DNA of 64,000 bases, taken from contig JBAYHW010000001.1 of the NCBI GenBank assembly GCA_041665925.1, forward strand, positions 166,685-230,684. The letters run 5' to 3'. Position numbers and translations under genes: made by a program. How positions within the stretch are numbered: the first letter of the stretch is position 1; every line of letters begins with the position of its first letter. The notes beneath the pieces were generated by a model that saw nothing but the letters and a program-made list of their open reading frames with translations, was not told the origin of the DNA and did no database searches. The DNA is from Minisyncoccota bacterium (GTDB taxonomy: Bacteria > Patescibacteriota > Minisyncoccia > Phycocordibacterales > UBA9973). Positions 1 through 64,000 of the stretch are shown one piece after another.

Positions 1-532
1 TATAAACAAAGACGAACTTGTGAAGAAACTTACTTCACTTGGCGCCGTTGATAAAGGTGAAGAAAAATTGGAAGAGATAATTTTCCATGCGGCGGATGAG
101 TCTTGGATTGGAAAAAGAAAGTTTGTACGGTTGCGAAAAACAAAAAATAAAATAAAACTAACCTACAAAGAAAATGCGGAGCAAACAGTCGATAGTGCTA
201 GGGAAATTGAGTTGGAAGTATCAGATATGGACAAATGCTCTAATTTTTTTGAAAAGGTGGGGTTAAAAGCAATGAGACGACTAGAAAAATATCGTCACAC
301 ATTTGAATTAGGAGACACGACTATAGACATAGACAGTTGGCCGGAGATTCCGGTCTACGCAGAAGTGGAAGGTCCTTCTATAGACTCTTTAAAAGATGTT
401 TGCGGTCAGCTTGGTCTTGATTGGGAAAAAAGATTCGATGGCGACGCCCGGGAAGTCTTTCGACATTACGGCTATGACTTAGATAAAATTGACGTAATTA
501 CTTTTAGTGAATTTAAGCAAACAAATAATTAG
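1..532 (+). CDS. CYTH-domain protein (class IV adenylate cyclase/triphosphatase-like), 5' partial
   Basis: The frame is open back to position 2, so the N-terminus lies upstream of the window. Motifs EIELEV...YRHTFELGDTTIDIDSWPEIPVYAEVEGPS resemble the CYTH/CyaB fold. Confidence 0.5.
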   Translation, partial: INKDELVKKLTSLGAVDKGEEKLEEIIFHAADESWIGKRKFVRLRKTKNKIKLTYKENAEQTVDSAREIELEVSDMDKCSNFFEKVGLKAMRRLEKYRHTFELGDTTIDIDSWPEIPVYAEVEGPSIDSLKDVCGQLGLDWEKRFDGDAREVFRHYGYDLDKIDVITFSEFKQTNN

Positions 533-553
533 AACTTTTGGTATAATTGAAAC

Positions 554-943
554 ATGTTCAAAAGTATAGAAAATTTACTTCATGGGAAAAAATCTCTCGA
601 ACCGAAACCAGAACCGGAGCGCCTGCTTCAGCTTGGGGAATGTATTCTTTCAGATCGTTTATCTGCTGACCAAATACGTCAACTGCTTGAAGCGGGGGAG
701 GCTATTCGATTTGTTTCTAAGGGCGATTTTGTTGTGTTGACTAGAGCACCCCATGATTCTCTGATAGAACGATTAGGAATAAAAGTAAAAGACTTTGCTG
801 TTCTTAATGGAGAATTCTGGGTAGACTTTTCTAAAAAGCCACAGTTTCGATATTATATGGATGACGACAACGCTTCTGCTCCCGTTAAGGAAAAATACGA
901 GCAAAAAATAAGGGAGTTTTTGAAACAATTAGAAACTAAATAG
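554..943 (+). CDS. hypothetical protein
   Basis: 129-aa ORF with slightly elevated GC; no recognisable motif. Confidence 0.4.
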   Translation: MFKSIENLLHGKKSLEPKPEPERLLQLGECILSDRLSADQIRQLLEAGEAIRFVSKGDFVVLTRAPHDSLIERLGIKVKDFAVLNGEFWVDFSKKPQFRYYMDDDNASAPVKEKYEQKIREFLKQLETK

Positions 944-961
944 TTATCCACAGGGGGCTTG

Positions 962-991
962 TTGACAAGTGAACGCTCGTTCACTTATACT
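962..991 (+). promoter_or_regulatory. sigma70-type promoter (TTGACA, 18 nt, TATACT) with a LexA/Cheo-type operator GTGAACG-CT-CGTTCAC in the spacer
   Basis: TTGACA at 962-967 and TATACT at 986-991. A perfect 8+8 inverted repeat containing GAAC-N4-GTTC sits at 969-984 between them, directly upstream of the small ORF + lexA. Confidence 0.7.
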
Positions 992-1031
992 AAGTAAGTC
1001 GTAGTTTAGTAGTTTAATTTAGTATAAGTTT

Positions 1032-1232
1032 ATGAGTCAAACACAATATTTAAAAATGTTAGAGAGGGAGATTCAAAGGATCAATAAGAAAATTGATCTC
1101 AAGATTGTAGAAGGTAAGAATTATATGAAAGAGGCGAGAGAGCACAAGCTTCTTCTTCGTAAAGTTCGCTACCATTCACGCCGAAGTTTCTTTAACAGAT
1201 TCTTCCCAACTTTTACAAAATTTTCTTTCTAA
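1032..1232 (+). CDS. small basic protein (66 aa), apparently LexA-regulated; stop abuts the lexA ATG
   Basis: ORF ends with TAA at 1230-1232 and the lexA ATG is at 1233. It lies downstream of the Cheo-box promoter. C-terminus is aromatic/basic (RRSFFNRFFPTFTKFSF). Confidence 0.45.
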   Translation: MSQTQYLKMLEREIQRINKKIDLKIVEGKNYMKEAREHKLLLRKVRYHSRRSFFNRFFPTFTKFSF

Positions 1233-1799
1233 ATGAAAAATTCTTACCAGATAAAGATAGAGTCCTTCTACGGCGAGAATAAAAGAATGCCGACGTATTC
1301 GGAGATGATGAAGCTCTTCGGTTTCAAGTCTAAGAATGCCGTTTTTAAAGTTGTAGAGAAATTGATTGAGGCAGGTCTAGTGGCCAAGGACCACCTTGGC
1401 AGATTAATTCCTTCGGAAACTTTCGGCGAAGTGCCAATGCTTGGATTTGTGACTGCGGGATTTCCAGCAACAGTGGAGGAAGAACTTGCCGACACGGTAA
1501 ACCTTGACGACCTTTTAATAAAAAACAAACCACTGACGTATATGCTTGAAGTGGACGGGGATTCCATGATAGATGCACACATTGAGAAAGGGGACATGGT
1601 CTTGGTGGAGAGAGCAAATATGGCTCGCGATATGCAGATAGTCATCGCTGAAGTGGACGGCGAGTTCACTATGAAATATTTTAGAAAAGAAGGGGATAAG
1701 TGTTGGCTTGAGCCGGCGAATAAAAACTACAAGCCGATTTATCCCGAACACTCTTTAAATATAAATGCCGTCGTGAAAGCGGTCATACGGAAATACTAA
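1233..1799 (+). CDS. lexA: LexA repressor (S24 peptidase)
   Basis: N-terminal winged-helix region, then VPMLGFVTAGFP linker, GDSM (catalytic Ser), and TMKYF (catalytic Lys) motifs. Confidence 0.9.
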   Translation: MKNSYQIKIESFYGENKRMPTYSEMMKLFGFKSKNAVFKVVEKLIEAGLVAKDHLGRLIPSETFGEVPMLGFVTAGFPATVEEELADTVNLDDLLIKNKPLTYMLEVDGDSMIDAHIEKGDMVLVERANMARDMQIVIAEVDGEFTMKYFRKEGDKCWLEPANKNYKPIYPEHSLNINAVVKAVIRKY

Positions 1800-1810
1800 A
1801 ATAACAACAA

Positions 1811-1837
1811 AAAATCCCCTCGTAGGGGGATTTTTTG
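1811..1837. terminator. bidirectional intrinsic terminator between convergent lexA and hup
   Basis: A-run, then TCCCCTCGTAGGGGGA hairpin, then T-run. Confidence 0.7.
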
Positions 1838-1856
1838 ATTAATCTCGAGATTAATA

Positions 1857-2129
1857 TTAGGCAACCATATCTTTCAAACCTTTTGCAGGTCGGAATTTTG
1901 GAACTTTTTTTGCAGCTACTTTTACTTGCTCTCCAGTCTTTGGATTGCGAGCCATTCTAGCAGCGCGAGACTTTACGGAGAAGATTCCGAAGCCGGCTAC
2001 TGATACTTCACCACCTTTTTTCAAAGTCTGGATGATAGCATCAAACAAACCGTCAACGATTTCTTCAGCTTGTACCTTTGTACCACCAAGCTTTCCATGT
2101 ACCCATTCAGCTAATGCTTGTTTATTCAT
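1857..2129 (-). CDS. hup: DNA-binding protein HU
   Basis: 90 aa; GFGIFSVKSRAARMARNPKTGE is the HU/IHF family signature. Confidence 0.9.
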   Translation of the reverse strand: MNKQALAEWVHGKLGGTKVQAEEIVDGLFDAIIQTLKKGGEVSVAGFGIFSVKSRAARMARNPKTGEQVKVAAKKVPKFRPAKGLKDMVA

Positions 2130-2373
2130 ATGTTTTTAAGTTAGTTTTATAATCAGTCGACCTTGCCCACCTCAAGAGGGCCATTTAACCCTTATAATTA
2201 ATACCACTTCATTATATATCAAGGGTATTTTAAGGCAAGAGCTTGTATAATTTGTAAAAATCTTGATAAATATAAACTTTTTTCGGATACGGATTTTTTG
2301 AAGCTTAAAAAATCCTGGAATTTTCGACTCGACAGTCTCAAAACCCCCTCAAAAGTTATATTTTGAAGATTTT

Positions 2374-3903
2374 TTATCTAGCGTATTCAATAATTCTAGT
2401 CTCACGAATCATGGTGACTTTAATTTCACCTGGATATTTGAGTTCTTGTTCTATTTTTATAGCTATATCGCGAGCCATGAGCTTAGCTTCAGCGTCGGTA
2501 ATCTTTTCTGGAGTTACGAAGATGCGGATTTCACGTCCAGCCTGTAGCGCATATGATTTCTCAACAGCAGGGAACTTGTTGACCAAGGCCTCAAGCTCTT
2601 GTAGGCGTTTCAAATAATTTTCTACCGAGTCTCGGCGTGCGCCGGGGCGTCCACCAGAGATTGCATCGGCTGTCTGGACTATGATTGATTCAATAGTTTC
2701 ATATGGATATTCTTCGTGGTGAGATTTCATGGCGGTCACGATGCGTTCATCCGCGCCGAATTTCTGCAAGATGCGCATACCTATCTCCACGTGGGTACCC
2801 TGGACTTCGTGGTCTAGGGCTTTACCAATGTCGTGGACAAGAGCTCCTGCTTTAGCGATAGCTACATCTGCCCCGAGCTCCTCGGCAATCATTCCGGCGA
2901 TATGGGCCATTTCCGTAGAGTGTTGGAGGACATTCTGTCCATAACTTGTGCGGAAGTATAGGCGTCCGATAATAGATACGATACGTGGATCGAAATTGAA
3001 TATTCCACATTCATATACTGCTTGTTCGCCTTTCTCTTTAATTATTTTATTTATTTCTTCTTTAGCTTTTTCTACTAACTCTTCAATCTTAGCTGGTTGA
3101 ATGCGTCCGTCCAAGATCAGATTTTCAAGGGCAAGGCGAGCAACTTGTCTTCTGATAGGGTCAAAGCAGGAGATAACGATAGAGCCAGGAGTGTCGTCCA
3201 CAATTATTTCTACTCCTGCTGCTCTTTCAAAGGCGCGAATGTTTCGGCCTTCTTTTCCGATAATTTTACCCTTGATTTCATTGTTTGGAATTGAGACTAC
3301 AGTAGTCATGAGTTCAGATGCTGTGCTTGAGGCTAAGCGTTGAATAGACGTAGCTAGGATATCTTTAGCTCTACGGTCTAACTTTTCTTCATTGCTGTTT
3401 TCCAATTTTTGGATTCGAACGACGATATCTTCTTCATATTTTTTCTCCACGTCTTTTAAGAGTTCTTCTTTGGCTTCAGTTTCTGTAAGCTTGGCTACTC
3501 TTTCTAGCTCAGCTATCTTTTCTCCTTCTATTTTTGAAACTTTTTCTTGGATCTTTTTTATTTCTTCTACCTTTATTTTTATACCTTCAACTTCTTTATC
3601 TACTTCTACCTGCCTAGCGTCAAGAAACTCATCTTTTTTAATGAGTCTTTTCTCTGTTTCTCTCCATTCTTGTTCTTTCTTCTTCTCTTCTTCTTTTAAA
3701 CTTGCAAGAGTTTCCTCAGATTTCTTCTTGGCTTCCTCGGTAATCCTCTGAGCTTCTTCTTTCGCTCCGACCATCATCTGCTTGATATCTATCTCAATAG
3801 ATCTCCTCTTCCCAAGCGCTATTATCAGACGGAGATAGTATCCGATCACCACGCCCAAAAGGAGTACTCCGACTCCGATTGCAATTATTGTTGTTAAGCT
3901 CAT
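2374..3903 (-). CDS. rny: ribonuclease Y
   Basis: N-terminal TM helix, Glu/Lys coiled coil, KH domain (IIGKEGRNIRAFE), and HD domain (HSTEMAHIAG...LVHDIGK). Confidence 0.9.
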   Translation of the reverse strand: MSLTTIIAIGVGVLLLGVVIGYYLRLIIALGKRRSIEIDIKQMMVGAKEEAQRITEEAKKKSEETLASLKEEEKKKEQEWRETEKRLIKKDEFLDARQVEVDKEVEGIKIKVEEIKKIQEKVSKIEGEKIAELERVAKLTETEAKEELLKDVEKKYEEDIVVRIQKLENSNEEKLDRRAKDILATSIQRLASSTASELMTTVVSIPNNEIKGKIIGKEGRNIRAFERAAGVEIIVDDTPGSIVISCFDPIRRQVARLALENLILDGRIQPAKIEELVEKAKEEINKIIKEKGEQAVYECGIFNFDPRIVSIIGRLYFRTSYGQNVLQHSTEMAHIAGMIAEELGADVAIAKAGALVHDIGKALDHEVQGTHVEIGMRILQKFGADERIVTAMKSHHEEYPYETIESIIVQTADAISGGRPGARRDSVENYLKRLQELEALVNKFPAVEKSYALQAGREIRIFVTPEKITDAEAKLMARDIAIKIEQELKYPGEIKVTMIRETRIIEYAR

Positions 3904-4112
3904 AAGCTTTATGTCAGCTTACAAGAACAGGCCACTATATTTTTGAGTTCTCTCCCTTTAAATTAAAAGATTTTAAGTTTCCTCTTATGTTTTCCCTTGA
4001 ACACTTCATAATATATGGATATTCCTGTGAACCAGACTTAAATTAAGTAAAATAAATTTGTAAAATTCAACATAAAAAGTATAACAGAAAATACTTTCCC
4101 TGTCTAGTGTTC

Positions 4113-4709
4113 TTATTTAGAAGCAGGAGCCTTGGATTTGGTGACTATTTCGTCTACGATTCCGTACTTTTTCGCCTCTTCGGCATCCATGAAAAAATCT
4201 CGGTCTACATCTTTTTCTATTTGGGCTAGCGACTTGCCAGTGTTCTTTGCTAAAAGTTTATTTAAATTGTCTCTAGTTTTCAAAATGTGCTTTGCAGTGA
4301 TGGCGATGTCTGTCGCTTGGCCTTCTACTCCGCCGAGCGGCTGATGGATCATGACTTCAGCATTCGGAAGGATAAATCTTTTGCCTTTCTTACCTGCAGA
4401 CAATATGATTGCAGCTCCGGAAGCGGCTAAACCTACGCAAAAAGCCGAAACATCTGGGCGAACGTGGTTCATAGTGTCGACAATGGCCATAGTTGAAGTG
4501 ACGGATCCACCCGGGGAATTGATATACAAATAAATATCCTTCTTGGCATCTTCAGATTCTAAGAAAAGTAGCTGAGCAATAACAATATTGGCGGCATTAT
4601 CGTCTATGGGGCCAGCCAAGAAGATAATTCGCTCTCTTAACAGGCGAGAGTAGATATCATAAGCTCTTTCCCCGAACTGACTTTTTTCAATTACTGTAGG
4701 TATTAACAT
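4113..4709 (-). CDS. clpP: ATP-dependent Clp protease proteolytic subunit
   Basis: [11 protein letters not shown]...MIHQPLGG catalytic motifs. Confidence 0.92.
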
Positions 4710-4861
4710 AGTGGCTATTATAGTCTTTTCTCAATTTTTTTCAACTTGCCTATAATTTATAATATGCTAGTATTCTACCTAATGTGTGGAATGAATAAAA
4801 AGATAAATACAAAGAAAACCCCACAATTTTATATTTCTCAATTTTATATTTCTATTGGAAA

Positions 4862-4886
4862 GGCCCCTGTCGGGGTTATTTTTTTG
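4862..4886 (+). promoter_or_regulatory. GC hairpin plus T7 run in the leader of the pyr operon (candidate attenuator)
   Basis: GGCCCCTGTCGGGGTT followed by ATTTTTTT, 10 nt upstream of the probable pyrC ATG (4897). No plus-strand gene lies upstream for it to terminate. Confidence 0.3.
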
Positions 4887-4896
4887 TCTAAAACAT

Positions 4897-6102
4897 ATGT
4901 TTAGTATTGAAGGTATCATTGCGAATATTGGGATGAGAAGTAGAATTGAAATTGATCAAGCAACTGGCTTGATTTCAAAAGTGGGCACTGTAACCGGAGC
5001 AGCAGACATTGTTTTAAAAGATGAATTAATTTTCCCAGGTTTTATAGATCTACATGTGCATGCGCGGGAAGACATGAGTCATACACAAGACTACAAAGAG
5101 GATTTTAGTTCCGCAGAAAAGGCGGCGATAAATGGAGGGGTAGTAGCTTTCGCTGAAATGCCGAATAACCCTATTCCACCCATTGATGAGAAAAGTTATG
5201 AAACTAAAAAAGAATTAACAAAAAAATCTATTGTGCCCGTAGTACTTTATGCTGGCATTGGTCCAAAGACAAAACCACTAGCAACAAATGTTCCATACAA
5301 AGTTTTTATGGGGAAATCTGTTGGAGATTTATTTTTTACATCGCTAAATGAATTAGAATCAGTAATTAAAAATTATGAAGGGCAATATGTTAGTTTTCAC
5401 TCAGAAGATCCAGAAATTTTAGAAAAAAGTAAAAATGAAACTACTCACGAATCTCAAAGACCACCACGGGCTGAAATTGTGGGTATAGATTTCGCACTTC
5501 AATTGATAGAAAAATATAATCTGTTCGGGAAAATTTGCCACGTTTCCACCATTGAGGGAATGAATAGAATTATAGAAGCGAAAAAACGTGGGATAAATGT
5601 AACAGTAGAGGTAACCCCTCATCATCTATATTTCTCCAAGGCGAATAAAATGTTACAGGTGAATCCCCCGATACGAACTGAAGAGAATTGTGTAGCCTTG
5701 ATAAAATTTTTGAAAAATGGAGATATAGATTATTTAGCGACCGACCATGCTCCACACACGAGAGAAGAAAAAGAAAAGGGGATTTCAGGCATGCCACACC
5801 TGGACACATACGGGCCTTTCGCTACATGGCTTATGCAGGAACAAGGCTTCTCTCCAGAAGAGATTGCAAGGGTGTGTTCAAAAAATCCTGCCAATTTTTT
5901 TAACCATTTTACAGAGAGTAAATATGGAGAGATAAAAGAAGGTTGCATGGGGTCACTTACAATTATTGATATGAATAAACCAATAACTGTTACCAAGGAA
6001 ATATTAAAAACTAAGTGTGCTTGGTCACCGTTTGAGGGCACAACCTTTCCCGGCAGTGTTGCCATAACAATAATAAAAGGCAAAGTATATGATAAAAGAT
6101 AA
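4897..6102 (+). CDS. pyrC: dihydroorotase-like amidohydrolase
   Basis: DLHVHARE and DHAPH metal-binding motifs. First gene of the pyrC-carA-carB-pyrB cluster. The ORF-track TTG at 4855 overlaps the hairpin, so ATG 4897 is preferred. Confidence 0.8.
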   Translation: MFSIEGIIANIGMRSRIEIDQATGLISKVGTVTGAADIVLKDELIFPGFIDLHVHAREDMSHTQDYKEDFSSAEKAAINGGVVAFAEMPNNPIPPIDEKSYETKKELTKKSIVPVVLYAGIGPKTKPLATNVPYKVFMGKSVGDLFFTSLNELESVIKNYEGQYVSFHSEDPEILEKSKNETTHESQRPPRAEIVGIDFALQLIEKYNLFGKICHVSTIEGMNRIIEAKKRGINVTVEVTPHHLYFSKANKMLQVNPPIRTEENCVALIKFLKNGDIDYLATDHAPHTREEKEKGISGMPHLDTYGPFATWLMQEQGFSPEEIARVCSKNPANFFNHFTESKYGEIKEGCMGSLTIIDMNKPITVTKEILKTKCAWSPFEGTTFPGSVAITIIKGKVYDKR

Positions 6103-7153
6103 ATCAGCAAAATTAATATTAAAAGACGGTTCGGTCTTCGAAGGTAAAAACTTCGGTGTCAATAAATCAGTTGCCGGGGAAGTTGTTTTTGCAACCGGGA
6201 TGGTGGGTTACCCTGAAGCATTGACCGACCCATCTTTTAAGGGACAAATTTTAGTGATGACTTATCCTTTGATCGGGAACTATGGTGTGCCGAAGGGTGA
6301 ATTCTGGGAATCTTCCAAGATTCAAGTTTCAGGACTGATAGTTTGTAATTATGTAGACACACCATCGCACCATCAGTCTTACCAATCTTTAGGAGAGTGG
6401 TTTAAAAAAGAAAAAGTTCCCTTGTTAGAAATAAAAGACACTAGAATGTTAACTCAAAAATTAAGAGACGAAGGAGTCAGTCTAGGCAAGATCATTGTGG
6501 GGTCAGAAAAGAAAAGTTTTGAAGATCCAAATTTGAAGAATTTAGTAGCTGAAGTTAGCACCAGGGAGATAATGTTTTTAGGAACAGGGGACAAAACAAT
6601 TGTTTTGATTGATTGCGGAGCAAAAGAAAATATTGTGCGCAGACTTATCGTTAGAGGATTTAAAGTTGCCGTCGTTCCATGGAACACTGATGTTGCCAAG
6701 CTTCCATTTCCATTTGTTGCTGTGGTAATTTCTAATGGGCCTGGAGATCCAGAGAAAGTAAAAAGTACAATTAATAATGTTAAAAAAATTATTGCTAAAA
6801 AAATTCCTACTCTAGGAATTTGTCTCGGGAATCAAATCCTTACTTTAGCTATGGGAGGGACAACATATAAAATGAAATTCGGACACAGGAGCCAAAATCA
6901 GCCAGTGGTTGAAGCAGGCACCAATAAGTGTTATTTAACAACTCAAAATCATGGTTTTGCAGTTAAACAAATTCCCAAGGATTTTAAAACGTGGTTTCAC
7001 AATGCGAACGATAATACCAACGAAGGAATTATTCACAAGACACTACCTTTTATGTCAGTACAATTTCACCCAGAGAGCTCACCAGGACCACTAGACACTG
7101 ACTGGATTTTTGATTATTTTTTAAAACGCGCAAAAATTTATGTCAAAAAGTAA
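6089..7153 (+). CDS. carA: carbamoyl-phosphate synthase small (glutaminase) subunit
   Basis: N-terminal CPSase small domain (MVGYPEALTDPSF) and GATase with GICLGNQ catalytic Cys. Overlaps pyrC stop. Confidence 0.92.
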   Translation: MIKDKSAKLILKDGSVFEGKNFGVNKSVAGEVVFATGMVGYPEALTDPSFKGQILVMTYPLIGNYGVPKGEFWESSKIQVSGLIVCNYVDTPSHHQSYQSLGEWFKKEKVPLLEIKDTRMLTQKLRDEGVSLGKIIVGSEKKSFEDPNLKNLVAEVSTREIMFLGTGDKTIVLIDCGAKENIVRRLIVRGFKVAVVPWNTDVAKLPFPFVAVVISNGPGDPEKVKSTINNVKKIIAKKIPTLGICLGNQILTLAMGGTTYKMKFGHRSQNQPVVEAGTNKCYLTTQNHGFAVKQIPKDFKTWFHNANDNTNEGIIHKTLPFMSVQFHPESSPGPLDTDWIFDYFLKRAKIYVKK

Positions 7154-10100
7154 ATTCAAGAAAATTTTAGTACTTGGCTCAGGTGCACTCAAGATAGGTG
7201 AGGCGGGTGAGTTCGATTACTCCGGAAGCCAAGCCATCAAGGCTCTTAAAGAAGAAAACATAAAAGTAATTTTAGTTAATCCAAACATTGCTACATTCCA
7301 AACTTCTAAAACTTTAGCCGACGAAGTTTATTTTCTACCTATTAACGAGTATTTCGTGGAGAAAGTTATAAAAAAAGAACGACCAGATGGAATAATGCTT
7401 TCTTTCGGAGGACAGACGGCACTAAACTGCGGACTGGCGCTTTACGAAAAAGGAATTTTTAAAAAATACAATATACAGGTTCTAGGTAGCCCAGTGTCAT
7501 CTATTGAATTGACCGAAGACAGGGAAAAATTTGCCGAACACTTGCGCAGGATTAATATCCCGGTGCCGGACTCTGGTAGTGCGACTAATCTCAGCCAAGC
7601 GAAAAAAATCTCGCAAAGAATAGGTTTCCCGCTGATGGTGAGAGCAGCCTTTGCGCTGGGAGGTCAGAAGTCTGGAGTAGCTAACAATATAAAAGAATTG
7701 GAAGAAATAGTTATAGGAGCGTTAGCAGTATCTCCACAAGTGCTGATTGAAAAATATTTGCACCACTTTAAGGAAATTGAATATGAGGTCGTGCGAGATG
7801 TTTTCGGGAACACAGTAACTGTGTGCAACATGGAAAATTTTGACCCTCTCGGGATACATACTGGGGACTCCATTGTCATTGCGCCAAGCCAGACATTGAA
7901 CAACGAAGAATATCACGGGTTACGAGAAGCCAGTATAAAAATTGTGGAGAGTCTGAAAATTGTCGGGGAATGCAATGTACAATATGCACTAAATCCGAAC
8001 CCCAAAGATGGAAAGCTGGACTATTTTGTAATTGAAGTAAATGCTCGGCTTTCTCGCTCCAGTGCTCTCGCTTCCAAGGCTACTGGGTATCCGCTTGCTT
8101 ATGTTGCGGCTAAACTTGCTCTTCAGAAAAGCTTGCTCGAGATTCAAAATAAAATAACCAAAGTTACTCAGAGCTTTTTCGAACCAGCGCTTGACTATGT
8201 GGTAGTGAAAATACCAAGATGGGATTTAGTCAAATTCTCGGGAGCTATAGAGCATATAGGTAGCGCCATGAAGTCGGTCGGGGAGGTGATGGCTATCGGA
8301 CGGAATTTCGAGGAAGCATTAGAAAAAGCCATCCGTATGCAGACTGGGGCTATGGAAAGTGTCACTGATAATGGTTTTGAAAATAAAAAAGAAATGAAAT
8401 ATTTTCTTAACACTCCGACCCCGAGGAGAATCTTTGCCGTTGCGGAGAGTATTAAAAATGGAACTAGTGTCCAAGAAATTCATAGAATAACAGGGATTGA
8501 TTTATGGTTTCTGTATAGAATAGAAAATATTGTAAATATAGAGACCCGCCTTCGCCTTAGGCTACGGACGGGCAAGAAAACTTTTAAATTTAACCGAGAT
8601 GAAATGCTTACACTCAAACAAACTGGTTTTTCAGATAAAAAAATAGCTCGTCTGTGTGGTAAAACCGAGCTACAAATCCGCAAAGCTAGGATAGGACTAG
8701 GAGTGAAACCATTTGTATTTACCATTGATACTTTAGCCGGAGAAGTACCCGCCAAGACTAATTATTTATATTTGACTTATCATGGAGCACACAACGACGT
8801 AACTCCGCTTAATAAAAATGCCATTGTGGTTTTAGGTAGTGGGCCATACCACATAGGGTCTTCGGTAGAGTTCGATTGGTCATGCGTGCACGCTAGTCTT
8901 GCCTTGAAGCGCCATAAAAAACAATCTATTATCATAAATTGCAATCCCGAAACTGTTTCTACAGACTACGATATGTCTGACCGGCTGTATTTTGAAAATT
9001 TATCTTTTGAGACTGTGGCAGATATTTTCGAATTTGAAAATGCAGACGGATTGATAATTTCAGTAGGTGGTCAAAGACCCAACAATCTAGCAAAACAGCT
9101 CTCTCTGGCCAACTTTCGTATTTTGGGAACCAAGGCAAAAGATATAGATCGAGCTGAAGACAGGAATGCCTTTTCAGCACTACTAGATAAACTAAATATC
9201 CTTCAACCCAAGTGGAGAAGCTTTGTTTCTATGAAAGATGCAGAAAAATTTACCGACATTGAAGGTTTCCCGGTTTTAGTGCGTCCTTCCTACGTACTGT
9301 CTGGAGCAGCGATGAGGGTGTGTTATAACAAAAAACAATTATTTAACTTTATAAACAAAGCCGCCATACTTTCTCCAGAGTATCCAGTAACTATTTCTAA
9401 ATATGTAGAAAATGCGAAAGAGCTTGAGTTTGATGCAGTTGCTCAGGATGGGGAACTTATGATTTACGGAATTTCTGAGCATGTTGAAAATGCTGGAGTG
9501 CATTCAGGAGATGCGACAATTGTTTACCCTACACAACGCGTGTATTCTTCAACCGAATTTCAATTGCGCGAAATTTCGAAAAAAATTGCTAAAGAACTTT
9601 CTATCACTGGGCCATTCAATATCCAATTTTTGGTTAAATACAATATTCCATATGTAATTGAAGTAAATTTGCGCGCCAGTAGAACTTTCCCAATGCTTTC
9701 TAAAGCTATGGATGCGAATTTTCCAGAAATAGCCGTGGATAGCTTTATGGGCAAAGCTATTCCGCACAATTTTATTTATCCGAAAAGTGTGGTGGTGAAA
9801 TCTCCTCAATTTTCCTTTTCTAGATTACTTGGCGCGGATCCTATTCTCCGAGTGGAAATGTCTTCAACGGGAGAGGCGGCTTGTTTCGGCAAGGATTATG
9901 ATGAAGCACTACTGAAATCAATTCTAAGTACTAATAAATTTGATTTTAGAAATAAACATGTTTTACTCTCTTTAGGAGGAGAGATTAATAAAGCAAAATT
10001 CTTAGACACGGCTAACATTTTAATATCTCTAGGATATGTTATTTTTGCTACTGACACTACCGCCAAGTTTCTTAAAAAACATCAAGTAAAATGTAATCCA

Positions 10101-10379
10101 GTGCGCAAGGCCTTCGAGCGTTCACCCAATGTCTTAAATATTATTGACGGCAAAAAGGTATCTTTTGTGGTAAATTTAAGCAAAGAGGGGGCTTCAGGTT
10201 CAGACGACGGGGTGGGGCGGATTGTTACTGACGGTTTTAGAATTCGTAGAGCGACCGTAGATAACCAAATCCCATTATTTACAGATCTACACCTTGCCCG
10301 GGCCTTCATTAAAGCGCTCGCCCGTTACCGAGTTGAGGATTTAGAAATTAAGCCGTATAAAGAATATTTAAATAGTTAA
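7140..10379 (+). CDS. carB: carbamoyl-phosphate synthase large subunit
   Basis: 1079 aa with two ATP-grasp halves; [23 protein letters not shown] motif present. Confidence 0.95.
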   Translation: [1079 protein letters not shown]

Positions 10380-10384
10380 AATTT

Positions 10385-11308
10385 ATGCAACACATTATTT
10401 CCGCAAATCAATTTAAAAAAAATGATCTAGAAAATATTTTATCCTTAGCGGGAGTTCTAGAGCAGGACTCCAAAGAAGGTAAAATAAAGAAAATATTAGA
10501 AGATAAAATTGTGGCCTGCGTATTTTTCGAACCTTCTACCCGGACTCGGCTCTCTTTTGAAACAGCTGCTCTCAAGCTCGGGGCCAAAGTGATTTCTGCA
10601 GAGAATGCTATGGAAAATTCTTCAGCCCACAAAGGAGAAAGCATCGAAGATACTACAAGAATTCTCTGTTCTTATGCAGATGTAGTGGTTATTCGTCATC
10701 CCGCAGGCGGAACTTTAGAAAAAGCAGTTAAAGTTGCGACCAAGCCTTTAATCAATGCCGGGGACGGGACGAATCAGCATCCTTCTCAGGGGTTACTCGA
10801 TGTCTACACTATTAAAAAAGAAAAAGGTAGGCTAAAAAATTTAAATATTGGTTTCGGTGGAGATTTGTTAAATAGTCGGACATTAAAATCCCTAGTACCT
10901 CTTCTACAGCTTTATGAAGGTAATAAGTTTTATTTTATTTCCCCGAAAGAATTAGAGTTACCGAGAGAATTTATGAATGCATTAGAGGAGAACAAAGTTC
11001 AATTTGAAGAATTAAGAAGTATAGAGGAAGCTCTGCCTCATCTAGACGTACTCTATATGACTCGCGTACAGAAAGAACGATTTGCTGATGTCAGAGAGTA
11101 CGAAAAAGTAAAAGATTTATTTATCTTTAAAAAAGAACATCTTAAAATTTTAAAACCTGATGCGATAATAATGCATCCACTGCCAAAAATAAATGAGATT
11201 GAAATAGAAGTAGACGCTGATCCTCGAGCAGCCTACTTTCGCCAAGCCGAAAACGGCCTGTATGTTCGTATGGCGCTTCTTTCTTATGTTTTAGAGTTAG
11301 ACTATTGA
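10385..11308 (+). CDS. pyrB: aspartate carbamoyltransferase catalytic subunit
   Basis: STRTRLSFE, HPSQGLLD, and HPLP motifs. Confidence 0.92.
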   Translation: MQHIISANQFKKNDLENILSLAGVLEQDSKEGKIKKILEDKIVACVFFEPSTRTRLSFETAALKLGAKVISAENAMENSSAHKGESIEDTTRILCSYADVVVIRHPAGGTLEKAVKVATKPLINAGDGTNQHPSQGLLDVYTIKKEKGRLKNLNIGFGGDLLNSRTLKSLVPLLQLYEGNKFYFISPKELELPREFMNALEENKVQFEELRSIEEALPHLDVLYMTRVQKERFADVREYEKVKDLFIFKKEHLKILKPDAIIMHPLPKINEIEIEVDADPRAAYFRQAENGLYVRMALLSYVLELDY

Positions 11309-11311
11309 TTT

Positions 11312-11340
11312 TCCAAAAACTGAAAAATCTTTTCGTTGGT
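11312..11340. repeat. imperfect direct repeat (copy A) of the tig 3' coding end; the partner copy at 12121-12149 lies inside tig
   Basis: TCCAAAAACTGAAAAATCTTTTCGTTGGT versus TCCAAAAACTGGAAGATTTTTTCGTTAGT. On the minus strand copy A still reads TNEKIFQFLENQ*. Confidence 0.7.
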
Positions 11341-11377
11341 TAAGTTTTCCCGAAGAAAAACCTTCAGGAAATCATAC

Positions 11378-12049
11378 TTAATGAGTAGATTTTTTTACAA
11401 TTATAGGGTTGGCTAAATCGGTGTTATTTATAATTATATCAGCAAATTCTTTTGGGTGGGCTTCCTTAAAATAAAGTTTTTGTCCAGGCACGTATCGTTC
11501 ACGATATTTTTTTTCAATTTCCAATTCGGAGCCAAGATAGTACCCATCTCTTTTTGAAGCTCGATCTATAGTTGATTTGAAATCAACATCAAGAAAAATT
11601 TTAAAATCCCAATAATTTACTAGTTCTGGACGAAACAAAAATACTCCATCCATAAGTAAAATAGCATCACTGGAAGCTTGTTCGGTTGGTGTATCCACCG
11701 TACTGTTGGTTTTAAAGTCAAAAATAGCTTTCCTGTATCGCAAATCTGCAATTGAACCAAGCGGCTTTAATACATTTTCAATAATGGCTTTATTGTCAAA
11801 AGAATCAAAATAATATCCTTCTGGCGAATTTCTTCCTTTTTTGTATCGAATCTCTTTTGGATTATGAAAGCCATCCACAGATACACGAATAACCTGTTTA
11901 TTTAACAATTTTAATTCCTCAGCAAGCTCATTTGCCATGAATGTTTTACCAGATGCATCAACTCCATCAATAGCCACGCGTACAGGATGATTTGTATTAA
12001 TAGCGGAAATAATTGTAGCCAAATACTTAAGTAGTTCCGATCGCTTCAT
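11378..12049 (-). CDS. udk: uridine kinase / phosphoribulokinase-family P-loop kinase
   Basis: Walker A IDGVDASGKT, and overall similarity to Udk (LMDGVFLF...FLDVD...RD). Confidence 0.6.
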   Translation of the reverse strand: MKRSELLKYLATIISAINTNHPVRVAIDGVDASGKTFMANELAEELKLLNKQVIRVSVDGFHNPKEIRYKKGRNSPEGYYFDSFDNKAIIENVLKPLGSIADLRYRKAIFDFKTNSTVDTPTEQASSDAILLMDGVFLFRPELVNYWDFKIFLDVDFKSTIDRASKRDGYYLGSELEIEKKYRERYVPGQKLYFKEAHPKEFADIIINNTDLANPIIVKKSTH

Positions 12050-12110
12050 AATGTAAATATATCAAACAAATACTATATTCCCGAGTGGAGCTCTTGGGGG
12101 GAGTTATAAT

Positions 12111-13187
12111 CTACTGACTCTCCAAAAACTGGAAGATTTTTTCGTTAGTGAGAACATTTTCGGCGTGCATGCGGGCGCGTTCTGGGTCAGCATCTTTATA
12201 GTGTTCTAGTATTGCGAGGACTTCTTTGGCTACTTGTTCTTCGTCTGCTATTATCTTTTCTACCTTAGAAATTTCATTTAATATTAAAGCAAGTTTAGCT
12301 TTTTTCTCGGCATCAGTGCGGAATTCTTTCCTTAAATCTTCTACGGTTTTATTTAGGTGTTTTAAATAATCCTCAAACTTTAAACCCATCTGAGTGATAT
12401 CAGACTCCATTCGGTATAAAATTTTATCCAATTCAATTTCTACGAGTAATTCTGGCAACTCCATTTCACTTTTATCCACTACGTTTTCTATGATCTTCAG
12501 CCTGGTTTTTTCTTTTTGTTGGTTTTCCTTTTCAAGTTTGATATTTTCTTTTAATTTAAGTTTAAAATCTTCCACATCTTTAAAGGGGCCAAGAGCTTGA
12601 ACAAATTCGTCATTAAAAACAGGAAGTTCATCTTCTTTCGGTTCTTCGTGTTTGTGTTCTTCACCTTCCTTGTGTTCATGTTCTGCCATTTCGGCCATGT
12701 GCTTTTTCTGAGCGCGTGATTTCCGTATATCCATAATAGTATTTTCTAAATCTTCATCAGAAACTACGACGTTTTTCTCGGCATCAGTAATTTTGGAAAT
12801 TATTTTCTTGGCGATATCTTTGTAGTCGGGGAGTTTTATTGTTGGCAGAACTGCAGTTTTTATCTTGAAACCGAGAGGGTTTTTTCGGGCGAGTTTAGTA
12901 ATAGATATTTCTGGGCGACTTATCGCATCTATTTTATTTTCTTCAACGATTTTAGGATAGTGTTCCCCCAGGGCCATTTGTGCCATTTCTTCTAGGACAT
13001 TACTTTCTCCCACATTGGATAGGATTACACTTTCGGGTATTTTACCTTTTCTAAAACCATCTAACTTTAAATTTTCCCCTATTTTTTTAAGAGCTTTAGT
13101 GAAGTAAGACTCAAAGACGTCAGCTTCCAACTCTCCCTCAATCTCCACTTCACTTTTTGGTAATTTTTTTATATTTATTTTTAGCAT
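12111..13187 (-). CDS. tig: trigger factor lacking the FKBP/PPIase domain
   Basis: N-terminal ribosome-binding signature LDGFRKGKIP and a C-terminal chaperone domain. The PPIase domain is replaced by an acidic/His-rich linker of about 25 aa (HMAEMAEHEHKEGEEHKHEEP). Confidence 0.8.
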   Translation of the reverse strand: MLKINIKKLPKSEVEIEGELEADVFESYFTKALKKIGENLKLDGFRKGKIPESVILSNVGESNVLEEMAQMALGEHYPKIVEENKIDAISRPEISITKLARKNPLGFKIKTAVLPTIKLPDYKDIAKKIISKITDAEKNVVVSDEDLENTIMDIRKSRAQKKHMAEMAEHEHKEGEEHKHEEPKEDELPVFNDEFVQALGPFKDVEDFKLKLKENIKLEKENQQKEKTRLKIIENVVDKSEMELPELLVEIELDKILYRMESDITQMGLKFEDYLKHLNKTVEDLRKEFRTDAEKKAKLALILNEISKVEKIIADEEQVAKEVLAILEHYKDADPERARMHAENVLTNEKIFQFLESQ

Positions 13188-13225
13188 ACGACTATACTAT
13201 ATTTATAAACGTCTTTTGTCAAAAA

Positions 13226-13257
13226 AGCCCCACCACTTGTAAGTGGTGGGGCTTTTC
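13226..13257. terminator. intrinsic terminator hairpin (12-bp stem AGCCCCACCACT / TGTA loop) flanked by A- and T-runs
   Basis: Perfect stem at 13226-13237 and 13242-13253 with flanking AAAAAA/TTTT. Lies downstream of minus-strand ORF 13265-13495. A near-identical copy is at 56483-56510. Confidence 0.75.
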
Positions 13258-13264
13258 TATTTTT

Positions 13265-13495
13265 CTATTGAACGCTATCTATAGCATTTGCCCCGACATC
13301 AACATCAGTTACATCAAGTTCTTGCCCAAGAGCATCCAGCTCTGTAGAATCTGACGCAGACACAGAATCCGATGGAGCAGTTTCTCCTGCAGGAGTCTTA
13401 CTTGATTGCCACATGTATAATCCGCCAATGACAAGGATTAAAATTATGATTATTAATCCGACAAGGGCTCCGTTTGATTTTTTTTCTGGTTCCAT
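13265..13495 (-). CDS. small membrane protein
   Basis: 76 aa with a single TM helix (LVGLIIIILILVIGGLYMW) and an acidic tail. Confidence 0.5.
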   Translation of the reverse strand: MEPEKKSNGALVGLIIIILILVIGGLYMWQSSKTPAGETAPSDSVSASDSTELDALGQELDVTDVDVGANAIDSVQ

Positions 13496-13519
13496 ATAAT
13501 TTTATAATTAGTTTATAAT

Positions 13520-14275
13520 TTATTGATTACTGTTATCATCTCCGGCTTCTGTTGTGGTTTTGTCAGCATCAATTTTCGCCTTAACCGCATCCTTTAAAGC
13601 TTTAACCGCATCCTTAAGGGCGCCATGAGAAGCTTTAACCAAAGTCTGTATTTCTTGAGTTAGTGTTCTAAGTTTTGTTTTATTTTCTAAAGTAAGTTCG
13701 TTTATTGAAGCAGCCAGTAAAGCGTTGGTTTCTACAATTTTTGTTTTAGCCTCATCAAGTTTAGTTTCAGATGTTGATATAAAAGCTTCTGCCGCAGTGA
13801 TATCTACTCCTTTTAATTCAAAAGCAGACATTCGTTCCACGATTTTACCTTTTAGCTCAGTTATTCTCGTTACTACTCCATCAAATCTCTCTAAGGCTTT
13901 TTCTCTGCCCTCTATTCTTGCTTCTTTCAGTTTTACTTTTGCTTCATCTTTTTCAGTTTTTATGCTTTCTCGAAGAGCCTCCATTTTCTTTTTAGCCTCT
14001 TCTCTTTTGGCTTCTATCTCTTTCTTAATCTCTTCTCTTTTTATTTCTAGGTTTTTCCTTAAGGCTTCTCGAGTTGTTTTTAATTCGGCTTTTGCTTCCT
14101 CTCTTTTATTCTGGAGCTCGGAAGATTTATCGTCATTTTTATCATTGTCATCTGAAGACTCTACTTTAGTACCATCATCAGATGAGCCCGCAGCGTCGTC
14201 TTCTGCACGTACAACGCTATTACTCCAAAAGAAAACCATTAATAAAACAGAAAATAATGCTATATATTTTTTCAT
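13520..14275 (-). CDS. secreted coiled-coil protein
   Basis: Signal peptide, Asp/Ser-rich region, then Lys/Glu-rich heptad repeats. Confidence 0.5.
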   Translation of the reverse strand: MKKYIALFSVLLMVFFWSNSVVRAEDDAAGSSDDGTKVESSDDNDKNDDKSSELQNKREEAKAELKTTREALRKNLEIKREEIKKEIEAKREEAKKKMEALRESIKTEKDEAKVKLKEARIEGREKALERFDGVVTRITELKGKIVERMSAFELKGVDITAAEAFISTSETKLDEAKTKIVETNALLAASINELTLENKTKLRTLTQEIQTLVKASHGALKDAVKALKDAVKAKIDADKTTTEAGDDNSNQ

Positions 14276-14314
14276 ACTAATTATTTAATTAAACTAATAA
14301 TAGAACCCTTTCTA

Positions 14315-16327
14315 TTATATCAAAAAAGCAACCAAAAGTAATGCAACGATATTTAGAATTTTTATCATTGGGTTAATGGCAGGCCCAGCAGTGTCCTTAT
14401 AAGGATCTCCAACAGTATCACCAGTCACAGCCGCTTTATGCGCATCGCTACCTTTCCCTCCATAATTTCCTAATTCTATATATTTCTTGGCATTATCCCA
14501 AGCTCCACCCCCTGAGGTCATTGAGATAGCCACGAAAAGTCCGGTGACGATAGATCCCATCAAAAGTCCGCCCAAGACTATCAATCCATTTTCTGTACCA
14601 AAAATAACGATAACTAAAATAGGAGCTAGGACAGGGATAAGAGCCGGCAAGACCATTTGTTTAATTGCCGCACCAGTAATTATTGATACTGCCTTCGCAT
14701 AATCTGGCTTAGCGGTACCTTCCATAATTCCTTTTATTTCTCTGAATTGTCGGCGGATTTCTTCCACAACTTTTCCTGCAGTTTTACCTACAGCTTCCAT
14801 GCACAATGCACCGAAATAATATGGTAAAAGTCCACCAATAAATAGCCCGACAATAACGTATGGGTTACTTAAGTCAAAAGTTAAACTTTTCCCAGCCTTA
14901 ATAATTTCTTCAGTGTAAGATGCGAATAACACAAGAGCCGCAAGTCCCGCAGAACCAATTGCATAACCTTTCGTAACTGCCTTGGTTGTATTTCCAACCG
15001 CATCAAGGGGATCTGTAACATCTCGGACTTCTTTGGGTAGTTCGGCCATTTCGGCGATACCTCCAGCGTTATCTGTAATTGGTCCGTATGCATCGATAGC
15101 GACGATGATACCTGTCATGGAAAGCATAGACATTGCAGCGATAGCGATACCGTATAGTCCGCCGTAATTATAACTAACTAAAATGCCGACAACGATAGTT
15201 ATGAGAGGCCAGGCTGTAGATTTCATTGAAATTGCTAAACCCTGGATAACATTTGTGCCGTGTCCAGAGACAGAAGCTTCGGCGATTGATTTAACGGGAG
15301 AGTATTTCGTAGAAGTGAAGTATTCGGTAATTATGACCAAGGCGCCAGTGACGAATAATCCAACGAGAGAACAAATAAATAAATCCGTTACCGAATATAC
15401 ACCATTTTCAGCCATAAGCATTTTTGTCACAGGGTAAAAAGCGGCGGCAGCGATAAGACCGGAAGCGATGAGGCCTTTATATAATGCCCCCATTATGTTT
15501 TTTTCTTTTCCGAGTCGGACAAACCAAGTTCCAATTATAGATGCAAATATTGCCATACCACCAATAACTAGAGGATAAATAATTGCATTTTCAAAACCAA
15601 CAAAAAGAAGTGAGCCCAAAAGCATCGTAGCTACTGAAGTAACGGCGTAGGTTTCGAATAAATCCGCAGCCATTCCTGCGCAGTCTCCGACATTATCTCC
15701 GACGTTGTCAGCAATAACTCCTGGGTTTCTAGGATCGTCTTCTGGAATTCCTGCTTCGAGTTTACCCACAAGATCAGCTCCTACATCTGCAGCTTTAGTA
15801 AATATTCCTCCTCCTAGTCTAGCAAAAACAGAAATAAGCGAAGCTCCAAACCCAAGCCCGACAAGAGCGTTCACGTCTTTTGTTATTGCATAAAATAATG
15901 TAACTCCGAGCAAGGCAAGTCCGACAACCAAAAGTCCGGTAACTGTGCCACCCTTAAAGGCCAAAGACAAAGCAGGATTTATCCCACTTCTTGCCGCTTC
16001 AGTTGTTCTGACATTAGCTCTCACAGAGACATTCATGCCTATATATCCAGCAAGCGCTGAGAAGACTGCTCCAACGAGGAATCCGAAAGCCATAGTCCAT
16101 CCGAGTTGTTCAATGAACCCAATTACAAAAAACAAAACTACAGCGATCATACCAATAGTTTTATATTGTTTATTTAAATACGCCCCAGCACCGTCTTGGA
16201 TAGCCTTGGCTATCTCTTGCATGCGAGCATTTCCTGGACTCTTTTTTAATACGAAACGTGCTAAAAACAAACCATAAACGATTGCTATGACTGAACTAAT
16301 AGTTGCAAACAATAAAAATGAATTCAT
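14315..16327 (-). CDS. hppA: membrane-bound proton/sodium-translocating pyrophosphatase
   Basis: [17 protein letters not shown] and [21 protein letters not shown] signatures; multi-TM protein. Confidence 0.93.
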
Positions 16328-16355
16328 GTTTTTCTATTTTATTTTATTAATAATT

Positions 16356-17552
16356 TTATTCTTCTTCTTTTACTTCAACATTGTCTCCGTCGGTGGAGGC
16401 AATTTCTTTTCCATCTCCTTTAATGTCTATTCTCCACCCTGTTAGTTTAGCTGCTAGGCGTACATTTTGTCCACCTTTTCCTATAGCAAGCGAGAGTTGG
16501 TCATTAGCGACTTCCACAGTTGCTTTGTGTTCTTCCTCATCAACATCAATAGAAATTACTTTTGCCGGAGATAGGGAATTTGAAACAAAAACTTTAGGGT
16601 CCGTGGACCAAGGGATTATATCAATTTTTTCTCCAGATAGTTCACTGGTAATTGTATTTACCCTAGTGCCTTTTTGACCTACGCAACTTCCTACAGCATC
16701 AATGTGTTCGTCGTTTGAGTGAACAGCAATCTTGGAACGCGCGCCAGCTTCACGAGCAACTGATTTTATTTCGACTACTCCAGACTCTATTTCTGGAGCT
16801 TCCATGGCGAAAAGTTTCTCTATAAATTTCGGATGGGTGCGAGAAAGTCGTAAATTAATTCCCCTTGGTGTGTCTTCTACACTGTACAGGTAAGCACGAA
16901 CTCGGCGACCTCGCTCCCAATATTCGCCAGGAATTTGCTCTTCGGTTGGTAGAATTCCTGTGGCTCTGTTGAAATCCACATAAACATTTCCACGTTCTAC
17001 TTTCTGAACCACTCCCGAAATTATTTCTCCTTCTTTGGTGCCGTATTCATCTATGATGGAAGTGCGTTCTGCTTCGCGGATTTTCTGAATTATGACTTGT
17101 TTGGCAGTTTGGGCAGCGATACGTCCATAATCATCCTTAGCTTCAAGTGGGAAAATCACTTCATCATTGAGCTCTACGCCCCTTTTTATCTTCTTGGCGT
17201 CTTCAAGGAGCATGTGATGCTCGCTGTTAAAGTGCACACGTTCATCTCCATCATCCTTGATTGAGTATTCAGCTTCGTGTTTTTTGTTGTGCGAATCTTT
17301 TTTATCTTCGTGTTTTTCTTCTGGTTCTAAAATAGCGATGCTTTCATCTACTACTATTTTTACCTGATAGAAATCTGTTTTTCCTGTTTCTAGGTCAAAC
17401 TTGGCGCGTATAATTTGCCCCTTTTTCCCGTAGTCTTTTTTATACGCTGCAGCCATGGCTTGCTCTATGGCTTCTAGTATTTTTGCTTTTGGAATTTTCC
17501 TTTCTTCTTCAAGCTGTTCGAGTGCGGATTTGAATGTTTTTAGGTCTAACAT
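16356..17552 (-). CDS. nusA: transcription termination/antitermination factor NusA
   Basis: NusA N-terminal domain, S1 domain, and two KH domains (GKGGQNVRLAAKLTGWRIDIK). Confidence 0.9.
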   Translation of the reverse strand: MLDLKTFKSALEQLEEERKIPKAKILEAIEQAMAAAYKKDYGKKGQIIRAKFDLETGKTDFYQVKIVVDESIAILEPEEKHEDKKDSHNKKHEAEYSIKDDGDERVHFNSEHHMLLEDAKKIKRGVELNDEVIFPLEAKDDYGRIAAQTAKQVIIQKIREAERTSIIDEYGTKEGEIISGVVQKVERGNVYVDFNRATGILPTEEQIPGEYWERGRRVRAYLYSVEDTPRGINLRLSRTHPKFIEKLFAMEAPEIESGVVEIKSVAREAGARSKIAVHSNDEHIDAVGSCVGQKGTRVNTITSELSGEKIDIIPWSTDPKVFVSNSLSPAKVISIDVDEEEHKATVEVANDQLSLAIGKGGQNVRLAAKLTGWRIDIKGDGKEIASTDGDNVEVKEEE

Positions 17553-17741
17553 AATTTTGTTTTTTATCCCGACGCTTTCAGGTCGGGACTCCGACTTTTT
17601 ACGTCGGGGTTAAATTTTGGTAAAAAATAAAGCCCTGTTTCGGACAGGACTCTTACCAGCGTAGAATACCATATTATATATAATATTGCAAACCTGTGGA
17701 TAAAGGTATTATTGTATTTTATTTTATAGTATAATTGTGTT
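17553..17741 (-). promoter_or_regulatory. structured nusA leader with overlapping alternative hairpins
   Basis: CCCGAC-N8-GTCGGG, CCGAC-N7-GTCGGGG, and CCTGT-N5-ACAGG are packed into about 90 nt. No rimP is present upstream. Confidence 0.3.
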
Positions 17742-20700
17742 ATGAACAAAGTAAAATATTTATTGTTTGGTCTGCTTTTCGTGTTTTCATTTTTATTTAT
17801 TAATTTAAATACGACTTTTGCCGCTATTGCGTGTACGACGAATAATTGGAATCCTACCGCGGCTAACGTTACATGGAAAACTTCCAGCCAAACTCAGTTA
17901 TTTACCTTAACTCATACATATGTTGATAACAATACTTCCTATACTGAATATGATAGCTGTACGGCTGCGGGAACACATGGGGCTACTTGTACTTCCGACG
18001 GAGTAACCGGTTCAGCACTTGGGCCACAAGATGAATTTGGAATAAGATCATGTTCAGCTTATGGACTTGATGTTATAACTAGTCCACCGAACAAAGTAGA
18101 TACACTTTTGCCAGTTTGTGGGACATGGAGTGGTACTGGACCAACATATACTCTTTCTGGGTCAACAGATCCAGTTGCAAGTGGTACTAGTGGACAAAGT
18201 GGAATAAACACAGCCGGGGGGAGCTGTACAGCTCCTTCTGGGGGAGGGACATGTACAGTAACCATAAGTGACGTTGCTGGAAATACAAAACCATGTACTA
18301 GCCCTACATATACGCCTCCAGCTCTCTCTGTTACAACCAGCGCAGGGGCTAATGTTACTATTTCTCCCACCTCAAGATCAGTAACTTCTGGTTCTACCAC
18401 GACTTTTACCATAACACCAACTTCCGGATACTCTTTTTCTGTTGGGGGCACATGTCCACAAGGGACACCGTTGACGGGAAATTCTTCGACAACCTACACA
18501 ACCGGAGTAATTACAGGAGATTGTTCGGTATCCGTAACTGCGACACAAGCCTCTTATGATCTTTCTGTTTCTAAAACAGGAAATGCTGCAGCTTCCGGCA
18601 CAGTTACTTCTAGTCCAGCTGGTATCAGTTGCGGGTCTGATTGTTCTCAATCTTACTTGAGTGGGACTTCTGTTACACTAACACCTTCATCTCCAGGGTT
18701 TGCTGGATGGAGTGGGGCTTGTACTGGTACGGGATCCTGTACAGTTACCATGAATGCGGCTAAAGCTGTCACAGCCTCATTTCAAAATTATACAGTTAGC
18801 GGAGTAGTCTCTGGTTCAAACGGGACTATTTCTCCATCCTCTAGGTCAGTTGCTCACGGTGCGACTACAACCTTTACAATTACACCAAATTCTGGATATG
18901 TCGCCCAGGGCAGCGATAATTGCTTTATTTACTTTGGCGAAGGGGGGTCACTTTCCGGAACTACTTATACTACAGGATCCATTACTTCAAATTGTACCGT
19001 GACTGCTTCATTTAGTCTTGTAGCCCCATCAAGCATGACCGTCTCTCCTGGGTCTTGTGGTACAGATTTCTTGAACATATCATGGACTGCCGTCGCGGGG
19101 GCTACTAGCTATAATTTATATGAAACAGGAAGTCGGCACGCTGTTGGATCAAATACTTTAATATATAGTGGAAGTAATAGATCTTTTCAGCACACAGGGC
19201 TTGTAGCGGGTTCAACACATTATTATGAGGTTACAGCAGCGGGAAGTTCTAATTATGCAGGGGGGTCAGGAACAGTGGCTTCTGCTTGTACTGTTTCTAA
19301 ACCTACCGTTACCACTACAACTCCAGTTACCAACATAACAACAACTACGGGAACTGGAGGAGGAAGTATTGTTTCCAACGGCGGAGACACCATAACCACA
19401 AGTGGAATTGTCTGGGGCACATCATTAAATCCAACAATTGCCCTTAGTACCAAAACAACCGATGGAGCCAGGACAGGTTCTTGGACAAGCAGTATGACTG
19501 GATTAACCCCAAACACTCTTTATCACGTTCGAGCCTATGCTACTAATAGTGCTGGAACATCTTATGGTAGTGATGTGACATTTACTACTGCTAATAATCC
19601 CGCAACTCCTCTCGACATTGTCGTAAACCCAAACACTTACTCAGCAACTTTACCAAACAGCACCATCTCCGCAATTTACACTCTCACCAACGGAACATCT
19701 GCTAATACAACTTGTAGATTATTGGATAATGTTGGAGCCCCACTTACTACATATGCAGCATGCAATAGTCCAATGTCGGTAACTGCACCCGGAGTAGCAG
19801 GAGACTATTTATATTATATTCAAGCTTTCAAAGCTTCAACCAGTGAAACTAAAACAAGTAATTCTTTTATAGTGACAGTAAACCCAGCGGGCTCGTGTGC
19901 CAATGGGGCCAACAATCCTCCTACTTGTAATGTGTGTACTGCACCACAAGTTTGGGATACCAGCACAACAGCATGTGTAGCCCCTCTAAGTGTTTCAACT
20001 CCCACAGATTCTACTGTCACTCTTCCAACAACAGCGTTTACTGCGGCGTATACATTGACCAATGGTACAGGAACGAATACAGACTGTTATCTGATTGCCA
20101 ATGATGGGGTTACTGTTCTTAAAACAGATCTTACTTGTACCAGTCCAATGAGTTACGACACACCGCCGATAGCAGGGATTTACGGATATTTTATAAAAGC
20201 TGTCAAAGCTCAGACTGGTGAAACTAGAATGAGCAATATGTTTACCGTTACAGTAAATGGAGGAGCGCCTGTGCCTGTGGTAACTCTTTCGGTTTCAACG
20301 ACTCCACCGTCGGGGACTTCAGGTACGGCAGGGGTTATCAACCCTACGCTTATCTGGAGTGCAACTAATAATCCTACAGCATGTACTACTGGTGCTGGTG
20401 ATGATTGGACAACAGGTGGAGCGAAGCCCGTAAGTGGTTCTGAAGCTCAAGGGGTATTGAATATTGTAAAAGTTTATACATATAAATTAACTTGTTCCAA
20501 TACTACCGGTCCTAGTGCCGAAGCTAGTGTGAGCGTGGATGTAACAGGGGGGACCATGGGAGTAACTGGGATGCTTTCTTCAGACAAAGTTTTCTGTGAT
20601 ATTCCTGTCGGTCAAAGTAGCTGTAATGTTCTTTTAAGCTGGAGTACTTCTCCAGCCAATGCTGTACCCGTTTCTGGGGTGAGATCAAATACCAACAACT

Positions 20701-21323
20701 CAGGAGCTGCAAGTTTTGATTTCCATGTTTCTACTCCCGATGAAAATTCCAATGCAGGATTGTCAGTGTCTATTCCATACAATTCTAGAACATTTTTCTT
20801 GTACAACAACGCACAAGAATTAGACGCGCTTAACATAGCTTCACGATGTGATCCTGCTTTTAATCTTAATTGGGATGGGGGTAAATGTGTAGATTCAGCA
20901 GTAGATGGGAGCTGGACCGAATGGGGTCCTTGTAGTGCGGCGAATTCTTGTGGAGCCGTCGGAGAGAAGACTCGTACTTGTACTCCAGCCTCTAATGGAG
21001 GAGTAGATCCTGATCCCGTATGTCCACCTTCATTCACAGAAACTCAATCTTGTAGTTCTATAAAAGATGCAAACATTTACCTTAACGATAATCCTAATTT
21101 AAAGAAAATCACTATTGCTAAAGGTCAATCTGTAAAGATTAACTGGAAGACAGAGTGTTTTACTTCTTGCACGGGAACAGGGGCAGGGTTTACCCCTTCG
21201 GGCACAAGTGGATCACCAACACTTAAGCCTGACGTAACCACTGACTATGTACTTAAGTGTGGCGGTGCAACAGATTTCGTAACAGTTATGGTTAAAGAAA
21301 AAGCAGGTTTTAAAGAAAATTAA
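17742..21323 (+). CDS. giant secreted Thr/Ser/Gly-rich surface protein with FN3-like, InlB B-repeat-like, and TSP1-like Cys-rich modules
   Basis: Signal peptide; repeated ISPxSRSV...TTTFTITPxSGY units; GxCxGxGxC..WSGAC motif; FN3-like W/Y pattern; WTEWGPCSAANSCGAVGEKTRTC near the C-terminus. No LPXTG motif. Lies upstream of the pilus genes. Confidence 0.7.
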   Translation: MNKVKYLLFGLLFVFSFLFINLNTTFAAIACTTNNWNPTAANVTWKTSSQTQLFTLTHTYVDNNTSYTEYDSCTAAGTHGATCTSDGVTGSALGPQDEFGIRSCSAYGLDVITSPPNKVDTLLPVCGTWSGTGPTYTLSGSTDPVASGTSGQSGINTAGGSCTAPSGGGTCTVTISDVAGNTKPCTSPTYTPPALSVTTSAGANVTISPTSRSVTSGSTTTFTITPTSGYSFSVGGTCPQGTPLTGNSSTTYTTGVITGDCSVSVTATQASYDLSVSKTGNAAASGTVTSSPAGISCGSDCSQSYLSGTSVTLTPSSPGFAGWSGACTGTGSCTVTMNAAKAVTASFQNYTVSGVVSGSNGTISPSSRSVAHGATTTFTITPNSGYVAQGSDNCFIYFGEGGSLSGTTYTTGSITSNCTVTASFSLVAPSSMTVSPGSCGTDFLNISWTAVAGATSYNLYETGSRHAVGSNTLIYSGSNRSFQHTGLVAGSTHYYEVTAAGSSNYAGGSGTVASACTVSKPTVTTTTPVTNITTTTGTGGGSIVSNGGDTITTSGIVWGTSLNPTIALSTKTTDGARTGSWTSSMTGLTPNTLYHVRAYATNSAGTSYGSDVTFTTANNPATPLDIVVNPNTYSATLPNSTISAIYTLTNGTSANTTCRLLDNVGAPLTTYAACNSPMSVTAPGVAGDYLYYIQAFKASTSETKTSNSFIVTVNPAGSCANGANNPPTCNVCTAPQVWDTSTTACVAPLSVSTPTDSTVTLPTTAFTAAYTLTNGTGTNTDCYLIANDGVTVLKTDLTCTSPMSYDTPPIAGIYGYFIKAVKAQTGETRMSNMFTVTVNGGAPVPVVTLSVSTTPPSGTSGTAGVINPTLIWSATNNPTACTTGAGDDWTTGGAKPVSGSEAQGVLNIVKVYTYKLTCSNTTGPSAEASVSVDVTGGTMGVTGMLSSDKVFCDIPVGQSSCNVLLSWSTSPANAVPVSGVRSNTNNSGAASFDFHVSTPDENSNAGLSVSIPYNSRTFFLYNNAQELDALNIASRCDPAFNLNWDGGKCVDSAVDGSWTEWGPCSAANSCGAVGEKTRTCTPASNGGVDPDPVCPPSFTETQSCSSIKDANIYLNDNPNLKKITIAKGQSVKINWKTECFTSCTGTGAGFTPSGTSGSPTLKPDVTTDYVLKCGGATDFVTVMVKEKAGFKEN

Positions 21324-21342
21324 ATAAAGTAAATAATTAACC

Positions 21343-21380
21343 AAAAAATCCCTCACAAATGTGTATTTGGGGGATTTTTT
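21343..21380 (+). terminator. intrinsic terminator after the surface-protein gene
   Basis: AAAATCCC...GGGATTTTTT hairpin plus T-run. Confidence 0.6.
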
Positions 21381-21386
21381 GGTATA

Positions 21387-23156
21387 ATGTATCTAATGCA
21401 AATCAACGAAGACCAACTAAAGAAATTTATCTTAGAGTCTGGGCTTGTTTCTAAAACAGATTTAGAAGAAGCTTTCAAAAAAGCTACAGAACAGAAACAA
21501 AAAGTTGGGAATATTTTACTTTCTGATGGGAAAATTTCAGAAACAGATCTAAAAAGAATGGAGGCCTTCGTTTTAGGTATTCCATTCATAAGTTTAAACA
21601 ATCAAAAAATAGATTTCTCTGTGCTTTCGCTTATTCCGGAGCCGATTGCCAGGAATAATAATATAGTTGCTTATAAAAAAAGCACCAACGGTTTAGAAGT
21701 TGCGATGCTGGATGTAGATAATTTATCTGTGATTGATTTTATTAAGAAACGTTCTGGTTTAAAAATTTTACCCAGACTAACAGACACAGCGTCTATTCGT
21801 TTTGTATTAGTTCAATACAGGCAGAGTCTTAAAACTGAATTTCAAGATATTATTCAAAAAGAGTCTAATTCTTTATCCGTTGCTGGAAAAGAAGATGGAG
21901 AAAAAGGTGGAGAAAAAACTGAAAAAGAATTAAAAGAAATGGCAGAAGATTTGCCGGTGGTGAAAATTGTAGATTCGTTGATTTTTCATGCAATTTTACA
22001 AAATGCTTCAGATATTCACATTGAACCAGGGGAGAAAGAGCTTACAGTAAGATACAGAATAGATGGTATTTTGCACGATGCAATGGTCCTAGATAAAAAT
22101 GCTGGTTCAGGTATCACGGCGCGCATAAAGGTGTTATCCAATTTAAAACTAGACGAAAAAAGATTACCGCAAGATGGCAGATTTAAGATAGAACAAAATG
22201 GAGAGAAAATTTCTTTCCGTGTTTCTACGTTGCCGACATTTTTTGGCGAGAAAACAGTCATTAGACTTTTGAAAGAAAACGCTCATGGCTTTTCTTTGGA
22301 AGGTTTAGGTTTTCATGGAGAAGGACTGGAGAGGATACACAGCTCATTAAAACAAAAAACCGGAATGGTGCTTGCGACAGGTCCGACTGGGTCTGGAAAG
22401 ACGACAACTCTCTATACTATGCTTGATATTCTAAATAGACCAGAAGTAAATATTTCTACCGTAGAAGACCCGATTGAATATCAAATGCCTAGAGTTAATC
22501 AAACACAAGTAAAACCTGAGATAGGGTTAACTTTTGCTAACGGGCTTCGATCGCTACTGCGTCAGGATCCTGATATTGTAATGGTTGGCGAAATTCGTGA
22601 CGGTGAAACAGCTGGTCTTGCCATCAACGCTTCACTAACTGGGCACTTAGTGTTGTCTACTATTCACACCAACAGCGCTGCCGGGGCTATCCCAAGGTTG
22701 ATAGATATGGGGGCTGAACCATTTTTAATTACCGCTACAGTTAAAACTATAATAGCTCAGAGACTCGTGCGTAAATTAACTCCGAATAAAGAAAAATATT
22801 TCTTATCGGAAGTAGAAATTAAAAATTTACAAAAAATTATTGACCTTGAGCGTGTTTTGGGTTTCCTAAAAACAGAAAAGCTAATCGGAGAAGATGCTAC
22901 TTGGGATAAAATTCCATTTTATCGTCCAATAAAGACCGCTGAATTTGAAGATGGATATTCTAGCCGAGTGGGGATGCATGAAGTATTGCAAGTTTCTCCA
23001 GCTATTAAGGAGCTTATCACCAAAGGTAGCTCTCAAGATGAAATAGAAATTCAAGCGAAAAAAGAAGGGATGATGACCATGATTGAAGATGGGGTATATC
23101 AAGCGGTGCTTGGGGTAACCACTTTAGAAGAAGTGTTCCGAGTCGTCTCTGAGTAG
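21387..23156 (+). CDS. pilB: type IV pilus assembly ATPase (GspE/PilB family)
   Basis: Walker A GPTGSGKTTTLY, Asp box, His box, MVGEIRD. The -10 TATAAT at 21383-21388 overlaps the first ATG, so the in-frame ATG at 21396 is probably the real start and the mRNA may be leaderless. Confidence 0.9.
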   Translation: MYLMQINEDQLKKFILESGLVSKTDLEEAFKKATEQKQKVGNILLSDGKISETDLKRMEAFVLGIPFISLNNQKIDFSVLSLIPEPIARNNNIVAYKKSTNGLEVAMLDVDNLSVIDFIKKRSGLKILPRLTDTASIRFVLVQYRQSLKTEFQDIIQKESNSLSVAGKEDGEKGGEKTEKELKEMAEDLPVVKIVDSLIFHAILQNASDIHIEPGEKELTVRYRIDGILHDAMVLDKNAGSGITARIKVLSNLKLDEKRLPQDGRFKIEQNGEKISFRVSTLPTFFGEKTVIRLLKENAHGFSLEGLGFHGEGLERIHSSLKQKTGMVLATGPTGSGKTTTLYTMLDILNRPEVNISTVEDPIEYQMPRVNQTQVKPEIGLTFANGLRSLLRQDPDIVMVGEIRDGETAGLAINASLTGHLVLSTIHTNSAAGAIPRLIDMGAEPFLITATVKTIIAQRLVRKLTPNKEKYFLSEVEIKNLQKIIDLERVLGFLKTEKLIGEDATWDKIPFYRPIKTAEFEDGYSSRVGMHEVLQVSPAIKELITKGSSQDEIEIQAKKEGMMTMIEDGVYQAVLGVTTLEEVFRVVSE

Positions 23157-23176
23157 TAGGGGGCTTTCGAAATAAG

Positions 23177-24394
23177 ATGCTTTTTTCATACACAGCAAAA
23201 TCAAAAACAGGAGAGATTTTAGAAAATACACTTGAAGCAGTTGATCGTTTTACTGTGGCTAGAGACATTCGCTCCAGAGGATATACTCCTTTATCAATTA
23301 CCGAAAAGGGATCAGATTTAGCCAATAAATTTTCTATTTTTTCTAACATTTTTGCTAAAGTTAGTCTTAATGAGCAAATTATTTTTACTAAAAATCTAAG
23401 TGGGATGCTTTTAGCGGGACTTTCTGTCTCTAGAGCTTTATCGGTTCTTCAAAAACAAACCACAAATCCAAAATTGAGTAAGGTGCTGACATCTCTGTCG
23501 GTAGATATAAACGCTGGGGGAACTTTCTCAAGTGCCTTGGTAAAGTTTCCGGAAGTTTTTTCAAAACTTTTCGTGTCTATGGTGAAAGCAGGAGAAGAAT
23601 CTGGTAATTTATCTGGGGCTCTTTCAGATATTGGGATTAATTTGGAAAAATCAAACGCTTTAACAAAAAAGGTAAAGGGAGCGCTTATTTATCCCGGAGT
23701 CATAATGTCGGCTATGGTGGTCATCGGAGTTTTGATGTTCGCTTTTGTAGTGCCAACGCTTGCAAACACTTTTAAAGAACTTGGGGTTACTCTGCCAGCT
23801 TCTACTCAGGCACTTGTGTTTTTTGGTAATTTTTTCTCGAATCATTTGCTTTTGAGTTTTGTGATCATATTTGCCACAGCCTTCGGGGGGTATGCGCTTT
23901 TTCGGGCAAAGTTTATGAATAAATACATAGATTTTATGATTTTAAAAATTCCAATTGTCGGGAATTTAGCCAGAGAGTTAAATACTGCTCGTACTGCTCG
24001 TACCATATCTTCTCTTTTACTTTCTGGTGTTTCTATTACGAGAGCTGTGGAGATCACCGAAGATGTGGTACAAAACATTTATTATAAAAGGGTTTTAGAA
24101 GAAGCTAAGGAGGCCGTAGAAAAAGGAGCACCTTTTTCTCAAGTATTTGAAAAAAACAACAAACTATATCCCATTATGATGTCGGAGATGATTCAGGTGG
24201 GAGAAGAAACTGGGAAATTGTCAGACATGCTTCTTCAAATTGCCTTATTTTATGAGGGGGAAGTCGAAAATAAAACAAAAAATCTTTCCACTATAATTGA
24301 GCCTGTGCTTATGATTTTTATTGGGGCTGGTGTTGGGTTTTTCGCTATTTCAATGATTTCTCCTCTTTATTCAATTTTGGGTAGTATTGGCTAA
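23177..24394 (+). CDS. pilC: type IV pilus inner-membrane platform protein (GspF/PilC family)
   Basis: Two GspF repeats and three TM segments. Confidence 0.88.
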   Translation: MLFSYTAKSKTGEILENTLEAVDRFTVARDIRSRGYTPLSITEKGSDLANKFSIFSNIFAKVSLNEQIIFTKNLSGMLLAGLSVSRALSVLQKQTTNPKLSKVLTSLSVDINAGGTFSSALVKFPEVFSKLFVSMVKAGEESGNLSGALSDIGINLEKSNALTKKVKGALIYPGVIMSAMVVIGVLMFAFVVPTLANTFKELGVTLPASTQALVFFGNFFSNHLLLSFVIIFATAFGGYALFRAKFMNKYIDFMILKIPIVGNLARELNTARTARTISSLLLSGVSITRAVEITEDVVQNIYYKRVLEEAKEAVEKGAPFSQVFEKNNKLYPIMMSEMIQVGEETGKLSDMLLQIALFYEGEVENKTKNLSTIIEPVLMIFIGAGVGFFAISMISPLYSILGSIG

Positions 24395-24869
24395 AAGAAT
24401 TATGAAAAATTTTTACAAAAAGGGAATAACAGCTCTGGAATTTCTATTAGTCATCGCTATTCTTGGAATTTTGTTTACAATTGTTATTCCACAGTTTTCA
24501 AGAATTAAAGAAAATCAAGTATTAAAAAGTACTATCGGAGATGTAGTCTCTAGTTTAAACAAAGCACGCACAAAAACACTAGCATCTGTCAGCTCGTCTT
24601 CCTACGGAGTGCATTTACAGTCGGATAAAGTTATAATTTTCAAAGGAACAGTTTTTTCTTCAGGGGATAGTAATAATGAAACTATAAATATTACATCTCC
24701 TGCAACTATTTCCAATGTTACTTTGGCCGGGACGAGTAGCTCTTCCGGAGATGTATATTTCAACCGTCTCTCTGGGGCACCAAATAAAACTGGGACTGTG
24801 ACAATTTCTACGCCTTCCTTTTCAAAAATTATTACTCTGTCAGCGACAGGGTCTGCTAGTTCAAACTAG
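24387..24869 (+). CDS. prepilin-type (class III signal peptide) pilin-like protein
   Basis: KKG/ITALEFLLVIAILGIL: Gly at -1, Glu at +5, then a hydrophobic helix. Confidence 0.75.
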   Translation: MAKRIMKNFYKKGITALEFLLVIAILGILFTIVIPQFSRIKENQVLKSTIGDVVSSLNKARTKTLASVSSSSYGVHLQSDKVIIFKGTVFSSGDSNNETINITSPATISNVTLAGTSSSSGDVYFNRLSGAPNKTGTVTISTPSFSKIITLSATGSASSN

Positions 24870-24880
24870 ATAATCAAAAC

Positions 24881-25357
24881 ATGAAGAAAAATTATAAAAA
24901 TTCTGGATTCATGATGGTGGAAATAATTGTAGCTATCTCTATCATTGCTGTTGCCATTCTGGCGTCTATGACTGTGGCTCAGAAATCCATCCATGTTTCT
25001 AGGCAAGCTTTGCACACAACTCAAGCAGCATTTTTACTTGAAGAAGGAGCAGAAGCGGTGCGTATCCTTAGAGATAATGCTTGGACCAATATTTCAAGTT
25101 TAACTGCTGGGACTAGTTATTATCCGTTTTTCTCGGGAGGGACTTGGACACTGTCGTCTACTTCAAATACTGTCGGAATATTTACCAGGACTGTCTCTGT
25201 GGCGAATGTAAATCGCGATAACACGACCCAAGACATAGCAAATATTGGCACGAATGATCCTTCAACCAAGCTAGTTACAGTTACCGTGTCTTGGCTGGAA
25301 GGAGGAATTACTGTAACCAAAACTTTACAATTTTATATTATAGATATTTTCACATGA
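24881..25357 (+). CDS. prepilin-type pilin-like protein
   Basis: SG/FMMVEIIVAISIIAV class III signal peptide. Confidence 0.75.
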   Translation: MKKNYKNSGFMMVEIIVAISIIAVAILASMTVAQKSIHVSRQALHTTQAAFLLEEGAEAVRILRDNAWTNISSLTAGTSYYPFFSGGTWTLSSTSNTVGIFTRTVSVANVNRDNTTQDIANIGTNDPSTKLVTVTVSWLEGGITVTKTLQFYIIDIFT

Positions 25358-25833
25358 TAAAAATTGGTAAAAAAAGAAAAAATAATCAAGGAGTAGCATT
25401 ATTAGAACTTCTTTTTTACATTGCTCTTTTTACCATGCTTTCTTTAGTGGTTATCAATGCCATGATTACTATGGCTCGGTCTTTTAAGGAAACGGCTACT
25501 CAGGCAGAATTAATACAAAGCGGGTCTATTATGGAGAGGATCTCTAGAGAAATTAGACAAGCTTCGAGTATAACTTCTATCAGCGCAACCGACTTAAAAC
25601 TAAATGCAGTAGAATTTAAACTTTCAGGTTCGGATCTGCAACTTTTTGAAAACAATATTTTTATTGGAAATTTAAATACTCCCAATATTGCTATAACCGG
25701 TCTGGTATTTACAGAGATAACCACTGCCCAGGGAAAGGCTATAAAAATATTTTTATCTCTTAAATCAAACAACGATATCTCAGCAAGAATTGTTGATTTT
25801 TACGACACCGTTGTGTTGAGAGAAAGTTATTAA
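25354..25833 (+). CDS. prepilin-type pilin-like protein
   Basis: Internal ATG at 25354 gives MIKIGKKRKNNQG/VALLELLFYIALF with Glu at +5. ATGA overlap with the preceding gene. Confidence 0.65.
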   Translation: MIKIGKKRKNNQGVALLELLFYIALFTMLSLVVINAMITMARSFKETATQAELIQSGSIMERISREIRQASSITSISATDLKLNAVEFKLSGSDLQLFENNIFIGNLNTPNIAITGLVFTEITTAQGKAIKIFLSLKSNNDISARIVDFYDTVVLRESY

Positions 25834-25834
25834 T

Positions 25835-27580
25835 ATGAAAAAAAATTGTAAAACAATAAAAAGAAATGGCGGGGCAGCGATGCTGATATCTGTTGTATTT
25901 TTTCTTTTTATTTCTTTAGCAATCATCGCGGGACTTGTGTCTCCCACAGTTCGTGAATTTAGAAACGCACTAGATTTGACGAAATCTCGTCAAAGTTTTT
26001 TCCTCTCTGAATCTGGAGTCGAAGATGCGTATTTTAGATTAAAAAAGGCAAAAACAATTGGGTCTTCAGTTTCTCTAACTCTAAATAATAATACTGCCAC
26101 TACAATCATAACCGATTCTGGTTTTAACCAAAAGACGGTATCTTCTTTGGGGGATGTAAATTCTCGTCAAAGAAAAAATGAACTTGTTTTAAATACAGGA
26201 ACTGGAGTTTCTTTCAGCTATGGAGTGCAAGTCGGGACTGGCGGGATTACGATTGGACAGAATGCTGTTGTGAATGGAAGTGTTTACTCAAACGGTGATA
26301 TTACAGGACCTGGATCTATTACAGGCACAGCCTTAGCTGCTAATTCGGCAGCTTTGACAGCAGATCAAGCCAATGGTTCTGGGGCGCCTACCTATGATGT
26401 TACATTTGGAAATGCAAACGGTACCCAAGATTTTGCCCAGAGTTTTTCGGTAAGTACAAACGGGGTGATCAATCAAGTAAAATTATATATCAGGAGGGTA
26501 AGTACACCAGGAAATTTAACAGTAAGAATTGTATCTAATTCAGGTAGTAGCCCAGGAACGACCACTTTAGCATCTGGGCTCTTAGATTCTTCTCTGGTAT
26601 CTGTAAATTATCCAGCAGGTGATTGGGTCAATGTTCCTATTTCACCAAACGCTGAGTTAACGGCAGGAACGACATATTGGATAGTAATTGACGGAGGGAC
26701 CAATTCTAATAAATATTATCAAATTGGGGCAAATTCAAATAGTTATGCTAGTGGTATTGGTAAAATCGGAGCATTTTCTGGAACATGGAATAATACTACT
26801 CCGACTGGGCTTGATGGTTTTTTTCAACTTTATTTAGGGGGACTTACTGGTACTATTAGTAATGTTTCTGTTGGCGCAGGGGTCAAGGGTAATACGTATG
26901 CGCATACGGTAAAAAACTCTAACATTGTCGGAACAAATTATTGTCAAGTAGGTAGTGGAAATAATAAAGCTTGCAACACTTCTTTACCTGATCCTACGCA
27001 AGTAGCTATGCCTATTTCAGATCAAAATATTTTAGACTGGAAAGCCGAAGCCGAAGCCGGGGGTGTATATTCAGGTAATTATGTGGTGGATAGTACCTCT
27101 GTTTCTTTCGGGCCAAAGAAAATTACGGGGAATCTTACCATGGGGAACAGTGGACGTTTAACATTAACGGGTAATCTATGGGTTGAAGGTAACATGGTCA
27201 TAGACAACCATGCTCACATCAACCTATCTTCTAGTTACGGCACCTCAGAAGGTGTAATTATAGTTGATGGAACAGTGAATATAGGTAATGGTTCAGATTT
27301 CTCGGGGTCTGGGTCTGAGGGGAGTTATCTAATGGTACTCTCAACCTCCACTTCTACCGATGCGATAAAGCTTTCAAATAACGGCGGGGCTGTTATTTTG
27401 TATGCTGCAAATGGTACAGTACACTTAGAGAATAACGCCGCCGCGAAAGCATTGAATGGAAAATATATTGTTTTAGATAATAATGTTGACGTGATTTATG
27501 ATAGCGGGTTGGTTAATTCAAATTTTGTTAATGGTCCTTCTGGAGGATGGGGAATAACTTCTTGGAAAGAGGTAGAGTAA
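25835..27580 (+). CDS. large pilus-associated protein with N-terminal TM helix (minor pilin/tip-adhesin candidate)
   Basis: N-terminal hydrophobic helix, then a Gly/Ser/Thr/Asn-rich beta-rich region. Last gene of the pilin cluster. Confidence 0.4.
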   Translation: MKKNCKTIKRNGGAAMLISVVFFLFISLAIIAGLVSPTVREFRNALDLTKSRQSFFLSESGVEDAYFRLKKAKTIGSSVSLTLNNNTATTIITDSGFNQKTVSSLGDVNSRQRKNELVLNTGTGVSFSYGVQVGTGGITIGQNAVVNGSVYSNGDITGPGSITGTALAANSAALTADQANGSGAPTYDVTFGNANGTQDFAQSFSVSTNGVINQVKLYIRRVSTPGNLTVRIVSNSGSSPGTTTLASGLLDSSLVSVNYPAGDWVNVPISPNAELTAGTTYWIVIDGGTNSNKYYQIGANSNSYASGIGKIGAFSGTWNNTTPTGLDGFFQLYLGGLTGTISNVSVGAGVKGNTYAHTVKNSNIVGTNYCQVGSGNNKACNTSLPDPTQVAMPISDQNILDWKAEAEAGGVYSGNYVVDSTSVSFGPKKITGNLTMGNSGRLTLTGNLWVEGNMVIDNHAHINLSSSYGTSEGVIIVDGTVNIGNGSDFSGSGSEGSYLMVLSTSTSTDAIKLSNNGGAVILYAANGTVHLENNAAAKALNGKYIVLDNNVDVIYDSGLVNSNFVNGPSGGWGITSWKEVE

Positions 27581-27602
27581 GGTGTGTTATACTATACAGA
27601 AT

Positions 27603-28364
27603 ATGGGCAAGAAAATAATAATCGGTAATTGGAAAATGAATCCACTTACTTTAAATCAAGCGGAAAAGTTGTTTGAGGATGTAGCTAGGGGTGTCTCGAG
27701 AGTAAAAAAAACAGATATAGTTATTTGCACACCTTTTATCTATCTAGATAAGTTGAGTGAAATTCGTACTACTAAAGTAAAACTTGGGACGCAAGATGCA
27801 TTCTGGGGAGACGTCGGCGCTTTTACTGGTGAAGTATCAGGGGAAATGCTTTACGAAATCGGGGCACGATATGTAATTTTAGGTCATTCAGAGAGACGAG
27901 CTCTAGGCGAAAATAACAATGTAGTAAATAAAAAAATAAAATCTGTTCTCGGGGCTGGACTTAGGCCCATACTTTGCGTTGGAGAAAACACACGTGATGA
28001 AAGTCATAAATATTTTAATTTAGTCAAAACACAACTTGAAGAATGCCTTGCTGGTATTTCCAAGAACTCAATTGCTAAAATAGTTATCGCCTATGAACCC
28101 GTCTGGGCGATATCTAGTACTAAAGACCGAAGAGATGCCACAGCACACGATTCACTTGAGATGGTTATTTTTATTCGCAAAATTCTTTCAGATAAATTCG
28201 GTAAAGATGCAGGTAATGTCAGAATTCTTTATGGGGGGTCGGTGAGCGAACGCGACGCTGAAGATTTTCTGAAAAATGGGGGAGTAGATGGTTTGCTTGT
28301 TGGACGTGCTAGCCTAGATGCAAAAAAGTTTACTAGCATCGCAAAAATTGCGGATAGTATATGA
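27603..28364 (+). CDS. tpiA: triosephosphate isomerase
   Basis: IIGNWKMN, ILGHSERR, and AYEPVWAI motifs. Confidence 0.88.
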   Translation: MGKKIIIGNWKMNPLTLNQAEKLFEDVARGVSRVKKTDIVICTPFIYLDKLSEIRTTKVKLGTQDAFWGDVGAFTGEVSGEMLYEIGARYVILGHSERRALGENNNVVNKKIKSVLGAGLRPILCVGENTRDESHKYFNLVKTQLEECLAGISKNSIAKIVIAYEPVWAISSTKDRRDATAHDSLEMVIFIRKILSDKFGKDAGNVRILYGGSVSERDAEDFLKNGGVDGLLVGRASLDAKKFTSIAKIADSI

Positions 28365-29590
28365 AACTCAAAAACTTACAAAGTATAGATTTAAAAAATA
28401 AAACGATTTTATATCGTGCTCCGTATGATATAGGAGTCAAAGAAATAAATGGAGTACTGGAAGTAAAAGATGATTTACGTATTCGGGCCACTTTGCCAAC
28501 TTTAGAATATTTGATTCAACAAAATTGTAAAATAGTTATCCTAACTTACGTCAAAAGACCAGATGCGAAAGTTGTAGAAGAATTGCGTACGACCCCACAC
28601 GCTAGAAAACTTTCCGAACTTCTAGGTCGGAAGGTAGATAAGATAGATGAATGCACAGGTCTACTGGTGGAAGCAAAAATAAATAATATGAAAGGCGGAG
28701 ATATTTTAATGCTGGAAAACGTGCGATTTTATAAGGGCGAAATGGAAGATGATGATGAATTTGCCAAAAAACTTTGCAAAGATAAAGATATAATTGTTTT
28801 CGACGGATTTCCGCAGGCGATGCGCATCCATGCATCGACGACTGGAATAGAAAGGCATTTACCAGCTGTTGCTGGTATGTATACGGAGCATGAGGTAGAG
28901 ATGCTATCTAATTTGTTAGAAAACCCAGTTAGGCCGTTTACGGTACTTATAGGTGGAGCAAAAGTTTCCGACAAGGTGGATGCGGTAAATAATTTATTAA
29001 AAATGGCCGATAAAGTTTTAGTCGGGGGAGCCGTGGCTAATGTTTTTTTAAAGGCTCAAGGGCATGAGCTTGGTAGTTCTTTTATGGAGGATGTGTTTGT
29101 TGACGAAAAAAGAAGAGAGAAAAAAGATTGGATAGTATATGCGAAGGAAATTTTAGAAAAATACAAAGATAAAGTTATTGTACCGAGTGATGTAGTAATT
29201 TCTGACGGTACAACAGTTAAAAACCTAGATTTATCTAAAGAAGGGATTCCGAATGGTTGGATGGCGCTTGATATCGGACCAGAAACTCAGAAAAACTTTT
29301 CAAAAATAATAGAAAATTCCAAAACAGTTTTCCTTGGTGGTCCGATGGGGAAATTTGAAGATGAAAAATATTCACTAGGTTCACAGGCGATACTCAATGC
29401 AATGAAAAATCTTACCAGTAACTTTTCTGGTATGACCATCATTGCTGGGGGAGACACCATAGATGTGGCTAATAGATATTCCAATATAAAAAATTTCTCT
29501 CATATTTCGCTAGCTGGTGGAGCGACATTGGATTTTCTAGCTGGTAAAGAACTTCCAGCACTAAAACCTCTTATTAAAGAGATGCAATAA
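28361..29590 (+). CDS. pgk: phosphoglycerate kinase
   Basis: N- and C-domain PGK signatures (LIGGAKVSDK, IIAGGDT). Confidence 0.9.
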   Translation: MKLKNLQSIDLKNKTILYRAPYDIGVKEINGVLEVKDDLRIRATLPTLEYLIQQNCKIVILTYVKRPDAKVVEELRTTPHARKLSELLGRKVDKIDECTGLLVEAKINNMKGGDILMLENVRFYKGEMEDDDEFAKKLCKDKDIIVFDGFPQAMRIHASTTGIERHLPAVAGMYTEHEVEMLSNLLENPVRPFTVLIGGAKVSDKVDAVNNLLKMADKVLVGGAVANVFLKAQGHELGSSFMEDVFVDEKRREKKDWIVYAKEILEKYKDKVIVPSDVVISDGTTVKNLDLSKEGIPNGWMALDIGPETQKNFSKIIENSKTVFLGGPMGKFEDEKYSLGSQAILNAMKNLTSNFSGMTIIAGGDTIDVANRYSNIKNFSHISLAGGATLDFLAGKELPALKPLIKEMQ

Positions 29591-29930
29591 TTTTCTCAGC
29601 GTTTGTTTTTAGATCTTTTTCATCGCCGACAGTTTCAGGCCAGACCCACACATGAGCATGGGAGATTTCTTCACCATAAACTTGTGAGCGAATAATGTCT
29701 GCATTAAAAGCTTTCTTCTGAGCTAGGGCTATTTTCCTGACGACTTCAAAATATTCTCCTAAATTTGGAACGTCCCAAACCCACCTATAATGTTTTTTCG
29801 GGATGACTTGGGTCTGTCCGGGAGCTATTGGACGAATATCTAAAAATGCTAAAAAGTTCTGATCTTCGTAGACGATAGTAGCCGGGATTTCTTTATTTAT
29901 AATTTTGCAAAAAATGCAGTCATGTTCCAT
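29574..29930 (-). CDS. HIT-family (histidine triad) hydrolase
   Basis: Ends with HAHVWVWP (HxHxHxx). Confidence 0.8.
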   Translation of the reverse strand: MEHDCIFCKIINKEIPATIVYEDQNFLAFLDIRPIAPGQTQVIPKKHYRWVWDVPNLGEYFEVVRKIALAQKKAFNADIIRSQVYGEEISHAHVWVWPETVGDEKDLKTNAEKIIASL

Positions 29931-29958
29931 ACCTATATTGTATGCTAAAATTGAATTT

Positions 29959-31623
29959 ATGCAAAAGTACGGGGAACTGCTGGAGATGTTGTTAAGGAAG
30001 AGAGGGATTACTGATCCAGCACAAGCTGAAATTTTTTTAAACCCAGACTATGAACGGGATTTTCACGACCCTTTTTTAATGCGAGATATGGAAAAGTCCT
30101 GTGTGCGAATTTTCGAAGCCATAGAAGCCAATGAAAAAATCGTGATTTATGCAGACTACGATTGTGACGGGATACCCGGTGCTGTAATTTTAAACGACTT
30201 ATTTAAACTTTTAAAATACAATAACTACGAAGTTTATATCCCCATGAGGAACTCCGAAGGTTATGGGTTGAACCTAGAGGCAATTAAAAGTTTTGTAGAA
30301 TCTGGGGTGAAATTGTTGATAACAATTGATCTTGGGATTACGGCTGTGGAAGAAGTAGCCCAGGCCTCTGTTGATGGTATTGATGTAATAATCACCGACC
30401 ACCATTTACCTCAGGCGGTCTTACCTAGAGCGTATGCCATTCTGAACCCCAAGGTGGATGATTATCCAGAAAAAATGCTTTGCGGGGCAGGAGTAATGTT
30501 TAAATTAGTGCAAGGGTTCCTAAAAAAATATAAAGAGTATTTTAAAATCAAAGAAGGGGCTGAGAAATGGATGCTTGATATGGCTGGCCTCGCTACACTC
30601 TCAGATATGGTGCCACTTACGGGGGAGAACAGAGCCATAGCTTACTTCGGGATGAAAGTTTTTAAAAAATCTCCACGTCCTGGGGTGCAGAAACTTCTCA
30701 GTAAATTAAATATTGACCAAAGATATTTATCTGAAGATGACCTTGGTTTTATGGTGACGCCTAGATTAAATGCAGCCTCTCGGATGGATAATCCTATGCG
30801 GGCATATGAGCTTCTGGCTACAACTGATGCAGTAGAAGCCGGTGAACTTGCGAATCATCTGTCAAAAATAAATGATGAAAGGAAAACTATCGTGACTGGA
30901 ATAATGCGAGATGTAAATAAACATATGAATAAAAAGCTTGAAGAGAATTCGGAGACCGAGGTGATAGTTATAGGTAATCCAGGGTGGCGAGTGGGGGTTC
31001 TCGGGTTAGTGGCAGGGAAAATGTGTGATGAGTACAACAAGCCGGTTTTTGTTTGGGGGAAAGATGAAAATGATTTAATCAAAGGTTCTTGCCGGAGCGA
31101 TGGTTCAGTGTCGGTAGTGGAGCTTATGACAGCTACCAATGAATCTTTTTTAGAATTCGGAGGGCATGAGCTTGCTGGAGGATTTACGGTGCACAGTGAG
31201 AAAATTCATTTCTTAGAAGAAGCCTTATCTGAATCTTTTCGTAAAGTAAAACGAGATAAAAAAGAAAATGAAGTAAATTATGACGTAAAAACAGATTTAG
31301 GTGCTGTGACTATGAAAAATTGGAAAGAAATAAATAAAATGTCGCCTTTTGGCCTTGGAAATTCTAAACCAGTATTTCTTTTTGAAGGAGTCAAAATAGA
31401 AAAATTAAAAAAATTTGGGAAAAATGGTTCTGGAGAACATCTCGAAATTACTTTTTCTGACACCAGTAAACATAAAGCTACTGCGATTTCCTTTTTTTCT
31501 AATATTGATTCCTTTAAGACTCAATTATCAGAAGGTTTAAGGGTGGATTTACTGGGCACTTTTGACTTATCAAGGTTTCGAGGTAGGGAAGAGCTACGAT
31601 TAAGAATAGTTGATATACTATAA
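29959..31623 (+). CDS. recJ: single-stranded-DNA-specific exonuclease RecJ
   Basis: DHH motifs (YADYDCDGI, ITDHH) and a DHHA1 domain. Confidence 0.85.
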   Translation: MQKYGELLEMLLRKRGITDPAQAEIFLNPDYERDFHDPFLMRDMEKSCVRIFEAIEANEKIVIYADYDCDGIPGAVILNDLFKLLKYNNYEVYIPMRNSEGYGLNLEAIKSFVESGVKLLITIDLGITAVEEVAQASVDGIDVIITDHHLPQAVLPRAYAILNPKVDDYPEKMLCGAGVMFKLVQGFLKKYKEYFKIKEGAEKWMLDMAGLATLSDMVPLTGENRAIAYFGMKVFKKSPRPGVQKLLSKLNIDQRYLSEDDLGFMVTPRLNAASRMDNPMRAYELLATTDAVEAGELANHLSKINDERKTIVTGIMRDVNKHMNKKLEENSETEVIVIGNPGWRVGVLGLVAGKMCDEYNKPVFVWGKDENDLIKGSCRSDGSVSVVELMTATNESFLEFGGHELAGGFTVHSEKIHFLEEALSESFRKVKRDKKENEVNYDVKTDLGAVTMKNWKEINKMSPFGLGNSKPVFLFEGVKIEKLKKFGKNGSGEHLEITFSDTSKHKATAISFFSNIDSFKTQLSEGLRVDLLGTFDLSRFRGREELRLRIVDIL

Positions 31624-31628
31624 ATATA

Positions 31629-32093
31629 ATGACAGAAGTGATTAAAATTTATACCGATGGCGCAGCAAGGGGGAATCCAGGACCGGCTGGCTGGGGAGCA
31701 GTATTTCTTAAAAGAGATAAAGTATTTTTGGAGCTCGGTGGGCGTAGTGATCATGCCACCAATAATCAGATGGAATTAACGGCGGCGATTGAAGGTTTTA
31801 AATACTTAAAGAAACATAAAATAAATCTACCAGTCGAAGTTTTTGCGGATTCAAAATATGTAATTTTAGGAATTACCGAATGGATATTTAATTGGCAGAA
31901 AAATAGTTGGAGAAATGCCGGAAAGAAGCCAGTTATGAATCGTGAACTTTGGGAAGAACTTTTTGCTCTTACGCAGGAGTTTAAGATTAAATGGAGTTAT
32001 GTGAAGGGACACAGTGGAGATAAATACAACGACAGGGTAGATGAAATCGCCACAAGTTTCGCAGATGATGCTCCAGTAGTTTTGCATAAATAA
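31629..32093 (+). CDS. rnhA: ribonuclease HI
   Basis: IYTDGAARGNPGPAGWGAV...NNQMELTA...ADSKYV. Confidence 0.9.
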   Translation: MTEVIKIYTDGAARGNPGPAGWGAVFLKRDKVFLELGGRSDHATNNQMELTAAIEGFKYLKKHKINLPVEVFADSKYVILGITEWIFNWQKNSWRNAGKKPVMNRELWEELFALTQEFKIKWSYVKGHSGDKYNDRVDEIATSFADDAPVVLHK

Positions 32094-32097
32094 TTTT

Positions 32098-32685
32098 ATG
32101 AAAGAAAATCCTTTAGCAAAATATAACACCTTAGGGTTAAGAGGGCCAGTACATCCTATGGAGCGTGAAAAACTTTCTATTTATTTTGCCGGACCAGAAG
32201 ACCTGGAAGAGTTTAAAAAAATGAAACTGGAATCTTTTAGCAATGACCCGGGAGCCTTCTCTATTTATTCTCCAGAGAAATTGGAAAAGAAGGTCAAGGA
32301 CGTACAGAATTATTCCCAGGAAAATGTATTGAGCCCTGTAAGATTTACAGTAATGTCGAGATATGATTCTAAACCCATGGGTATAGTTGGAGCGGTAAAG
32401 GAAGATGACGGTACTTGGATTATTCATTCCGTTTACATTAATCCAAGTTTTAGAAAAGGTTTGACAGAAATCTCGGTCGCAAAAGAGATGATACAGAAAG
32501 CTCTGTCAGAGATAAAACAGAGAGGTGGAACAAAAGTTATATTATGGGTGGAAAATACCAGAGAGCATGCCATTGCTCTTTATAAAAGTTTAGGATTTAA
32601 AAAGTCAAAACAACCCAAGGAAATATTTTATAGAGTATTAAAAAAAGGACACGGGCTAATGGAATTGGATTTAAATGCGGGATAG
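32098..32685 (+). CDS. GNAT-family N-acetyltransferase
   Basis: C-terminal acetyl-CoA-binding core (VILWVENTREHAIALYKSLGF). Confidence 0.55.
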   Translation: MKENPLAKYNTLGLRGPVHPMEREKLSIYFAGPEDLEEFKKMKLESFSNDPGAFSIYSPEKLEKKVKDVQNYSQENVLSPVRFTVMSRYDSKPMGIVGAVKEDDGTWIIHSVYINPSFRKGLTEISVAKEMIQKALSEIKQRGGTKVILWVENTREHAIALYKSLGFKKSKQPKEIFYRVLKKGHGLMELDLNAG

Positions 32686-34159
32686 AATTTTTTACACGAT
32701 TTGTTTCAGTTTTATTTTTGGAATCTTTGTACGCTCTTTTGTTTTTATAAATTTATATCTGGTTATTGTATTTTGTATAATTTCTTTTGCTCTTTTTTTA
32801 TTTTTTACTTTAATATCTAAAAACAACTTTGGAATTATTTTTTCAATCTTTATTTTCACTTTTGCTCTAGGAATTTTTAGATTTGATACGGTAGATACTC
32901 CCTCTCCTGCATTGTTTGAGTCCAAGGTTGGGAAAAATGTAAATTTTACGGGAGAAATTATAGATGAACCAAATGTTAAAGAGAAGAATCAGCAATTAAC
33001 AGTTGCGGTGAATGAAGGTGAACAAAAAACAAAGATTTTATTATCTGTAGGTTTGGAGGAATATTATAGTTATGGCGACGAGATATCTTTTTCTGGTATT
33101 TTAAAAAAGCCAGAGAATTTTGTTACTGACCAAGGCAAAGAATTTGATTATGTAAATTATCTAAGGAAAGATCGCATTGTTTACGTGATGAGTTATCCAA
33201 AAGTTGAGATTGTTTCTCGTGGAAATGGGAATGTGGTTAAAAAGATTTTATTCGATGTTAAAGAAAAGTTTATAGAAAAATTAAATTTAGTCATTGATAG
33301 CCCAGAAAATTTACTTATGGGTGGGCTGATCTTGGGAGAAAAATCTGCATTTAGTGAAAATTTACGGCAGAGTTTTGTAAATACGGGTACGATTCACATA
33401 GTCGCTCTTTCTGGATACAACGTGACTATTGTAGCTGAGTGGATTATGAAATTGTTTGCCCAGTTATCCTTTGTTTCTGTAAATTTCAGTATTGGAGCAG
33501 GAATTTTTGCGATTATTTTATTTATATTAATGACGGGGATGAGCTCTACTGCTGTCCGGGCGGGGATTATGGCTGTGCTGGCGCTTATTGCTCGGGCCAC
33601 AGGCAGGAATTATGATGTGGCGAGAGCGCTCGTGCTTACCGGAGTTGTTATGGTCATGATAAATCCTTTTCTGTTAGTTTTTGATGTTTCTTTTCAGCTT
33701 TCTTTTATCGCTACTGTTGCTGTTATATTTTTCGCACCAAGAGTTGAAAGGTATTTCGAATGGGTTACTAAAAAATTTGGTTTGCGAGACATAGTTTCTG
33801 TTACCACGGCTGCATATATTTTTGTTTTTCCTTTTATTTTGTATAAAATGGGAAATTTTTCTTTGGTTGCAATTCCGGCAAATATTTTAATTCTTCCCTT
33901 TATCCCTTTTACAATGCTGTTAGGATTTATCACTGGTTTCGTGGGGTTAATCTGGAATATTTTAGCGGTGCCGTTTGGCTTTGTTTCTTATCTATTTTTA
34001 CAATACGAGCTTGGAGTGATAAATTTCTTTGCCAAGGCTCCCTTTGCCGCCTTCAGCTTTCCAGATTTTCCTCTCTCTCTAACCATCTTAATATATCTCT
34101 ATTTTATTTATAGACTTTTTGGGAGAGATATTAAAATTTTCTTTACACAGTCAACTTGA
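32675..34159 (+). CDS. comEC: ComEC/Rec2 DNA-uptake channel protein, membrane domain only
   Basis: Multi-TM protein; competence-domain motif LLMGGLILGEKSAFSENLRQSFVNTGTIHIVALSGYNV. Confidence 0.8.
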   Translation: MRDRIFYTICFSFIFGIFVRSFVFINLYLVIVFCIISFALFLFFTLISKNNFGIIFSIFIFTFALGIFRFDTVDTPSPALFESKVGKNVNFTGEIIDEPNVKEKNQQLTVAVNEGEQKTKILLSVGLEEYYSYGDEISFSGILKKPENFVTDQGKEFDYVNYLRKDRIVYVMSYPKVEIVSRGNGNVVKKILFDVKEKFIEKLNLVIDSPENLLMGGLILGEKSAFSENLRQSFVNTGTIHIVALSGYNVTIVAEWIMKLFAQLSFVSVNFSIGAGIFAIILFILMTGMSSTAVRAGIMAVLALIARATGRNYDVARALVLTGVVMVMINPFLLVFDVSFQLSFIATVAVIFFAPRVERYFEWVTKKFGLRDIVSVTTAAYIFVFPFILYKMGNFSLVAIPANILILPFIPFTMLLGFITGFVGLIWNILAVPFGFVSYLFLQYELGVINFFAKAPFAAFSFPDFPLSLTILIYLYFIYRLFGRDIKIFFTQST

Positions 34160-34166
34160 GAAAGTT

Positions 34167-34760
34167 TTATAAGGCTTCGTTGAGATTTTTTTCTACAGTG
34201 CTCCAGTTCAAGTTTGTAAAGAAGTCTTCTACATAATCCTTTTTCCCTCCTGGGGCATAGTCGGCGATGTAGGCGTGTTCCCATAAGTCTAAGCATAGAA
34301 TAGGTACACAGCCAGAGAGTTGTCCGAGCTCGTGATCTCCGACATATGCATTCATTAAATACTTTTCATTTTTATCATAATATAAAATAGCCCAGCCTAT
34401 CCCACGGCTCATAGCTATGGCTTTAAATCTAGCCAGCCATTTATCGAAACTTCCCCAGACGAATTCTATGGATTTATATAATTCACTATCCTTGGAAATT
34501 TCCTTGGCTCCATTTGATAAATGTTCGAAATATATTTCGTGGTTTCGCATACCGTCATATTCAAAACCGAACCTTCTTTGCACTTCCGCCAATTCATAAG
34601 CATTTTTCTCGGAATCTTTGGAAAGTTCTTCAATCTTTTGCAAAATTAAATTTGTATTTTTTACGTAACCCTCATAGAGTTTTAGGTGGTCAGCTACAGT
34701 TTTTTCTGAAATTCCTTTCAGGGGAGCGATGTTAAAAGTTTTGGGTGTAAATGTTTTCAT
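34167..34760 (-). CDS. sodA: Fe/Mn superoxide dismutase
   Basis: DLWEHAYI signature and Fe/Mn SOD metal ligands. Confidence 0.9.
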   Translation of the reverse strand: MKTFTPKTFNIAPLKGISEKTVADHLKLYEGYVKNTNLILQKIEELSKDSEKNAYELAEVQRRFGFEYDGMRNHEIYFEHLSNGAKEISKDSELYKSIEFVWGSFDKWLARFKAIAMSRGIGWAILYYDKNEKYLMNAYVGDHELGQLSGCVPILCLDLWEHAYIADYAPGGKKDYVEDFFTNLNWSTVEKNLNEAL

Positions 34761-34806
34761 TTTATATATTTGATAATTAATATGGTTAATGTGTTAACAT
34801 TGTATC

Positions 34807-35688
34807 ATGCCGGAAACGGAAAATATACATTACAAAAACTACATTTTATTGATTATTATTCTATTTTTATCTGTCGTTAACGTTTTTCTTTTTTGGACTG
34901 ATTTTCAAAGCTCAAAAAGAGGGCTTACTTTTGCCATGCTGGATATCGGGCAAGGGGACGGGCTATTTATTGAGTCACCCAACGGTACACAAATAATGTT
35001 TGATGCAGGACCCGCGCGTAGTGTGCTTGGTCCGCTTGCGAGAGTGACGTCTCCGTTTGATAAAACCATAGATGCAATTGTAATTACAAATCCAGACGCA
35101 GACCATATCGGTGGGTTTATAGATATTTTAAAAAATTATAAAGTTGGTGCTGTCTTAGAGCCAGGAACTTTTAACGATTCTAAAACTTATCAAAATTTAA
35201 AAGCAGAAATACAAAAACAGAAAATACCAAATATTTTAGTGAAAAAAGGAATGCGCTTGAATATGGGACACGGGGTATTGATTGATATTTTATTTCCTGA
35301 CCGAGATGTTTCTACTTGGAATTCAAACGATGGCTCAGCAGTGGCGCGATTATCCTATGGAGCCACGTCTGTAATGTTGACGGGGGACGCTTCAGTAAAA
35401 ACCGAAAGGATAATTTTGGAAGACAATAATTTGGCACAACTTAAAAGTACTATTTTGAAAGTTGGGCATCACGGATCACGCACTTCTTCTTCCACATCAT
35501 TTGTAAAAGCTGTCTCTCCTGCGTACGCACTAGTTTCTGATGGCAAAGATAATAAATATGGTCATCCACACAAGGAAACTCTCACTACGCTAACTCAACT
35601 TGGAGTAAAAACTCTTCGAACTGACTTATTGGGGACCATTATTATGAAGTCTGATGGTAAAAACGAGCTATTTTCATTCCAAAAGTAA
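34807..35688 (+). CDS. ComEC C-terminal metallo-beta-lactamase-fold domain, encoded as a separate ORF
   Basis: N-terminal TM helix; MLDIGQGDGLFIE, NPDADHIGG, VGHHGS, NKYGHPH motifs typical of the ComEC MBL nuclease domain. Confidence 0.75.
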   Translation: MPETENIHYKNYILLIIILFLSVVNVFLFWTDFQSSKRGLTFAMLDIGQGDGLFIESPNGTQIMFDAGPARSVLGPLARVTSPFDKTIDAIVITNPDADHIGGFIDILKNYKVGAVLEPGTFNDSKTYQNLKAEIQKQKIPNILVKKGMRLNMGHGVLIDILFPDRDVSTWNSNDGSAVARLSYGATSVMLTGDASVKTERIILEDNNLAQLKSTILKVGHHGSRTSSSTSFVKAVSPAYALVSDGKDNKYGHPHKETLTTLTQLGVKTLRTDLLGTIIMKSDGKNELFSFQK

Positions 35689-35727
35689 TTAACATTGCTC
35701 TTCTTGTAATTATGATATTATAAAAAT

Positions 35728-36972
35728 ATGAAAGATAAAAAAATTGAGAAATTAATAAAAGAGGAAGAAAAGAGGCAGAAAGAAGGGCTAGAGCTTATCC
35801 CTTCTGAAAACTATGTTTCTGAGGATGTTTTGACAGCCAATGGTTCGGTTTTTACCAATAAATACTCTGAAGGATACCCAGGACGCAGGTATTATGGAGG
35901 GCAGGATTTTACTGATCAAGTGGAGAGATTAGCCATAGAGCGTATTTGTAAACTTTTTAAATGTAAATTTGCTAATGTTCAGCCACATTCTGGCGCTCCG
36001 GCCAACCTCGCAGTTTATGCGGCCTTGCTCGAGCCAGGGGATACGGTTCTCGGAATGGATTTATCTCATGGAGGGCACCTGACTCACGGACATCCTATGA
36101 CTCTTCCGGCGAAAATTTATAAATTCGTAACCTACAAGATGAAAAATCCGGACACGGGGGAGATCGATTATGAAGATATGCGAAAAGTTGCCCTTGAGCA
36201 CAAGCCGAAATTAATTATCGCTGGATTCTCTGCATACCCAAGAACACTAAACTATAAAAAATTCGTAGACATAGCTCACGAAGTCGGTGCGATAACTATG
36301 GCCGACATGGCGCACATTGCTGGTCTTATCGCTGCCGGAGTACTTCGTAATCCTTTTGACGATGGTTTTGATATTATAACTTCCACTACACACAAGACTC
36401 TTCGTGGTCCACGCGGGGGAATAATCTTAACTCGCGAGAGCGAAGAAATTGCCAAGAAAATTGATAAATCCATCTTCCCTGGCATCCAGGGTGGTCCCCA
36501 CATGCATACTATTGCTGCTAAGGCCGTGGCATTCGGTGAGGCTATGACGCCAAAGTATAAAGCATATGCAAAACAGATTTTAAAAAATGCGAAAGCTATG
36601 GCAGAAGTTTTGAAGAAGAATAAAATTAGAATGATTGGCGGGGGGACAGATAACCACTTAATTCTTGCCGATGTGTTTGGTTCGCTGGGCGTGACTGGGA
36701 AAGAAGCCCAGACAGTGCTAGACGAAGTGGGAATCACCTTAAATATGAACTCTATAGCAGGAGACACTAGGAAACCGCTTGATCCTTCCGGGATTCGTTT
36801 CGGTACTCCAGCTATCACTACTAGAGGATTTAAGGAGAAAGATTGCAAGAAAGTCGCTGAGCTTATGATTCTTACTCTCAAGAATAAAGATAATAAAAAA
36901 GCAAAAGAACAAATTCACAAAGAAATAAAAAAACTTGCCAAGAAATTTCCTATTCCTAAAAAGTTTGTATAA
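35728..36972 (+). CDS. glyA: serine hydroxymethyltransferase
   Basis: LELIPSENYVS and TTHKTLRGPRGG (PLP-Lys) motifs. Confidence 0.93.
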   Translation: MKDKKIEKLIKEEEKRQKEGLELIPSENYVSEDVLTANGSVFTNKYSEGYPGRRYYGGQDFTDQVERLAIERICKLFKCKFANVQPHSGAPANLAVYAALLEPGDTVLGMDLSHGGHLTHGHPMTLPAKIYKFVTYKMKNPDTGEIDYEDMRKVALEHKPKLIIAGFSAYPRTLNYKKFVDIAHEVGAITMADMAHIAGLIAAGVLRNPFDDGFDIITSTTHKTLRGPRGGIILTRESEEIAKKIDKSIFPGIQGGPHMHTIAAKAVAFGEAMTPKYKAYAKQILKNAKAMAEVLKKNKIRMIGGGTDNHLILADVFGSLGVTGKEAQTVLDEVGITLNMNSIAGDTRKPLDPSGIRFGTPAITTRGFKEKDCKKVAELMILTLKNKDNKKAKEQIHKEIKKLAKKFPIPKKFV

Positions 36973-36976
36973 ATTT

Positions 36977-37660
36977 ATGAATTTAAAAAATAAAGTTGTG
37001 GTTATTACAGGATCAACCAAAGGACTTGGTAAAGCTTTGGCGTCGGCGTTTTTAGACGAGAAAGTCAAAGTGATTATAAACGCCCGATCAAAAAAAGAAC
37101 TCCAAAAAGTAGGCAAAGAGATAGGGGCCGTTGGATACCCTGGTGATGTTACCAAGGAAAAAGACATGAAAAAGCTTGCAGATTTTGTTGTAAAAAAATT
37201 TAAGAGAATAGATGTGTGGGTTAATAATGCTGGTATTTGGTTGCCCCATAAGCCAATCGAAAAAACTGACTGGAAAAAGGCCCATGATTTAATGGAAGTC
37301 AATTTATTTGGTACAGTTTATGGATCCAAAGTTGCTTTGACCCAAATGCGCAAGCAGAATTTTGGTTTTATTGTGAATATTATTTCAACAAGTGGATTAA
37401 ATGGAAAAATAAACGAAACAGCTTATTGCGCAAGTAAATTTGCGGTGTCAGGATTTACTAAATCTCTCATGAAAGAGGTAAGTGGTGAAAAAATTAAAGT
37501 ACTCGAAGTTTATCCTGGAGGGATGAAAACAAATTTATTCGATGAAAGTAGACCGAAAAATTATAATGAATTTATGGATCCAAATTTCGTAGCTCAAAAG
37601 ATAATTCAAAATTTAAAATTAAGCAAACCTAGAGAGGGAATCATAATAAAAAGAAAATAG
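36977..37660 (+). CDS. short-chain dehydrogenase/reductase (SDR)
   Basis: TGSTKGLGKALA Rossmann motif; YCASK catalytic motif. Confidence 0.8.
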   Translation: MNLKNKVVVITGSTKGLGKALASAFLDEKVKVIINARSKKELQKVGKEIGAVGYPGDVTKEKDMKKLADFVVKKFKRIDVWVNNAGIWLPHKPIEKTDWKKAHDLMEVNLFGTVYGSKVALTQMRKQNFGFIVNIISTSGLNGKINETAYCASKFAVSGFTKSLMKEVSGEKIKVLEVYPGGMKTNLFDESRPKNYNEFMDPNFVAQKIIQNLKLSKPREGIIIKRK

Positions 37661-37661
37661 T

Positions 37662-38063
37662 ATGGAACTTCAAGTTGGGGTGAAAATTTTGCTTAAGAAT
37701 AAAGATGGGAAATATCTTGTAGTTTGTCGTAATCCGGAAAAATATCCAGAAGCCGGGAGACAGTGGGAAATTGTTGGTGGCAGGATAGACCCTGGTACAA
37801 ATTTGATTGAAAATTTGAGAAGGGAAGCAAAAGAAGAAACGGGATTAGAAATCACTGGTAGCCCTACTTTAATAACTGCCCAAGATATTTTAAAACCGAA
37901 TAAACATATTGTTCGTTTAACATATTCTGGATACGCGGATGGAGAAGTTAAATTAAGCGATGAGCATACTGAATATAATTGGCTTAGTTTAGGCGAAATT
38001 TCTAAGCTTGAACCGATGGATAAGTATTTCAAAGAAGTCTTAGGCAATTTCAATTTAAGCTAA
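37662..38063 (+). CDS. NUDIX hydrolase
   Basis: Nudix box GGRIDPGTNLIENLRREAKEETGL. Confidence 0.8.
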   Translation: MELQVGVKILLKNKDGKYLVVCRNPEKYPEAGRQWEIVGGRIDPGTNLIENLRREAKEETGLEITGSPTLITAQDILKPNKHIVRLTYSGYADGEVKLSDEHTEYNWLSLGEISKLEPMDKYFKEVLGNFNLS

Positions 38064-38082
38064 TTTCTGCTATATTTTCAAT

Positions 38083-38775
38083 ATGGCAAAGAAAGGGAAG
38101 CTAATAGTAATAGACGGCACAGATGGTTCTGGGAAGGCGACTCAGGTAGAGTATTTGATTAAGCATCTTAAGCAAGATGGGTATAAAGTAAAGGTCGTTG
38201 ATTTCCCAGATTACTACTCGAATTTTTTTGGAAAATTTATTGGGCACTGTCTCTCTGAGCAATATTATAATTTCGTAAAGGTGCATCCGAAAATAGCATC
38301 CGTGCTTTATGCAGCTGACCGTTTTGAATCAAAAGATAAAATTGGGAAATGGCTAAAAGACGGGAATATTGTAATAGCAAACAGATATGCTAGCGCGAAC
38401 CAGATACACCAAGGCGGGAAAATTGCTAATACCAAGAAAAGAGAAAACTTTTTGAAATGGTTAGCCGAGATGGAGTATAAAGTTTTTAAAATCCCAAAGC
38501 CTGATGTAATTTTCTATCTAAGTGTACCTATTCCTGTGGTTTTAAAATTAATTAAGGAAAGAAATAAAAGTGTAGCACGAGGATATCTAGGGAAGAAAAA
38601 AGATGTACACGAAAAGGACGTAAGATTTCTAGAAAATTCTAGGAAGAGTGCTCTATGGCTTGCGAAAACCCAGAAAGGATGGATTAAAATAGAATGTGTA
38701 AAAAGTGGAATTTTAAGTACTCGAGAAGATATTCACGAAGAAATTTATTCTAAGATTAAAAAAGTTTTGAAATGA
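38083..38775 (+). CDS. tmk: thymidylate kinase-like
   Basis: LIVIDGTDGSGKATQ P-loop and DRF/ANRY-like motifs. Confidence 0.7.
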   Translation: MAKKGKLIVIDGTDGSGKATQVEYLIKHLKQDGYKVKVVDFPDYYSNFFGKFIGHCLSEQYYNFVKVHPKIASVLYAADRFESKDKIGKWLKDGNIVIANRYASANQIHQGGKIANTKKRENFLKWLAEMEYKVFKIPKPDVIFYLSVPIPVVLKLIKERNKSVARGYLGKKKDVHEKDVRFLENSRKSALWLAKTQKGWIKIECVKSGILSTREDIHEEIYSKIKKVLK

Positions 38776-39197
38776 TTCTAAAAGTTAAAAAATTACATAA
38801 AGATGCGAAGCTGCCGACACATGGTCACCCCGGGGATGCAGGGATGGATTTTTATACTGTTGAGGAAGTAGTTTTTCCTGCAGGGAAACAGGCACGAGTG
38901 CACACAGGGGTAGTCATTGAGATTCCAGAGGGGTATGTGGGGCTTGTCTGGGACAAATCCAGCATTTCTTTTAATTTTGGACTTAAGGTGGTGGGAGGAG
39001 TTATGGACGCAGGATATCGCGGTGAAGTTATCATGAACTTCTTAAATGTTACAGACAAAGAGGTTATAATAGAGAAAGGTCATAAAATAGTACAAATGAT
39101 AATTCAGAAATTTGACCACTGTGATATAGAAGAGGTACAAGAAATTTCAGAGACAGTGCGTGGAAGTGGTAGAGAGGGTAGTACTGGACTTAAATAA
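38772..39197 (+). CDS. dut: dUTP diphosphatase
   Basis: GDAGMDFY and RGSGREGSTG motifs. Confidence 0.88.
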   Translation: MILKVKKLHKDAKLPTHGHPGDAGMDFYTVEEVVFPAGKQARVHTGVVIEIPEGYVGLVWDKSSISFNFGLKVVGGVMDAGYRGEVIMNFLNVTDKEVIIEKGHKIVQMIIQKFDHCDIEEVQEISETVRGSGREGSTGLK

Positions 39198-39198
39198 T

Positions 39199-40914
39199 AT
39201 GGAAAAGGAAATAAAAAATTTAATAAAAGATGCGCTTCAGAATCTGACAATAGAGGTAAGCGATATTGTGCTTGAGCATCCTGAAGATTTAAAGCATGGA
39301 GATTATTCTACAAATGTAGCTTTAGCTATTGCGAAAAATATTGGAGAAAACCCGAAGACTTTAGCAGAAAAAATAGCCAAAGAGCTAGAGAGATTAAATG
39401 TAGACAATAATATTGAAAAAGTTGAAGTAGCTGGTTCTGGTTTTATAAATTTTTATTTATCTAGGAAATTTTTTAGCAGGAATATTGAAGAAATTTTAAA
39501 TCAAGGTAACAGTGTCGGTAAAAACGAAATATTTTCCGGTAAAAAAATAATGGTGGAATACACTGACCCGAATCCTTTTAAGCCAGTACATATCGGGCAC
39601 ATCATGACCAATGCGATAGGGGAATCAATCGCTAGAATCCTCGAGCATTCCGGTGCAGAAATTTCACGAGCCAACTACCAGGGCGACATAGGGCTACACG
39701 TGGCGAAAGCTATCTATGGACTTTTAAAAGATACTAAGCTTCAAGATAAGTCCGGTTCACACAATCTCCAAGCGACGAATATCGGGGCAGCGTATGTGCT
39801 CGGGGCTGAAGCTTATGAAAATGACGAAAATGCGAAAAAAGAAATTGAAGAAATAAATAAAAAGATTTATGCTCGTGATGATAAAAAAATAAATGAGATC
39901 TATGATTGGGGCTTTAAGGCAACGATGGAAGCTTTCGAAGATTTATATAAAATTCTCGGAACAAAATTCGACTATTACTTTTTAGAAAGTGCCATGGCAG
40001 ATATCGGCAGGGACGTGGTCAATGCAAATACTGGTGAAATTTTCGAAGAGTCCGACGGGGCTTTAGTTTTTAAAGCAGAAAAACACAATCCTAAACTCCA
40101 TACCCGAGTTTTCATCACTTCTAAAGGTTTACCTACCTACGAAGCGAAAGAGTTAGGTTTAGCTCTGGAGAAGTTTAAAACGGAGCCAAATATGGATTTA
40201 TCTATAGTCATCACCGCCAACGAGCAAGCTGACTATATGCGGGTGGTGGCGAAAGCTCTTTCACTAATCCACCCAGAATATGAAAATAAAATGTTGCATA
40301 TTACGCACGGGATGATGCGCCTGGCTTCCGGCAAGATGTCTTCGAGGAAGGGTAATGTTGTGACGGGGGAAGCCCTGCTTAGAGACACTATCGAGCTTGT
40401 GTCAGAAAGGCTGAAAGATAGAGAATGGAATGAGGAAGAAAAAAATAAAGTTGCAGAAGTTGTCGGGGTCGCAGCGCTTAAATATTCCATATTAAAACAA
40501 TCTACCGGTGGAGATATTATTTATGATTTTGATAAATCTATTTCCTTCGAAGGAGACTCGGGCCCATACCTCGCGTATTCTCATGCCCGAGCGAATTCCA
40601 TTTTAGAAAAAGCGCAAAAAGAAAATATTTTACCAAGTTTTGAAGTTTTGCCTGATGAAACTTTCGAAATAGAAAAATTATTATATAAATTTTCTGAAGT
40701 TGTTCTTCGTTCTGCTTCCGAATATGAACCCCACTATGTTGCAAATTATTTAATCGAAATCGCTCGTGCCTTTAACAGTTTTTACGGGAACAACGTAATC
40801 GTAAACAAAGACGACCCAGCTTCTGCGTATAAAGTAGCTCTTACTTACGCATTTACTTTCATAATAAAAAACGGCCTCCACCTCCTCGGCATCACCGCTC
40901 CCACAAAAATGTAG
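39199..40914 (+). CDS. argS: arginyl-tRNA synthetase
   Basis: Class I HIGH (PVHIGHIM), KMSSRKG, and a DALR anticodon-binding C-terminus. Confidence 0.9.
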   Translation: MEKEIKNLIKDALQNLTIEVSDIVLEHPEDLKHGDYSTNVALAIAKNIGENPKTLAEKIAKELERLNVDNNIEKVEVAGSGFINFYLSRKFFSRNIEEILNQGNSVGKNEIFSGKKIMVEYTDPNPFKPVHIGHIMTNAIGESIARILEHSGAEISRANYQGDIGLHVAKAIYGLLKDTKLQDKSGSHNLQATNIGAAYVLGAEAYENDENAKKEIEEINKKIYARDDKKINEIYDWGFKATMEAFEDLYKILGTKFDYYFLESAMADIGRDVVNANTGEIFEESDGALVFKAEKHNPKLHTRVFITSKGLPTYEAKELGLALEKFKTEPNMDLSIVITANEQADYMRVVAKALSLIHPEYENKMLHITHGMMRLASGKMSSRKGNVVTGEALLRDTIELVSERLKDREWNEEEKNKVAEVVGVAALKYSILKQSTGGDIIYDFDKSISFEGDSGPYLAYSHARANSILEKAQKENILPSFEVLPDETFEIEKLLYKFSEVVLRSASEYEPHYVANYLIEIARAFNSFYGNNVIVNKDDPASAYKVALTYAFTFIIKNGLHLLGITAPTKM

Positions 40915-40952
40915 ACTATACAAGCATTTTTATTAACTAGCGATTTTTGTAC

Positions 40953-40988
40953 ATTCCCCCATTTACGCCATGGCGTAAATGGGGGAAT
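40953..40988. repeat. 36-bp perfect palindrome ATTCCCCCATTTACGCCATGGCGTAAATGGGGGAAT
   Basis: Left 18 nt is the exact reverse complement of the right 18 nt. The right arm plus ATAG recurs at 41386-41409. Confidence 0.9.
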
Positions 40989-41004
40989 AGGATATAATTA
41001 ATGT

Positions 41005-41397
41005 ATGCACAACCAAAAGCAGAAATTTTACAAAGGGGTAAGGGTTAATTCTTTTGGAATTCCCATTTTTACTAAAAACAGAACAAGTCGTTCGAAAAAA
41101 CAAAATAGGAAAAGAGTATTTTATCACAGCACTTTCGCTTCTTCTTTTAAGAAAACTGATCCTAAAAATCTTATCATTATGTACGACATACCCCATAGTC
41201 AAAAAAAAGAGAGAGATTGGTTTCGTCGGCAATTAATAAAGTTTGATTACGTTATGATACAGAAAAGTGTTTGGGTCGGCCCTTCGCCCTTGCCCAAAGA
41301 TTTTCTTGATTATTTGAAAGAAATTAAAATAGGGGATAATTTTAAAACCTTTAAATTGGCAAAATCCTATAATTCCCTCATATCAGCCATGGCGTAA
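41005..41397 (+). CDS. Cas2-like (type II Cas2 / VapD fold) small protein, orphan; possible N-terminal extension (alternative start 41179)
   Basis: LIIMYDIPHSQKKERDWFRRQLIKFDYVMIQKSVWVG closely parallels S. pyogenes/S. thermophilus Cas2 [39 protein letters not shown]. No cas1 or cas9 lies nearby. The stop codon falls inside the second repeat copy. Confidence 0.5.
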   Translation: MHNQKQKFYKGVRVNSFGIPIFTKNRTSRSKKQNRKRVFYHSTFASSFKKTDPKNLIIMYDIPHSQKKERDWFRRQLIKFDYVMIQKSVWVGPSPLPKDFLDYLKEIKIGDNFKTFKLAKSYNSLISAMA

Positions 41398-41409
41398 ATG
41401 GGGGAATAG
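41386..41409. repeat. direct repeat GCCATGGCGTAAATGGGGGAATAG (second copy)
   Basis: Identical 24 nt to 40965-40988. Together they bracket the cas2-like ORF. Confidence 0.9.
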
Positions 41410-41445
41410 TTTTCCACAGTTTTGCTAGGGCTTCTTTAAATTTAT

Positions 41446-44400
41446 GTGATAATTAATTGCATGAAGAAACTCTTATTGTTTGTTTTTGTGTTAAGTATTT
41501 TTGTACCAAAATTTGTATTTGCGGAAACTTATACTGGGGATATTTACATAAATAGTACTGGAGGAGGTAATTGTACTACCATTGGTGTTTGGGACGATGA
41601 AACTAAAACTTGCACTTTTACTAAAGATCTTTTTGGTCCATTGACCATTGGTTCAGTTGGTATTACCATCGATGGTGCAGGCCATACTATGTCCAGAGAT
41701 ACTCAAGCTGCTTTTTTTCAAAGAAATGGAATGACTGTAGGTGGATCAAATTTTGTTTTAAAAAATATTAATGTTAAAGGTTTCACAAACTGCATTATTT
41801 TTAATAATGGTACAATAAATAGCCGTGTGGAGAATTCTACTATTTCTTCCTGTGGCAGTTATGGAATTTACCTACCTGTTTCTTCCGGGGGACATATTTT
41901 TTTAAATAATAATTTTAATCAAAACTTTCTTGGAATTTTTGTAAATTCGTCCAACAATACAATTGAAGGCAACATATTTTCTGCAAATAATACTTATGGA
42001 ATAAGAATAAACAATGCCTCAAACAATATTATCAAAAATAATATTTTAATTGGGAATTTTACAGGAATTCGTTTTGAATATGGTACGGGAAATAGAATTA
42101 CAGAAAATACTATAGAAAATAGCAAGTCTTATGGTTTGTATGCAATTGGTTCTGGGGTAAACCAAAATTATGTTGTAAATAATAATTTTATTAATAATCG
42201 AGATGGACAAGCTTATACATATCAAATCCAATTGTCTGATGTGTCACCAATTGGTGGTAATTATTGGAGTGATTATGATGCGCCGAGCGAAGGATGTAAT
42301 GATTTAAATATTGATAGTATTTGTGATCAACCAAAATACTTGAACCCATACGATCTTTCGTATGGAGACTTTTATCCTTGGGTGAGGAGAGATGGCTGGA
42401 AAACTGACCCTCCAACCTGTTTTGATGGAATAAAAAATCAAGATGAAACTGATATTGATGAAGGTGGAGTATGCAAAGTCCTTAGCTCCGAAAAATCAAT
42501 CGTTTCGTTTAGTTTTGACAATTTAACACCAAAGGTTGTGGGTGTTATTAATGAAGCTGATCACACCATTTCTGCTACTGTTCCTTTCGGTATTGGTCTC
42601 ACAGATCTTATTCCAAGCATAGCTGTTTCAGCGGGAGCATCTGTTAATCCAGAGAATGGTACTTCTCAAAATTTTACTAATACTGTAATGTACAATGTTA
42701 CAGCAGAGGACAAATCAACTCAGGAATACGCAGTTACAGTGACTTCGTCTTGTACTGTTGATTGCTTTTCTAGTGTGCTTTTTTTGCCCGGACTTGAATC
42801 TAGTAGGCTATACACAAACAGAGAAAGTGGGAGTGAAGATCAACTCTGGGAGCCAAATACAAATAGCGACGTGGAGGATTTATATTTAAACACCGATGGA
42901 ACAAGTAAAAATTTAAATATTTATACGAGAGATATTATAAAAGAAACAAATGTTCCAATCCCCGTTGGTTCGGCGGGGCAAAATATTTATAAAAGTTTTT
43001 CGGCGATGATGGATGTATTGTTTGATGATCATAAAATTGCTGAGTGGAAAGAGTTTGCTTATGATTGGCGGCAAGACGTGCAAGATATTATTGAAAATGG
43101 AACAAAATACCAGAATGAAAATAAATCGCTTGTCGCTACACTGCAAGCTCTAGTCGATTCTTCTAAAAATGGCAAAGTCACAATCGTGGCGCACAGCAAT
43201 GGAGGATTGATTGCGAAAGCTCTTTTGAATAAATTACAAGATGATAAAATCGCAGGAATAAATAATTTGATTGATAATATTGATGTGCTTATTTTAGTAG
43301 CTGTACCAGAAATAGGGACTGCGAGTGCTGTGCCTGCGGTGCTGCATGGGTATAAACAAAATCTAATGGGCGGTTTACTTATGGACGAGGCGCATGCTCG
43401 AGAGCTGGGGAGAAATATGATTAGTGCTTTTGGACTTTTGCCAAGTAGGGAATATCTAAATAGGGTCAATGCTTCACCGGCAACTTTTGTGGATACTGTA
43501 ATTCCTTCAAATGTGACAACGAAACTTGTGCAGGCATTCGGGAGTGCTATCAGTTCTTATGATGAATATAAAGATTTCCTATTTGGAAGAGAGGGGAGAA
43601 CAGAGCCGACAATAAATCAAATAAATTTGCCTATTAGCTTATCACAAGATTTATTTACTAAAGCAGAGACTTTGCATAATATTATCGATGAGTGGGTGCC
43701 ACCAGAGAGTCTGCGGGTTGTAGAAGTCGCAGGGTGGGGGCTAGACACTATTGCAAGCTTTGAATATTACCCAAAGATATGCACACAATCGCTTAATTGT
43801 GGTTTCACAATGGACGAAAGGCCTCGCTTTACAGCAAACGGAGACGGAACCGTTGTAGTGCCTAGCGCTCAATATATGAGTGTTGCTGATAATGCGGAAA
43901 AGTACTGGGTAGATTTAAATAGATATAATCAGCTTCAGTTTTCAAGGACAAAACACGCTTCTATTTTAGAAGTAACTTCACTTTTGGATTTTATTTCAAA
44001 CACGATTCAAGAAATAATACCTAGTGACTCTCCATATTTATCTACTACCGAACCACTAGATACATCAAATCGCTTTTATATTTCTATTCACTCACCAGTA
44101 ACTCTAGATGCTTTTGACACAGAAGGAAATCATACTGGTAAAATTTGTCCAACTAACTCAGACTTTTGTTATGTAGAAGAAAATATTCCGAATTCATCAT
44201 ATTTACAATTTGGAGAAGGAAAATACCTTAATCTCAGAGAAGAGCAAATGTTTAAAGTTAAACTTCAGGGTACAGACGTAGGAACATTTACTTATGAGTC
44301 AGAAAAAGTCTTACCTGATGGGACATCCACCACGTCCTCATTCGTAGATATCCCTGTGACGATACAAACACAAGCAGAGATAACATTAAATGTTAATACT

Positions 44401-44757
44401 CAAACACCTGAGTTAAAATTAGATGTGACTGGAGACGGAGTTTCTGATTTTACTATTACACCTAATGATACCTTTGACCCAATATTATATTTACAAATTA
44501 TGAAAGCCACGATTGATTCGCTGGACATTAGTCCATCTAAGATTAAAGATTTCGATAAAAAAGTAGACAATGTAATAAAGGAGATTAAAAAAGGGAAAAC
44601 AAACAAAGCACAATTAAAAATAGAAAAATTTAAGAGTTATTTCACTAAAACATTATCCAAGCCAGATCCAAAGAAACCAAAACCTAATAAAATATCTAAA
44701 GCTGATGCACAGCTCCTGCTTGATATGTTGAACAAATTATTAGATAATTTAAAATAA
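41446..44757 (+). CDS. secreted multidomain protein: NosD-like parallel beta-helix, Ig-like domain, alpha/beta-hydrolase (lipase-like)
   Basis: Signal peptide; PbH1 repeats (NNxIxxN, GIRINNASNNIIKNN) ending in the GGNYWSDY...DSICDQPKY tail; VAHSNGG nucleophile-elbow motif in the C-terminal half. Confidence 0.65.
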   Translation: MIINCMKKLLLFVFVLSIFVPKFVFAETYTGDIYINSTGGGNCTTIGVWDDETKTCTFTKDLFGPLTIGSVGITIDGAGHTMSRDTQAAFFQRNGMTVGGSNFVLKNINVKGFTNCIIFNNGTINSRVENSTISSCGSYGIYLPVSSGGHIFLNNNFNQNFLGIFVNSSNNTIEGNIFSANNTYGIRINNASNNIIKNNILIGNFTGIRFEYGTGNRITENTIENSKSYGLYAIGSGVNQNYVVNNNFINNRDGQAYTYQIQLSDVSPIGGNYWSDYDAPSEGCNDLNIDSICDQPKYLNPYDLSYGDFYPWVRRDGWKTDPPTCFDGIKNQDETDIDEGGVCKVLSSEKSIVSFSFDNLTPKVVGVINEADHTISATVPFGIGLTDLIPSIAVSAGASVNPENGTSQNFTNTVMYNVTAEDKSTQEYAVTVTSSCTVDCFSSVLFLPGLESSRLYTNRESGSEDQLWEPNTNSDVEDLYLNTDGTSKNLNIYTRDIIKETNVPIPVGSAGQNIYKSFSAMMDVLFDDHKIAEWKEFAYDWRQDVQDIIENGTKYQNENKSLVATLQALVDSSKNGKVTIVAHSNGGLIAKALLNKLQDDKIAGINNLIDNIDVLILVAVPEIGTASAVPAVLHGYKQNLMGGLLMDEAHARELGRNMISAFGLLPSREYLNRVNASPATFVDTVIPSNVTTKLVQAFGSAISSYDEYKDFLFGREGRTEPTINQINLPISLSQDLFTKAETLHNIIDEWVPPESLRVVEVAGWGLDTIASFEYYPKICTQSLNCGFTMDERPRFTANGDGTVVVPSAQYMSVADNAEKYWVDLNRYNQLQFSRTKHASILEVTSLLDFISNTIQEIIPSDSPYLSTTEPLDTSNRFYISIHSPVTLDAFDTEGNHTGKICPTNSDFCYVEENIPNSSYLQFGEGKYLNLREEQMFKVKLQGTDVGTFTYESEKVLPDGTSTTSSFVDIPVTIQTQAEITLNVNTQTPELKLDVTGDGVSDFTITPNDTFDPILYLQIMKATIDSLDISPSKIKDFDKKVDNVIKEIKKGKTNKAQLKIEKFKSYFTKTLSKPDPKKPKPNKISKADAQLLLDMLNKLLDNLK

Positions 44758-44758
44758 T

Positions 44759-45139
44759 ATGAAAAAAATAGTAAGTTTGTTTTCTCTTTTTTTGTCCATT
44801 TTTATATTTGCATGGTTGAGATATTACGGAGAATCAGCAGTATACAATTATCACGTGGCTTACGTTGTTGAATACTTGTTTTATTGGGGTGTCGTTGTGT
44901 TTATACTGAGCTTGTTTGCATTTATGCTTAATAATGCAAAATACAAAGTATGGTTTTTCATTACCATATTATTCATGGTTATATCTATTTTGTTTACATA
45001 TAGCGTAGACGAGAATGACGTACTTTTTAGTGGTCAATACGTTATTTTATTGTTAATTGGGCTATATTCTTTTGTTTCTATAATTTATTTTCTTGTTCAA
45101 TTTTTAAAAAATAAAAAACAACCTAGTTTTGTGGAATAA
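44759..45139 (+). CDS. small integral membrane protein
   Basis: 126 aa with four predicted TM helices. Confidence 0.5.
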   Translation: MKKIVSLFSLFLSIFIFAWLRYYGESAVYNYHVAYVVEYLFYWGVVVFILSLFAFMLNNAKYKVWFFITILFMVISILFTYSVDENDVLFSGQYVILLLIGLYSFVSIIYFLVQFLKNKKQPSFVE

Positions 45140-45157
45140 ACTAGCAAAAAGTTATAC

Positions 45158-45182
45158 ACCTCGGGAGGGGTGCTTTTTTGAG
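45158..45182 (+). terminator. intrinsic terminator
   Basis: GCACC TCGGGAG GGGTGC followed by TTTTTT. Confidence 0.55.
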
Positions 45183-45185
45183 ATA

Positions 45186-45207
45186 AGCGTATGATGGGGG
45201 TGAATAG
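45186..45207. repeat. degenerate third copy of the GCGTAAATGGGGGAATAG motif
   Basis: AGCGTATGATGGGGGTGAATAG at the left edge of the GC-rich island. A related palindromic remnant TTCCCATTGAATGGGGGAA is at 45600-45618. Confidence 0.5.
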
Positions 45208-45221
45208 AAAAAGGGGGAATC

Positions 45222-45389
45222 ATGTACGATGGTGGGTACCCGCTGGTTGGTGTTTGTGAGGACTGCGGAGAAGAGGGCTCGACGTGGTGTGAGGAATTTT
45301 TCCTCGACGTGTGTCTCGTCTGCAAGATAAAGAGACAAGAACAAGCAGCCGAGAGAAGGAAGATGTTCACATCGCAAATGCCTGAGTGA
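45222..45389 (+). CDS. small DksA/TraR-type C4 zinc-finger protein (55 aa)
   Basis: GGGGG Shine-Dalgarno site 6 nt upstream of the ATG. CEDCGEE...CLVC with a following basic/Gln-rich tail resembles the TraR/DksA C4 finger. GC-rich codons. Confidence 0.5.
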   Translation: MYDGGYPLVGVCEDCGEEGSTWCEEFFLDVCLVCKIKRQEQAAERRKMFTSQMPE

Positions 45390-45406
45390 TGCGGGCAGGA
45401 GGAATT

Positions 45407-45610
45407 ATGAATGGTTGCTGTCTTTGCAATCAGGCATTCAATGCCTACCTCCCTGGCCGTTCGCCTAAATCCATGTGGATTTATCAGGCAGAGAAGTTGC
45501 CTGTCCACGAGTCCTGTGGGAGGAGGCTAGCGGTAAAAATCGAAGAACTTGTGAACGAGGACGCGCAGCAGGCATTCATGGGTCCAATTCTGAGAAGAAT
45601 TTCCCATTGA
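45407..45610 (+). CDS. small Cys-rich protein (67 aa)
   Basis: AGGAGG Shine-Dalgarno site upstream; CCLC...HESC cysteine pairs; GC-rich. Confidence 0.4.
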   Translation: MNGCCLCNQAFNAYLPGRSPKSMWIYQAEKLPVHESCGRRLAVKIEELVNEDAQQAFMGPILRRISH

Positions 45611-45736
45611 ATGGGGGAAGGAACATCGCGGGCGTTCACGTTGGACGCCCGTTTCTTTTTGAGAAAAGTTATGCACCTTGCGAGAGGTGTGTTTTATTTT
45701 TAGGCGTATAATTATAGAGAATCGCAGGAGGAAATC

Positions 45737-45985
45737 GTGAGCATCAGTATCAGTTCAATGCTCGCACAGTGTGTGGTGTGCGAGCGACCCATCCCAGAAA
45801 AAGAGGAGGCTAAAAACTTCGAAGGTCGCCAAGTGTGCTCGAGCTGTACGATCGAGCGCGCCGAAAGTAAGGTGACTGGTGAGGTTCTTCTCTTTCTTCG
45901 CGAAGAAGCAGTGGCGAAGCTTCGCGAATTGGTGTTGAGTCGCCACGACAATCACGACGACGGAGGGTTACATCCCCTCAGGTAA
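45737..45985 (+). CDS. small DksA/TraR-type C4 zinc-finger protein (82 aa, GTG start)
   Basis: Extended -10 and AGGAGG upstream. CVVCERPIPEKEEAKNFEGRQVCSSC fits the Cx2Cx18Cx2C spacing with the PIPE motif of TraR/DksA. Confidence 0.6.
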   Translation: MSISISSMLAQCVVCERPIPEKEEAKNFEGRQVCSSCTIERAESKVTGEVLLFLREEAVAKLRELVLSRHDNHDDGGLHPLR

Positions 45986-46017
45986 GCGGGGCCGCTTAAG
46001 CGCCCCGCCTTTTTTTT
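45986..46017 (+). terminator. strong intrinsic terminator
   Basis: GCGGGGC-N9-GCCCCGC followed by T8. Confidence 0.7.
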
Positions 46018-46019
46018 CA

Positions 46020-46040
46020 ACAAAGATGGTGCTATAATCT
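46020..46040 (+). promoter_or_regulatory. extended -10 promoter (TGCTATAAT) for the ileS leader
   Basis: TGnTATAAT at 46030-46038. Confidence 0.5.
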
Positions 46041-46044
46041 TTTT

Positions 46045-46222
46045 ACAAGCGTAGAAGGGGCCCCGTCCGAATAATCCGGGCAGGCATCACCCCTGAGCTT
46101 TGGGAAGAAAACCGCAAGGTGAGTAGAACCCGGTGTTATGAGAAGTAACCAAGGTGGTACCACGGGGAAACTCGTCCTTGAATTATAACTATGGTTGTAA
46201 TTTGAGGACGAGTTTTTTATAT
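46045..46222 (+). promoter_or_regulatory. T-box riboswitch leader, Ile (AUC) specifier, with terminator/antiterminator
   Basis: AACCAAGGTGGTACCACGGGG (46147-46167) matches the T-box consensus with the UGGU bulge. Terminator CTCGTCCT...AGGACGAG + T6 at 46171-46218. ATCA sits just 5' of the closing CCCC of stem I at 46086-46089. Confidence 0.7.
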
Positions 46223-46223
46223 T

Positions 46224-49200
46224 ATGAGCGAAGAAAATACAAATAAATCTGAAGCAGCTTTGCGAGAAGAGCGTATTTTGCAATTTTGGCGCGAGCACAA
46301 AACTTTTGAAAAATCTTTAGCTAAAAAGTCTCCAAAAGGGCACTATGTCTTTTACGATGGGCCACCATTTGCGACAGGGCATATACACTACGGGCACATT
46401 TTAGGCAGTACGGTGAAAGACGTTATCGGCAGATATAAAACTATGCAAGGGTATTATGTGCCGAGAGTCTGGGGCTGGGATTGCCACGGGTTACCTATTG
46501 AGAACATCGTTGAGAAAGAATTAAATATTGCCGGACACAAAGAAATTGAAAAATTAGGTATTGATAAATTTGTGGAGTATGCGCGAAGTAAAGTTCTGCA
46601 ATATGATAAAGATTGGGAAAAGGGGATAGAACGCATCGGGCGCTGGGTAGACTTCCCAGGAGGATATAAGACCATGGACAACACCTTCATTGAGTCCGTA
46701 TGGTGGGCCTTGTCAGAATTTAATAAAAGAAATCTTATTTACGAAGGAGTAAGAGTACTTGCGTATTGTCCGAGATGTGAGACACCGATTGCTAACTCTG
46801 AAATCGCGATGGACAACAGCTATAAAGATATCTCTGATATTTCCGTGTATGTGAAATTTGAGCTTGAGGATGAACCCGGTACGTATCTCTTAGCTTGGAC
46901 GACGACGCCCTGGACGCTCCCTGGGAATACGGCTATCGCTATAAATAAAAACATTGTTTATGTGAAAGTAAAAACCGCCGAGGGAATTTTCATCCTTGCT
47001 AAAGAGACAGTTCCAAACGTTTTAAAAGACAAAGAACACACAGTTTTAGCCGAAGTAAAAAGCGAAGATTTAGTTGGTAAGAAATATAAACCAGTTTTCC
47101 CATATTATCAGAATACTGATGTGGCGAAAAATAAAAATATTTGGCGAGTGTGGCATGCGGACTTCGTAACCATAGAAAAAGGGACAGGAATAGCCCACGA
47201 AGCTCCAGCCTTCGGGGAAGATGATATGAACCTAGCTAAGCAGAATAGTATTCCGTGGATTATCCATGTGGATGAGACTGGAAGATTTAAAACAGAAGTT
47301 ATTGATTTCGCTGGGCAACTTGTAAAACCAAAATCTGCAGAAAAAGATGGGCACCAAAAAGCGGATATTGAAATTATAAAATATTTAGCTAAGGCCAATC
47401 TTCTTTTCGCAAAAGAAAAGATAATTCACTCATACCCTCATTGCATGCGTTGCGAAACGCCGATAATATACTACGCCCTGCCATCTTGGTTTATCAATAT
47501 ACAGAAAGTCAAAGGAAATATTCTTAAACAAGCTAGATACATAAACTGGATTCCTTCACACTTAAAAGAAGGAAGATTTAGAAATATTGCAGAAAATGCA
47601 CCAGACTGGAACATTTCCAGGAATAGGTATTGGGCGAGCCCGTTACCTATTTGGAAATGTGAACAATGTAAAAAACAAACCTTCATCAGTTCCTTAGAAG
47701 ACTTAAAAAACAAAACAAAAAAGTCTGGCAATAAATATTTCGTAATGCGACACGGACAAGCTGAAAACAATGTCACCGATGCGCACAGTAGGGACTTAGA
47801 AATTAATGCCAAATTAACTGAAGTGGGGAGAGGGCAAGTTTTAGATAGTGCTAAAAATATCAAAGATAAAATTGATGTCGTTATCTCTTCTCCATTTAAT
47901 CGGGCAAAAGAGACGATGGAAATAGTGTGTGAGCAAATTGGTTTCCCTGTTGGGAATGTTACATATGATGACAGAATTAGAGAATGGGAAACAAGCACGA
48001 TTTTCGAAGGAAAAGATCGAGCTATTGTGGACAAATATTATGAATTAGACTACTTAGATAATCCGGCAGAGATTCTGGCAGAGGGAGAAAGCTTTGCTCA
48101 AGTGGTAAAACGAGTAGGGCAATTTATCTATGACATAGAGACTAAATATTCAGGCAAAAATATTTTGATTGTTGGGCACGGGGGAGCTACTCAAGCATTG
48201 TGCTTCGTCGTTAAGGGGACGTCTTTTGATTTATTATCCAGCAAAACTAATCCATTTCCGGAATTAAAAAATGCAGAAATAAAAAAACTGGATTTTGTAC
48301 CCCTTCCGCATAATGCTAACTATGAGCTTGATTTACACCGACCGTATATAGATGATGCGGCTCTTGTTTGTGATTGTGGCGCAGACTTAGAACGTATTCC
48401 AGAAGTCTTGGATTGCTGGTTTGAGTCTGGCTCTATGCCATTTGCGCAAGACCACTATCCATTTGAAAATAAAGCTTGGCAGAAAAATAATTTTCCGGCT
48501 GGATTCGTGGCGGAATACATAGGACAGGTTAGAACTTGGTTCTATTACACACACACAGTTTCGACTGTCTTGTTTAACCACACTCCGTTTAAAAATATTG
48601 TCTCTACGGGGACAGTTAGAGCTTCCGACGGTGAGAAAATGTCTAAATCTAAGCACAATTATCCTGACCCGTGGATATTTATAGATAAATACGGGGTGGA
48701 TGCATTGCGTCTCTACTTGATGTCTTCTACATTAATGAAGGGAGAGGATGCCAACTTCTCAGAAAAAACTGTGCAAGAAATTTCGAGTAAAATAGTCGGA
48801 AGACTTTTCAATGTCCTAGCCTTTTATGAGCTCTATCGAGATAAAGAACTAGAAACGGATTATGCCCCAAAATCAAAAAAAATTCTAGATAAATGGATTT
48901 TAGCCAGGTTCTATCAAACACTTAGTGAAATCACTAAAGGCATGGAGAAATACGATATGGCTGAGGCGACGAGGCCCATAGACTTACTAGTGGAAGATAT
49001 TTCTACTTGGTATTTACGACGTTCTCGTGATCGAATTAAAGATGGAGATAGGGAATCGAAGCAAACACTGTATTTCTTATTAAAAAATTTAGCGAGAACG
49101 CTTGCCCCCTTCGCTCCGTTTATGGCTGAAGATATGTGGAGAACATTGAAGAATGATAATGATCCTGAAAGCGTGCATTTAACCAGCTGGCCAAAGAAAA

Positions 49201-49718
49201 GGTTTAGTATTTTTTCTTTTGGTAAACAGAAAATTATGGAAAAAATGGGGACAGTCAGAAGTATCGTGACCTTGGGCTTAGAGGCGAGACAGAAAGCGGG
49301 GATAAAAGTTCGCCAACCATTAAATCACCTAGCTATTGTTGCCGAAGGACTGATGGATGAATACCTTGAAATCATAAAGGATGAGTTAAATATCAAAAAT
49401 ATCTCTTATCTGTTAAAAATAAAATTAGGTATCAGTAAAGTGAACTTGGATACGAATATTACCGAAGAATTAAAACTTGAGGGTGATTATCGTGAGCTGG
49501 TGCGGGCTCTGCAAGACCTAAGAAAGAAAATAGGGCTTACTCCGAGCGACGTCGTAGCACTTATCTTTGAAACAAGCGAAATAGGCAAAAAACTTATTCA
49601 AAAATTCGAAAACGATATGAAGAAAACTGTGCTAGTGTCCAAAATAGAATTTAAAGAAAATGATGGGGAAGAAGTCAAAATAGACGAACTTGATTTCAAA
49701 GTAAAAATAGAAAAATAA
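46224..49718 (+). CDS. ileS: isoleucyl-tRNA synthetase with an inserted histidine-phosphatase (PGAM/SixA-like) domain
   Basis: HYGHIL (HIGH), KMSKS, CP1 editing domain, and the Zn motif WKCEQCKK. About 205 aa (nt ~47700-48330) containing FVMRHGQ, ISSPFNRAKET, and LIVGHGG are inserted between the Zn knuckle and DLHRPYID. Total length 1164 aa. Confidence 0.9.
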   Translation: MSEENTNKSEAALREERILQFWREHKTFEKSLAKKSPKGHYVFYDGPPFATGHIHYGHILGSTVKDVIGRYKTMQGYYVPRVWGWDCHGLPIENIVEKELNIAGHKEIEKLGIDKFVEYARSKVLQYDKDWEKGIERIGRWVDFPGGYKTMDNTFIESVWWALSEFNKRNLIYEGVRVLAYCPRCETPIANSEIAMDNSYKDISDISVYVKFELEDEPGTYLLAWTTTPWTLPGNTAIAINKNIVYVKVKTAEGIFILAKETVPNVLKDKEHTVLAEVKSEDLVGKKYKPVFPYYQNTDVAKNKNIWRVWHADFVTIEKGTGIAHEAPAFGEDDMNLAKQNSIPWIIHVDETGRFKTEVIDFAGQLVKPKSAEKDGHQKADIEIIKYLAKANLLFAKEKIIHSYPHCMRCETPIIYYALPSWFINIQKVKGNILKQARYINWIPSHLKEGRFRNIAENAPDWNISRNRYWASPLPIWKCEQCKKQTFISSLEDLKNKTKKSGNKYFVMRHGQAENNVTDAHSRDLEINAKLTEVGRGQVLDSAKNIKDKIDVVISSPFNRAKETMEIVCEQIGFPVGNVTYDDRIREWETSTIFEGKDRAIVDKYYELDYLDNPAEILAEGESFAQVVKRVGQFIYDIETKYSGKNILIVGHGGATQALCFVVKGTSFDLLSSKTNPFPELKNAEIKKLDFVPLPHNANYELDLHRPYIDDAALVCDCGADLERIPEVLDCWFESGSMPFAQDHYPFENKAWQKNNFPAGFVAEYIGQVRTWFYYTHTVSTVLFNHTPFKNIVSTGTVRASDGEKMSKSKHNYPDPWIFIDKYGVDALRLYLMSSTLMKGEDANFSEKTVQEISSKIVGRLFNVLAFYELYRDKELETDYAPKSKKILDKWILARFYQTLSEITKGMEKYDMAEATRPIDLLVEDISTWYLRRSRDRIKDGDRESKQTLYFLLKNLARTLAPFAPFMAEDMWRTLKNDNDPESVHLTSWPKKRFSIFSFGKQKIMEKMGTVRSIVTLGLEARQKAGIKVRQPLNHLAIVAEGLMDEYLEIIKDELNIKNISYLLKIKLGISKVNLDTNITEELKLEGDYRELVRALQDLRKKIGLTPSDVVALIFETSEIGKKLIQKFENDMKKTVLVSKIEFKENDGEEVKIDELDFKVKIEK

Positions 49719-50360
49719 ATGCGTACTATCCTAGACATTTATAAAGAATATAAAATTATGCCGAATTTGCAGATGCACATGCTCCGGGTGGCAGCTGTGG
49801 CGTCAATTATTTGTGATAATTTTGATGAGCCGCTACCGAAGGAAGATATCATTACGGCGTGTTTGTTGCATGATACCGGAAATATTCTTAAATTTAAATT
49901 AGGTTATTTCCCAGAATTTTTAGAGCCAGAAGGATTAGAATACTGGCAAAAGGTTAAAGATAAATATAAACAAAAATACGGGGAAGACGAGCACGTGGCG
50001 ACATTAAAAATTGCAAAAGAGCTTCAGGCGTCTGATCAAATACTGGAATTAATTTATGCTATTAGTTTCGTACGCGCACCAATAACTGCATCTGAGCAAA
50101 AGTTCGGGGATAAAATAGTTGAATATGCGGATAGTCGAGTAACTCCATTTGGAGTAGTTGGACTCGAAGATAGGTTGATGGATTTGAGAAAACGCTATGA
50201 TCACAAGGGAGGAGATACCCCTGAGCGTCGGGCATACGAACAAGCTGTCAGAGACATTGAACAACAAATTTTTGTAAAATGTTCAATAAAACCTGAAGAT
50301 ATTACGGATAAATCTGTTGCCCCAGTCGTTACTCTCTTGAAAAATTTTGTGATAAAATAA
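49719..50360 (+). CDS. HD-domain phosphohydrolase (YfbR-like 5'-nucleotidase family)
   Basis: HMLRVAAVA...LLHDTG H/HD motif. The ATG immediately follows the ileS stop. Confidence 0.7.
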   Translation: MRTILDIYKEYKIMPNLQMHMLRVAAVASIICDNFDEPLPKEDIITACLLHDTGNILKFKLGYFPEFLEPEGLEYWQKVKDKYKQKYGEDEHVATLKIAKELQASDQILELIYAISFVRAPITASEQKFGDKIVEYADSRVTPFGVVGLEDRLMDLRKRYDHKGGDTPERRAYEQAVRDIEQQIFVKCSIKPEDITDKSVAPVVTLLKNFVIK

Positions 50361-50364
50361 AGGT

Positions 50365-50802
50365 GTGCAGAAAGAAATTATAGATTTTGTTCACAGCCAG
50401 TTTTTGTCTGTTTTGGCTGTGGAGATGATGGACGGCTCACCACATGTCGCCACGATGCACTATGCGTTCTCGGATGAGCCACAAATGTTTCTTTTTGAGA
50501 CATATCGTCCACATCGAAAGAGCGAGGCTCTTTTCGGGAGGGATGTGAGTCGAGCTTCTATGGTTATAGGTTTTGATGAGAATAACAGGAAGACACTACA
50601 GATTGACGGAGAAGTGAAGCTCCTTACTTCGGACACAGAAAGACTTATTTTTAATAAAATATATTTTAAAAAATTTCCAAACAAAAAAGAAAAGTCCAAA
50701 GATCCGAAATTTGTTTTCTTTTCTTTTATTCCGAAATGGTGGCGTTTTACGGATTGGGATGCTCCAGGGGGGAAGAAGATAGTAAGCTCTGAAGAAAAAT
50801 AA
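50365..50802 (+). CDS. pyridoxamine 5'-phosphate oxidase-like FMN-binding split-barrel protein
   Basis: 145 aa with a general-stress-protein-26-like pattern; GTG start. Confidence 0.45.
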   Translation: MQKEIIDFVHSQFLSVLAVEMMDGSPHVATMHYAFSDEPQMFLFETYRPHRKSEALFGRDVSRASMVIGFDENNRKTLQIDGEVKLLTSDTERLIFNKIYFKKFPNKKEKSKDPKFVFFSFIPKWWRFTDWDAPGGKKIVSSEEK

Positions 50803-50803
50803 A

Positions 50804-51385
50804 ATGCACCATATTTATCACACCGAAGGCATAATATTAGGAAGCCGTAATTACGGCGAAGCTGGGAAATACTATTCTCTTTTTACTCGCGACCTCGGGA
50901 TGATTTATGCTTTGGCACAAGGAGTACGCAAAATGTCTTCAAAGTTACGTTTTATTTTACAAGACTTTTCTTACATTAAGGTTGACCTAGTGCAAGGGAA
51001 AGATTTCTGGCGGGTGACCAGTGCTTCAAAGACCAGCAAACTTGATAAGCTCACAAAAAATAAAAGTACTTTTGAAGTTGTGTCCAACATCGCTAATTTA
51101 TTAAAAAGGTTACTTGCCGGGGTAGAGCAGAATGAAATACTCTTTACAGATCTAGTGAATGGTTTAGCTATTTTAGAAAATACAGAAAAGGCAGACGATT
51201 TACGAAATATTGAGGCTATTATTGTATTACGTATTCTCAACAACCTAGGCTACATCGGAGGGAATGAAGTTTTGCAGAACCTAATCAAGTCTCCATTCGA
51301 AGAGAATTTGATATTTGAAGTCTCTAAATCCAGAACACAAATATTGCATCAAATCAACAAAGCTCTAAAGGAAACCCACTTGTAA
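50804..51385 (+). CDS. recO: DNA repair protein RecO (short form)
   Basis: N-terminal OB-fold pattern TEGIILGSRNYGEAGKYYSLFTRDLGMIYALAQGVRK. Confidence 0.65.
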   Translation: MHHIYHTEGIILGSRNYGEAGKYYSLFTRDLGMIYALAQGVRKMSSKLRFILQDFSYIKVDLVQGKDFWRVTSASKTSKLDKLTKNKSTFEVVSNIANLLKRLLAGVEQNEILFTDLVNGLAILENTEKADDLRNIEAIIVLRILNNLGYIGGNEVLQNLIKSPFEENLIFEVSKSRTQILHQINKALKETHL

Positions 51386-51404
51386 ATATGGTATAATTGT
51401 CTCT

Positions 51405-53336
51405 ATGCCTATAGATGATAGAAATAAACTAAACAGACTTGAAGAGTTGAAAGATAAGCTTTTCAATAAGAGTTACCAAACAAAAATTGAACATCGCGAC
51501 AGTTATTCAAGGCCGCAAACCGTCGAAGTGAAGGATTCTTGGGGCACAAAAGAGAGCCCAGAAAGTAAAAACGCAGAAAAGTTTTTTATGCAAACTTCCA
51601 AATTTAAAAAATTCTTTATTTTCTCGGTAATATTTTTCCTTTTTACTTTAGCTTATGGTGCTTACGTATTTTATGGTGGGGGGAATACTGTTTCTAATAA
51701 CAACATTGATATTTCTGTTTTGGGTAACAACTTCACCGCTGGGGGCGAAGAGCTTTCACTGATTATCGGTATTACAAATAAAAACAGTGCTTCGCTCGAC
51801 CTAGTAGATCTCGTCGTAGAATATCCGAAAGGATCCACCAATGATTCTTCTGCAGATATGGAACGTTTTCGTGTATCACTAGGGACCATTCCTGCTGGGA
51901 CTGTCCGTAATGAAAATTTTAAAGTCACGCTCTTCGGGCAAGAGGGTAGCACTCGGACGATAAAGATTTCTCTAGAATATAGAGTACAGGGCTCTAGTGC
52001 GATTTTCGTCAAAGAAAAAACTTATGATGTTAATGTCAGCTCTACACCGATAAGCCTTTCAGTAGATGCTCCTTTTACCATAAGTTCAAATCAAAACATT
52101 ACATTAAATATTAAAGAAACACTTAATGCTACAAAACCAGCACCTAAGACACTTCTCAAGCTTACTTACCCCGTCGGGTTTGTGTTTACGAGTTCGGTGC
52201 CGGCACCATCTTTTGGTAATAATGTTTGGAATTTAGGAGACCTAGCCCCAGGAGCCGAACACAAGATTTCTATAACTGGAAAAATGATTGATGTCTTTGA
52301 TGGAGAGGAAAAAACTTTCAACATTTCAAGTGGCTCACAATCTACTACGGATAAGGCGAACATCGGTGTCGTCTTTAATTCAATAATGCATACCGTGACT
52401 GTTAGCAAAGCTTTCGTGGAAGCAAACTTCTTCATTAATGGTGTGCCACAGACAGAATATGCTATAGATGCGAAGACACCAATCAATGCAGAGATTCGTT
52501 ATACCAATAATTTAGATACCAAGGTTAATGATTTACAAATACAAGCAAAAATTTCTGGGAATGCTTTCAATCGCAAGACGGTCAGTGTGCAACAAGGATT
52601 TTATGATTCATCTAGAGATATAATAACTTGGGACAAAGGCTCTTCTAGTCAGATGGCGGAAGTAAACCCTGGGGACTCAGGGTCTGTAGTTTTTTATCTT
52701 TCTCCGCTTTCGTTGTTTTCAGCTGAAGGTGGAATATTGGTAAATCCTTCCATCAACATAGAGGTGAGCGTGGCGGGCAAGCAAGCGGTGCAGGGCTCAT
52801 TAGTGAACGAGCTAAACAATTCTACTTCAGCAACTATACGCATTATTTCTGATGTTGGATTTGTAAACAAAGCTCTCTATTATAGTGGGCCTTTCACGAA
52901 TACTGGCCCCATACCTCCGAAAGCCGAACAGAAAACAACCTTTACCATAGTCTGGACTCTTTCTAGTACCGCAAATAGTATTTCTAATACTCAAGTAAAG
53001 TCTACGTTGCCACCCTGGATGAGCTTTGTCGGGAGTATTTCTCCTGCCGGCGAAGATTTGATCTACAATTCCTCAACTAGACAAATAATCTGGAATGCCG
53101 ACAGAATTCCAAAAGGAGCTGGGGTCTCAGGGGCACCGAAGACTGTCTCTTTTCAAGTTTCGCTAAGCCCTTCACTTTCACAGGTGGGGACAATGCCAAC
53201 TTTGATAAATGATGCAGTTTTGACGGGGCATGACGATTTTGCTAATGTAGAAGTTAGAATCAACAAAGCAAGTCTTGATACAAAACTTGAAAATGATCCG
53301 ACGTTTCCGGTCTCAGGAGGCATAGTAGTTCAATAA
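51405..53336 (+). CDS. membrane-anchored protein with a large extracytoplasmic beta-rich repeat region
   Basis: A 60-aa cytoplasmic N-terminus, a single TM helix (FFIFSVIFFLFTLAYGAYVFY), then repeated Ig-like segments. Confidence 0.5.
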   Translation: MPIDDRNKLNRLEELKDKLFNKSYQTKIEHRDSYSRPQTVEVKDSWGTKESPESKNAEKFFMQTSKFKKFFIFSVIFFLFTLAYGAYVFYGGGNTVSNNNIDISVLGNNFTAGGEELSLIIGITNKNSASLDLVDLVVEYPKGSTNDSSADMERFRVSLGTIPAGTVRNENFKVTLFGQEGSTRTIKISLEYRVQGSSAIFVKEKTYDVNVSSTPISLSVDAPFTISSNQNITLNIKETLNATKPAPKTLLKLTYPVGFVFTSSVPAPSFGNNVWNLGDLAPGAEHKISITGKMIDVFDGEEKTFNISSGSQSTTDKANIGVVFNSIMHTVTVSKAFVEANFFINGVPQTEYAIDAKTPINAEIRYTNNLDTKVNDLQIQAKISGNAFNRKTVSVQQGFYDSSRDIITWDKGSSSQMAEVNPGDSGSVVFYLSPLSLFSAEGGILVNPSINIEVSVAGKQAVQGSLVNELNNSTSATIRIISDVGFVNKALYYSGPFTNTGPIPPKAEQKTTFTIVWTLSSTANSISNTQVKSTLPPWMSFVGSISPAGEDLIYNSSTRQIIWNADRIPKGAGVSGAPKTVSFQVSLSPSLSQVGTMPTLINDAVLTGHDDFANVEVRINKASLDTKLENDPTFPVSGGIVVQ

Positions 53337-53340
53337 ATAT

Positions 53341-54567
53341 ATGAGTGAAAAAGATAAAAAAGAAAATCAAGATGATTTGATGGAAAAAATAGTTTCATTG
53401 TGTAAAAGACGTGGATTTATTTTTCAAGGTTCCGAAATATATGGTGGACTTGCGGGGACGTACGACTTCGGACATTTCGGAGTGGCGCTTAAAAATAATA
53501 TTAAGCAAAACTGGTGGAAGAAATTTGTAGACAATAGGCGCGACATGTATGGAGTAGATGCAGCGATACTTATGAATGGTAAGGTCTGGGAGGCGACTGG
53601 GCATGTGGCGAATTTTGCCGACCCGCTTGATGGTAAGCAATTTAATACAATGTTAAAGACTCAGGTCGGTGCCGGGGAAGAAGCCGCGACGTCCTACCTC
53701 AGACCCGAAACTGCGCAAGGAATGTTTGTAAATTTTAAAAATACAGTGGATGCTTTTCACCCGAAGCTACCATTCGGTATGGCGCAGATAGGTAAGGCTT
53801 TCAGAAACGAAATTGCCCCGAGAGATTTTATTTTTCGACAGCGCGAATTTGAACAAATGGAAATAGAATATTTCATCCGTCCTACTGATTGGGAAAAATA
53901 TTTTGAATATTGGAAGGGCGAGATGCTGGACTGGATGGAAGAGCTCGGGCTTGATATGGCACTTGTCCATGAGCTTGAAGTGCCCAAGGAAGACAGGGCG
54001 CACTATTCCAGTCGCACGATTGATTTCGAGTTTGATTTTCCTTTTGGCAAGAAAGAGCTTTTCGGGTTAGCATACCGCACAGATTTCGATTTAAATACCC
54101 ATAAACTTGAATATATTGATGAAGAGGAGGGGGGTAAAATGGTTCCACACGTGATAGAGCCATCCATGGGGGTAGATAGGGCAGTACTTGCTCTCTTAGT
54201 ATCAGTTTATCAAGAAGAAGAGAAAGATGGCGAAGTCAGATCATATTTAAAATTTAAACCATCTATTGCTCCAGTGATTTGCGCCGTATCGCCTTTGCTT
54301 AAAAATAAACCTGAACTCGTAGAATATGCAAACACTAAAGTATTTGCACCCCTAAAAGAAGAATTTGGAAGAGTAGCTTGGGACGACAATGGGAACATAG
54401 GGAAGAGGTATAGAAGGCAAGATGAGATAGGGACGCCGTTCTGTATTGTGGTGGATTTCGATACACTTACAGATGACTCAGTGACAGTTCGCGACCGAGA
54501 TACGGGAGAACAAGAAAGAGTAAAAGTGGCAGAACTGAAAGATTACATCAAAGAAAAAACTAGTTAA
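53341..54567 (+). CDS. glyQS: glycyl-tRNA synthetase, alpha2 (archaeal/eukaryotic-like) type
   Basis: FIFQGSEIYGGLAGTYDFGHFGVALKNNIKQNWWKKF; class II motifs. Confidence 0.88.
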   Translation: MSEKDKKENQDDLMEKIVSLCKRRGFIFQGSEIYGGLAGTYDFGHFGVALKNNIKQNWWKKFVDNRRDMYGVDAAILMNGKVWEATGHVANFADPLDGKQFNTMLKTQVGAGEEAATSYLRPETAQGMFVNFKNTVDAFHPKLPFGMAQIGKAFRNEIAPRDFIFRQREFEQMEIEYFIRPTDWEKYFEYWKGEMLDWMEELGLDMALVHELEVPKEDRAHYSSRTIDFEFDFPFGKKELFGLAYRTDFDLNTHKLEYIDEEEGGKMVPHVIEPSMGVDRAVLALLVSVYQEEEKDGEVRSYLKFKPSIAPVICAVSPLLKNKPELVEYANTKVFAPLKEEFGRVAWDDNGNIGKRYRRQDEIGTPFCIVVDFDTLTDDSVTVRDRDTGEQERVKVAELKDYIKEKTS

Positions 54568-54576
54568 ATAAAATTA

Positions 54577-55845
54577 ATGCAATTTTCTAAAAAAGTTTTA
54601 AAGAATGGCTTGCGGGTAGTTACGATACCCATGAAAGACAACCCGACGGCTACGGTTTTAGTATTAGTGGAAGCTGGATCTAAATATGAGGATAAAGAAG
54701 TGAATGGAATTTCACACTTTTTAGAGCATATGTGCTTTAAGGGGACGGTCAAGAGGCCTAAAGCTATAGATATTTCAAAGGAGCTAGATGCGCTCGGGAG
54801 CCAATACAACGCTTTTACAGCCCAAGAATACACTGGCTACTATGCGAAGTCAGATGCAAAAAACTTTAAAAAGATTTTTGAAATTATCTCGGATATTTAT
54901 TTAAATTCAACTTTTCCAGAAGCAGAAATGGAGAAAGAAAAGGGCGTCATAATAGAAGAGATAAATATGTATGAAGATATGCCAAATAGGCATGTGCAGG
55001 ACTTAATGATGAAATTGCTTTATGGAGACCAGCCAGCGGGGTGGAATGTAGCCGGGGAAAAGGAAAATATTTTAAAAATGAAACGTGACGATTTCATAGA
55101 TTATAAAAAGATGCATTATCTGCCGGAGGCGACCCTTATTGTCGTCGCTGGAGCCATCAAAGAGAAAGAGGTTGCCAAAGAGGTTGATAGAATTTTCGGA
55201 AATGTTTCAAGGGGTAAAAAAGTAGGTAAAATAAAAGTAAAAGAAAGGCAAACTAAACCGCAAGTTTTAGTAAAATTTAAAGAAACAGATCAAACCCATT
55301 TCGTTTTAGGAGCAAGGAGCTACGATTTATTTAGTAAAAAAAGTGCCGTGCTTTCAGTGCTCGGTGGGGTTCTCGGGGGAGGTATGAGCTCAAGACTCTT
55401 CCAAAAACTTCGTGAAGAAATGGGGGTAGGATATTATGTGCGTGCTTACAATGATGCATACACTGACCATGGGTTTTTCCAAATCTCGGCTGGGGTGGAC
55501 AATAAAAGAATAGACGAAGTTCTCTCGGCAGTACTTCACGAATGTAAAAAGTTAAAAAATGAAAAAGTAGAGAAAGAAGAATTAAATAAAGTAAAAGAGA
55601 GCTTGATAGGGAATATGAAACTATCCCTAGAGTCCAGCGATGACATTGCGAATTTCTATGGAGGACAGGAATTACTAAAAAAAGAATTAAAAAATGCTGA
55701 AGATAAAGCACGAGAAATCCGGAAAGTGACCGCGAGCCAAATACAAAATTTAGCAAAAGAAATTTTCAAAAATAATGGACTAAACCTGGCTCTGATAGGT
55801 CCTTTCAAAGAAAAAACAAAATTCCAAAAAACCCTTAAATTTTAA
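54577..55845 (+). CDS. M16-family zinc peptidase (insulinase-like)
   Basis: Inverted zincin motif HFLEHMCFKGT. Confidence 0.85.
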   Translation: MQFSKKVLKNGLRVVTIPMKDNPTATVLVLVEAGSKYEDKEVNGISHFLEHMCFKGTVKRPKAIDISKELDALGSQYNAFTAQEYTGYYAKSDAKNFKKIFEIISDIYLNSTFPEAEMEKEKGVIIEEINMYEDMPNRHVQDLMMKLLYGDQPAGWNVAGEKENILKMKRDDFIDYKKMHYLPEATLIVVAGAIKEKEVAKEVDRIFGNVSRGKKVGKIKVKERQTKPQVLVKFKETDQTHFVLGARSYDLFSKKSAVLSVLGGVLGGGMSSRLFQKLREEMGVGYYVRAYNDAYTDHGFFQISAGVDNKRIDEVLSAVLHECKKLKNEKVEKEELNKVKESLIGNMKLSLESSDDIANFYGGQELLKKELKNAEDKAREIRKVTASQIQNLAKEIFKNNGLNLALIGPFKEKTKFQKTLKF

Positions 55846-55939
55846 GTATATTTTGGAGATGTTTACAGGAAAGGGATAAAGGTATATTATAAAAATACAA
55901 ACTTGTCGAAATTATTATTAATAAAATTATAAAAATATA

Positions 55940-56461
55940 ATGCCAGAATTTAATATGGATTCAAAAAGCACAGAACAAATGAAGGGCAATGAAGGTTTTG
56001 TAGGACTTACGCATGATGTTGAGGGGTTGTTAGTTAATGGAGAAAAGGTAAAGGCACTGAACCCTGACATTATTAATGGTTGGGTAGAAAATGAACATTT
56101 AAGTTTAGCAGATCTAGAGACAAGAATTAAGGAAAAACAAGACAATGGAGAAATTCCTCGAGGATATAGACTACCAAAGGCTTCAGAAATTGTTGATATA
56201 AAACAAAACGACAAACAGAAAAAATTTGGGAAAATTACAGACACCGCTGGTGTTTCAGAAGGCGAATTCAATTTTTTAACAGATGAAGGTAATGGTAAAG
56301 GATTTGAGCGCTCTTCGCAGTGGAGAAAAGTAGACGGGGCTTCTTTTGATGAACAGAATGAAGATGCTAGCTCAACAACGAAAGAAAAATTGCACCTACA
56401 AAAGTCAGATGTTATTTTCTTGGTTAAAGATGGGAACGCCGGCACAAGTTCCAATAACTAA
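55940..56461 (+). CDS. hypothetical protein
   Basis: 173-aa ORF followed by a strong terminator. Confidence 0.45.
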   Translation: MPEFNMDSKSTEQMKGNEGFVGLTHDVEGLLVNGEKVKALNPDIINGWVENEHLSLADLETRIKEKQDNGEIPRGYRLPKASEIVDIKQNDKQKKFGKITDTAGVSEGEFNFLTDEGNGKGFERSSQWRKVDGASFDEQNEDASSTTKEKLHLQKSDVIFLVKDGNAGTSSNN

Positions 56462-56482
56462 TTTCCTTACTTAATGCTAGAA

Positions 56483-56516
56483 AGCCCCGCCACTTGTAAG
56501 TGGCGGGGCTTTGCTT
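56483..56516 (+). terminator. intrinsic terminator hairpin AGCCCCGCCACT/TGTA/AGTGGCGGGGCT, paralogous to the one at 13226-13257
   Basis: Same 12-bp stem and loop as the 13226 hairpin except for one compensatory A-T to G-C base-pair change. Confidence 0.75.
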
Positions 56517-56549
56517 TTAGCCCCCGCTTTTTCGTGCTATGATATTTCT

Positions 56550-57623
56550 ATGAGTGAAAATGGGCATACTAATCATATTTCTATAAATACGGGCACGATG
56601 GTCAGAGTGGTTTTAGTGATTATTTCTGTCTTCGTCTTGTGGATTTTGCGAGATTTATTCCTTGTAGTTTTGACGGCTATTGTCGTCGCTTCTTTCATGG
56701 AGTCTGCGGTGCCACATTTTAAAAAGATAGGGGTAAACAGAGTCTTCGGCATTGTGACACTGTATGCAATTTCAATTCTTTCTTTGGCGGGTTTGTTCTA
56801 TTTATTTGCTCCACTTTTGATTACTGAAATTTATAACTTTTCTACTTTTGTATCAAATTATGTTCCAAACATTTCTTTCTTTAATTATTTCCAAAACGAA
56901 GCTTTTTCTGGAGCTAAAGATATCGTAAGCTCGCTCTCGGGGAATTTATCCCTGCCGACGTTGCTTACTGTGTCTAAAGCTTTCATTTTGAATCTTTCCG
57001 GGGGATTTTTCCAGACTCTTTCTGTAGCTTTCGGAAGTCTTTTCAATGTATTACTTATCATAATCATTTCTTTCTATCTTTCAGTGCAAGAAAAAGGGAT
57101 AGAAAATTTCTTAAGAATTATTTTGCCTATTCGTTACGAGAATTACATCGTAAATTTATGGGAACGTTCTAGTAAAAAGATTGCTCTCTGGGTTAAGGGG
57201 CAATTGGTTTTAGGGCTTATTGATTCGGTCTTGGTTTACCTTGTGCTTTCTCTGATTGGCATAGAATATGCTCTTCTGTTCGCTATTGTTGCGGGGATAA
57301 TGGGGCTTATCCCTTACGGTACATTAATCGCCCTTATTCCTGCTGTTTCTGTGTCCTACTTGTCTGGAGGTTTGTCAGATTCTTTGATGGTGGCAGGAGC
57401 CTATCTTATAATTCACCAATTTGAAGTTTTCCTATTTGCCCCTCTTCTCATTAAAAGCATAGTAGGGCTCTCGCCAATCGTTATTATCTTATCTGTAGTC
57501 ATGGGCTTTGAGCTCGGAGGAGTCTGGGGAGCGATTCTTTCTATACCAATAGCTGTGGTTTTCATGGAATTTCTAAGTGATATAGAAAAAGATAAAACTT
57601 TAGCTCGAACAAGTACTCAATAA
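56550..57623 (+). CDS. AI-2E family transporter (PerM/UPF0118)
   Basis: 8-TM topology and the characteristic C-terminal region. Confidence 0.75.
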   Translation: MSENGHTNHISINTGTMVRVVLVIISVFVLWILRDLFLVVLTAIVVASFMESAVPHFKKIGVNRVFGIVTLYAISILSLAGLFYLFAPLLITEIYNFSTFVSNYVPNISFFNYFQNEAFSGAKDIVSSLSGNLSLPTLLTVSKAFILNLSGGFFQTLSVAFGSLFNVLLIIIISFYLSVQEKGIENFLRIILPIRYENYIVNLWERSSKKIALWVKGQLVLGLIDSVLVYLVLSLIGIEYALLFAIVAGIMGLIPYGTLIALIPAVSVSYLSGGLSDSLMVAGAYLIIHQFEVFLFAPLLIKSIVGLSPIVIILSVVMGFELGGVWGAILSIPIAVVFMEFLSDIEKDKTLARTSTQ

Positions 57624-57626
57624 ATA

Positions 57627-59078
57627 ATGACTGATAAAAAACCTTTTTACATTACCACAACTCTTCCTTATGTAAATTCAGATCCACATATCGGGTTTGC
57701 TATGGAAATCATACGAGCGGATGCTATTGCTCGGGCTAAAGAGCTTCAAGGCTATGAAGTGTTTTTCAATACAGGAACAGACGAACATGGGACTAAAATT
57801 TTTGAAGCTGCAGAAAAAAGTGGCGTAGAGGTGCAGAAGTACGTAGACCAATACGCAGAAAAATTTAAAGGATTAAAAGATTTACTAAATATTTACCCAA
57901 AGGTGCATTTTATTAGAACTACAGATGTGCACCACGTTGCTGCAGCACAAGAATTCTGGAAAAGGTGCAATGATAATGGTTTTATTTATAAAAAAACTTA
58001 CCAGGCTAAGTATTGCGTAGGGTGTGAGCTAAATAAAACTGATTCTGAGTTAAACGAAGAAGGTCAATGCCCGCTTCATCCCAATAATCAAATACAACTA
58101 ATTGATGAAGAAAATTACTTCTTCAAATTCAGCGCATTTCAAAAGCCACTTTTAGAATTTTATAAAAAGAATCCGACTTTCGTTATACCGGACTTTCGTT
58201 TTAATGAAATAAAATCTTTTGTATCTTCTGGGTTGGAAGATTTTTCTATTTCTCGTCTGAAATCTAAAATGTCGTGGGGGGTGCCGGTGCCGGGGGATGA
58301 AGAACATGTGATGTACGTGTGGTTTGATGCATTGGTTAATTATATTTCGACTCTGGGCTGGCCGGAAGATATAGAAAATTTTGAAAAGTTCTGGATAAAT
58401 GGTACTCCGGTGCAATACGCCGGGAAAGATAACCTGCGCCAGCAGTCTGCAATGTGGCAAGCGATGCTTATGGCAGCGAAGCTACCCAATACTAAGCAAA
58501 TCGTCATTGATGGTTTTATAACCGGTGATGGAGGGGTAAAGATGTCTAAATCAGTAGGCAACGTCATTAGCCCCATAGAAATTGTAGAAGAATATGGAAC
58601 GGATGCACTGCGGTACTTCCTTCTTCGTGAGATTTCTTCTTTCGAAGATAGTCCTTTTACCATGGAACGCTTTAAAGAGGCTTATAATTCAGGACTTGCG
58701 AATGGTCTTGGAAATTTGTCTTCACGTATTCTTACGCTTTCAGAAAAATATTTAGAAAAATGCCCAGAAATTCCGGACGGCTTAATTCCAAGAGAAGAAT
58801 ATTTTAAATTTTTTGATAAATTTGATATTAAACAAGCAGTGGATTTCATTTGGGGTGAAATAGGTGAGCTCGATAAATTTATTCAGGAAACAGAGCCGTT
58901 TAAGGTTGTAAAAGTAGACGCAGAGAAAGGGAAAGAATTAATTGCAGGGATGGTTGTAAGATTATATAAAATAGCTCGTATGCTCAACCCTATAATGCCA
59001 GAAACCAACATTCTGCTTAAAAAACTCATCAAAGAAAATAAAAAACCCGAGAAGCCACTTTTCTTAAGAAAGGATTAA
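57627..59078 (+). CDS. metG: methionyl-tRNA synthetase (short form, no C-terminal tRNA-binding domain)
   Basis: PHIGF (HIGH-type), KMSKS, and a single CxxC...C zinc knuckle. Confidence 0.9.
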   Translation: MTDKKPFYITTTLPYVNSDPHIGFAMEIIRADAIARAKELQGYEVFFNTGTDEHGTKIFEAAEKSGVEVQKYVDQYAEKFKGLKDLLNIYPKVHFIRTTDVHHVAAAQEFWKRCNDNGFIYKKTYQAKYCVGCELNKTDSELNEEGQCPLHPNNQIQLIDEENYFFKFSAFQKPLLEFYKKNPTFVIPDFRFNEIKSFVSSGLEDFSISRLKSKMSWGVPVPGDEEHVMYVWFDALVNYISTLGWPEDIENFEKFWINGTPVQYAGKDNLRQQSAMWQAMLMAAKLPNTKQIVIDGFITGDGGVKMSKSVGNVISPIEIVEEYGTDALRYFLLREISSFEDSPFTMERFKEAYNSGLANGLGNLSSRILTLSEKYLEKCPEIPDGLIPREEYFKFFDKFDIKQAVDFIWGEIGELDKFIQETEPFKVVKVDAEKGKELIAGMVVRLYKIARMLNPIMPETNILLKKLIKENKKPEKPLFLRKD

Positions 59079-59079
59079 C

Positions 59080-59919
59080 ATGACCCCAAGATACATAGAC
59101 ATACACTCACATGTAAATTTTACAGCCTTTGATGCAGACAGAGGGGAGGTGATGAAGCGGGCAGAAGAGAACGAAACTATTGTGATAAATGTTGGCACCC
59201 AGATAGATACTTCACGTAAAGCCGTAGAGATGACGGCTCAATATGACAATTGCTATGCAATAATCGGGCTACATCCGATACATACTGGGGCGTCCTACCA
59301 CGACACCAAAGAGCTCGGAGAAGGCGGGAAAGAATTTACTTCTCGGGGAGAAATTTTCGATCAAGATGCTTATGGCGAACTTTTGAAAAATCCGAAGACT
59401 TTAGGAATAGGGGAATGCGGGCTGGATTACTACAGGTGTGACGAAGAGTCAATTTCTAAACAAAAAAAAGCGTTAATCGCACAAATAGAACTTGCAAATA
59501 AATTTAATAAACCAATAATGTTGCATCTTCGCAACAACCCAACAGATAAAACTCGCAACGCATTTTTTGATGCACTTGAATTATTGAAGGAGCACTCAAA
59601 AGTAAAAGGTGATGTGCATTTTTTTACGGGGGGAGTTGAGGAAGCAAAAGCTTTTCTAGATTTTGGTTTTACATTGTCTTTCACAGGGGTTATTACCTTT
59701 ACTCACGATTATGATGAAGTCATAAAAAATACACCGCTTAATATGATTATGACGGAGACAGACTCTCCGTACGTATCCCCGGTCCCACACAGAGGAAAAA
59801 GGAATGAACCTTCTTATGTGCGAGAAGTTGTCAAAAAAATCGCTGAAATTAAAGGATTACCCGAAGCCGAAGTGGCAGAGGCTATTATCGCGAATGCTAA
59901 GCGAGTTTTCGGGATTTAA
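59080..59919 (+). CDS. tatD: TatD-family metal-dependent DNase
   Basis: IDIHSHVNF...; conserved metG-tatD synteny. Confidence 0.85.
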   Translation: MTPRYIDIHSHVNFTAFDADRGEVMKRAEENETIVINVGTQIDTSRKAVEMTAQYDNCYAIIGLHPIHTGASYHDTKELGEGGKEFTSRGEIFDQDAYGELLKNPKTLGIGECGLDYYRCDEESISKQKKALIAQIELANKFNKPIMLHLRNNPTDKTRNAFFDALELLKEHSKVKGDVHFFTGGVEEAKAFLDFGFTLSFTGVITFTHDYDEVIKNTPLNMIMTETDSPYVSPVPHRGKRNEPSYVREVVKKIAEIKGLPEAEVAEAIIANAKRVFGI

Positions 59920-59922
59920 TCC

Positions 59923-60498
59923 TTGAAATTGCTCGGAGACTTTACTTTTCAAGGGCTTTTTGTTAGTATGGTGTTTATGCAAGATAGTGAAAATAACGCA
60001 GAAGTTAATGATAAAAATGAAATAGAGATGGAGGCAAATGAGCGAGTCTACGAACTTGGTTATTTATTGGTTCCGACTATCGCGGAAGAAGAAATCCCCG
60101 CTATTTATGGTAATTTGAAAGAGCTTATTTTGTCTTTCGGTGGAGTTGTCGTGGCTGATGAGATACCAAGGACAATGAACCTAGCATATGCGATGGTCAA
60201 GGTTGTATCTAACGTAAGAAATAAATTTAATACAGCATATTTCGGCTGGACGAAGTTTACTATGGGTTCAGATAAAGTTCTTGAATTAAAAAAGAAGCTT
60301 GACCTAGATCCACAAGTTATTAGATTTTTGATATTAAAGACAGTCAAAGAAAATACTATTGCCGCAAAACGATTTGTCCGTGGAGAAGTAGCTCATCGCC
60401 GACCTACAGTAAAGAGGAGTGACGAAGAGCCAGCAGTTCCTATCAATAAAGAAGAAGTAGATAAAGAAATTGACGCAATGGTAGCAGAAGCGTCATAA
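59923..60498 (+). CDS. rpsF: 30S ribosomal protein S6 with N- and C-terminal extensions (real start possibly ATG 59977)
   Basis: YELGYLLVPTIAEEE...RTMNLAYAMVKVV core. rpsF-ssb-rpsR synteny. Confidence 0.7.
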   Translation: MKLLGDFTFQGLFVSMVFMQDSENNAEVNDKNEIEMEANERVYELGYLLVPTIAEEEIPAIYGNLKELILSFGGVVVADEIPRTMNLAYAMVKVVSNVRNKFNTAYFGWTKFTMGSDKVLELKKKLDLDPQVIRFLILKTVKENTIAAKRFVRGEVAHRRPTVKRSDEEPAVPINKEEVDKEIDAMVAEAS

Positions 60499-60521
60499 AT
60501 TATAAAATATTCAAATAAAAC

Positions 60522-60977
60522 ATGTATTTAAACAAAGCAATTGTAATAGGAAATCTTACCCGCGACCCAGAGCTCCGCTCACTACCTTCAGGGATAAAGG
60601 TTTGCACATTTTCACTAGCCACCAATCGTGTTTGGAAAGATAAAAATGGAGCACGACAAGAATCCGCTGATTATCACAATGTCGTAGTATTTGGAAGACA
60701 AGCAGAGACAGTTGCCCAATACATGAAAAAAGGAAGCTCAATTTTAATCGAAGGAAGAATGCAGACACGAAGTTGGGATGACAAGACGAGTGGGGAGAAG
60801 AAATATCGTACCGAGATAGTTGCTGATAGAACTCAATTTGGTCCAAAGGGAAGTGGAGTATCAGGCGGAGGCACGACCAGTGCAGGCTCCAAGGCTCCAG
60901 CATCTGAAGGCGGAGGCGAAGTTGATTCTATAGAATACCCAGAAGAAGACATTAACCCAGAAGACATACCATTTTAA
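60522..60977 (+). CDS. ssb: single-stranded DNA-binding protein
   Basis: OB-fold; Gly-rich tail ending DIPF. Confidence 0.92.
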
Positions 60978-60988
60978 TAATAAAAATT

Positions 60989-61189
60989 ATGAAACAAGAT
61001 TATTTTTCAGCAAACAATATAAAATATATAGATTACAAGGACGTAGAAATCCTAAAGAAATTTCTAAATCCTAACGGTAAAATCGTGAGCCATAAGCGCA
61101 CTGGGGTAACCGCTAAGAATCAAAGAGCCCTAGCTTCAGCTATCAAACACGCTCGCTTCATGGGCTTGCTTCCATTCGTAGTTAAATAA
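60989..61189 (+). CDS. rpsR: 30S ribosomal protein S18
   Basis: [13 protein letters not shown]...[27 protein letters not shown]. Confidence 0.92.
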
Positions 61190-61196
61190 AAAATCC

Positions 61197-61275
61197 TTCA
61201 GAAACTTCGTCGCTTTACCCGCAAGCGGGCTCCGACACGAACTTAGTTTCCGAAGGATTTTTTTGTACCTAGACT
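61197..61275. terminator. long imperfect hairpin between convergent rpsR and efp (bidirectional terminator)
   Basis: AATCCTTCAGAAACT...AGTTTCCGAAGGATTTTTTT with an inner CCCGCAAGCGGG. Confidence 0.55.
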
Positions 61276-61850
61276 CGTTCGACGTAGTCGCCGGTTTCGG
61301 TGTTGACGCTTATTTTATCGCCTTCTTTTATGAACATTGGAGCTGTGAGAGTTGCTCCGTTTTCTAGAGTTATTATTTTGTTTCCACCCTTGGAAGTATC
61401 TCCACGCACAGCAGGGGGAGCGTCTTTAACTATAAATTCCATTTTTATAGGTAAGCTGAGCTTTATTATTTTCTCTTCGTCTTCGTCGTTTGTCCAGACA
61501 AGTGCAGTAACGTTGCCATTAGCTTTTAAAAATTTTGCCGCATTGCCAAGAAGGATTTCATCAAGTTTAAATCTCTTGCTTTTATCTTCCGGATCGCAGA
61601 ACCAATACTCTCCCTTATTTGCATATAAAAATGTAATATCGCGTTTCTCTATGTCTGCTTCATCTGCTGAGTCTGACACGTGGAATGTAGCAGGGAAGAC
61701 TTTTCCAGAAACAAGACTTCGGAGCTTCACTTGGTTTTGAGGTTTTCTCTGTTGGGTGCGGGCGACATGACTCTCCACCACTTCGCAGGGTTCATCATCG
61801 TGTATAATTATTTTCTTTTCACGAATTTCACTATAATCTAATTGGGACAT
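61269..61850 (-). CDS. efp: elongation factor P
   Basis: KPQNQVKLRSLVSGKVF...GDTSKGGNK; start at the internal ATG (61850). Confidence 0.85.
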   Translation of the reverse strand: MSQLDYSEIREKKIIIHDDEPCEVVESHVARTQQRKPQNQVKLRSLVSGKVFPATFHVSDSADEADIEKRDITFLYANKGEYWFCDPEDKSKRFKLDEILLGNAAKFLKANGNVTALVWTNDEDEEKIIKLSLPIKMEFIVKDAPPAVRGDTSKGGNKIITLENGATLTAPMFIKEGDKISVNTETGDYVERV

Positions 61851-61869
61851 AGGCAGTATAATAGCAGAA

Positions 61870-62940
61870 CTATGCCTCGTCTGCAAACTTCTTTCGAATT
61901 TCTTTTAATATTTGGTTTGCTATCGGCTTGTTTTCTTTTAAGAAAGTACGAGTAGAATCATAACCGACACCGAGTTTTACTTTTTCCCCGCCCGAACGAC
62001 CGTCCGGTCGGGCGGGTTTGGCTTCCCCAGCAGGTAGGTAAAAATATGAATTGCCAGATTTTTCAATAATTTTAAACTTTTCTCCGAGAGCCATTATTTC
62101 TCCTTCTTTAGATATACCTTCGTTGTAAATGATATCAAATTCAGTTTGCTTGAAAGGCGCGGCGACTTTATTTTTCACTATTTTTACTCGAGTACGTGAC
62201 CCGACGACTTCTTCACCTTTTTTGATTTGGGCAATTTTACGTATGTCTAAACGTACTGAAGTATAGAATTTCAGCGCCTTGCCTCCCGGGGTTGTTTCTG
62301 GGTTGCCGAACATTACTCCTATCTGCATTCTTATTTGGTTGATGAATATAACCACTGTTTTTGACCTAGCGACTATAGCTGTGAGCTTGCGAAGTGCTTG
62401 GGACATAAGGCGAGCTTGTTTACCTACATGGTAAGCCCCCATGTCTCCTTCTATTTCATCCTTAGGAGTTAAAGCAGCCACAGAGTCTACGACGATGACA
62501 TCAATCTTCCCAGTGCGGACCAGGCTTTCCACAATCTCGAGTGCTTGTTCACCATTGTCCGGTTGTGAAATTAGTAAGTCATTGATATTTACTCCAAGCT
62601 TTTTGGTATAGTCAGGGTCCATGGCGTGTTCCGCATCTATGTAGGCACAGACACCACCGAGCTTTTGTGCTTCAGCGACGATGTGTAGGGAAAGGGTGGT
62701 TTTACCTGAAGATTCGGGTCCAAAGATTTCAATGATTCTTCCGCGAGGGATTCCGCCTATGCCGAGAGCCATATCTAGCCCGATAGAACCAGTAGGAATT
62801 ACACTAATATTTACTTTAGGAGAGTCACCGAATTTCATTATGGAGCCCTCTCCGAATTTGGTCTGGATAGCTCGCAGGGTATCACCGAGTACTGCTTCTC
62901 CGACTGTTTTATCTTCCTTTTTTTCTTTTTTCTTTACCAT
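61870..62940 (-). CDS. recA: recombinase RecA
   Basis: Walker [11 protein letters not shown]1/L2 loops. Confidence 0.95.
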
Positions 62941-62952
62941 GTTTATTATTTC

Positions 62953-63030
62953 GCGGAAAATACTTTTTATAAGGTCCTCGGTTCTCCGGGTCCCTATCCC
63001 GGCCAGACCATTCTAAAAAGTATTTTCCGC
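62953..63030. repeat. 17-bp perfect inverted repeat (GCGGAAAATACTTTTTA / TAAAAAGTATTTTCCGC) with a 44-nt structured loop, immediately upstream of recA
   Basis: Arms at 62953-62969 and 63014-63030. The loop contains CCGGGTCCCTATCCCGG. The right arm overlaps the last codons of the upstream gene. Confidence 0.7.
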
Positions 63031-63375
63031 TTCATATATTAATTTATAATTTTTTTCATCCACATAGCCAAATTTATCCTGGGCTCTGATGTTGATTATA
63101 TTATACCCTACGAGAAGGGCAATCGTCTCATTGAAGTTTCCTTGCTCATCTATTGAAATTTCCCTACCATTTAGGGTTAGATTTATTGCATTTTTGGCAT
63201 TGCCGGTTACTTTTATCACACTTTCTGTCATCGTTGCCCCATCTACTAGATTTATATCTTCAAGTTTTACTCCAAAGATTAAATCTCTCGAGACAAACAA
63301 TGCGTAAATAAAAATTAAAATAAAAAAAATTGAAAGCCCGGATATTTTTACTATTTTTTTGGAATCATGATTCAT
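63013..63375 (-). CDS. small membrane-anchored protein (probable start ATG at 63375)
   Basis: MNHDSKKIVKISGLSIFFILIFIYALFV TM helix then a beta-rich ectodomain; lies upstream of recA. Confidence 0.45.
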   Translation of the reverse strand: MNHDSKKIVKISGLSIFFILIFIYALFVSRDLIFGVKLEDINLVDGATMTESVIKVTGNAKNAINLTLNGREISIDEQGNFNETIALLVGYNIINIRAQDKFGYVDEKNYKLIYEAENTF

Positions 63376-63499
63376 CCCGTACGAAATAGGACGCGTACGC
63401 TTACGCAAGTTCCTTTGTTTCAATGTTAATAATATATTTTTGTGTGATCATTGTGTTTTATATTTATGCGTTCGCGATTTCGTACGGGATTCATCCCGT
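63369..63499. repeat. 14-bp inverted repeat (ATCCCGTACGAAAT / ATTTCGTACGGGAT) plus 12-bp direct repeat GATTCATCCCGT, spanning the ftsK-downstream intergenic region
   Basis: Arms at 63374-63387 and 63477-63490. Direct-repeat copies at 63369-63380 and 63488-63499. Internal palindromes GCGTACGC and TGATCA. Confidence 0.65.
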
Positions 63500-64000
63500 T
63501 AAATCACATTTTCACCACTTTCGGTGTGTTCAATTTTTTCTAAAACTTCTCTAGGCTTAGCTCCGTCTCCAGGGCCGATGACTCCGCGTTCTTCCAATTT
63601 GTCCATTAGTCTAGCGGCGCGAGCATAGCCTAATTTTAATTTTCTTTGTAGGTATGATGTGGATGCCTTTCCGGCTTCGATGACACAAGCACGGGCTTCT
63701 TCATACATCTCGTCATCGTCTTCCATGTCGTCGTCGTTATCTAGTGTGCTTTCGAAAATACTTTTATCAGCTGAGATTGATCCTGCAGTTAGAGCGATTT
63801 CTTCAGACACTTCATCTTTATACGCATCCGCTAAATATTTCACAACCTTTTTTACCTCTGATTCGGAAATGAATGCACTCTGGAGTCTTTCTGGTTGAGC
63901 TTCACCGGAAGAATACAGCATATCTCCGGCTCCGAGGAGCTTCTCAGCACCACCGGCGTCCAAGATTGTGCGGGAGTCTATTTGAGATGAGACCTTCAAG
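63499..64000 (-). CDS. ftsK: DNA translocase FtsK/SpoIIIE, C-terminal part (5' end beyond the window)
   Basis: Motor-domain end (GAGDMLY) and gamma winged-helix domain (EARACVIEAGKASTSYLQRKLKLGYARAARLMDKLEERGVIGP). Confidence 0.85.
   Translation of the reverse strand, partial: LKVSSQIDSRTILDAGGAEKLLGAGDMLYSSGEAQPERLQSAFISESEVKKVVKYLADAYKDEVSEEIALTAGSISADKSIFESTLDNDDDMEDDDEMYEEARACVIEAGKASTSYLQRKLKLGYARAARLMDKLEERGVIGPGDGAKPREVLEKIEHTESGENVI

Follow-up and report, generated by a model that had tools for sequence, protein, structure and literature searches.

A small gene in the 64-kb stretch of DNA analyzed here (the window) is bracketed by two copies of a palindrome, and comparison with related loci shows that the gene, its predicted leaderless promoter and the two dyads make up one conserved unit whose internal geometry is kept while the neighboring genes change. 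What might such a unit do? On balance we lean, though not strongly, toward a reading in which the 130-aa product belongs to the PaaX/Cas2-fold superfamily, binds DNA as a small dimer, recognizes the two repeats as sites of its own and regulates itself, with a small genomic set of sites. The features of the locus are as follows.

40953 to 40988, no strand: upstream dyad, a perfect 36-bp palindrome and the proposed operator
40961 to 40980: 20-bp core of the upstream dyad, ATTTACGCCA followed by TGGCGTAAAT, centered between 40970 and 40971
40993 to 40998, plus strand: -10 box TATAAT, separated by 6 nt from the A of the ATG
41005 to 41397, plus strand: gene for the 130-aa protein, between the two dyads
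41182 to 41187, plus strand: invariant Y60-D61 of the 130-aa protein
41194 to 41196, plus strand: H64, candidate specificity residue, following Asp-Ile-Pro
41372 to 41409, no strand: downstream dyad, a 38-nt copy
41380 to 41399: core of the downstream dyad, ATATCAGCCA followed by TGGCGTAAAT, centered between 41389 and 41390

The original prediction for this locus described a perfect 36-bp palindrome and a 24-bp repeat occurring twice, and both were confirmed: the palindrome, which has no loop (ATTCCCCCATTTACGCCA followed by TGGCGTAAATGGGGGAAT), at 40953-40988, and the exact direct repeat GCCATGGCGTAAATGGGGGAATAG at 40965-40988 and 41386-41409. The second copy is indeed exact over those 24 nt, but its real extent is longer than had been claimed: 41372-41409, 38 nt in all, is 89% identical to the entire palindrome extended by AG. 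All four changes fall in the left arm (ATTCCCTCATATCAGCCA), a TCAGC-type arm; the right arm does not differ from that of the upstream copy. The stop codon TAA (41395-41397) lies inside the downstream dyad, and the palindrome encodes the C-terminal tail of the protein, ..LISAMA, the last five residues being ISAMA. No copy of the 36-mer arose in 100 shuffles of the 64-kb window, and the window holds no further copy of the core with up to 2 mismatches allowed or of an arm with up to 3. A link to the replication origin through the DnaA-box-like TTTTCCACA located 3' of the second dyad was considered and rejected, as such boxes are not enriched in the window.

The upstream dyad is centered 35 nt before the ATG and lies over the promoter's -35 and spacer region. 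The spacing of the TATAAT box predicts a leaderless mRNA starting at or next to position 41005. A two-hexamer consensus scan found no recognizable -35 in the promoter, and the scan misses the window's -10 box because there is no good -35. Across 37 family loci, the box matches TATAAT at 6/6 positions in 23 and at 5/6 in 11, and the gap between the box and the ATG is 6 nt in 24.

The 130-aa protein has 1,723 homologues (Paceibacterota/Nomurabacteria). Among the best 120, lengths run from 115 to 162 aa and identity is 68-88% across 85-100% of the query; the ORF is therefore full length and strongly constrained. That it is a truncated pseudogene was rejected, since its homologues are full length and 70-88% identical. 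The ORF encodes a full-length protein of a conserved family whose members are small, PaaX-like and of Cas2 fold and occur in Paceibacteria, which are candidate-phyla-radiation (CPR) bacteria; full-text literature searches turned up no publication on the family or on its palindromes. The likeness to type II-A Cas2 that had first been noticed holds for the fold, as the top Foldseek matches are type II-A Cas2 (probability 0.96-0.99; Cas2-type ferredoxin fold), and Cas2 profiles do match when searched, if weakly: CRISPR_Cas2 of Pfam at 31 bits (cut-off 23.8), TIGR01573 at 26.5 bits against a cut-off of 24.5 and over only residues 56-92 (37 residues), and PADLOC Cas2_II at 2.4e-7. The best profile, however, is Pfam PaaX_M (PF20803; 49.3 bits, 5.4e-13, cut-off 24, residues 52-118), and on profile evidence the protein is closer to the middle domain of PaaX than to Cas2. 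It ends 12 residues past PaaX_M, with no match to PaaX_C and only 16.2 bits to TIGR02277 (cut-off 264.55), and a PDB sequence search returned nothing significant.

In the predicted structure, only a β-hairpin and a disordered basic linker precede the Cas2-like domain of the window protein, and alignment with relatives of 155-200 aa indicates that helix 1, the recognition helix and the wing have been deleted. Models of the long relatives show a winged helix with a Cas2-like domain behind it, resembling a shortened PaaX, and have E. coli PaaX as their top structural match. Y60-D61 is invariant among 34 short forms; across short and long forms together, D61 is invariant and position 60 is Y or F. 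Cas2 dimers have an equivalent Tyr-Asp pair at the dimer interface, with the two Asp residues 6.5-15 Å apart (PMC9510766).

The arrangement recurs around the relatives of the gene. Two copies of the palindrome bracket the gene in every examined related locus that is complete on both sides, and the same bracket is found around 37 related genes from different species. In about 30 related loci the center of the upstream dyad precedes the start codon by 35-37 nt and the dyad abuts the -10 box, TATAAT lying at +23 to +28. Each of the 33 family loci inspected for a downstream copy has one, at a position that ranges from 8 nt ahead of the stop to 37 nt past it. The longest exact word that the two flanks of a gene have in common measures 16 nt at the median and at least 12 nt in 26 of the 37 loci, compared with a median of 7 and a maximum of 11 in control flanks. 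The downstream dyad lies at varying distances from the gene that comes next, and clustering of the neighbors at 38 loci indicated that the genes around the family gene are not conserved; no conserved partner appeared next to it among these clustered neighbors. A role as regulator of a conserved neighboring gene was rejected because the neighbors vary. A VapD/toxin-antitoxin module is not supported, since there is no conserved operon partner and the immediate neighbors differ from locus to locus. Among closer relatives, synteny is kept: the window, L159 and L013 all have the unit in the same position, and genes within 10 kb of the family gene in L159-L161 are housekeeping genes. L159 is a syntenic relative that is 88% identical and keeps the bracket; its upstream dyad is identical to that of the window though the flanking intergenic DNA has diverged, its downstream copy is a perfect palindrome that encodes ..PIYAMA, and one arm differs from the window at 4 positions at once. 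Perfect palindromes containing GC occur in family loci almost only beside the family gene.

The 20-bp consensus of the dyad is AT-N-TACGC-CATG-GCGTA-N-AT, with TCAGC as an accepted alternative half-site. The palindromes of the family are about 20 to 44 bp long and only the central 20 bp are conserved, which makes the match between 36 bp and the length of type II CRISPR repeats, to which the original prediction drew attention, incidental. The central four bases are self-complementary in 57 of 66 sites (CATG in 37, TATA in 20), and hybrids of two half-site types are common (TCAGC with GCGTA, TACGC with GCTGA, and ATAT..AAAT). Positions 11-15, outside the core, are complementary at 0.60-0.70 compared with 0.29-0.46 expected, though they are not conserved, and position ±8 is symmetric at 0.85 compared with 0.34, even where sites in one contig differ. 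Arm symmetry outside the core and at ±8 suggests either correction templated by a hairpin or a function of an extruded structure. In divergent loci (L031, L034-L037, L098, L118, L162 and L163), each variant of the dyad is present on both sides of the gene: TTCACCATGGTGAA in L031 and L035, TTCGCCATGGCGAA in L036, CTCCACCATGGTGGAG in L098, AGTGACACA..CTGCATATGCAG..TGTGTCACT in L034, further variants in L118, L162 and L163, and a 36-nt direct repeat instead in L037. The site before the neighboring gene for a Cys-rich protein in L036 is of the same variant as that of the family gene. Comparison of these loci shows that the dyad sequence diverges together with the protein.

Covariation between protein and site extends to a single residue. 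The residue that follows the invariant Asp-Ile-Pro tracks the center of the upstream dyad, in that CATG goes with H (28), S (3), A, I or Y and one E, and TATA goes with E (7) or D (3). Mutual information between residue 64 and the center is 0.67 bit, as compared with 0.33 for the next column, and Fisher's test gives 3e-9, a value not corrected for phylogeny; the E/D class is polyphyletic, with several members having H-type nearest neighbors. A protein-only test that used the encoded tail (..AMA versus ..AIA) gave 43/4 versus 3/9, with 3 of 12 E/D proteins having an ..AM(A/V) tail. In a prospective test, 3/3 E64 proteins had TATA or TATC centers, but the prediction failed for the D64 clade P0093/P0110, where the center is CATG. 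A simple rule by which E/D64 specifies a TATA center was rejected, as it holds for E and fails for one D64 clade. L153 is an exception with E at residue 64 and a CATG center, and in L003 and L153 the two center types are mixed, one per flank.

The dyad also occurs away from the gene. The repeat is not confined to a single locus: it occurs at the related loci, and 133 exact matches were found in metagenomes, about two thirds of which are not beside a family gene. About a third of the matches are within called ORFs, recurrently in frame and at fixed positions in six housekeeping genes (comFC, folA, fmt, uvrC, rsmI and tatD). These copies hold the same codon positions in several genomes while the synonymous flanks have diverged, and their +8 and -8 positions change symmetrically despite forced amino-acid changes; these patterns indicate conservation of the in-gene copies as DNA. 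In the window's own TatD, unrelated sequence of equal length stands where the copy would be, on which ground insertion of the palindrome into genes, in the manner of the Rickettsia palindromic element, was rejected for tatD. The other gene-anchored loci, which span roughly 240 kb, contain only a few more copies, all near the gene (L027, L031 and L036). Some dyads are close to gene starts, as operators would be, genes for a family of Cys-rich proteins are also bracketed or separated by dyads, and there are dyad pairs 27-93 nt apart with no intervening gene. The core pattern had no match in 2.9 million viral contigs, and this result, together with the synteny of the unit in L159 and L013, led us to reject an origin from a phage or other mobile element. 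A functionally coherent regulon was rejected as well, as the genes at or around the other dyads have ordinary housekeeping functions and share no common theme.

How might the protein and its sites work together? We infer every mechanistic step of the self-regulation proposal. The protein would bind the upstream dyad over the -35 and spacer ahead of TATAAT and so repress its own transcription, with the axis of the Cas2-like dimer (Y60-D61, and H64 in the β1-α1 loop) placed over the dyad center and the outer half-sites contacted by the basic N-terminal arm or, in the longer relatives, by the winged helix. The downstream dyad at the stop codon would be bound too, and it may loop with the upstream site or serve as a roadblock that insulates the gene from neighboring transcription. 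The other dyads, those before genes of the Cys-rich family and those in comFC, folA, fmt, uvrC, rsmI and tatD, may be further targets, whether for regulation or for chromosome organization. PaaX provides a precedent, as its operator is palindromic and it represses the promoter of its own gene by obstructing RNA polymerase (PMC9493321).

Several observations do not sit easily with self-regulation. The window protein lacks the recognition helix and wing with which PaaX and the long relatives read DNA, and we know of no precedent for 20 bp being read by a basic arm, a β-hairpin and a Cas2-like domain. Contact of a dimer with 20 bp leaves the complementarity of positions 11-15 and the symmetry at ±8 unaccounted for, and a universal second site 3' of the gene is unusual for a simple autoregulator. 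Moreover, there is no recognizable -35, and therefore the site could act positively rather than negatively. The exceptions to the residue-64 association count against the proposal as well. A bolder proposal, which we consider decidedly unlikely, is that the Cas2-fold domain itself is a sequence-specific reader, and possibly a cutter, of double-stranded palindromes, with the Tyr-Asp dimer axis sitting on the CATG or TATA center, H versus E setting specificity, and cleavage and rejoining swapping half-sites and moving cassettes.

A related alternative, to which we give a low probability, is that the protein is a site-specific nuclease or recombination factor whose Tyr-Asp center cuts the dyad center (CATG or TATA), and that site, gene and site form a movable cassette, selfish or domesticated, like RAYT/REP or integron cassettes. 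A gene bracketed by two copies of its own protein's site is typical of mobile elements, its genomic context differs between genomes, and the Cys-rich-family genes bracketed or separated by dyads and the gene-less dyad pairs speak for this reading too. The frequent hybrid dyads are what exchange at the center would give, and the arm with four simultaneous differences between the window and L159 is consistent with this as well. Against these observations stand the presence of only one or two gene copies per genome, the very low number of dyads (none further in the window), the synteny of the window, L159 and L013, the absence of the core from viral contigs, and the lack of a recombinase or transposase fold. 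The in-gene copies are also difficult to reconcile with movement, since they hold the same codon position in several genomes and the dyad in tatD replaces an equal length with neither insertion nor target duplication. Invariant D61 and Y/F60 do match the Tyr-Asp pair needed for the DNase activity of Cas2, but that activity is inconsistent between Cas2 orthologues (PMC9510766). Of the three options first offered for this locus, a stand-alone Cas2/VapD-like nuclease comes nearest, as the protein is Cas2-like and stands alone; its nuclease part finds no support here. The other two, together with the idea of a decayed CRISPR-Cas locus, we regard as highly improbable. A single small gene flanked by an exact direct repeat of 24 nt, the weak matches to Cas2 profiles and the PGAP name could suggest attL/attR-like scars, a miniature transposon carrying cas2 or a CRISPR remnant, but the bracket is ancient and family-wide, being present around 37 related genes, kept in L159 and held at a fixed distance from the -10 box, which speaks against a recent insertion that left scars or transposon ends. 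Conservation of the intact protein is strong, its match to TIGR01573 is short and marginal, and the variable length of the palindromes makes the resemblance to a 36-nt CRISPR repeat coincidental. As had been noted, cas1, cas9 and an array are missing nearby: profile searches matched no cas gene among the large or neighboring ORFs of the window, no CRISPR-like tandem repeat is present anywhere in its 64 kb, and no integrase or transposase was found nearby.

Two other alternatives take the Cas2-like protein away from the dyads as DNA sites. Some other factor, such as a global regulator or a chromosome-organizing protein, might bind them, with the Cas2-like gene being a mere target. The many metagenome matches away from the family gene and the lack of a canonical DNA-reading head in the short form would fit such an arrangement, and low-copy palindromes in housekeeping genes recall parS/ParB or Noc-binding sites. 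We nevertheless doubt it seriously, as it leaves unexplained why divergent members have their own distinct palindrome on both flanks, why residue 64 tracks the dyad center, and why the bracket follows the gene through unrelated contexts. That the palindromes act as RNA hairpins, either as terminators or insulators or as processing or stability sites for a Cas2/VapD-type ribonuclease, seems to us very improbable. The upstream copy does fold strongly as RNA (-27.7 kcal/mol, z -5.1), but it precedes the predicted transcription start and so would be outside the gene's own transcript. The downstream copy would sit at the 3' end of that mRNA, but it folds no better than shuffles in the window (z -1.0), and hybrid sites would have a 2x2 internal mismatch. 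The outer arms covary without being conserved, as those of hairpins may, but most sites keep self-complementarity at the four central bases, where a loop would allow no pairing. Cas2 and VapD proteins with RNase activity are on record (PMC9510766). A scan of 40700-41700 for terminator-like sites (a GC-rich hairpin plus a T tract) detected none, and no Rfam family matched in the window; a role as intrinsic terminator was rejected given this result and the weak hairpin of the second copy.

The consequences reach beyond this locus. PGAP gives many members of the family, the window protein among them, the label "CRISPR-associated endonuclease Cas2", which inflates counts of CRISPR components in Patescibacteria; the sequence comparisons show a separate, PaaX-related family with its own candidate DNA sites. 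To our knowledge, very little is known about gene regulation in Patescibacteria, and the family offers a ready-made case for in vitro work: a 20-bp site, a predicted leaderless promoter, a candidate specificity residue, a short list of additional sites in housekeeping genes and a protein of 130 residues. Should the Cas2-like domain prove to read the dyad center, this would be a new mode of DNA recognition for the fold and would bear on how Cas2 and palindromic repeats came together. Should it also cut, the protein would be a free-living relative, in CPR bacteria, of the repeat-handling chemistry of CRISPR adaptation.

The unit can be compared with several known systems. In the Cas1-Cas2 complex, Cas2 sits on double-stranded DNA as a dimer, and the family shares with Cas2, especially that of type II-A, the Tyr-Asp at the end of β1 and an (I/V)Q..SV(W/F) motif. 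Unlike Cas2, the window protein is found without cas1, cas9 or an array, it has an additional conserved N-terminal hairpin and basic linker, its sequence match is partial and barely above threshold, and it is accompanied by two copies of one palindrome rather than by a repeat-spacer array. RAYT/REP systems likewise have a single gene bracketed by palindromes of a kind found elsewhere in the genome; the fold here, however, is Cas2/ferredoxin-like and not that of an HUH/Y1 transposase, no transposase family is matched, and the dyads number a handful rather than hundreds, several of them in frame at conserved in-gene positions. For the sites, those of parS/ParB and Noc offer an analogy: perfect palindromes of short length that occur a few times per genome, are tolerated in coding sequence, show conservation as DNA and have copies at the binder's own gene. 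The proteins are not homologous, and some dyads of the family are positioned near gene starts in the manner of operators. The C proteins of restriction-modification systems are small dimeric autoregulators with a palindromic box over their own promoter and a leaderless mRNA, a combination to which the unit would be analogous; the C fold is a helix-turn-helix, however, C proteins are not known to have a downstream site or dispersed copies, and no restriction-modification gene is present here. PaaX, the repressor of phenylacetate catabolism (Pfam PaaX, PaaX_M and PaaX_C; PDB 8a39, 3l09 and 3kfw), differs in having helix 1, a recognition helix, a wing and the effector-binding C-terminal PaaX_C, all of which the window protein lacks, and no paa genes are near the window gene. 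Its operator is TGATTC-N27-GAATCA rather than a contiguous 20-bp dyad, and the second site 3' of the gene and the copies in housekeeping genes are features of the family not known for PaaX. PaaX_M is nevertheless shared, the order of domains in PaaX, from winged helix to Cas2-like dimerization domain, is also that of the long relatives, and steric autorepression by PaaX at its own Px promoter would fit, by analogy, the geometry of the window dyad and its -10 box.

The original prediction had described a 36-bp perfect palindrome with a recurring 24-mer, and this was borne out. The 24-mer GCCATGGCGTAAATGGGGGAATAG from the palindrome is present again at 41386-41409, and the 36-mer occurred in none of 100 shuffles of the window. 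The elements around the gene are as follows.

40953-40988: upstream palindrome, 36 bp, perfect and zero-loop, read from the sequence as ATTCCCCCATTTACGCCA joined to TGGCGTAAATGGGGGAAT
40993-40998 (+): TATAAT -10 box of the family gene, in the window sequence
41005-41397 (+): ORF of 130 aa between the two palindrome copies, with its stop codon (41395-41397) inside the second copy
41372-41409: downstream copy, 38 nt, spanning the whole palindrome, 89% identical with four left-arm differences

Since the stop codon lies within the second copy, the palindrome encodes the tail of the protein (..ISAMA). No further copies of the dyad core or arm were found in the 64-kb window.

What is the protein encoded between the two dyads? 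Among Pfam families it fits PaaX_M best (49.3 bits), which is the "Cas2-like" domain in the middle of the PaaX repressor. Cas2 profiles match it as well, with Pfam CRISPR_Cas2 scoring 31 bits and NCBIfam TIGR01573 (cas2) scoring 26.5 bits against a cut-off of 24.5 while covering only 37 residues. It is because of this partial match just over the cut-off that NCBI names the family "CRISPR-associated endonuclease Cas2", a label carried by many members, including the window's own protein and the homologues P0001, P0009 and P0023; JGI names proteins of the same family PaaX. The expectation that the core parallels type II-A Cas2 held for structure, as the best PDB matches are type II-A Cas2 proteins and E. 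coli PaaX ranks 25th; among profiles, PaaX_M scores higher than Cas2. A database search returned 1,723 homologues. The best 120 of these, from metagenome-assembled genomes of Paceibacterota/Nomurabacteria, are 115-162 aa long and align with 85-100% of the query at 68-88% identity. Given these lengths and identities and a mean column identity of 68% in an alignment of 34 members, the ORF is intact and under strong constraint.

A profile search of 1.8 billion representatives placed the short form in a handful of 50%-identity clusters, and most relatives proved to be 155-200 aa long (365 clusters at E<1e-10). In alignments, these relatives have a helix 1, recognition helix and wing that are additional to the window protein. 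Their predicted structure is a confident (pLDDT 87.6) winged helix plus Cas2-like domain, and the best structural matches are E. coli PaaX (8a39) and Rv0674 (3kfw). Thus, the window protein is a shortened derivative of a "mini-PaaX" family that retains the YKG..VN.FG.P hairpin and the Cas2-like domain. D61 (in MYDIP), R70, W72, R74, Q86 and VW.GP.PLP are invariant in short and long forms.

We fetched 38 loci encoding relatives from species-representative genomes. The neighbours of the gene vary (EF-G, PAP2 phosphatase, L32, Pol I, helicases, membrane proteins and others); among the 38, only locus L013 has in common with the window argS, which ends at 40914 in the window, and the downstream gene for a secreted beta-helix/LCAT-like protein. 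A palindrome nevertheless stands on each side of the family gene in every locus complete at both sides. The longest exact word common to the 100 nt upstream and the downstream flank has a median length of 16 nt, and in 26 of 37 loci it measures 12 nt or more; in control flanks from the same loci the median is 7 and the longest is 11. Almost all perfect GC-containing palindromes in the fetched loci adjoin the family gene. In about 30 loci the upstream copy has its centre 35-37 nt 5' of the start codon. From this centre, positions +23 to +28 are taken by a TATAAT box (6/6 matches in 23 of 37 loci, 5/6 in 11 of 37), and the spacing from box to ATG is 6 nt in 24 of 37. The downstream copy ranges from 8 nt before the stop codon (encoding ..ISAMA or ..ISAIA) to 37 nt past it. 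Judged by this arrangement, the palindromes belong to the family gene, and the upstream layout is that of a predicted leaderless-mRNA promoter in which the palindrome covers the -35 and spacer region. A two-hexamer consensus scan did not report the promoter of the window's family gene because a good -35 is absent.

The ORF list starts the beta-helix/LCAT-like gene at GTG 41446. The start is probably ATG 41461 (MKKLLLF.., signal-peptide-like), and an extended -10 box, TGTGATAAT, ends 7 nt 5' of this ATG (window 41445-41463), so this gene looks leaderless too. A DnaA-box-like TTTTCCACA at 41410-41418 is directly 3' of the downstream dyad, and the aligned position holds TTTTCCACA in locus L159 and TTATCCACA in L013; such motifs are not enriched in the window (6 found vs 8.2 expected).

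The symmetry of the sites bears on how they may be read. In a set of 197 distinct non-coding sites, the two bases at +/-8 are complementary in 85% of cases against an expected 34%, although they are barely conserved; at positions 11-15 the share is 60-70% against an expected 29-46%, and past position 17 it is at background. The central four bases at 66 sites in gene-anchored loci are CATG (37), TATA (20) or asymmetric (9). Central bases are unable to pair in a hairpin loop, which argues for a dyad read as duplex DNA by a symmetric dimer. Sites with differing +/-8 bases occur within one contig in 11 of 52 contigs. This mixing, and the way in which +/-8 and the outer arms co-vary without being conserved, suggest that a hairpin-templated process may also homogenise the arms, or that an extruded structure plays a part. 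Locus L159, which has the gene order of the window (tmk-dut-argS-gene-beta-helix) and a protein 88% identical, has two perfect palindromes and the tail ..PIYAMA; the window differs by four clustered changes in one arm, and the comparison supports arm conversion as a possible process. Hybrids that join a TCAGC half to a TACGC half are as frequent as pure sites and, beside the family gene, are uniformly oriented relative to it.

Elsewhere in the window, the isoleucyl-tRNA synthetase gene at 46224-49718 (+) has a His_Phos_1 histidine-phosphatase domain inserted at residues 506-670, an architecture shared by two related genomes, at L159 (15219-19190) and L163 (2066-3381, cut at the locus end). Two large ORFs at 17742-21323 (+; 1193 aa) and 25835-27580 (+; 581 aa) gave no family in Pfam and PADLOC, and their sole matches are a weak arabinosidase-like stretch and a choice-of-anchor R domain (NCBIfam).

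In other subfamilies the palindromes differ, always on both flanks of the gene.

L031 (short form): TTCACCATGGTGAA, three copies
L098 (short form): CTCCACCATGGTGGAG
L035 (long form): TTCACCATGGTGAA
L036 (long form): TTCGCCATGGCGAA
L034 (long form): AGTGACACA-N5-CTGCATATGCAG-N5-TGTGTCACT
L037 (long form): 36-nt direct repeat
L118, L162 and L163: further palindrome variants

Across 48 distinct short-form proteins, a single alignment column is conspicuous, the one directly behind the invariant Asp-Ile-Pro (H64 in the window). Proteins whose sites have a CATG centre carry H (28), S (3), A, I, Y or, in one case, E there; those with TATA-centred sites carry E (7) or D (3). The mutual information between residue and centre is 0.67 bit (next column, 0.33), and Fisher's exact test gives 3e-9, both figures ignoring shared ancestry. 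The E/D class is not a single clade, since for several of its members the most similar protein (72-82% identity) is of the H type. From protein sequences alone, encoded tails are ..AMA (43) or ..AIA (4) in H-like proteins and ..AIA (9) or ..AM(A/V) (3) in E/D proteins. In a prospective test on previously unexamined proteins, the rule correctly predicted the TATA or TATC centres beside three E64 proteins. It failed for two D64 proteins from a single clade, whose sites combine a CATG centre and an ACACC half-site; the site of a T64 protein was TCAACCATGGTTGA. The corresponding Tyr-Asp pairs of a Cas2 dimer lie where its two subunits meet, 6.5-15 A apart (PMC9510766), and therefore a residue three positions on could reach the two central half-steps of the dyad.

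The original prediction would have been undermined by the lack of a Cas2/VapD profile match together with a repeat confined to one locus; the same dyad brackets relatives and also occurs elsewhere. A scan with one core variant, ATNTACGCCATGGCGTANAT, gave at least 133 sites in at least 120 stretches of metagenome contigs and no match in viral contigs. Among the matches listed, about one third flank a family gene, and the others are intergenic or lie in genes at recurring positions.

In comFC-type phosphoribosyltransferase genes: at least 7 loci
In folA: at least 5 loci
In the last codons of fmt: at least 4 loci
In uvrC: at least 2 loci
In rsmI: at least 2 loci
In tatD: at least 2 loci
Intergenic pairs: L045 4327/4354, L054 1555/1618, L067 8014/8107, L091 10517/10573, L095 7500/7549, L138 246/280
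Four dyads with no family gene between: L057 15-232
Genes of a Cys-rich family with dyads before or between them: L064 2421-4196, L061 961-6137, L010 3459-5198, L036 955-2691, L157 1781-3445, and others

The in-gene copies are in frame and mostly translated L-R-H-G-V-D/N, with surrounding codons that vary among genomes; 18 such sites had no complementarity past +/-10. Position +/-8 varies symmetrically (CTA..GAT, TTA..AAT, ATA..TAT) despite altering amino acids at both ends, which indicates selection at the level of the DNA itself. Window TatD (59080-59919, +) has LHLRNNPTDKTRNAF where orthologues in L084 (766-1608) and L109 (1381-2250; 75% identical to window TatD) have the palindrome-encoded LHIRHGVNHIENNAY at the LH.R motif. 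The segment is equally long with and without the dyad, and thus the site arose by substitution, not insertion. Each intergenic pair combines a CATG and a TATA-type dyad (GATA/TATC in L045 and L138) 27-93 nt apart with no family gene between, and the metagenome-assembled genome PFRK01 (L002, L019) has two family paralogues, one CATG-flanked and the other TATA-flanked. Tandem genes for a Cys-rich protein of about 590 aa with no Pfam or NCBIfam match have further dyads, placed between the genes or 16-66 nt ahead of their starts. These genes form arrays of 2-3 paralogues (30-48% identical) that in several loci adjoin the Cas2-like gene, and in L036 the TTCGCC variant is common to this site and to the flanks of the adjoining family gene. 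Dyad copy number is low; gene-anchored loci besides the window have few extra dyads, all near the gene (L027, L031, L036). A common theme was sought among genes near the other sites and none was found, these being ordinary housekeeping genes.

What the comparisons show is a conserved unit of dyad, predicted leaderless promoter, gene and second dyad, with a dyad sequence that tracks the protein. All functions discussed here we infer from sequence. The most likely mechanism, taken as a whole and at slightly better than even chances, is that a dimer binds its own dyads, represses its own gene and has the other copies as targets. Binding at the upstream dyad would block RNA polymerase, as PaaX does in repressing its own promoter (PMC9493321). 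The Cas2-like domain may touch the dyad centre, leaving the outer half-sites to a basic arm or, among long forms, to the winged helix; looping or a roadblock might be the role of the second dyad, and the remaining copies would be additional targets.

It is unlikely that the Tyr-Asp centre of Cas2 type, with its invariant D61, acts in site-specific cleavage (as a nuclease) or recombination. It is quite unlikely that some factor other than the family protein binds the dyads; sites that do not adjoin a family gene would fit such a factor, and the matched changes on both flanks of the gene fit the family protein. Action at the RNA level is very unlikely; the co-varying outer arms speak for it and the self-complementary centre against it. 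The att scars and miniature-transposon ends originally suggested were rejected, as the bracket recurs across the family at a fixed distance from the promoter and is kept in the syntenic L159. A CRISPR remnant was rejected as well, with no CRISPR-like tandem repeats in the window and no cas match among its large or neighbouring ORFs, and so were a REP/RAYT pair, a toxin-antitoxin module and an intrinsic terminator.

The domain is already covered by Pfam and the proteins are present in databases; full-text literature searches found no papers on the family or its palindromes. By sequence class, the family would fall among PaaX-type regulators with a Cas2-like domain. The window protein differs from these regulators in that it lacks the reading head, its gene is bracketed by two sites, housekeeping genes contain sites too, and the residue that is a candidate for setting specificity lies beside the Cas2 "catalytic" Asp.

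Follow-up and report, generated by a model that had tools for sequence, protein, structure and literature searches.

The locus considered here raises the question of what a GC-rich stretch of about 0.9 kb represents in the AT-rich genome of a Nomurabacteria (Patescibacteria) host, and whether it encodes, as the initial annotation proposed, RNA polymerase-binding zinc-finger proteins of the DksA/TraR type delivered by a phage or conjugative element. In the 64-kb window, which is the whole stretch of DNA that was analysed, the segment 45184-46017 reaches a GC content of 0.508 against a mean of 0.385 (sd 0.032, 834-nt windows) and forms the maximum of the entire window, which bears out its description as a GC-rich island. 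The compositional contrast extends to third codon positions, with a GC3 of 0.54-0.59 in the island ORFs versus 0.32 ± 0.04 in the host (host maximum 0.38), and to Cys content, which is 6.4% in the island ORFs versus 0.97% in host proteins. The source annotation places zero genes between 45140 and 46223, leaving a 1.1-kb gap. The neighbours of the island are argS, a cas2-like gene, a beta-helix/LCAT gene and a membrane-protein gene, with the ileS T-box downstream; a hypervariable secreted beta-helix/lipase gene lies next to it, and among relatives the argS-ileS interval ranges from 10 bp to 5.3 kb. No phage genes, integrase, att-like repeat or other mobile-element gene were found adjacent to the island, and the 64-kb window contains no CRISPR array or tandem repeat.

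The position assigned to the island, just upstream of the ileS leader, was also confirmed, as the T-box adjoins it and is conserved in relatives. The T-box model (RF00230) was spanned in full upstream of ileS, with a score of 34.2 bits (E 1.4e-5) where the gathering cut-off is 93; the leader contains the GGUGGUACC motif, a terminator hairpin follows, and blastn conservation was detected in >20 related loci. On the other hand, the left edge of the island had been said to carry a degenerate copy of a 24-bp repeat from the cas2-like locus, of which only a 14-mer with 3 mismatches was found at 45209-45222. Since the window holds 13 such matches versus 8.9 ± 2.8 expected by chance, the link with the cas2 locus stays at chance level.

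The island is two transcription units and not one, given the presence of an internal terminator (45628-45652) and of a 47-nt leader repeat (45149-45195 and 45666-45712), both absent from the initial annotation (Table 1). Each unit opens with the repeated leader, composed of the box AAAAGTTATRCACCT and, about 28 nt later, of GnGTATRAT, and closes with a strong hairpin terminator. The leader occurs twice in the window versus 0.01 occurrences expected by chance; its first box may be an UP-element-like or regulator-binding site, and the promoters of units A and B are predicted from the sequence. The flanking terminators described previously both fold, and the island has three hairpin-plus-U terminators in total; the stop codons of ORF2 and ORF3 adjoin terminators. 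The terminator-like hairpin at the left edge would shield the island from the membrane-protein gene that precedes it. As for translation signals, near-perfect Shine-Dalgarno (SD) sites had been attributed to all three ORFs; ORF2 and ORF3 do have a perfect AGGAGG, but ORF1 has only GGGGG/AAGG. Among 46 host genes, none has a 6-nt SD, a 5-nt SD occurs in three, and 26 lack one altogether. A plausible reason for the strong SD sites of the island is that GC-rich, structured mRNAs would not be able to use the SD-less or leaderless initiation of the host.

Table 1. Features of the GC-rich island and of the adjoining ileS leader (positions in the window).
Feature	Position	Strand	Remarks
Leader box A AAAAAGTTATACACCT	45146-45161	+	Invariant in 4/4 leader copies from two genomes; ends 28 nt before -10
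Hairpin CACCTC-GGGA-GGGGTG + T-run	45157-45179 (hairpin 45157-45172)	+	Folds; 16/16 identical in genome B
-10 box TATGAT (GCGTATGAT), unit A, predicted	45190-45195	+	Direct reading; same position in four leaders
ORF1, 55 aa	45222-45389	+	Acidic, pI 4.5; predicted zinc ribbon C12, C15, C31, C34, then C-terminal helix
AGGAGG SD of ORF2	45397-45402	+	4 nt before ATG
ORF2, 67 aa from ATG	45407-45610	+	C4/C5, C7 ... H34, C37; 74 aa from GTG 45386
Terminator T1, 11-bp GC-rich stem + U-run	45628-45660 (hairpin 45628-45652)	+	Strong; conserved in genome B
Leader box B (AAAAGTTATGCACCT) + hairpin CACCTT-GCGA-GAGGTG	45664-45692	+	Box conserved in genome B, hairpin 3' arm not
-10 box TATAAT (GCGTATAAT), unit B, predicted	45707-45712	+	Same position in four leaders
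AGGAGG SD of ORF3	45726-45731	+	5 nt before GTG
ORF3, 82 aa, GTG start	45737-45985	+	N-terminal C4 finger C12, C15, C34, C37 (CVVCERPIPE...)
Terminator T2, hairpin + T8	45986-46017 (hairpin 45986-46008)	+	Folds
ileS promoter (TGCTATAAT) + T-box leader with terminator hairpin	46030-46215	+	Context, outside the island

The three plus-strand ORFs reported for the island exist with the lengths given, and the Cys-rich motifs assigned to them were recovered: the spacing is Cx2C-x18-Cx2C in ORF3, as previously stated, and Cx2C-x15-Cx2C in ORF1. In ORF2 it is Cx2C...Hx2C, and a two-knuckle Cx2C...[C/H]x2[C/H] pattern is found in all three. The C-terminal part of ORF3 has a predicted helix at residues 48-70 and an acidic/His tail. 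A coding-like periodicity (GC1>GC2<GC3) runs across ORF1 (.54/.41/.59), ORF2 (.51/.43/.54) and ORF3 (.61/.40/.59). Dinucleotide shuffles yielded at least three ORFs of at least 50 aa in 4.8% of cases, so ORF length alone says little, and a total ORF coverage at least as high as that observed in 1%. Since ORF2 and ORF3 have no homologues (for ORF2, only an identical protein), it is the translation signals and the composition that suggest that both are translated. Antisense ORFs of 118 aa and 79 aa were rejected as candidates, given that codon position 1 would be their least conserved position and that all signals lie on the plus strand. AF2 models point to a zinc-knuckle-plus-helix architecture with low confidence (pLDDT 61-66, with 61 for ORF1), and Foldseek searches with two of these low-confidence models produced no significant match. 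It has been reported that predicted CxxC fingers are not always metal-bound, a point that AF2 cannot decide (PMC11241148). The products are most likely three tiny zinc-binding proteins without known relatives beyond one ORF1 homologue in the closest relative, with zinc binding and function both inferred.

Homologues were sought in protein, nucleotide, structure and RNA collections. A word-indexed search of 5.8 billion protein clusters returned no match for ORF1 and ORF3 and, for ORF2, only an identical protein (a 73-aa call on a 238-kb JGI contig). A full phmmer search of ORF1 against 1.84 billion representatives recovered only its homologue in the closest known relative (E 6.7e-7), hereafter genome B, which was located by a leader-motif scan of JGI metagenome contigs; a scan of such contigs with the concatenated ORFs found nothing. 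As a test of paralogy, alignment by hhalign of ORF1 with the CHFCGEE...W ORF of genome B, or with ORF2, reached E values of 0.016 and 0.05 over only 14-19 columns, too little for a firm call. No significant family was detected in Pfam, PHROGs, NCBIfam or PADLOC, and PDB sequence searches gave no match. In L022, the 7 residues 'GVCEDCG' also occur, but within an unrelated glycyl-tRNA synthetase gene. Regarding mobile elements, IMG/VR yielded no relative of the three ORFs, the ORF1 alignment, two genome-B ORFs or two leader patterns, and searches of INPHARED (50,697 phage records) and PLSDB (72,556 plasmid records) by tblastn, even at E<=1, and by blastn returned nothing. The proposal that the island is phage or conjugative cargo thus found no match in any of these three collections. 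With neither a donor nor a relative in phages or plasmids turning up, it is composition that points to a foreign origin.

In genome B, ileS is 80% identical and housekeeping identity is 70-91%, and the gene order is the same: argS, cas2-like gene, beta-helix/LCAT gene, membrane-protein gene, GC-rich island and T-box ileS. The genome-B island has a GC content of 0.43-0.54 versus 0.21-0.40 around it, and it is identical in four independent assemblies (ENA, two from JGI, and Logan). The four contigs show zero SNPs within the island, which makes a population-level dN/dS impossible. Both leaders and the first terminator are retained in this island: identity between the genomes is about 92% in the core of leader A and 74% in T1 plus leader B, with a structure-preserving G.U to G-C change in the T1 stem and a different loop. 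At 45% identity (tblastn E 1.5e-11), the homologue of ORF1 has the same length and the same stop position; C12, C15 and C31 are kept, C34 is replaced by His and the non-ligand C23 by Val. Codon-position identity in this pair is.62/.65/.44, with a dN of 0.44 and saturated dS, so that divergence is greatest at third positions, as in coding sequence, an observation that applies to ORF1 only. No counterpart of ORF2 was found in genome B, and non-homologous small Cys/His-rich ORFs occupy the ORF3 slot instead; genome B also has a 55-aa ORF carrying CHFCG. A presence/absence survey had been suggested as a check: the island is absent from the ileS loci of 80 related species, yet it is present at the same site in genome B. 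Since this second island is homologous and equally GC-rich, the island is neither recent nor private, and it probably predates the split of the two species. Therefore, of the claim of horizontal acquisition, the compositionally foreign character (GC3 and SD usage) stands, but not a recent arrival. Additionally, GC3 stayed high in both lineages despite the saturation of ORF1 synonymous sites, and simple old horizontal transfer followed by amelioration does not explain this persistence.

The spacing of the DksA/TraR finger is Cx2C-x17-Cx2C, and in these proteins the part that enters the secondary channel of RNA polymerase and does the work is an acidic-tipped helix or coiled coil at the N terminus. 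ORF3 resembles this family (PF01258; F-plasmid and phage TraR, E. coli DksA) in having four Cys, a C..C..PIPE at the same offset and a helix after the finger, as well as in its small size and in a composition that suggests an accessory origin. Its CVVCERPIPE-x12-CSSC segment aligned with the finger in three independent comparisons, and the foreign-looking composition and SD usage of the island would also fit a reading of ORF1 and ORF3 as recent phage or conjugative cargo that binds the secondary channel. However, the scores are far below the curated cut-offs: NF008243 (NCBIfam) gave ORF3 13.2 bits (E 0.09) versus a cut-off of 96, and PF01258 gave ORF1 12.2 bits versus 24.9, over 10 residues, and did not match ORF3. 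PHROG 54, a 'DksA-like zinc-finger protein', compared to ORF3 with an E value of 0.23. A pairwise BLASTP of ORF3 against a presumed F-plasmid TraR sequence found 11/26 identities (single-pair E 3e-4), and the x18 spacing of ORF3 requires a 1-residue gap in that alignment; the spacing is off by one in ORF3 and by two in ORF1 (x15), whose homologue has His as fourth ligand. The finger is N-terminal in both ORF3 and ORF1, with no acidic tip before it. Because only 11 residues precede the first Cys in each of them, and the AF2 models contain no N-terminal helix, there is no helix or coiled coil that could reach the secondary channel. Foldseek returned LIM, ZZ and RING fingers and neither a DksA nor a TraR structure, no relatives turned up in the phage and plasmid collections, and the presence of the island at the same locus in the sister species indicates that it is not recent. 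The proposed match of ORF1 and ORF3 to DksA/TraR was thus not sustained, and this reading is very unlikely: the ORFs are not demonstrable DksA/TraR factors, and only the 26-residue finger of ORF3 resembles TraR, below significance. The DksA/TraR label should stay out of the annotation.

Structured RNA genes typically stand out as GC-rich patches in AT-rich genomes, and the ORF2 and/or ORF3 regions might be primarily structured non-coding or dual-function RNA in which the ORFs are fortuitous. In support of this, the plus strand between 45300 and 46100 folds better than dinucleotide shuffles in eight consecutive 200-nt windows (z -2.1 to -4.3) and more strongly than the minus strand, which is also seen in terminator-free windows (45300-45599, z -2.5 and -3.0; 45700-45899, z -3.6); moreover, homologues of ORF2 and ORF3 are lacking, ORF length does not settle the matter and the source gene caller is silent here. 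Nevertheless, the initial annotation had itself named a match to a known structured RNA as the outcome that would speak against coding, and no Rfam family matches the island: Rfam 15 returned nothing for 45140-46017 at gathering thresholds and, with permissive filters and E<=10, nothing beyond miRNA, snoRNA and sRNA matches at chance level, far below threshold. Genome B does not conserve the sequences of ORF2 and ORF3: other ORFs fill the slot there, the coding parts have z values of about 0, and the structure signal sits at terminators and leaders. The AGGAGG sites 4-5 nt before the starts, the stops adjoining terminators, the GC periodicity and the Cx2C...[C/H]x2C in both ORFs argue against fortuitous ORFs, and ORF1 has a codon-level coding signature, which leaves an RNA-based explanation improbable. 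It is slightly more doubtful that the island is a decaying, functionless mobile-element remnant whose ORFs are relics. A lack of detectable function, the variable argS-ileS interval and the patchy content, with ORF2 present or absent and a different unit B cargo in each genome, would be expected in that case. However, the frame, length and metal ligands of ORF1 are maintained, and its third positions are the most diverged after synonymous saturation; the leaders and T1 show far more conservation than would be expected of neutral intergenic DNA at about 80% housekeeping identity; GC3 has not decayed toward the host in either lineage; and no integrase, att-like repeat or mobile-element gene is adjacent. 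A metagenome assembly chimera, which the MEGAHIT origin of the contig and the abrupt composition change at the island might evoke, is effectively refuted, as the flanks on either side are parts of one syntenic Nomurabacteria block, ORF2 is identical and independently called by IMG on the independent 238-kb JGI contig, and the homologous genome-B island is identical in all four assemblies.

The best explanation, to which we assign a probability of about 0.68, is that the island is a lineage-restricted, compositionally foreign islet with two autonomous, moron-like plus-strand units encoding zinc-ribbon/knuckle microproteins. Each unit would begin with the AAAAGTTATRCACCT box, usually accompanied by a GNRA-loop hairpin and T-run, followed 28 nt later by the GnGTATRAT -10 element, a 5'UTR of about 20 nt with SD, the coding region and, at the end, a strong intrinsic terminator that is GC-rich. 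ORF1 and ORF2 would be expressed from unit A and ORF3 from unit B, the predicted products being single-domain zinc-ribbon or zinc-knuckle microproteins (Cx2C ... [C/H]x2[C/H]) with a helix. The source genome and genome B probably inherited the islet from their common ancestor; since then, the expression scaffold (leaders and T1) would have been under purifying selection, and the cargo would evolve fast (ORF1 at 45% versus about 80% for housekeeping genes) or be exchanged (ORF2 present or absent, unit B non-homologous). The proteins may be small modules that bind a protein or nucleic-acid partner in a metal-dependent way, and their rapid turnover next to the hypervariable beta-helix/lipase gene suggests a conflict-related or accessory role. 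An unlikely extension of these ideas is that a fixed expression platform occupies a variable hotspot by ileS, in which GC-rich, SD-led zinc-finger cassettes are swapped or GC is selectively maintained against AT bias. It draws on the non-homologous GC-rich cargo, the presence or absence of ORF2 with its own SD, the higher conservation of leaders than of coding sequences and the unameliorated GC3. If true, a Patescibacteria episymbiont would have here a small locus for cassette exchange, or a fast-evolving conflict locus, with foreign translation signals.

The moron-like islet proposed here can be compared with known systems. Like phage morons or genomic islets (PMC3594210), its units are independent, with their own (predicted) promoter and terminator, deviate in GC content and are extra relative to related genomes. 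Unlike morons, the island lies outside a recognisable prophage, has no phage relative, occupies the same chromosomal site in two species and conserves its leader/terminator scaffold while the cargo changes. Archaeal single-domain zinc-finger microproteins are mostly orphan, with functions that are regulatory or not known, and the island proteins share with them a length of <85 aa, essentially one Cx2C...Cx2C module and motifs such as CEDCG in ORF1 and CHFCG in the 55-aa ORF of genome B. However, the island proteins come from Patescibacteria and have no sequence relationship with them, and their ORFs sit together in an islet of aberrant composition that has dedicated expression signals. The top Foldseek match of the ORF1 model was CsfB (Gin), the B. 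subtilis anti-sigma-G/E factor (PDB 5n7y), a zinc-binding protein of about 50 aa; with a non-significant match (E 3, probability 0.10) and an ORF1 model of low pLDDT, it serves as an analogy only.

Patescibacteria have tiny genomes in which the majority of accessory genes still lack an explanation. The locus offers a clean example of orphan microprotein genes overlooked by standard gene callers, with their own predicted promoters, SD sites and terminators in a host that barely uses SD. If expressed, their products would be candidate small zinc-dependent regulators or conflict factors of the episymbiont, and the pattern of conserved scaffold and variable cargo would merit a wider survey; at present, the island is a well-documented orphan islet and not a new mechanism. 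As a minor observation, a loose version of the leader pattern produced 6 matches in IMG/VR, representing 2 distinct sequences and about the number expected by chance, of which one lies inside a giant-virus gene and the other, a 17-mer, is located upstream of a phage gene resembling queE.

The GC-rich stretch between a small membrane-protein gene and ileS (45140-46017) is most likely an islet of two transcription units carrying orphan zinc-ribbon microprotein genes and inherited within a Nomurabacteria clade. The host is a Candidatus Nomurabacteria bacterium (Patescibacteria), whose closest ileS matches in GTDB species representatives show 72–77% identity. GC climbs from 0.26–0.31 to 0.48–0.55 between the two flanking genes, and the source contig annotation calls zero genes across 45140-46223. 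The initial annotation had described a GC-rich island with three small, Cys-rich plus-strand ORFs, and these observations were borne out: GC in the interval that it delimited (45184-46017) is 0.508, the highest in the whole window (mean 0.385, sd 0.032), the ORFs (ORF1, ORF2 and ORF3) are present at 55, 67 and 82 aa, and Cys makes up 6.4% of their products versus 0.97% of host proteins. GC at codon positions 1/2/3 is 0.54/0.41/0.59 in ORF1, 0.51/0.43/0.54 in ORF2 and 0.61/0.40/0.59 in ORF3, versus 0.48/0.35/0.32 in host genes, where the third-position value (GC3) peaks at 0.38.

Features of the islet and its surroundings, with identity to the corresponding feature of genome B, the closest known relative
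Feature	Position	Strand	Identity to genome B	Remark
argS			70.5%	
Palindrome, first copy	40953-40988			perfect, 36 nt, ATTCCCCCATTTACGCCATGGCGTAAATGGGGGAAT
PaaX_M/Cas2-like gene	41005-41397		88%	130 aa
Palindrome, second copy	41372-41409			89% identical to first copy
Membrane-protein gene	44759-45139			126 aa; left neighbour of islet
Leader A	45149-45195			47 nt
ORF1	45222-45389	+		55 aa
ORF2	45407-45610	+		67 aa
Terminator T1	45628-45652			ends unit A
Leader B	45666-45712			47 nt
ORF3	45737-45985	+		82 aa; GTG start
Terminator of unit B	45986-46017			
ileS T-box leader	46043-46215			
ileS	46224-49718		80%	right neighbour of islet
RecO			83%	
Class-II aaRS			89%	tRNA-synt_2b + HGTP_anticodon

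The three ORFs do not form the single tandem previously proposed, being divided between two units. Each unit opens with a copy of the same leader, in which a box (AAAAGTTATRCACCT) is followed by a hairpin (6 bp, GNRA loop) and a T-run; no third copy occurs in the window (chance expectation 0.01). A predicted –10 region (GCGTATGAT or GCGTATAAT), akin to host GnTATAAT promoters such as TGCTATAAT upstream of the ileS T-box, lies 28 nt downstream of the leader box, with a Shine-Dalgarno site (SD) and start codon about 25 nt further downstream. Unit A comprises ORF1 and, after 17 nt, ORF2, and ends in the strong terminator T1, which the initial annotation had overlooked, while unit B consists of ORF3, whose stop codon is directly adjoined by the terminator already recognized there. 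The strong SD sites are indeed unusual for this host: a perfect AGGAGG lies 4–5 nt upstream of the ORF2 and ORF3 starts, and ORF1 has GGGGG, versus no 6-nt SD in any of the 46 host genes surveyed, 26 of which have no SD at all. Some host start codons are found 7–8 nt downstream of a GnTATAAT box (e.g., 554, 17742, 41005, 51405 and, on the minus strand, 4709), suggesting that leaderless or SD-independent initiation is widespread in this genome.

In an index of 5.8 billion protein clusters, ORF1 and ORF3 have zero homologues, and ORF2 matches only an identical copy carried by a JGI contig of 238 kb, an independent assembly of the same organism. The argS–ileS interval (40914-46224 in the window) is a hotspot for changes in gene content among relatives (Nomurabacteria, Paceibacteria), where its length spans 10 bp to 5.3 kb and none of the intervals holds a comparable GC-rich stretch. 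A leader-motif scan of JGI metagenome contigs retrieved a single contig, Ga0172379_10001079 (genome B), which is identical over the island in three further assemblies, one of them from the window's source sample (ERZ27249449). In that assembly the sister genomes co-occur, as contig A, the 194-kb metagenome contig that contains the window (k141_1314271), and contig B of 352 kb. Genome B has the gene order of the window (argS, cas2-like, beta-helix/LCAT, small membrane protein, GC-rich island, T-box ileS), with an island GC of 0.43–0.54 versus 0.21–0.40 in its surroundings. The small membrane protein beside its island is unrelated to that of the window, and the secreted beta-helix/LCAT-lipase protein is hypervariable, being only 26% identical between sisters whose ileS shows 80% identity. 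The presence/absence comparison initially proposed gave a divided result: ORF1–3 are all missing around ileS in 80 related species, where intergenic conservation is limited to the T-box part, and a homologous island is present at the same locus in genome B. Because it lies there in the same gene order, the island is probably older than the split of the two species rather than a recent, private acquisition.

Between the two islands, the leader A core shows about 92% identity and its hairpin is identical at 16/16 positions; for T1 together with leader B the figure is 74%. A G.U to G-C exchange leaves the T1 stem intact, and the T1 loop differs. The box AAAAGTTATNCACCT and its spacing from the –10 box do not vary among the four leaders of the two genomes. 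ORF1 has a homologue of 56 aa in genome B (45% identical, tblastn E 1.5e-11), which was the sole match when 1.84 billion proteins were searched in full with phmmer (E 6.7e-7). In this pair, identity at the three codon positions is 0.62/0.65/0.44, with dN at 0.44 and dS saturated; length and the place of the stop are maintained, Cys12, Cys15 and Cys31 are retained, His takes the place of Cys34, and Val that of Cys23, which is dispensable as a ligand. This pattern is the sequence signature of a translated, plus-strand, putative metal-binding protein, and ORF1 is very likely a real gene. The open antisense frame was rejected as the coding strand, since the first codon position would then vary most. 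ORF2 has no counterpart in the genome B island, and the ORF3 slot is occupied there by different small GC-rich ORFs, one encoding an IMG-called product of 55 aa (MRCHFCGEEFHIW...HDHH; GC1/2/3 0.68/0.32/0.59) and another a basic, Cys-containing one of 55 aa. Therefore, the scaffold is conserved and the cargo turns over. Despite the saturated synonymous sites of ORF1, GC3 is still 0.55–0.6 in both lineages versus 0.32 in the host, which suggests either that nucleotide composition or mRNA structure is under selection or that the sequence was replaced repeatedly from a source richer in GC.

ORF2 and ORF3 are probably real genes as well, although the case is indirect because neither has a diverged homologue. 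Both have well-spaced perfect SDs, stops beside terminators, coding-like GC periodicity and Cx2C...[C/H]x2C motifs (C4/C5, C7, H34 and C37 in ORF2; C12, C15, C34 and C37 in ORF3), and ORF2 was called independently by IMG; ORF length alone is weak evidence, since at least three ORFs of at least 50 aa arose in 4.8% of shuffles. That these regions act at the RNA level is a live minority alternative, considering that plus-strand folding across 45300-46100 is stronger than in shuffled sequences (z –2.1 to –4.3), partly beyond the terminators. However, surplus structure in genome B is restricted to terminators and leaders, and an Rfam search of the island matched no family, the only hit being the downstream T-box of ileS (34 bits to RF00230, under the gathering score but spanning the full model), a leader conserved across more than 20 related loci.

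The assignment of ORF1 and ORF3 to the DksA/TraR zinc-finger proteins failed on the features testable here. Profile scores are sub-threshold: ORF1 reaches 12.2 bits over 10 residues only with Pfam PF01258 (cut-off 24.9), which leaves ORF3 unmatched, ORF3 reaches 13.2 bits with NCBIfam NF008243 (cut-off 96), and PHROG 54 gave E 0.23. No match to DksA or TraR was found in a PDB sequence search; in the AF2 models (pLDDT 66 and 61) a helix follows the zinc knuckles, and what Foldseek retrieved with them was limited to generic fingers (LIM, ZZ, RING) and CsfB (E 3), none of them significant. DksA and TraR insert an N-terminal helix into the RNAP secondary channel; with only 11 residues ahead of the finger, this helix is missing. 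TraR genes are abundant in phage and plasmid collections, and tblastn of the ORFs against such collections gave zero matches even at E ≤ 1. The ORF3 finger (C..C..PIPE...C..C) does resemble that of F-plasmid TraR (BLASTP 11/26 identities, single-pair E 3e-4); this likeness is a lead for a protein that may work somewhat like TraR, and is no evidence of membership.

Most likely, the islet consists of two autonomous moron-like units (as defined in PMC3594210) encoding orphan single-domain zinc-ribbon microproteins, a class known, e.g., from haloarchaea (PMC6562870, PMC11241148), whose products would probably bind a protein or nucleic-acid partner. It is compositionally foreign, yet probably inherited within a small Nomurabacteria clade, with an expression scaffold kept by selection and a cargo either fast-evolving or exchanged, and represents a new orphan example of already known kinds. 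The initial annotation carefully observed a real feature and over-read it on the DksA/TraR label, the recency of acquisition and a repeat link to the cas2-like locus.

At the latter locus, the two palindrome copies flank the PaaX_M/Cas2-like gene (Pfam PaaX_M E 5e-13, Cas2 E 3e-7), and no CRISPR array occurs in the window. In relatives other than genome B, its homologues are only 29–48% identical and lie downstream of ileS in all loci except one. The degenerate repeat copy claimed at the left edge of the island amounts to a shared 14-mer with 3 mismatches, which is chance-level. A 17-mer identical to the leader B box, AAAAAGTTATGCACCTT, was found within 3380-3428 of the 40-kb viral contig IMGVR_UViG_3300020045_008807, in an intergenic region, and a GGTATAAT box lies 29 nt downstream of it, ahead of a queE-like radical-SAM gene. 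Viral leader-box matches are about as numerous as chance allows, and the contig otherwise shares nothing with the island. As for the right neighbour, IleRS contains an inserted histidine-phosphatase (His_Phos_1) domain, and in genome B (11029-15000 of its locus) it is also fused to the downstream HD-domain protein, totalling 1323 aa. Within ileS, folding of the 200-nt windows in 47500-47799 is much stronger than that of shuffled sequences, whichever strand is taken (z –4.5 and –3.2), and nothing else in the coding sequence beside the island stands out in this way.

What the first reader, a model, noticed from the sequence alone, without database searches (positions are those of the whole stretch)
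47700..48330. Isoleucyl-tRNA synthetase carrying an in-frame histidine-phosphatase (PGAM/SixA-like) domain insertion
Between the Zn-knuckle WKCEQCKK and the conserved DLHRPYID, where canonical IleS has only about a dozen residues, there is an insert of about 205 aa. It carries the full branch-1 histidine phosphatase motif set: FVMRHGQ (catalytic His in RHG), ISSPFNRAKETME, and LIVGHGG. It is in frame, has no intein junction residues, and brings the protein to 1164 aa. A phosphatase embedded in an aaRS next to the KMSKS domain could act on the aminoacyl-adenylate or AMP/Ap4A, on phospho-proteins, or serve regulation. I cannot recall a described IleS with this architecture.
Basis: partly seen in the sequence, partly recalled or inferred. 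Interest (0 to 1): 0.8.

Follow-up and report, generated by a model that had tools for sequence, protein, structure and literature searches.

The report
Isoleucyl-tRNA synthetase with embedded phosphatase
The enzyme that loads isoleucine onto tRNA here carries a complete, apparently active phosphatase spliced into one of its surface loops. Related bacteria encode the same phosphatase as a separate gene directly in front of the synthetase gene, so it looks like an undescribed partner of this enzyme.

Summary
ORF 46224-49718 (+) is a type-2 IleRS of 1164 aa. About 200 residues (aa 497-695) are inserted in the CP3 Zn-knuckle loop and form a full branch-1 histidine phosphatase (PF00300, E 4e-27; AF2 pLDDT 93; folds like PhoE, PspA, GpgP and CobC, not dPGM or SixA).

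- **Conservation:** the catalytic residues R509, H510, R560, E587 and H652 are invariant in 120 homologues. The insert averages 43% identity against 71% for the synthetase core.
- **Spread:** all 80 best species-level genome hits, mostly labelled Paceibacteria or Patescibacteria, carry the embedded form.
- **Operon link:** the nearest free-standing ~190-aa phosphatases sit in an argS-phosphatase-ileS cluster. ileS or argS lies within 300 nt in 65 of 71 metagenomic loci.
- **Other architectures:** some IleRS carry the domain at other loops or in several copies, and one partial ValRS carries four.
- **Regulation:** a sub-threshold T-box leader precedes ileS.

I conclude it is an active accessory phosphatase coupled to IleRS. 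Its substrate is unknown; my best guess is a nucleotide or tRNA-end phosphate. No paper describing this was found. It is a new variant of a known kind.

The parts
46043..46215 (+). Candidate T-box leader with its terminator hairpin (arms 46168-46189 and 46194-46215, followed by a T run), ending just before the ileS ATG
   Evidence: RF00230 covers the full model (1-219) with a shortened stem I, at 34.2 bits and E 2.6e-6, below the gathering score of 93. The T-box sequence AAGGUGGUACCACGGG is present, and GCAUCA could hold an AUC (Ile) specifier (read by eye). The same sub-threshold hit lies upstream of ileS in L001 (46.4 bits) and L003 (40 bits).
46224..49718 (+). ileS: type-2 isoleucyl-tRNA synthetase, 1164 aa, stop codon included
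   Evidence: ORF. TIGR00392 ileS scores 831 bits against a cut-off of 621.4. The best PDB relatives are IleRS2 8c8v (E 5e-219), eukaryotic IleRS and T. thermophilus 1ile. HYGH lies at nt 46386-46397, TTTPWT of the editing domain at 46899-46916 and KMSKS at 48636-48650.
47658..47669 (+). First half of the CP3 Zn knuckle (C479-x-x-C482)
   Evidence: Coordinates. All four Cys (479, 482, 716, 718) are present in 83 of 120 homologues and are replaced together in the other 37. CP3 of T. thermophilus IleRS carries a Zn motif (PMC7191050).
47712..48308 (+). Inserted histidine phosphatase domain (aa 497-695)
   Evidence: Boundaries come from the PDB alignment. Pfam PF00300 E 4e-27. The AF2 model of aa 465-735 has pLDDT 93.2 and pTM 0.89. 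Foldseek places it with Rv2419c GpgP, PspA, HFP 9mmh, PhoE and CobC, at target-normalised TM 0.70-0.75 over about 198 columns.
47748..47756 (+). RHG motif (R509, H510 as the predicted phospho-acceptor, G511)
   Evidence: Invariant in 120 of 120 homologues. R and H are kept in every copy at every insertion site.
47901..47903 (+). R560, second phosphate-binding arginine
   Evidence: Invariant.
47982..47984 (+). E587, predicted proton donor
   Evidence: Invariant in 120 homologues. It is E in every embedded copy examined and D in four free-standing relatives.
48177..48179 (+). H652, second catalytic histidine (LIVGHGG)
   Evidence: Invariant. The next residues are variable and are not the HGNS of dPGM.
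48330..48377 (+). Second half of CP3: DLHRPYID and C716-x-C718
   Evidence: This stretch aligns to ELHKPYVDD...CPVC of 8c8v.
48888..49715 (+). Anticodon-binding domain (aa 889-1033) and type-2 C-terminal domain DUF5915 (aa 1072-1164)
   Evidence: Pfam PF08264 E 4.6e-31 and PF19302 E 2e-16.
49719..50360 (+). HD-domain phosphohydrolase gene that starts on the base after the ileS stop codon. It is fused to the IleRS C-terminus in a subclade
   Evidence: Pfam PF01966 E 5e-7. H20, H51, D52 and D138 are invariant in 106 homologues. AF2 pLDDT is 96.6, with no close PDB fold. Fusions occur in P0002, P0054, P0056, P0061, P0079 and P0115, and in L008 and L016. An HD gene lies within 6 kb in only 4 of 80 genome loci, so this link is local to the subclade.

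Best explanation
The gene is the housekeeping, T-box-controlled type-2 IleRS of a Paceibacteria-type (CPR) bacterium. Its CP3 subdomain hosts a complete and, by all sequence and fold criteria, catalytically competent branch-1 histidine phosphatase of the small PhoE/PspA/GpgP/CobC type.

The phosphatase is not a random passenger. In related bacteria the same protein is a separate ~190-aa gene wedged between argS and ileS. Here it has been moved into ileS itself. In other lineages it sits in other IleRS loops or in several copies.

Shown:
- The architecture and the insertion point.
- An intact synthetase and an intact phosphatase catalytic core.
- The conserved operon and fusion linkage.

Inferred: IleRS charges tRNA-Ile as usual, while the tethered domain uses H510 to take a phosphoryl group from a phosphomonoester and E587 to release it. 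Only the phosphate-binding and catalytic residues are conserved, and the specificity 'cap' is free to vary. I therefore think the rest of the substrate is held by the synthetase. The most likely substrate is a phosphate on a nucleotide ribose handled during aminoacylation: either a blocking 2'/3'-(pyro)phosphate on the tRNA acceptor end, or an adenine-nucleotide by-product. The substrate itself is not identified.
For: - **Architecture:**
- **Fold:** AF2 pLDDT 93 and Foldseek hits to small-molecule histidine phosphatases.
- **Selection on catalysis:** R509, H510, G511, R560, E587 and H652 are 100% conserved and N516 is 99% conserved in 120 homologues. Mean identity to the window protein is 43% for the insert, 24% for the cap (aa 588-621) and 71% for the IleRS core.
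- **Spread:** all 120 best homologues carry PF00300. At least 571 confirmed stretches were found in species-representative genomes, and all 80 of the best are embedded in an IleRS ORF.
- **Operon link:** of 80 metagenomic loci fetched with free-standing relatives, 71 are free-standing. Of these, 50 have argS directly upstream and ileS directly downstream, 7 more have ileS adjacent, 8 more have argS adjacent, 5 lack flank and 1 has both genes about 1 kb away. Examples are L088 and L091.
- **Recurrence:** the domain occurs at three further loops and as tandem copies. Examples are P0134 and P0200 (sites B+C, seen on six contigs of up to 1.06 Mb), P0213 and P0183 (A+C), P0172 (A+A), and P0125, a ValRS with four copies. 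Every copy keeps the R-H-R-E-H core.
- **Remodelling:** the A, A+C, A+A and B+C forms group in one IleRS clade with 94-100% bootstrap support.
- **Housekeeping role:** a T-box-like leader lies upstream of ileS here and in two relatives.
Against: - No biochemical data exist, and no substrate can be read from the sequence.
- The closest solved relatives all act on small metabolites, not on RNA or proteins.
- The domain is tolerated at four different places in the synthetase. A strict geometric hand-off from the synthetic site is therefore unlikely.
- I could not obtain coordinates of a full-length model, so the distance from H510 to the tRNA 3'-end path is unknown.
- Operon membership alone can reflect co-expression of unrelated housekeeping genes. 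CPR proteins fuse promiscuously: their TsaC is fused to Ogt, TruB, a 2H phosphoesterase, NUDIX, GNAT and this phosphatase.
- The adjacent HD hydrolase, which might have suggested a two-step phosphoester pathway, is confined to a subclade.
- No hit to known defence systems was found.
Confidence: 0.45

Rival explanations
1. Housekeeping metabolic phosphatase that merely rides with ileS. The enzyme dephosphorylates an ordinary small metabolite, as PhoE, PspA, GpgP or CobC do. It sits in the argS-ileS operon for constitutive expression and was later fused by chance in genomes prone to fusions. It has no mechanistic link to aminoacylation.
For: All close structural and sequence relatives are small-metabolite phosphatases. 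CPR genomes show many seemingly arbitrary fusions, for example of TsaC. Insertion at several different loops suggests that precise geometry does not matter.
Against: The substrate-specificity cap is the least conserved part (24% identity, with indels), which is unusual for a metabolite-specific enzyme. The same domain entered IleRS at four or more sites, multiplied to 2-4 copies, and also entered ValRS. No long protein of another kind appears among the 150 nearest cluster representatives except one TsaC fusion. The gene order argS-phosphatase-ileS is essentially invariant over 71 loci.
Confidence: 0.25
2. Built-in protein phosphatase. The domain removes phosphate from IleRS itself (for example from the serines of the KMSKS loop) or from neighbouring translation proteins. 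This would reverse inhibitory phosphorylation by kinases such as HipA-type toxins, which are known, from my own knowledge, to phosphorylate other aaRS.
For: Members of the superfamily (SixA, PGAM5, Sts-1; own knowledge) act on phospho-proteins. Only phosphate-contacting residues are conserved, which fits a substrate presented in cis. Several copies spread around the catalytic body would all be able to reach it.
Against: The fold has the full cap of small-molecule enzymes and does not resemble the short SixA form (TIGR00249 35 bits against a cut-off of 74.5, matching only the first ~70 residues). No kinase was noticed next to ileS in the neighbourhoods listed. There is no evidence that IleRS is phosphorylated in these organisms.
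Confidence: 0.12
3. Catalytically silent structural or scaffolding module, for example one that bridges ArgRS and IleRS or binds a phosphorylated ligand as a sensor without turnover.
For: The gene lies between two synthetase genes. The catalytic residues are also the phosphate-binding residues, so their conservation alone does not prove turnover.
Against: The nucleophile His, both Arg, the proton-donor Glu and the second His are all invariant, including in every copy of multi-copy proteins. A pure scaffold would not need the Glu.
Confidence: 0.06
4. Artefact or selfish element: a chimeric assembly, a frameshifted neighbouring gene, or an intein-like mobile insertion.
For: The same domain appears at several sites in one host protein, as inteins do.
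Against: The insert is in frame and present in more than 120 protein clusters and 80 species genomes from independent assemblies. Pfam finds no Hint or endonuclease domain. The histidine-phosphatase fold fills the whole insert. The junctions lack the Cys/Ser at position 1 and the Cys/Ser/Thr at position +1. The 'HN' at aa 696-697 aligns with canonical CP3 sequence.
Confidence: 0.01

Closest known systems
Type-2 (eukaryote-like, mupirocin-resistant type) bacterial IleRS, e.g. Priestia megaterium IleRS2 (PDB 8c8v) and MupA/MupB
   Same: The whole synthetase body aligns: Rossmann fold, CP1 editing domain, CP2, CP3, KMSKS, anticodon-binding domain and the DUF5915 C-terminal domain.
   Different: About 200 extra residues forming a second enzyme lie inside CP3, between residues equivalent to 476 and 480 of 8c8v.
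Small branch-1 histidine phosphatases: PhoE (1h2e/1ebb), phosphoserine phosphatase PspA (4ij5/4ij6), glucosyl-3-phosphoglycerate phosphatase Rv2419c (4pz9), riboflavin-pathway HFP (9mmh), CobC (3hjg, 6e4b)
   Same: Same fold and size, with the same RHG...R...E...H catalytic set.
   Different: Identity is only 20-25%. The domain scores below every NCBIfam equivalog cut-off. It is embedded in, or operon-linked to, an aaRS, whereas those are free-standing metabolic enzymes. Its cap region is not conserved among orthologues.
Rv2228c-type bifunctional RNase HI / acid phosphatase (NCBIfam NF005567)
   Same: This is the best NCBIfam match of the insert (76.8 bits). It is a precedent for a CobC-like histidine phosphatase fused to an enzyme that acts on nucleic acid.
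   Different: The score is far below the cut-off of 326. That protein is an end-to-end fusion, not an insertion, and its partner is RNase H.
IleRS with an extra catalytic domain: NCBIfam NF040702 'isoleucine--tRNA ligase, N-acetyltransferase domain-containing'
   Same: It is an IleRS that carries a second, unrelated enzymatic domain (one search lists the model).
   Different: The added domain is different (GNAT), and this protein is not a member (305 bits against a cut-off of 1999).
CP1 editing domain and the leucine-specific domain of class Ia synthetases (own knowledge)
   Same: These are catalytic or functional modules inserted into loops of the Rossmann-fold body of IleRS, ValRS and LeuRS.
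   Different: Those are ancient, universal, and act on aminoacyl-tRNA or the adenylate. This is a lineage-specific phosphomonoesterase fold never reported in an aaRS in the papers searched.

Membership tests
Isoleucyl-tRNA synthetase (class Ia, type 2) | Whole-protein match to the curated ileS equivalog model above its cut-off | tested here: met
   TIGR00392 scores 831.2 bits against 621.4.
Isoleucyl-tRNA synthetase (class Ia, type 2) | HIGH-type and KMSKS signature motifs, and the CP1 editing domain with its Thr-rich motif | tested here: met
   HYGH at aa 55-58, KMSKS at 805-809 and TTTPWT at nt 46899-46916. aa 199-406 match isolated IleRS editing-domain structures 1wk8 and 1udz.
Isoleucyl-tRNA synthetase (class Ia, type 2) | Type-2 C-terminal region (DUF5915) and closest relatives among IleRS2, eukaryotic and archaeal-type enzymes | tested here: met
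   PF19302 E 2e-16. Type-2 structures match at E 1e-181 to 1e-219, against 1e-72 to 1e-82 for type-1 structures.
Isoleucyl-tRNA synthetase (class Ia, type 2) | Charges tRNA-Ile and edits Val | not testable with these tools
   This needs aminoacylation and editing assays.
Histidine phosphatase superfamily, branch 1 (PF00300) | Pfam model above the gathering score | tested here: met
   95.6 bits against 21.7, E 4e-27, aa 506-670.
Histidine phosphatase superfamily, branch 1 (PF00300) | Catalytic core: RHG nucleophile His, two Arg, proton-donor acid and second His | tested here: met
   R509, H510, R560, E587 and H652 are invariant in 120 homologues and in all copies elsewhere.
Histidine phosphatase superfamily, branch 1 (PF00300) | Alpha/beta fold of the superfamily | tested here: met
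   The AF2 model has pLDDT 93.2. Foldseek gives probability 1.00 and target-normalised TM 0.70-0.75 to several solved members.
Histidine phosphatase superfamily, branch 1 (PF00300) | Phosphatase activity through a phospho-histidine intermediate | not testable with these tools
   This needs an enzyme assay with an H510A control.
Cofactor-dependent phosphoglycerate mutase (dPGM) | Match to dPGM family models above cut-off, with the HGNS motif after the second His | tested here: not met
   pgm_1 scores 27.5 against 81.7, dPGM_arch 58.3 against 225 and GpmB 37.3 against 261. The motif here is HGGA, and positions 653-654 vary among homologues.
SixA phosphohistidine phosphatase | Match to TIGR00249 above cut-off, with the short (~155 aa) cap-less form | tested here: not met
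   35 bits against 74.5, and only the first ~70 residues align. The domain is ~200 aa with a cap.
CobC alpha-ribazole phosphatase | Match to TIGR03162 above cut-off | tested here: not met
   63.3 bits against 162.9.
Intein | Hint fold, a Cys/Ser first residue, and a terminal HN followed by Cys/Ser/Thr | tested here: not met
   Pfam finds no Hint or endonuclease domain. The whole insert is a histidine phosphatase fold. The junction residues are K497/S501 and HN-A698, and the HN is part of canonical CP3.
T-box leader (RF00230) upstream of ileS | Covariance-model score above the gathering score, a specifier codon matching the regulated gene, and a T-box sequence with terminator/antiterminator | tested here: inconclusive
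   34.2 bits against 93 (E 2.6e-6), with the full model covered and a short stem I. The T-box sequence, the terminator and a possible AUC specifier were seen by eye. Similar hits occur at the same place in L001 and L003.

The most novel reading that the evidence does not exclude
The phosphatase is a third catalytic site of the synthetase that 'heals' the tRNA acceptor end. It would remove a 2'/3'-phosphate or pyrophosphate from A76, so that damaged tRNA-Ile can be recharged on the spot. Such a group is placed on tRNA by toxic RelA-SpoT-type enzymes, which some HD-type hydrolases are known to reverse (bioRxiv 10.1101/2021.04.30.441581). It can also be left after nuclease damage. A variant of the same idea is that the domain destroys phosphorylated adenylate-mimic inhibitors aimed at IleRS. 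Either way, this would be a new class of aaRS-embedded repair or immunity activity.
Probability: 0.15. Interest if true: 0.9.

Novelty: new variant of a known kind. Interest (0 to 1): 0.72.

Why it matters
Aminoacyl-tRNA synthetases are among the best-studied enzymes. Their known inserted catalytic modules are editing domains. A conserved, apparently active phosphomonoesterase would point to an unrecognised phosphate-removal step connected with tRNA charging. It is encoded next to ileS in many bacteria, spliced into its CP3 loop in the Paceibacteria-type genomes sampled here (at least 80 species-level genomes), and multiplied at other loops elsewhere.

It also offers a clean natural experiment with three states of the same partnership: separate gene, single insertion and multiple insertions. 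It gives a directly testable protein for which the assays are standard. Finally, it is a practical marker. In the neighbourhoods examined, automatic annotation calls these proteins only 'class I tRNA ligase family protein' or 'isoleucyl-tRNA synthetase'.

Tried and rejected
- **Intein or mobile insertion:** rejected. There is no Hint domain, the junctions are wrong and the fold fills the insert.
- **dPGM, SixA or CobC membership:** rejected on curated cut-offs and motif details.
- **HD neighbour as a general partner:** I followed this with a homologue search, an AF2 model and a fold search. It is an intact HD hydrolase without a close solved relative and is truly fused in a subclade. It lies near ileS in only 4 of 80 genome loci, so it cannot explain the insert in general.
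- **TsaC-phosphatase fusion (P0197) as a clue to adenylate or PPi chemistry:** weakened, because CPR TsaC is fused to many unrelated domains.
- **T-box in front of the free-standing phosphatase genes:** not found in L088 or L090.
- **Defence-system and phage libraries:** no PADLOC hit, and only an unannotated PHROG.
- **Domain tree of the phosphatase copies (NJ, no support values):** too star-like to count insertion events.
- **IleRS core tree:** it resolves only the clade with the A, A+C, A+A and B+C forms. The placement of the insert-less IleRS is weak at 49-68%. One bootstrap run timed out.
- **Full-window Rfam search at gathering threshold:** found nothing.
- **Literature searches:** five queries found no description of this architecture.
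- **Not done:** I could not obtain model coordinates, so no distance between the phosphatase site and the synthetic or editing sites was measured.
Full report
**1. The observation**

The window has one long ORF at 46224-49718 (+) of 1164 aa. Pfam finds tRNA-synt_1 in two pieces, Anticodon_1 and DUF5915. Between the two synthetase pieces it finds His_Phos_1 (PF00300) at aa 506-670, with E 4e-27.

The protein passes the curated ileS model (831 bits against a cut-off of 621). Its closest solved relatives are type-2 IleRS (P. megaterium IleRS2 8c8v, E 5e-219), then eukaryotic IleRS and T. thermophilus IleRS. In the 8c8v alignment, query 3-496 pairs with residues 3-476 and query 696-1061 with residues 480-848. 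About 200 residues (aa 497-695, nt 47712-48308) are therefore inserted in a loop that is normally 3-4 residues long.

The loop lies between the CxxC (C479, C482) and the DLHRPY...CxC (C716, C718) halves of a Zn knuckle. By the domain boundaries given for Candida IleRS, this is the CP3 subdomain, which is Zn-binding in T. thermophilus IleRS and structurally variable among IleRS (PMC7191050). HYGH, KMSKS and the editing-domain motif TTTPWT are intact.

**2. What the insert is**

An AlphaFold2 model of aa 465-735, built on 120 homologues, is confident (pLDDT 93.2, pTM 0.89). It shows the CP3 beta-hairpins flanking a compact alpha/beta domain. Foldseek against the PDB returns only branch-1 histidine phosphatases of the ~200-aa type:
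- Rv2419c glucosyl-3-phosphoglycerate phosphatase
- PspA phosphoserine phosphatase
- the riboflavin-pathway HFP (9mmh)
- PhoE
- CobC

These match at target-normalised TM 0.70-0.75, about 198 aligned columns and 20-25% identity. Sequence searches agree. All NCBIfam equivalogs (dPGM, GpmB, CobC, PspA, SixA) fall far below their cut-offs. The motif after the second histidine is HGGA and is variable, not the HGNS of mutases. So the domain is a generic phosphomonoesterase type. It is neither a mutase nor SixA-like.

**3. Is it functional?**

In a MAFFT alignment of the 120 closest homologues (61-100% identical overall), R509, H510, G511, G535, S556, R560, E587 and H652 are invariant. N516 is 99% and R630 is 98% conserved. 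Mean identity to the window protein is 43% in the insert and only 24% in the cap region (aa 588-621, with indels), against 71% in the synthetase core. Selection thus acts on phosphate binding and catalysis but hardly on the part that usually recognises the rest of the substrate.

**4. Distribution**

All 120 best homologues carry PF00300. Where a source names an organism, the names are Paceibacterota, Pacebacteria, Nomurabacteria, Patescibacteria or simply 'bacterium'. The best 80 come mostly from records labelled Nomurabacteria, Paceibacterota, Zambryskiibacteria, Kaiserbacteria, Minisyncoccia, Parcubacteria or Patescibacteria. About 25 are labelled 'uncultured Candidatus Saccharibacteria' and one is labelled Nitrospira. 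In all 80 the domain lies inside an IleRS ORF.

The window holds only one IleRS and one such phosphatase. Another class I synthetase at 57624-59075 has no insert.

**5. The link to IleRS goes beyond this fusion**

A search of 1.84 billion cluster representatives with the insert gave 370 hits below 1e-10. Of the best 150, 92 have IleRS-like flanks, one of which proved to be a ValRS. Most of the rest are ~190-200-aa free-standing proteins or fragments.

Look-ups of six free-standing ones placed five of them next to argS and/or ileS. For example, L091 reads argS, phosphatase (5001-5570), then a canonical 931-aa ileS (from 5572), recO and CLIPPER, the same synteny as relatives of the window. L088 has the phosphatase 8 nt upstream of a 955-aa ileS.

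A metagenome scan seeded with free-standing sequences returned 80 loci, 71 free-standing and 9 embedded. The 71 free-standing loci break down as follows:

| Arrangement | Loci |
|---|---|
| argS directly upstream and ileS directly downstream | 50 |
| ileS adjacent only | 7 |
| argS adjacent only (four have no ileS in the locus, three of these with the phosphatase gene at the contig end; in three ileS lies 1-2 kb further; in one, L119, the contig continues about 1.2 kb without an ileS hit) | 8 |
| Too little flank to judge | 5 |
| Both genes about 1 kb away | 1 |

In the embedded loci, argS is directly upstream of ileS. The separate gene and the insert are thus two states of one conserved partnership.

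**6. Other architectures**

Local HMM mapping showed IleRS proteins with the domain at several places:
- **Site A:** the CP3 loop described here.
- **Site B:** a loop of the second Rossmann half (about aa 742-757 of the window protein).
- **Site C:** the junction to the anticodon-binding domain (about aa 871-885).
- **Tandem copies at site A.**

P0134 (1419 aa, B+C, nothing at A) occurs on six contigs of up to 1.06 Mb. It passes the ileS cut-off and comes from a 48% GC genome with POR, purA, DAHP synthase and SLH genes nearby, so it is probably outside Paceibacteria.

P0125, a partial protein, is a ValRS by NCBIfam (valS 410 bits against ileS 199). It has four copies, one in a CP2-like position and three in tandem. 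Every copy keeps the R-H-R-E-H core.

In a bootstrapped NJ tree of IleRS cores, the A, A+C, A+A and B+C forms fall in one clade (94-100%), so the architecture was remodelled within a lineage. The position of the insert-less IleRS is not resolved (49-68%), so the number of insertion events is open.

**7. Context in the window**

Upstream of ileS there is a sub-threshold but full-length T-box hit (46043-46182, 34 bits, E 2.6e-6). It has the T-box sequence, a terminator hairpin (46168-46215) and a possible AUC specifier. Similar hits sit at the same place in L001 and L003. This fits a housekeeping ileS controlled by tRNA-Ile charging.

Directly downstream (49719-50360) is an HD-domain gene with an invariant H...HD...D set and a confident model, but no close solved relative. 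It is fused to the IleRS C-terminus in several relatives. It is near ileS in only 4 of 80 genome loci, so it is a subclade feature.

**8. How it most likely works**

Shown: the synthetase is intact, the phosphatase core is intact and under selection, and the two proteins are linked by operon, by fusion and by repeated insertion.

Inferred: the domain is an active phosphomonoesterase that serves IleRS. The cap is unconstrained and the domain works from several positions around the catalytic body. I therefore favour a substrate held by the synthetase or its tRNA: a phosphate on a nucleotide ribose, either at the tRNA acceptor end or on an adenine-nucleotide by-product. This is a guess, with about 0.45 for the whole statement and much less for any single substrate.

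The main rival is an ordinary metabolic phosphatase that merely travels with ileS (0.25). This is plausible because CPR proteins fuse promiscuously. It fits poorly with the repeated, multi-site, multi-copy insertions into IleRS and ValRS. A cis-acting protein phosphatase (0.12), a silent scaffold (0.06) and an artefact or intein (0.01) follow.

**9. Novelty**

Five full-text searches found no paper describing a histidine phosphatase in or next to an aaRS. The sequences are in public databases under generic names. NCBIfam has a special model for an IleRS with a GNAT domain but none for this form. I rate it a new variant of a known kind, with interest 0.72. It would surprise a synthetase specialist, it is widespread, and it is directly testable.

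Noticed in passing
window 46043-46215: Compact T-box-like leader with a short stem I, a terminator hairpin and a possible AUC (Ile) specifier directly upstream of ileS. It scores below Rfam's gathering score but recurs upstream of ileS in L001 (4822-4950) and L003 (4839-4954).
   Followed up: partly
window about 45150-46010: An island of 46-54% GC in a window that averages 38.5% GC, between a small membrane-protein gene and ileS. It holds three short Cys-rich (zinc-ribbon-like) ORFs, at about 45222-45390, about 45407-45610 and 45737-45985, with similar-looking upstream sequences and a strong terminator palindrome at 45984-46011. There is no Rfam match. It may be a foreign insertion.
   Followed up: partly
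window 49719-50360; fusions in P0002, P0054, P0056, P0061, P0079, P0115, L008, L016: An HD-domain phosphohydrolase of a Paceibacteria-specific family (911 homologues, H...HD...D invariant, no close solved structure). It starts on the base after the ileS stop. In a subclade it is fused to IleRS, replacing the last ~50 residues.
   Followed up: yes
P0125 (partial protein, contigs up to 3.9 kb): A valyl-tRNA synthetase (valS 410 bits) carrying four histidine phosphatase domains, one in a CP2-like position and three in tandem in the CP3-like position. It is the only ValRS among the 150 nearest cluster representatives.
   Followed up: partly
P0197, P0398-P0400 and other hits: Patescibacterial TsaC/YrdC (t6A synthesis) is fused to many different partners: Ogt (most common), TruB, a 2H/CPDase phosphoesterase, NUDIX, GNAT, a DNA glycosylase and, in four clusters, this same phosphatase family.
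   Followed up: partly
window 47658-47669 and 48369-48377 (C479, C482, C716, C718): The four Cys of the CP3 Zn knuckle are present in 83 of 120 homologues and are replaced together (mostly by S, a gap, D and N/K) in the other 37. Zn binding in CP3 therefore seems dispensable when the phosphatase is inserted.
   Followed up: no
L093 2685-5609 (- strand): In this locus ileS is convergent to the free-standing phosphatase gene and is split into two ORFs near the CP core. This may be a frameshift, an assembly error or a genuine split gene.
   Followed up: no
window 41446-44757: A 1103-aa protein with an N-terminal hydrophobic segment (a likely signal peptide, by eye). It combines a NosD-type beta-helix region with an LCAT-like lipase or acyltransferase domain. 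The same gene precedes ileS in L003.
   Followed up: no
L001 and L002 upstream of ileS: In relatives, ileS lies in a region rich in nucleotide-housekeeping genes: several NUDIX genes, MazG, thymidylate kinase, dUTPase and NDK.
   Followed up: no
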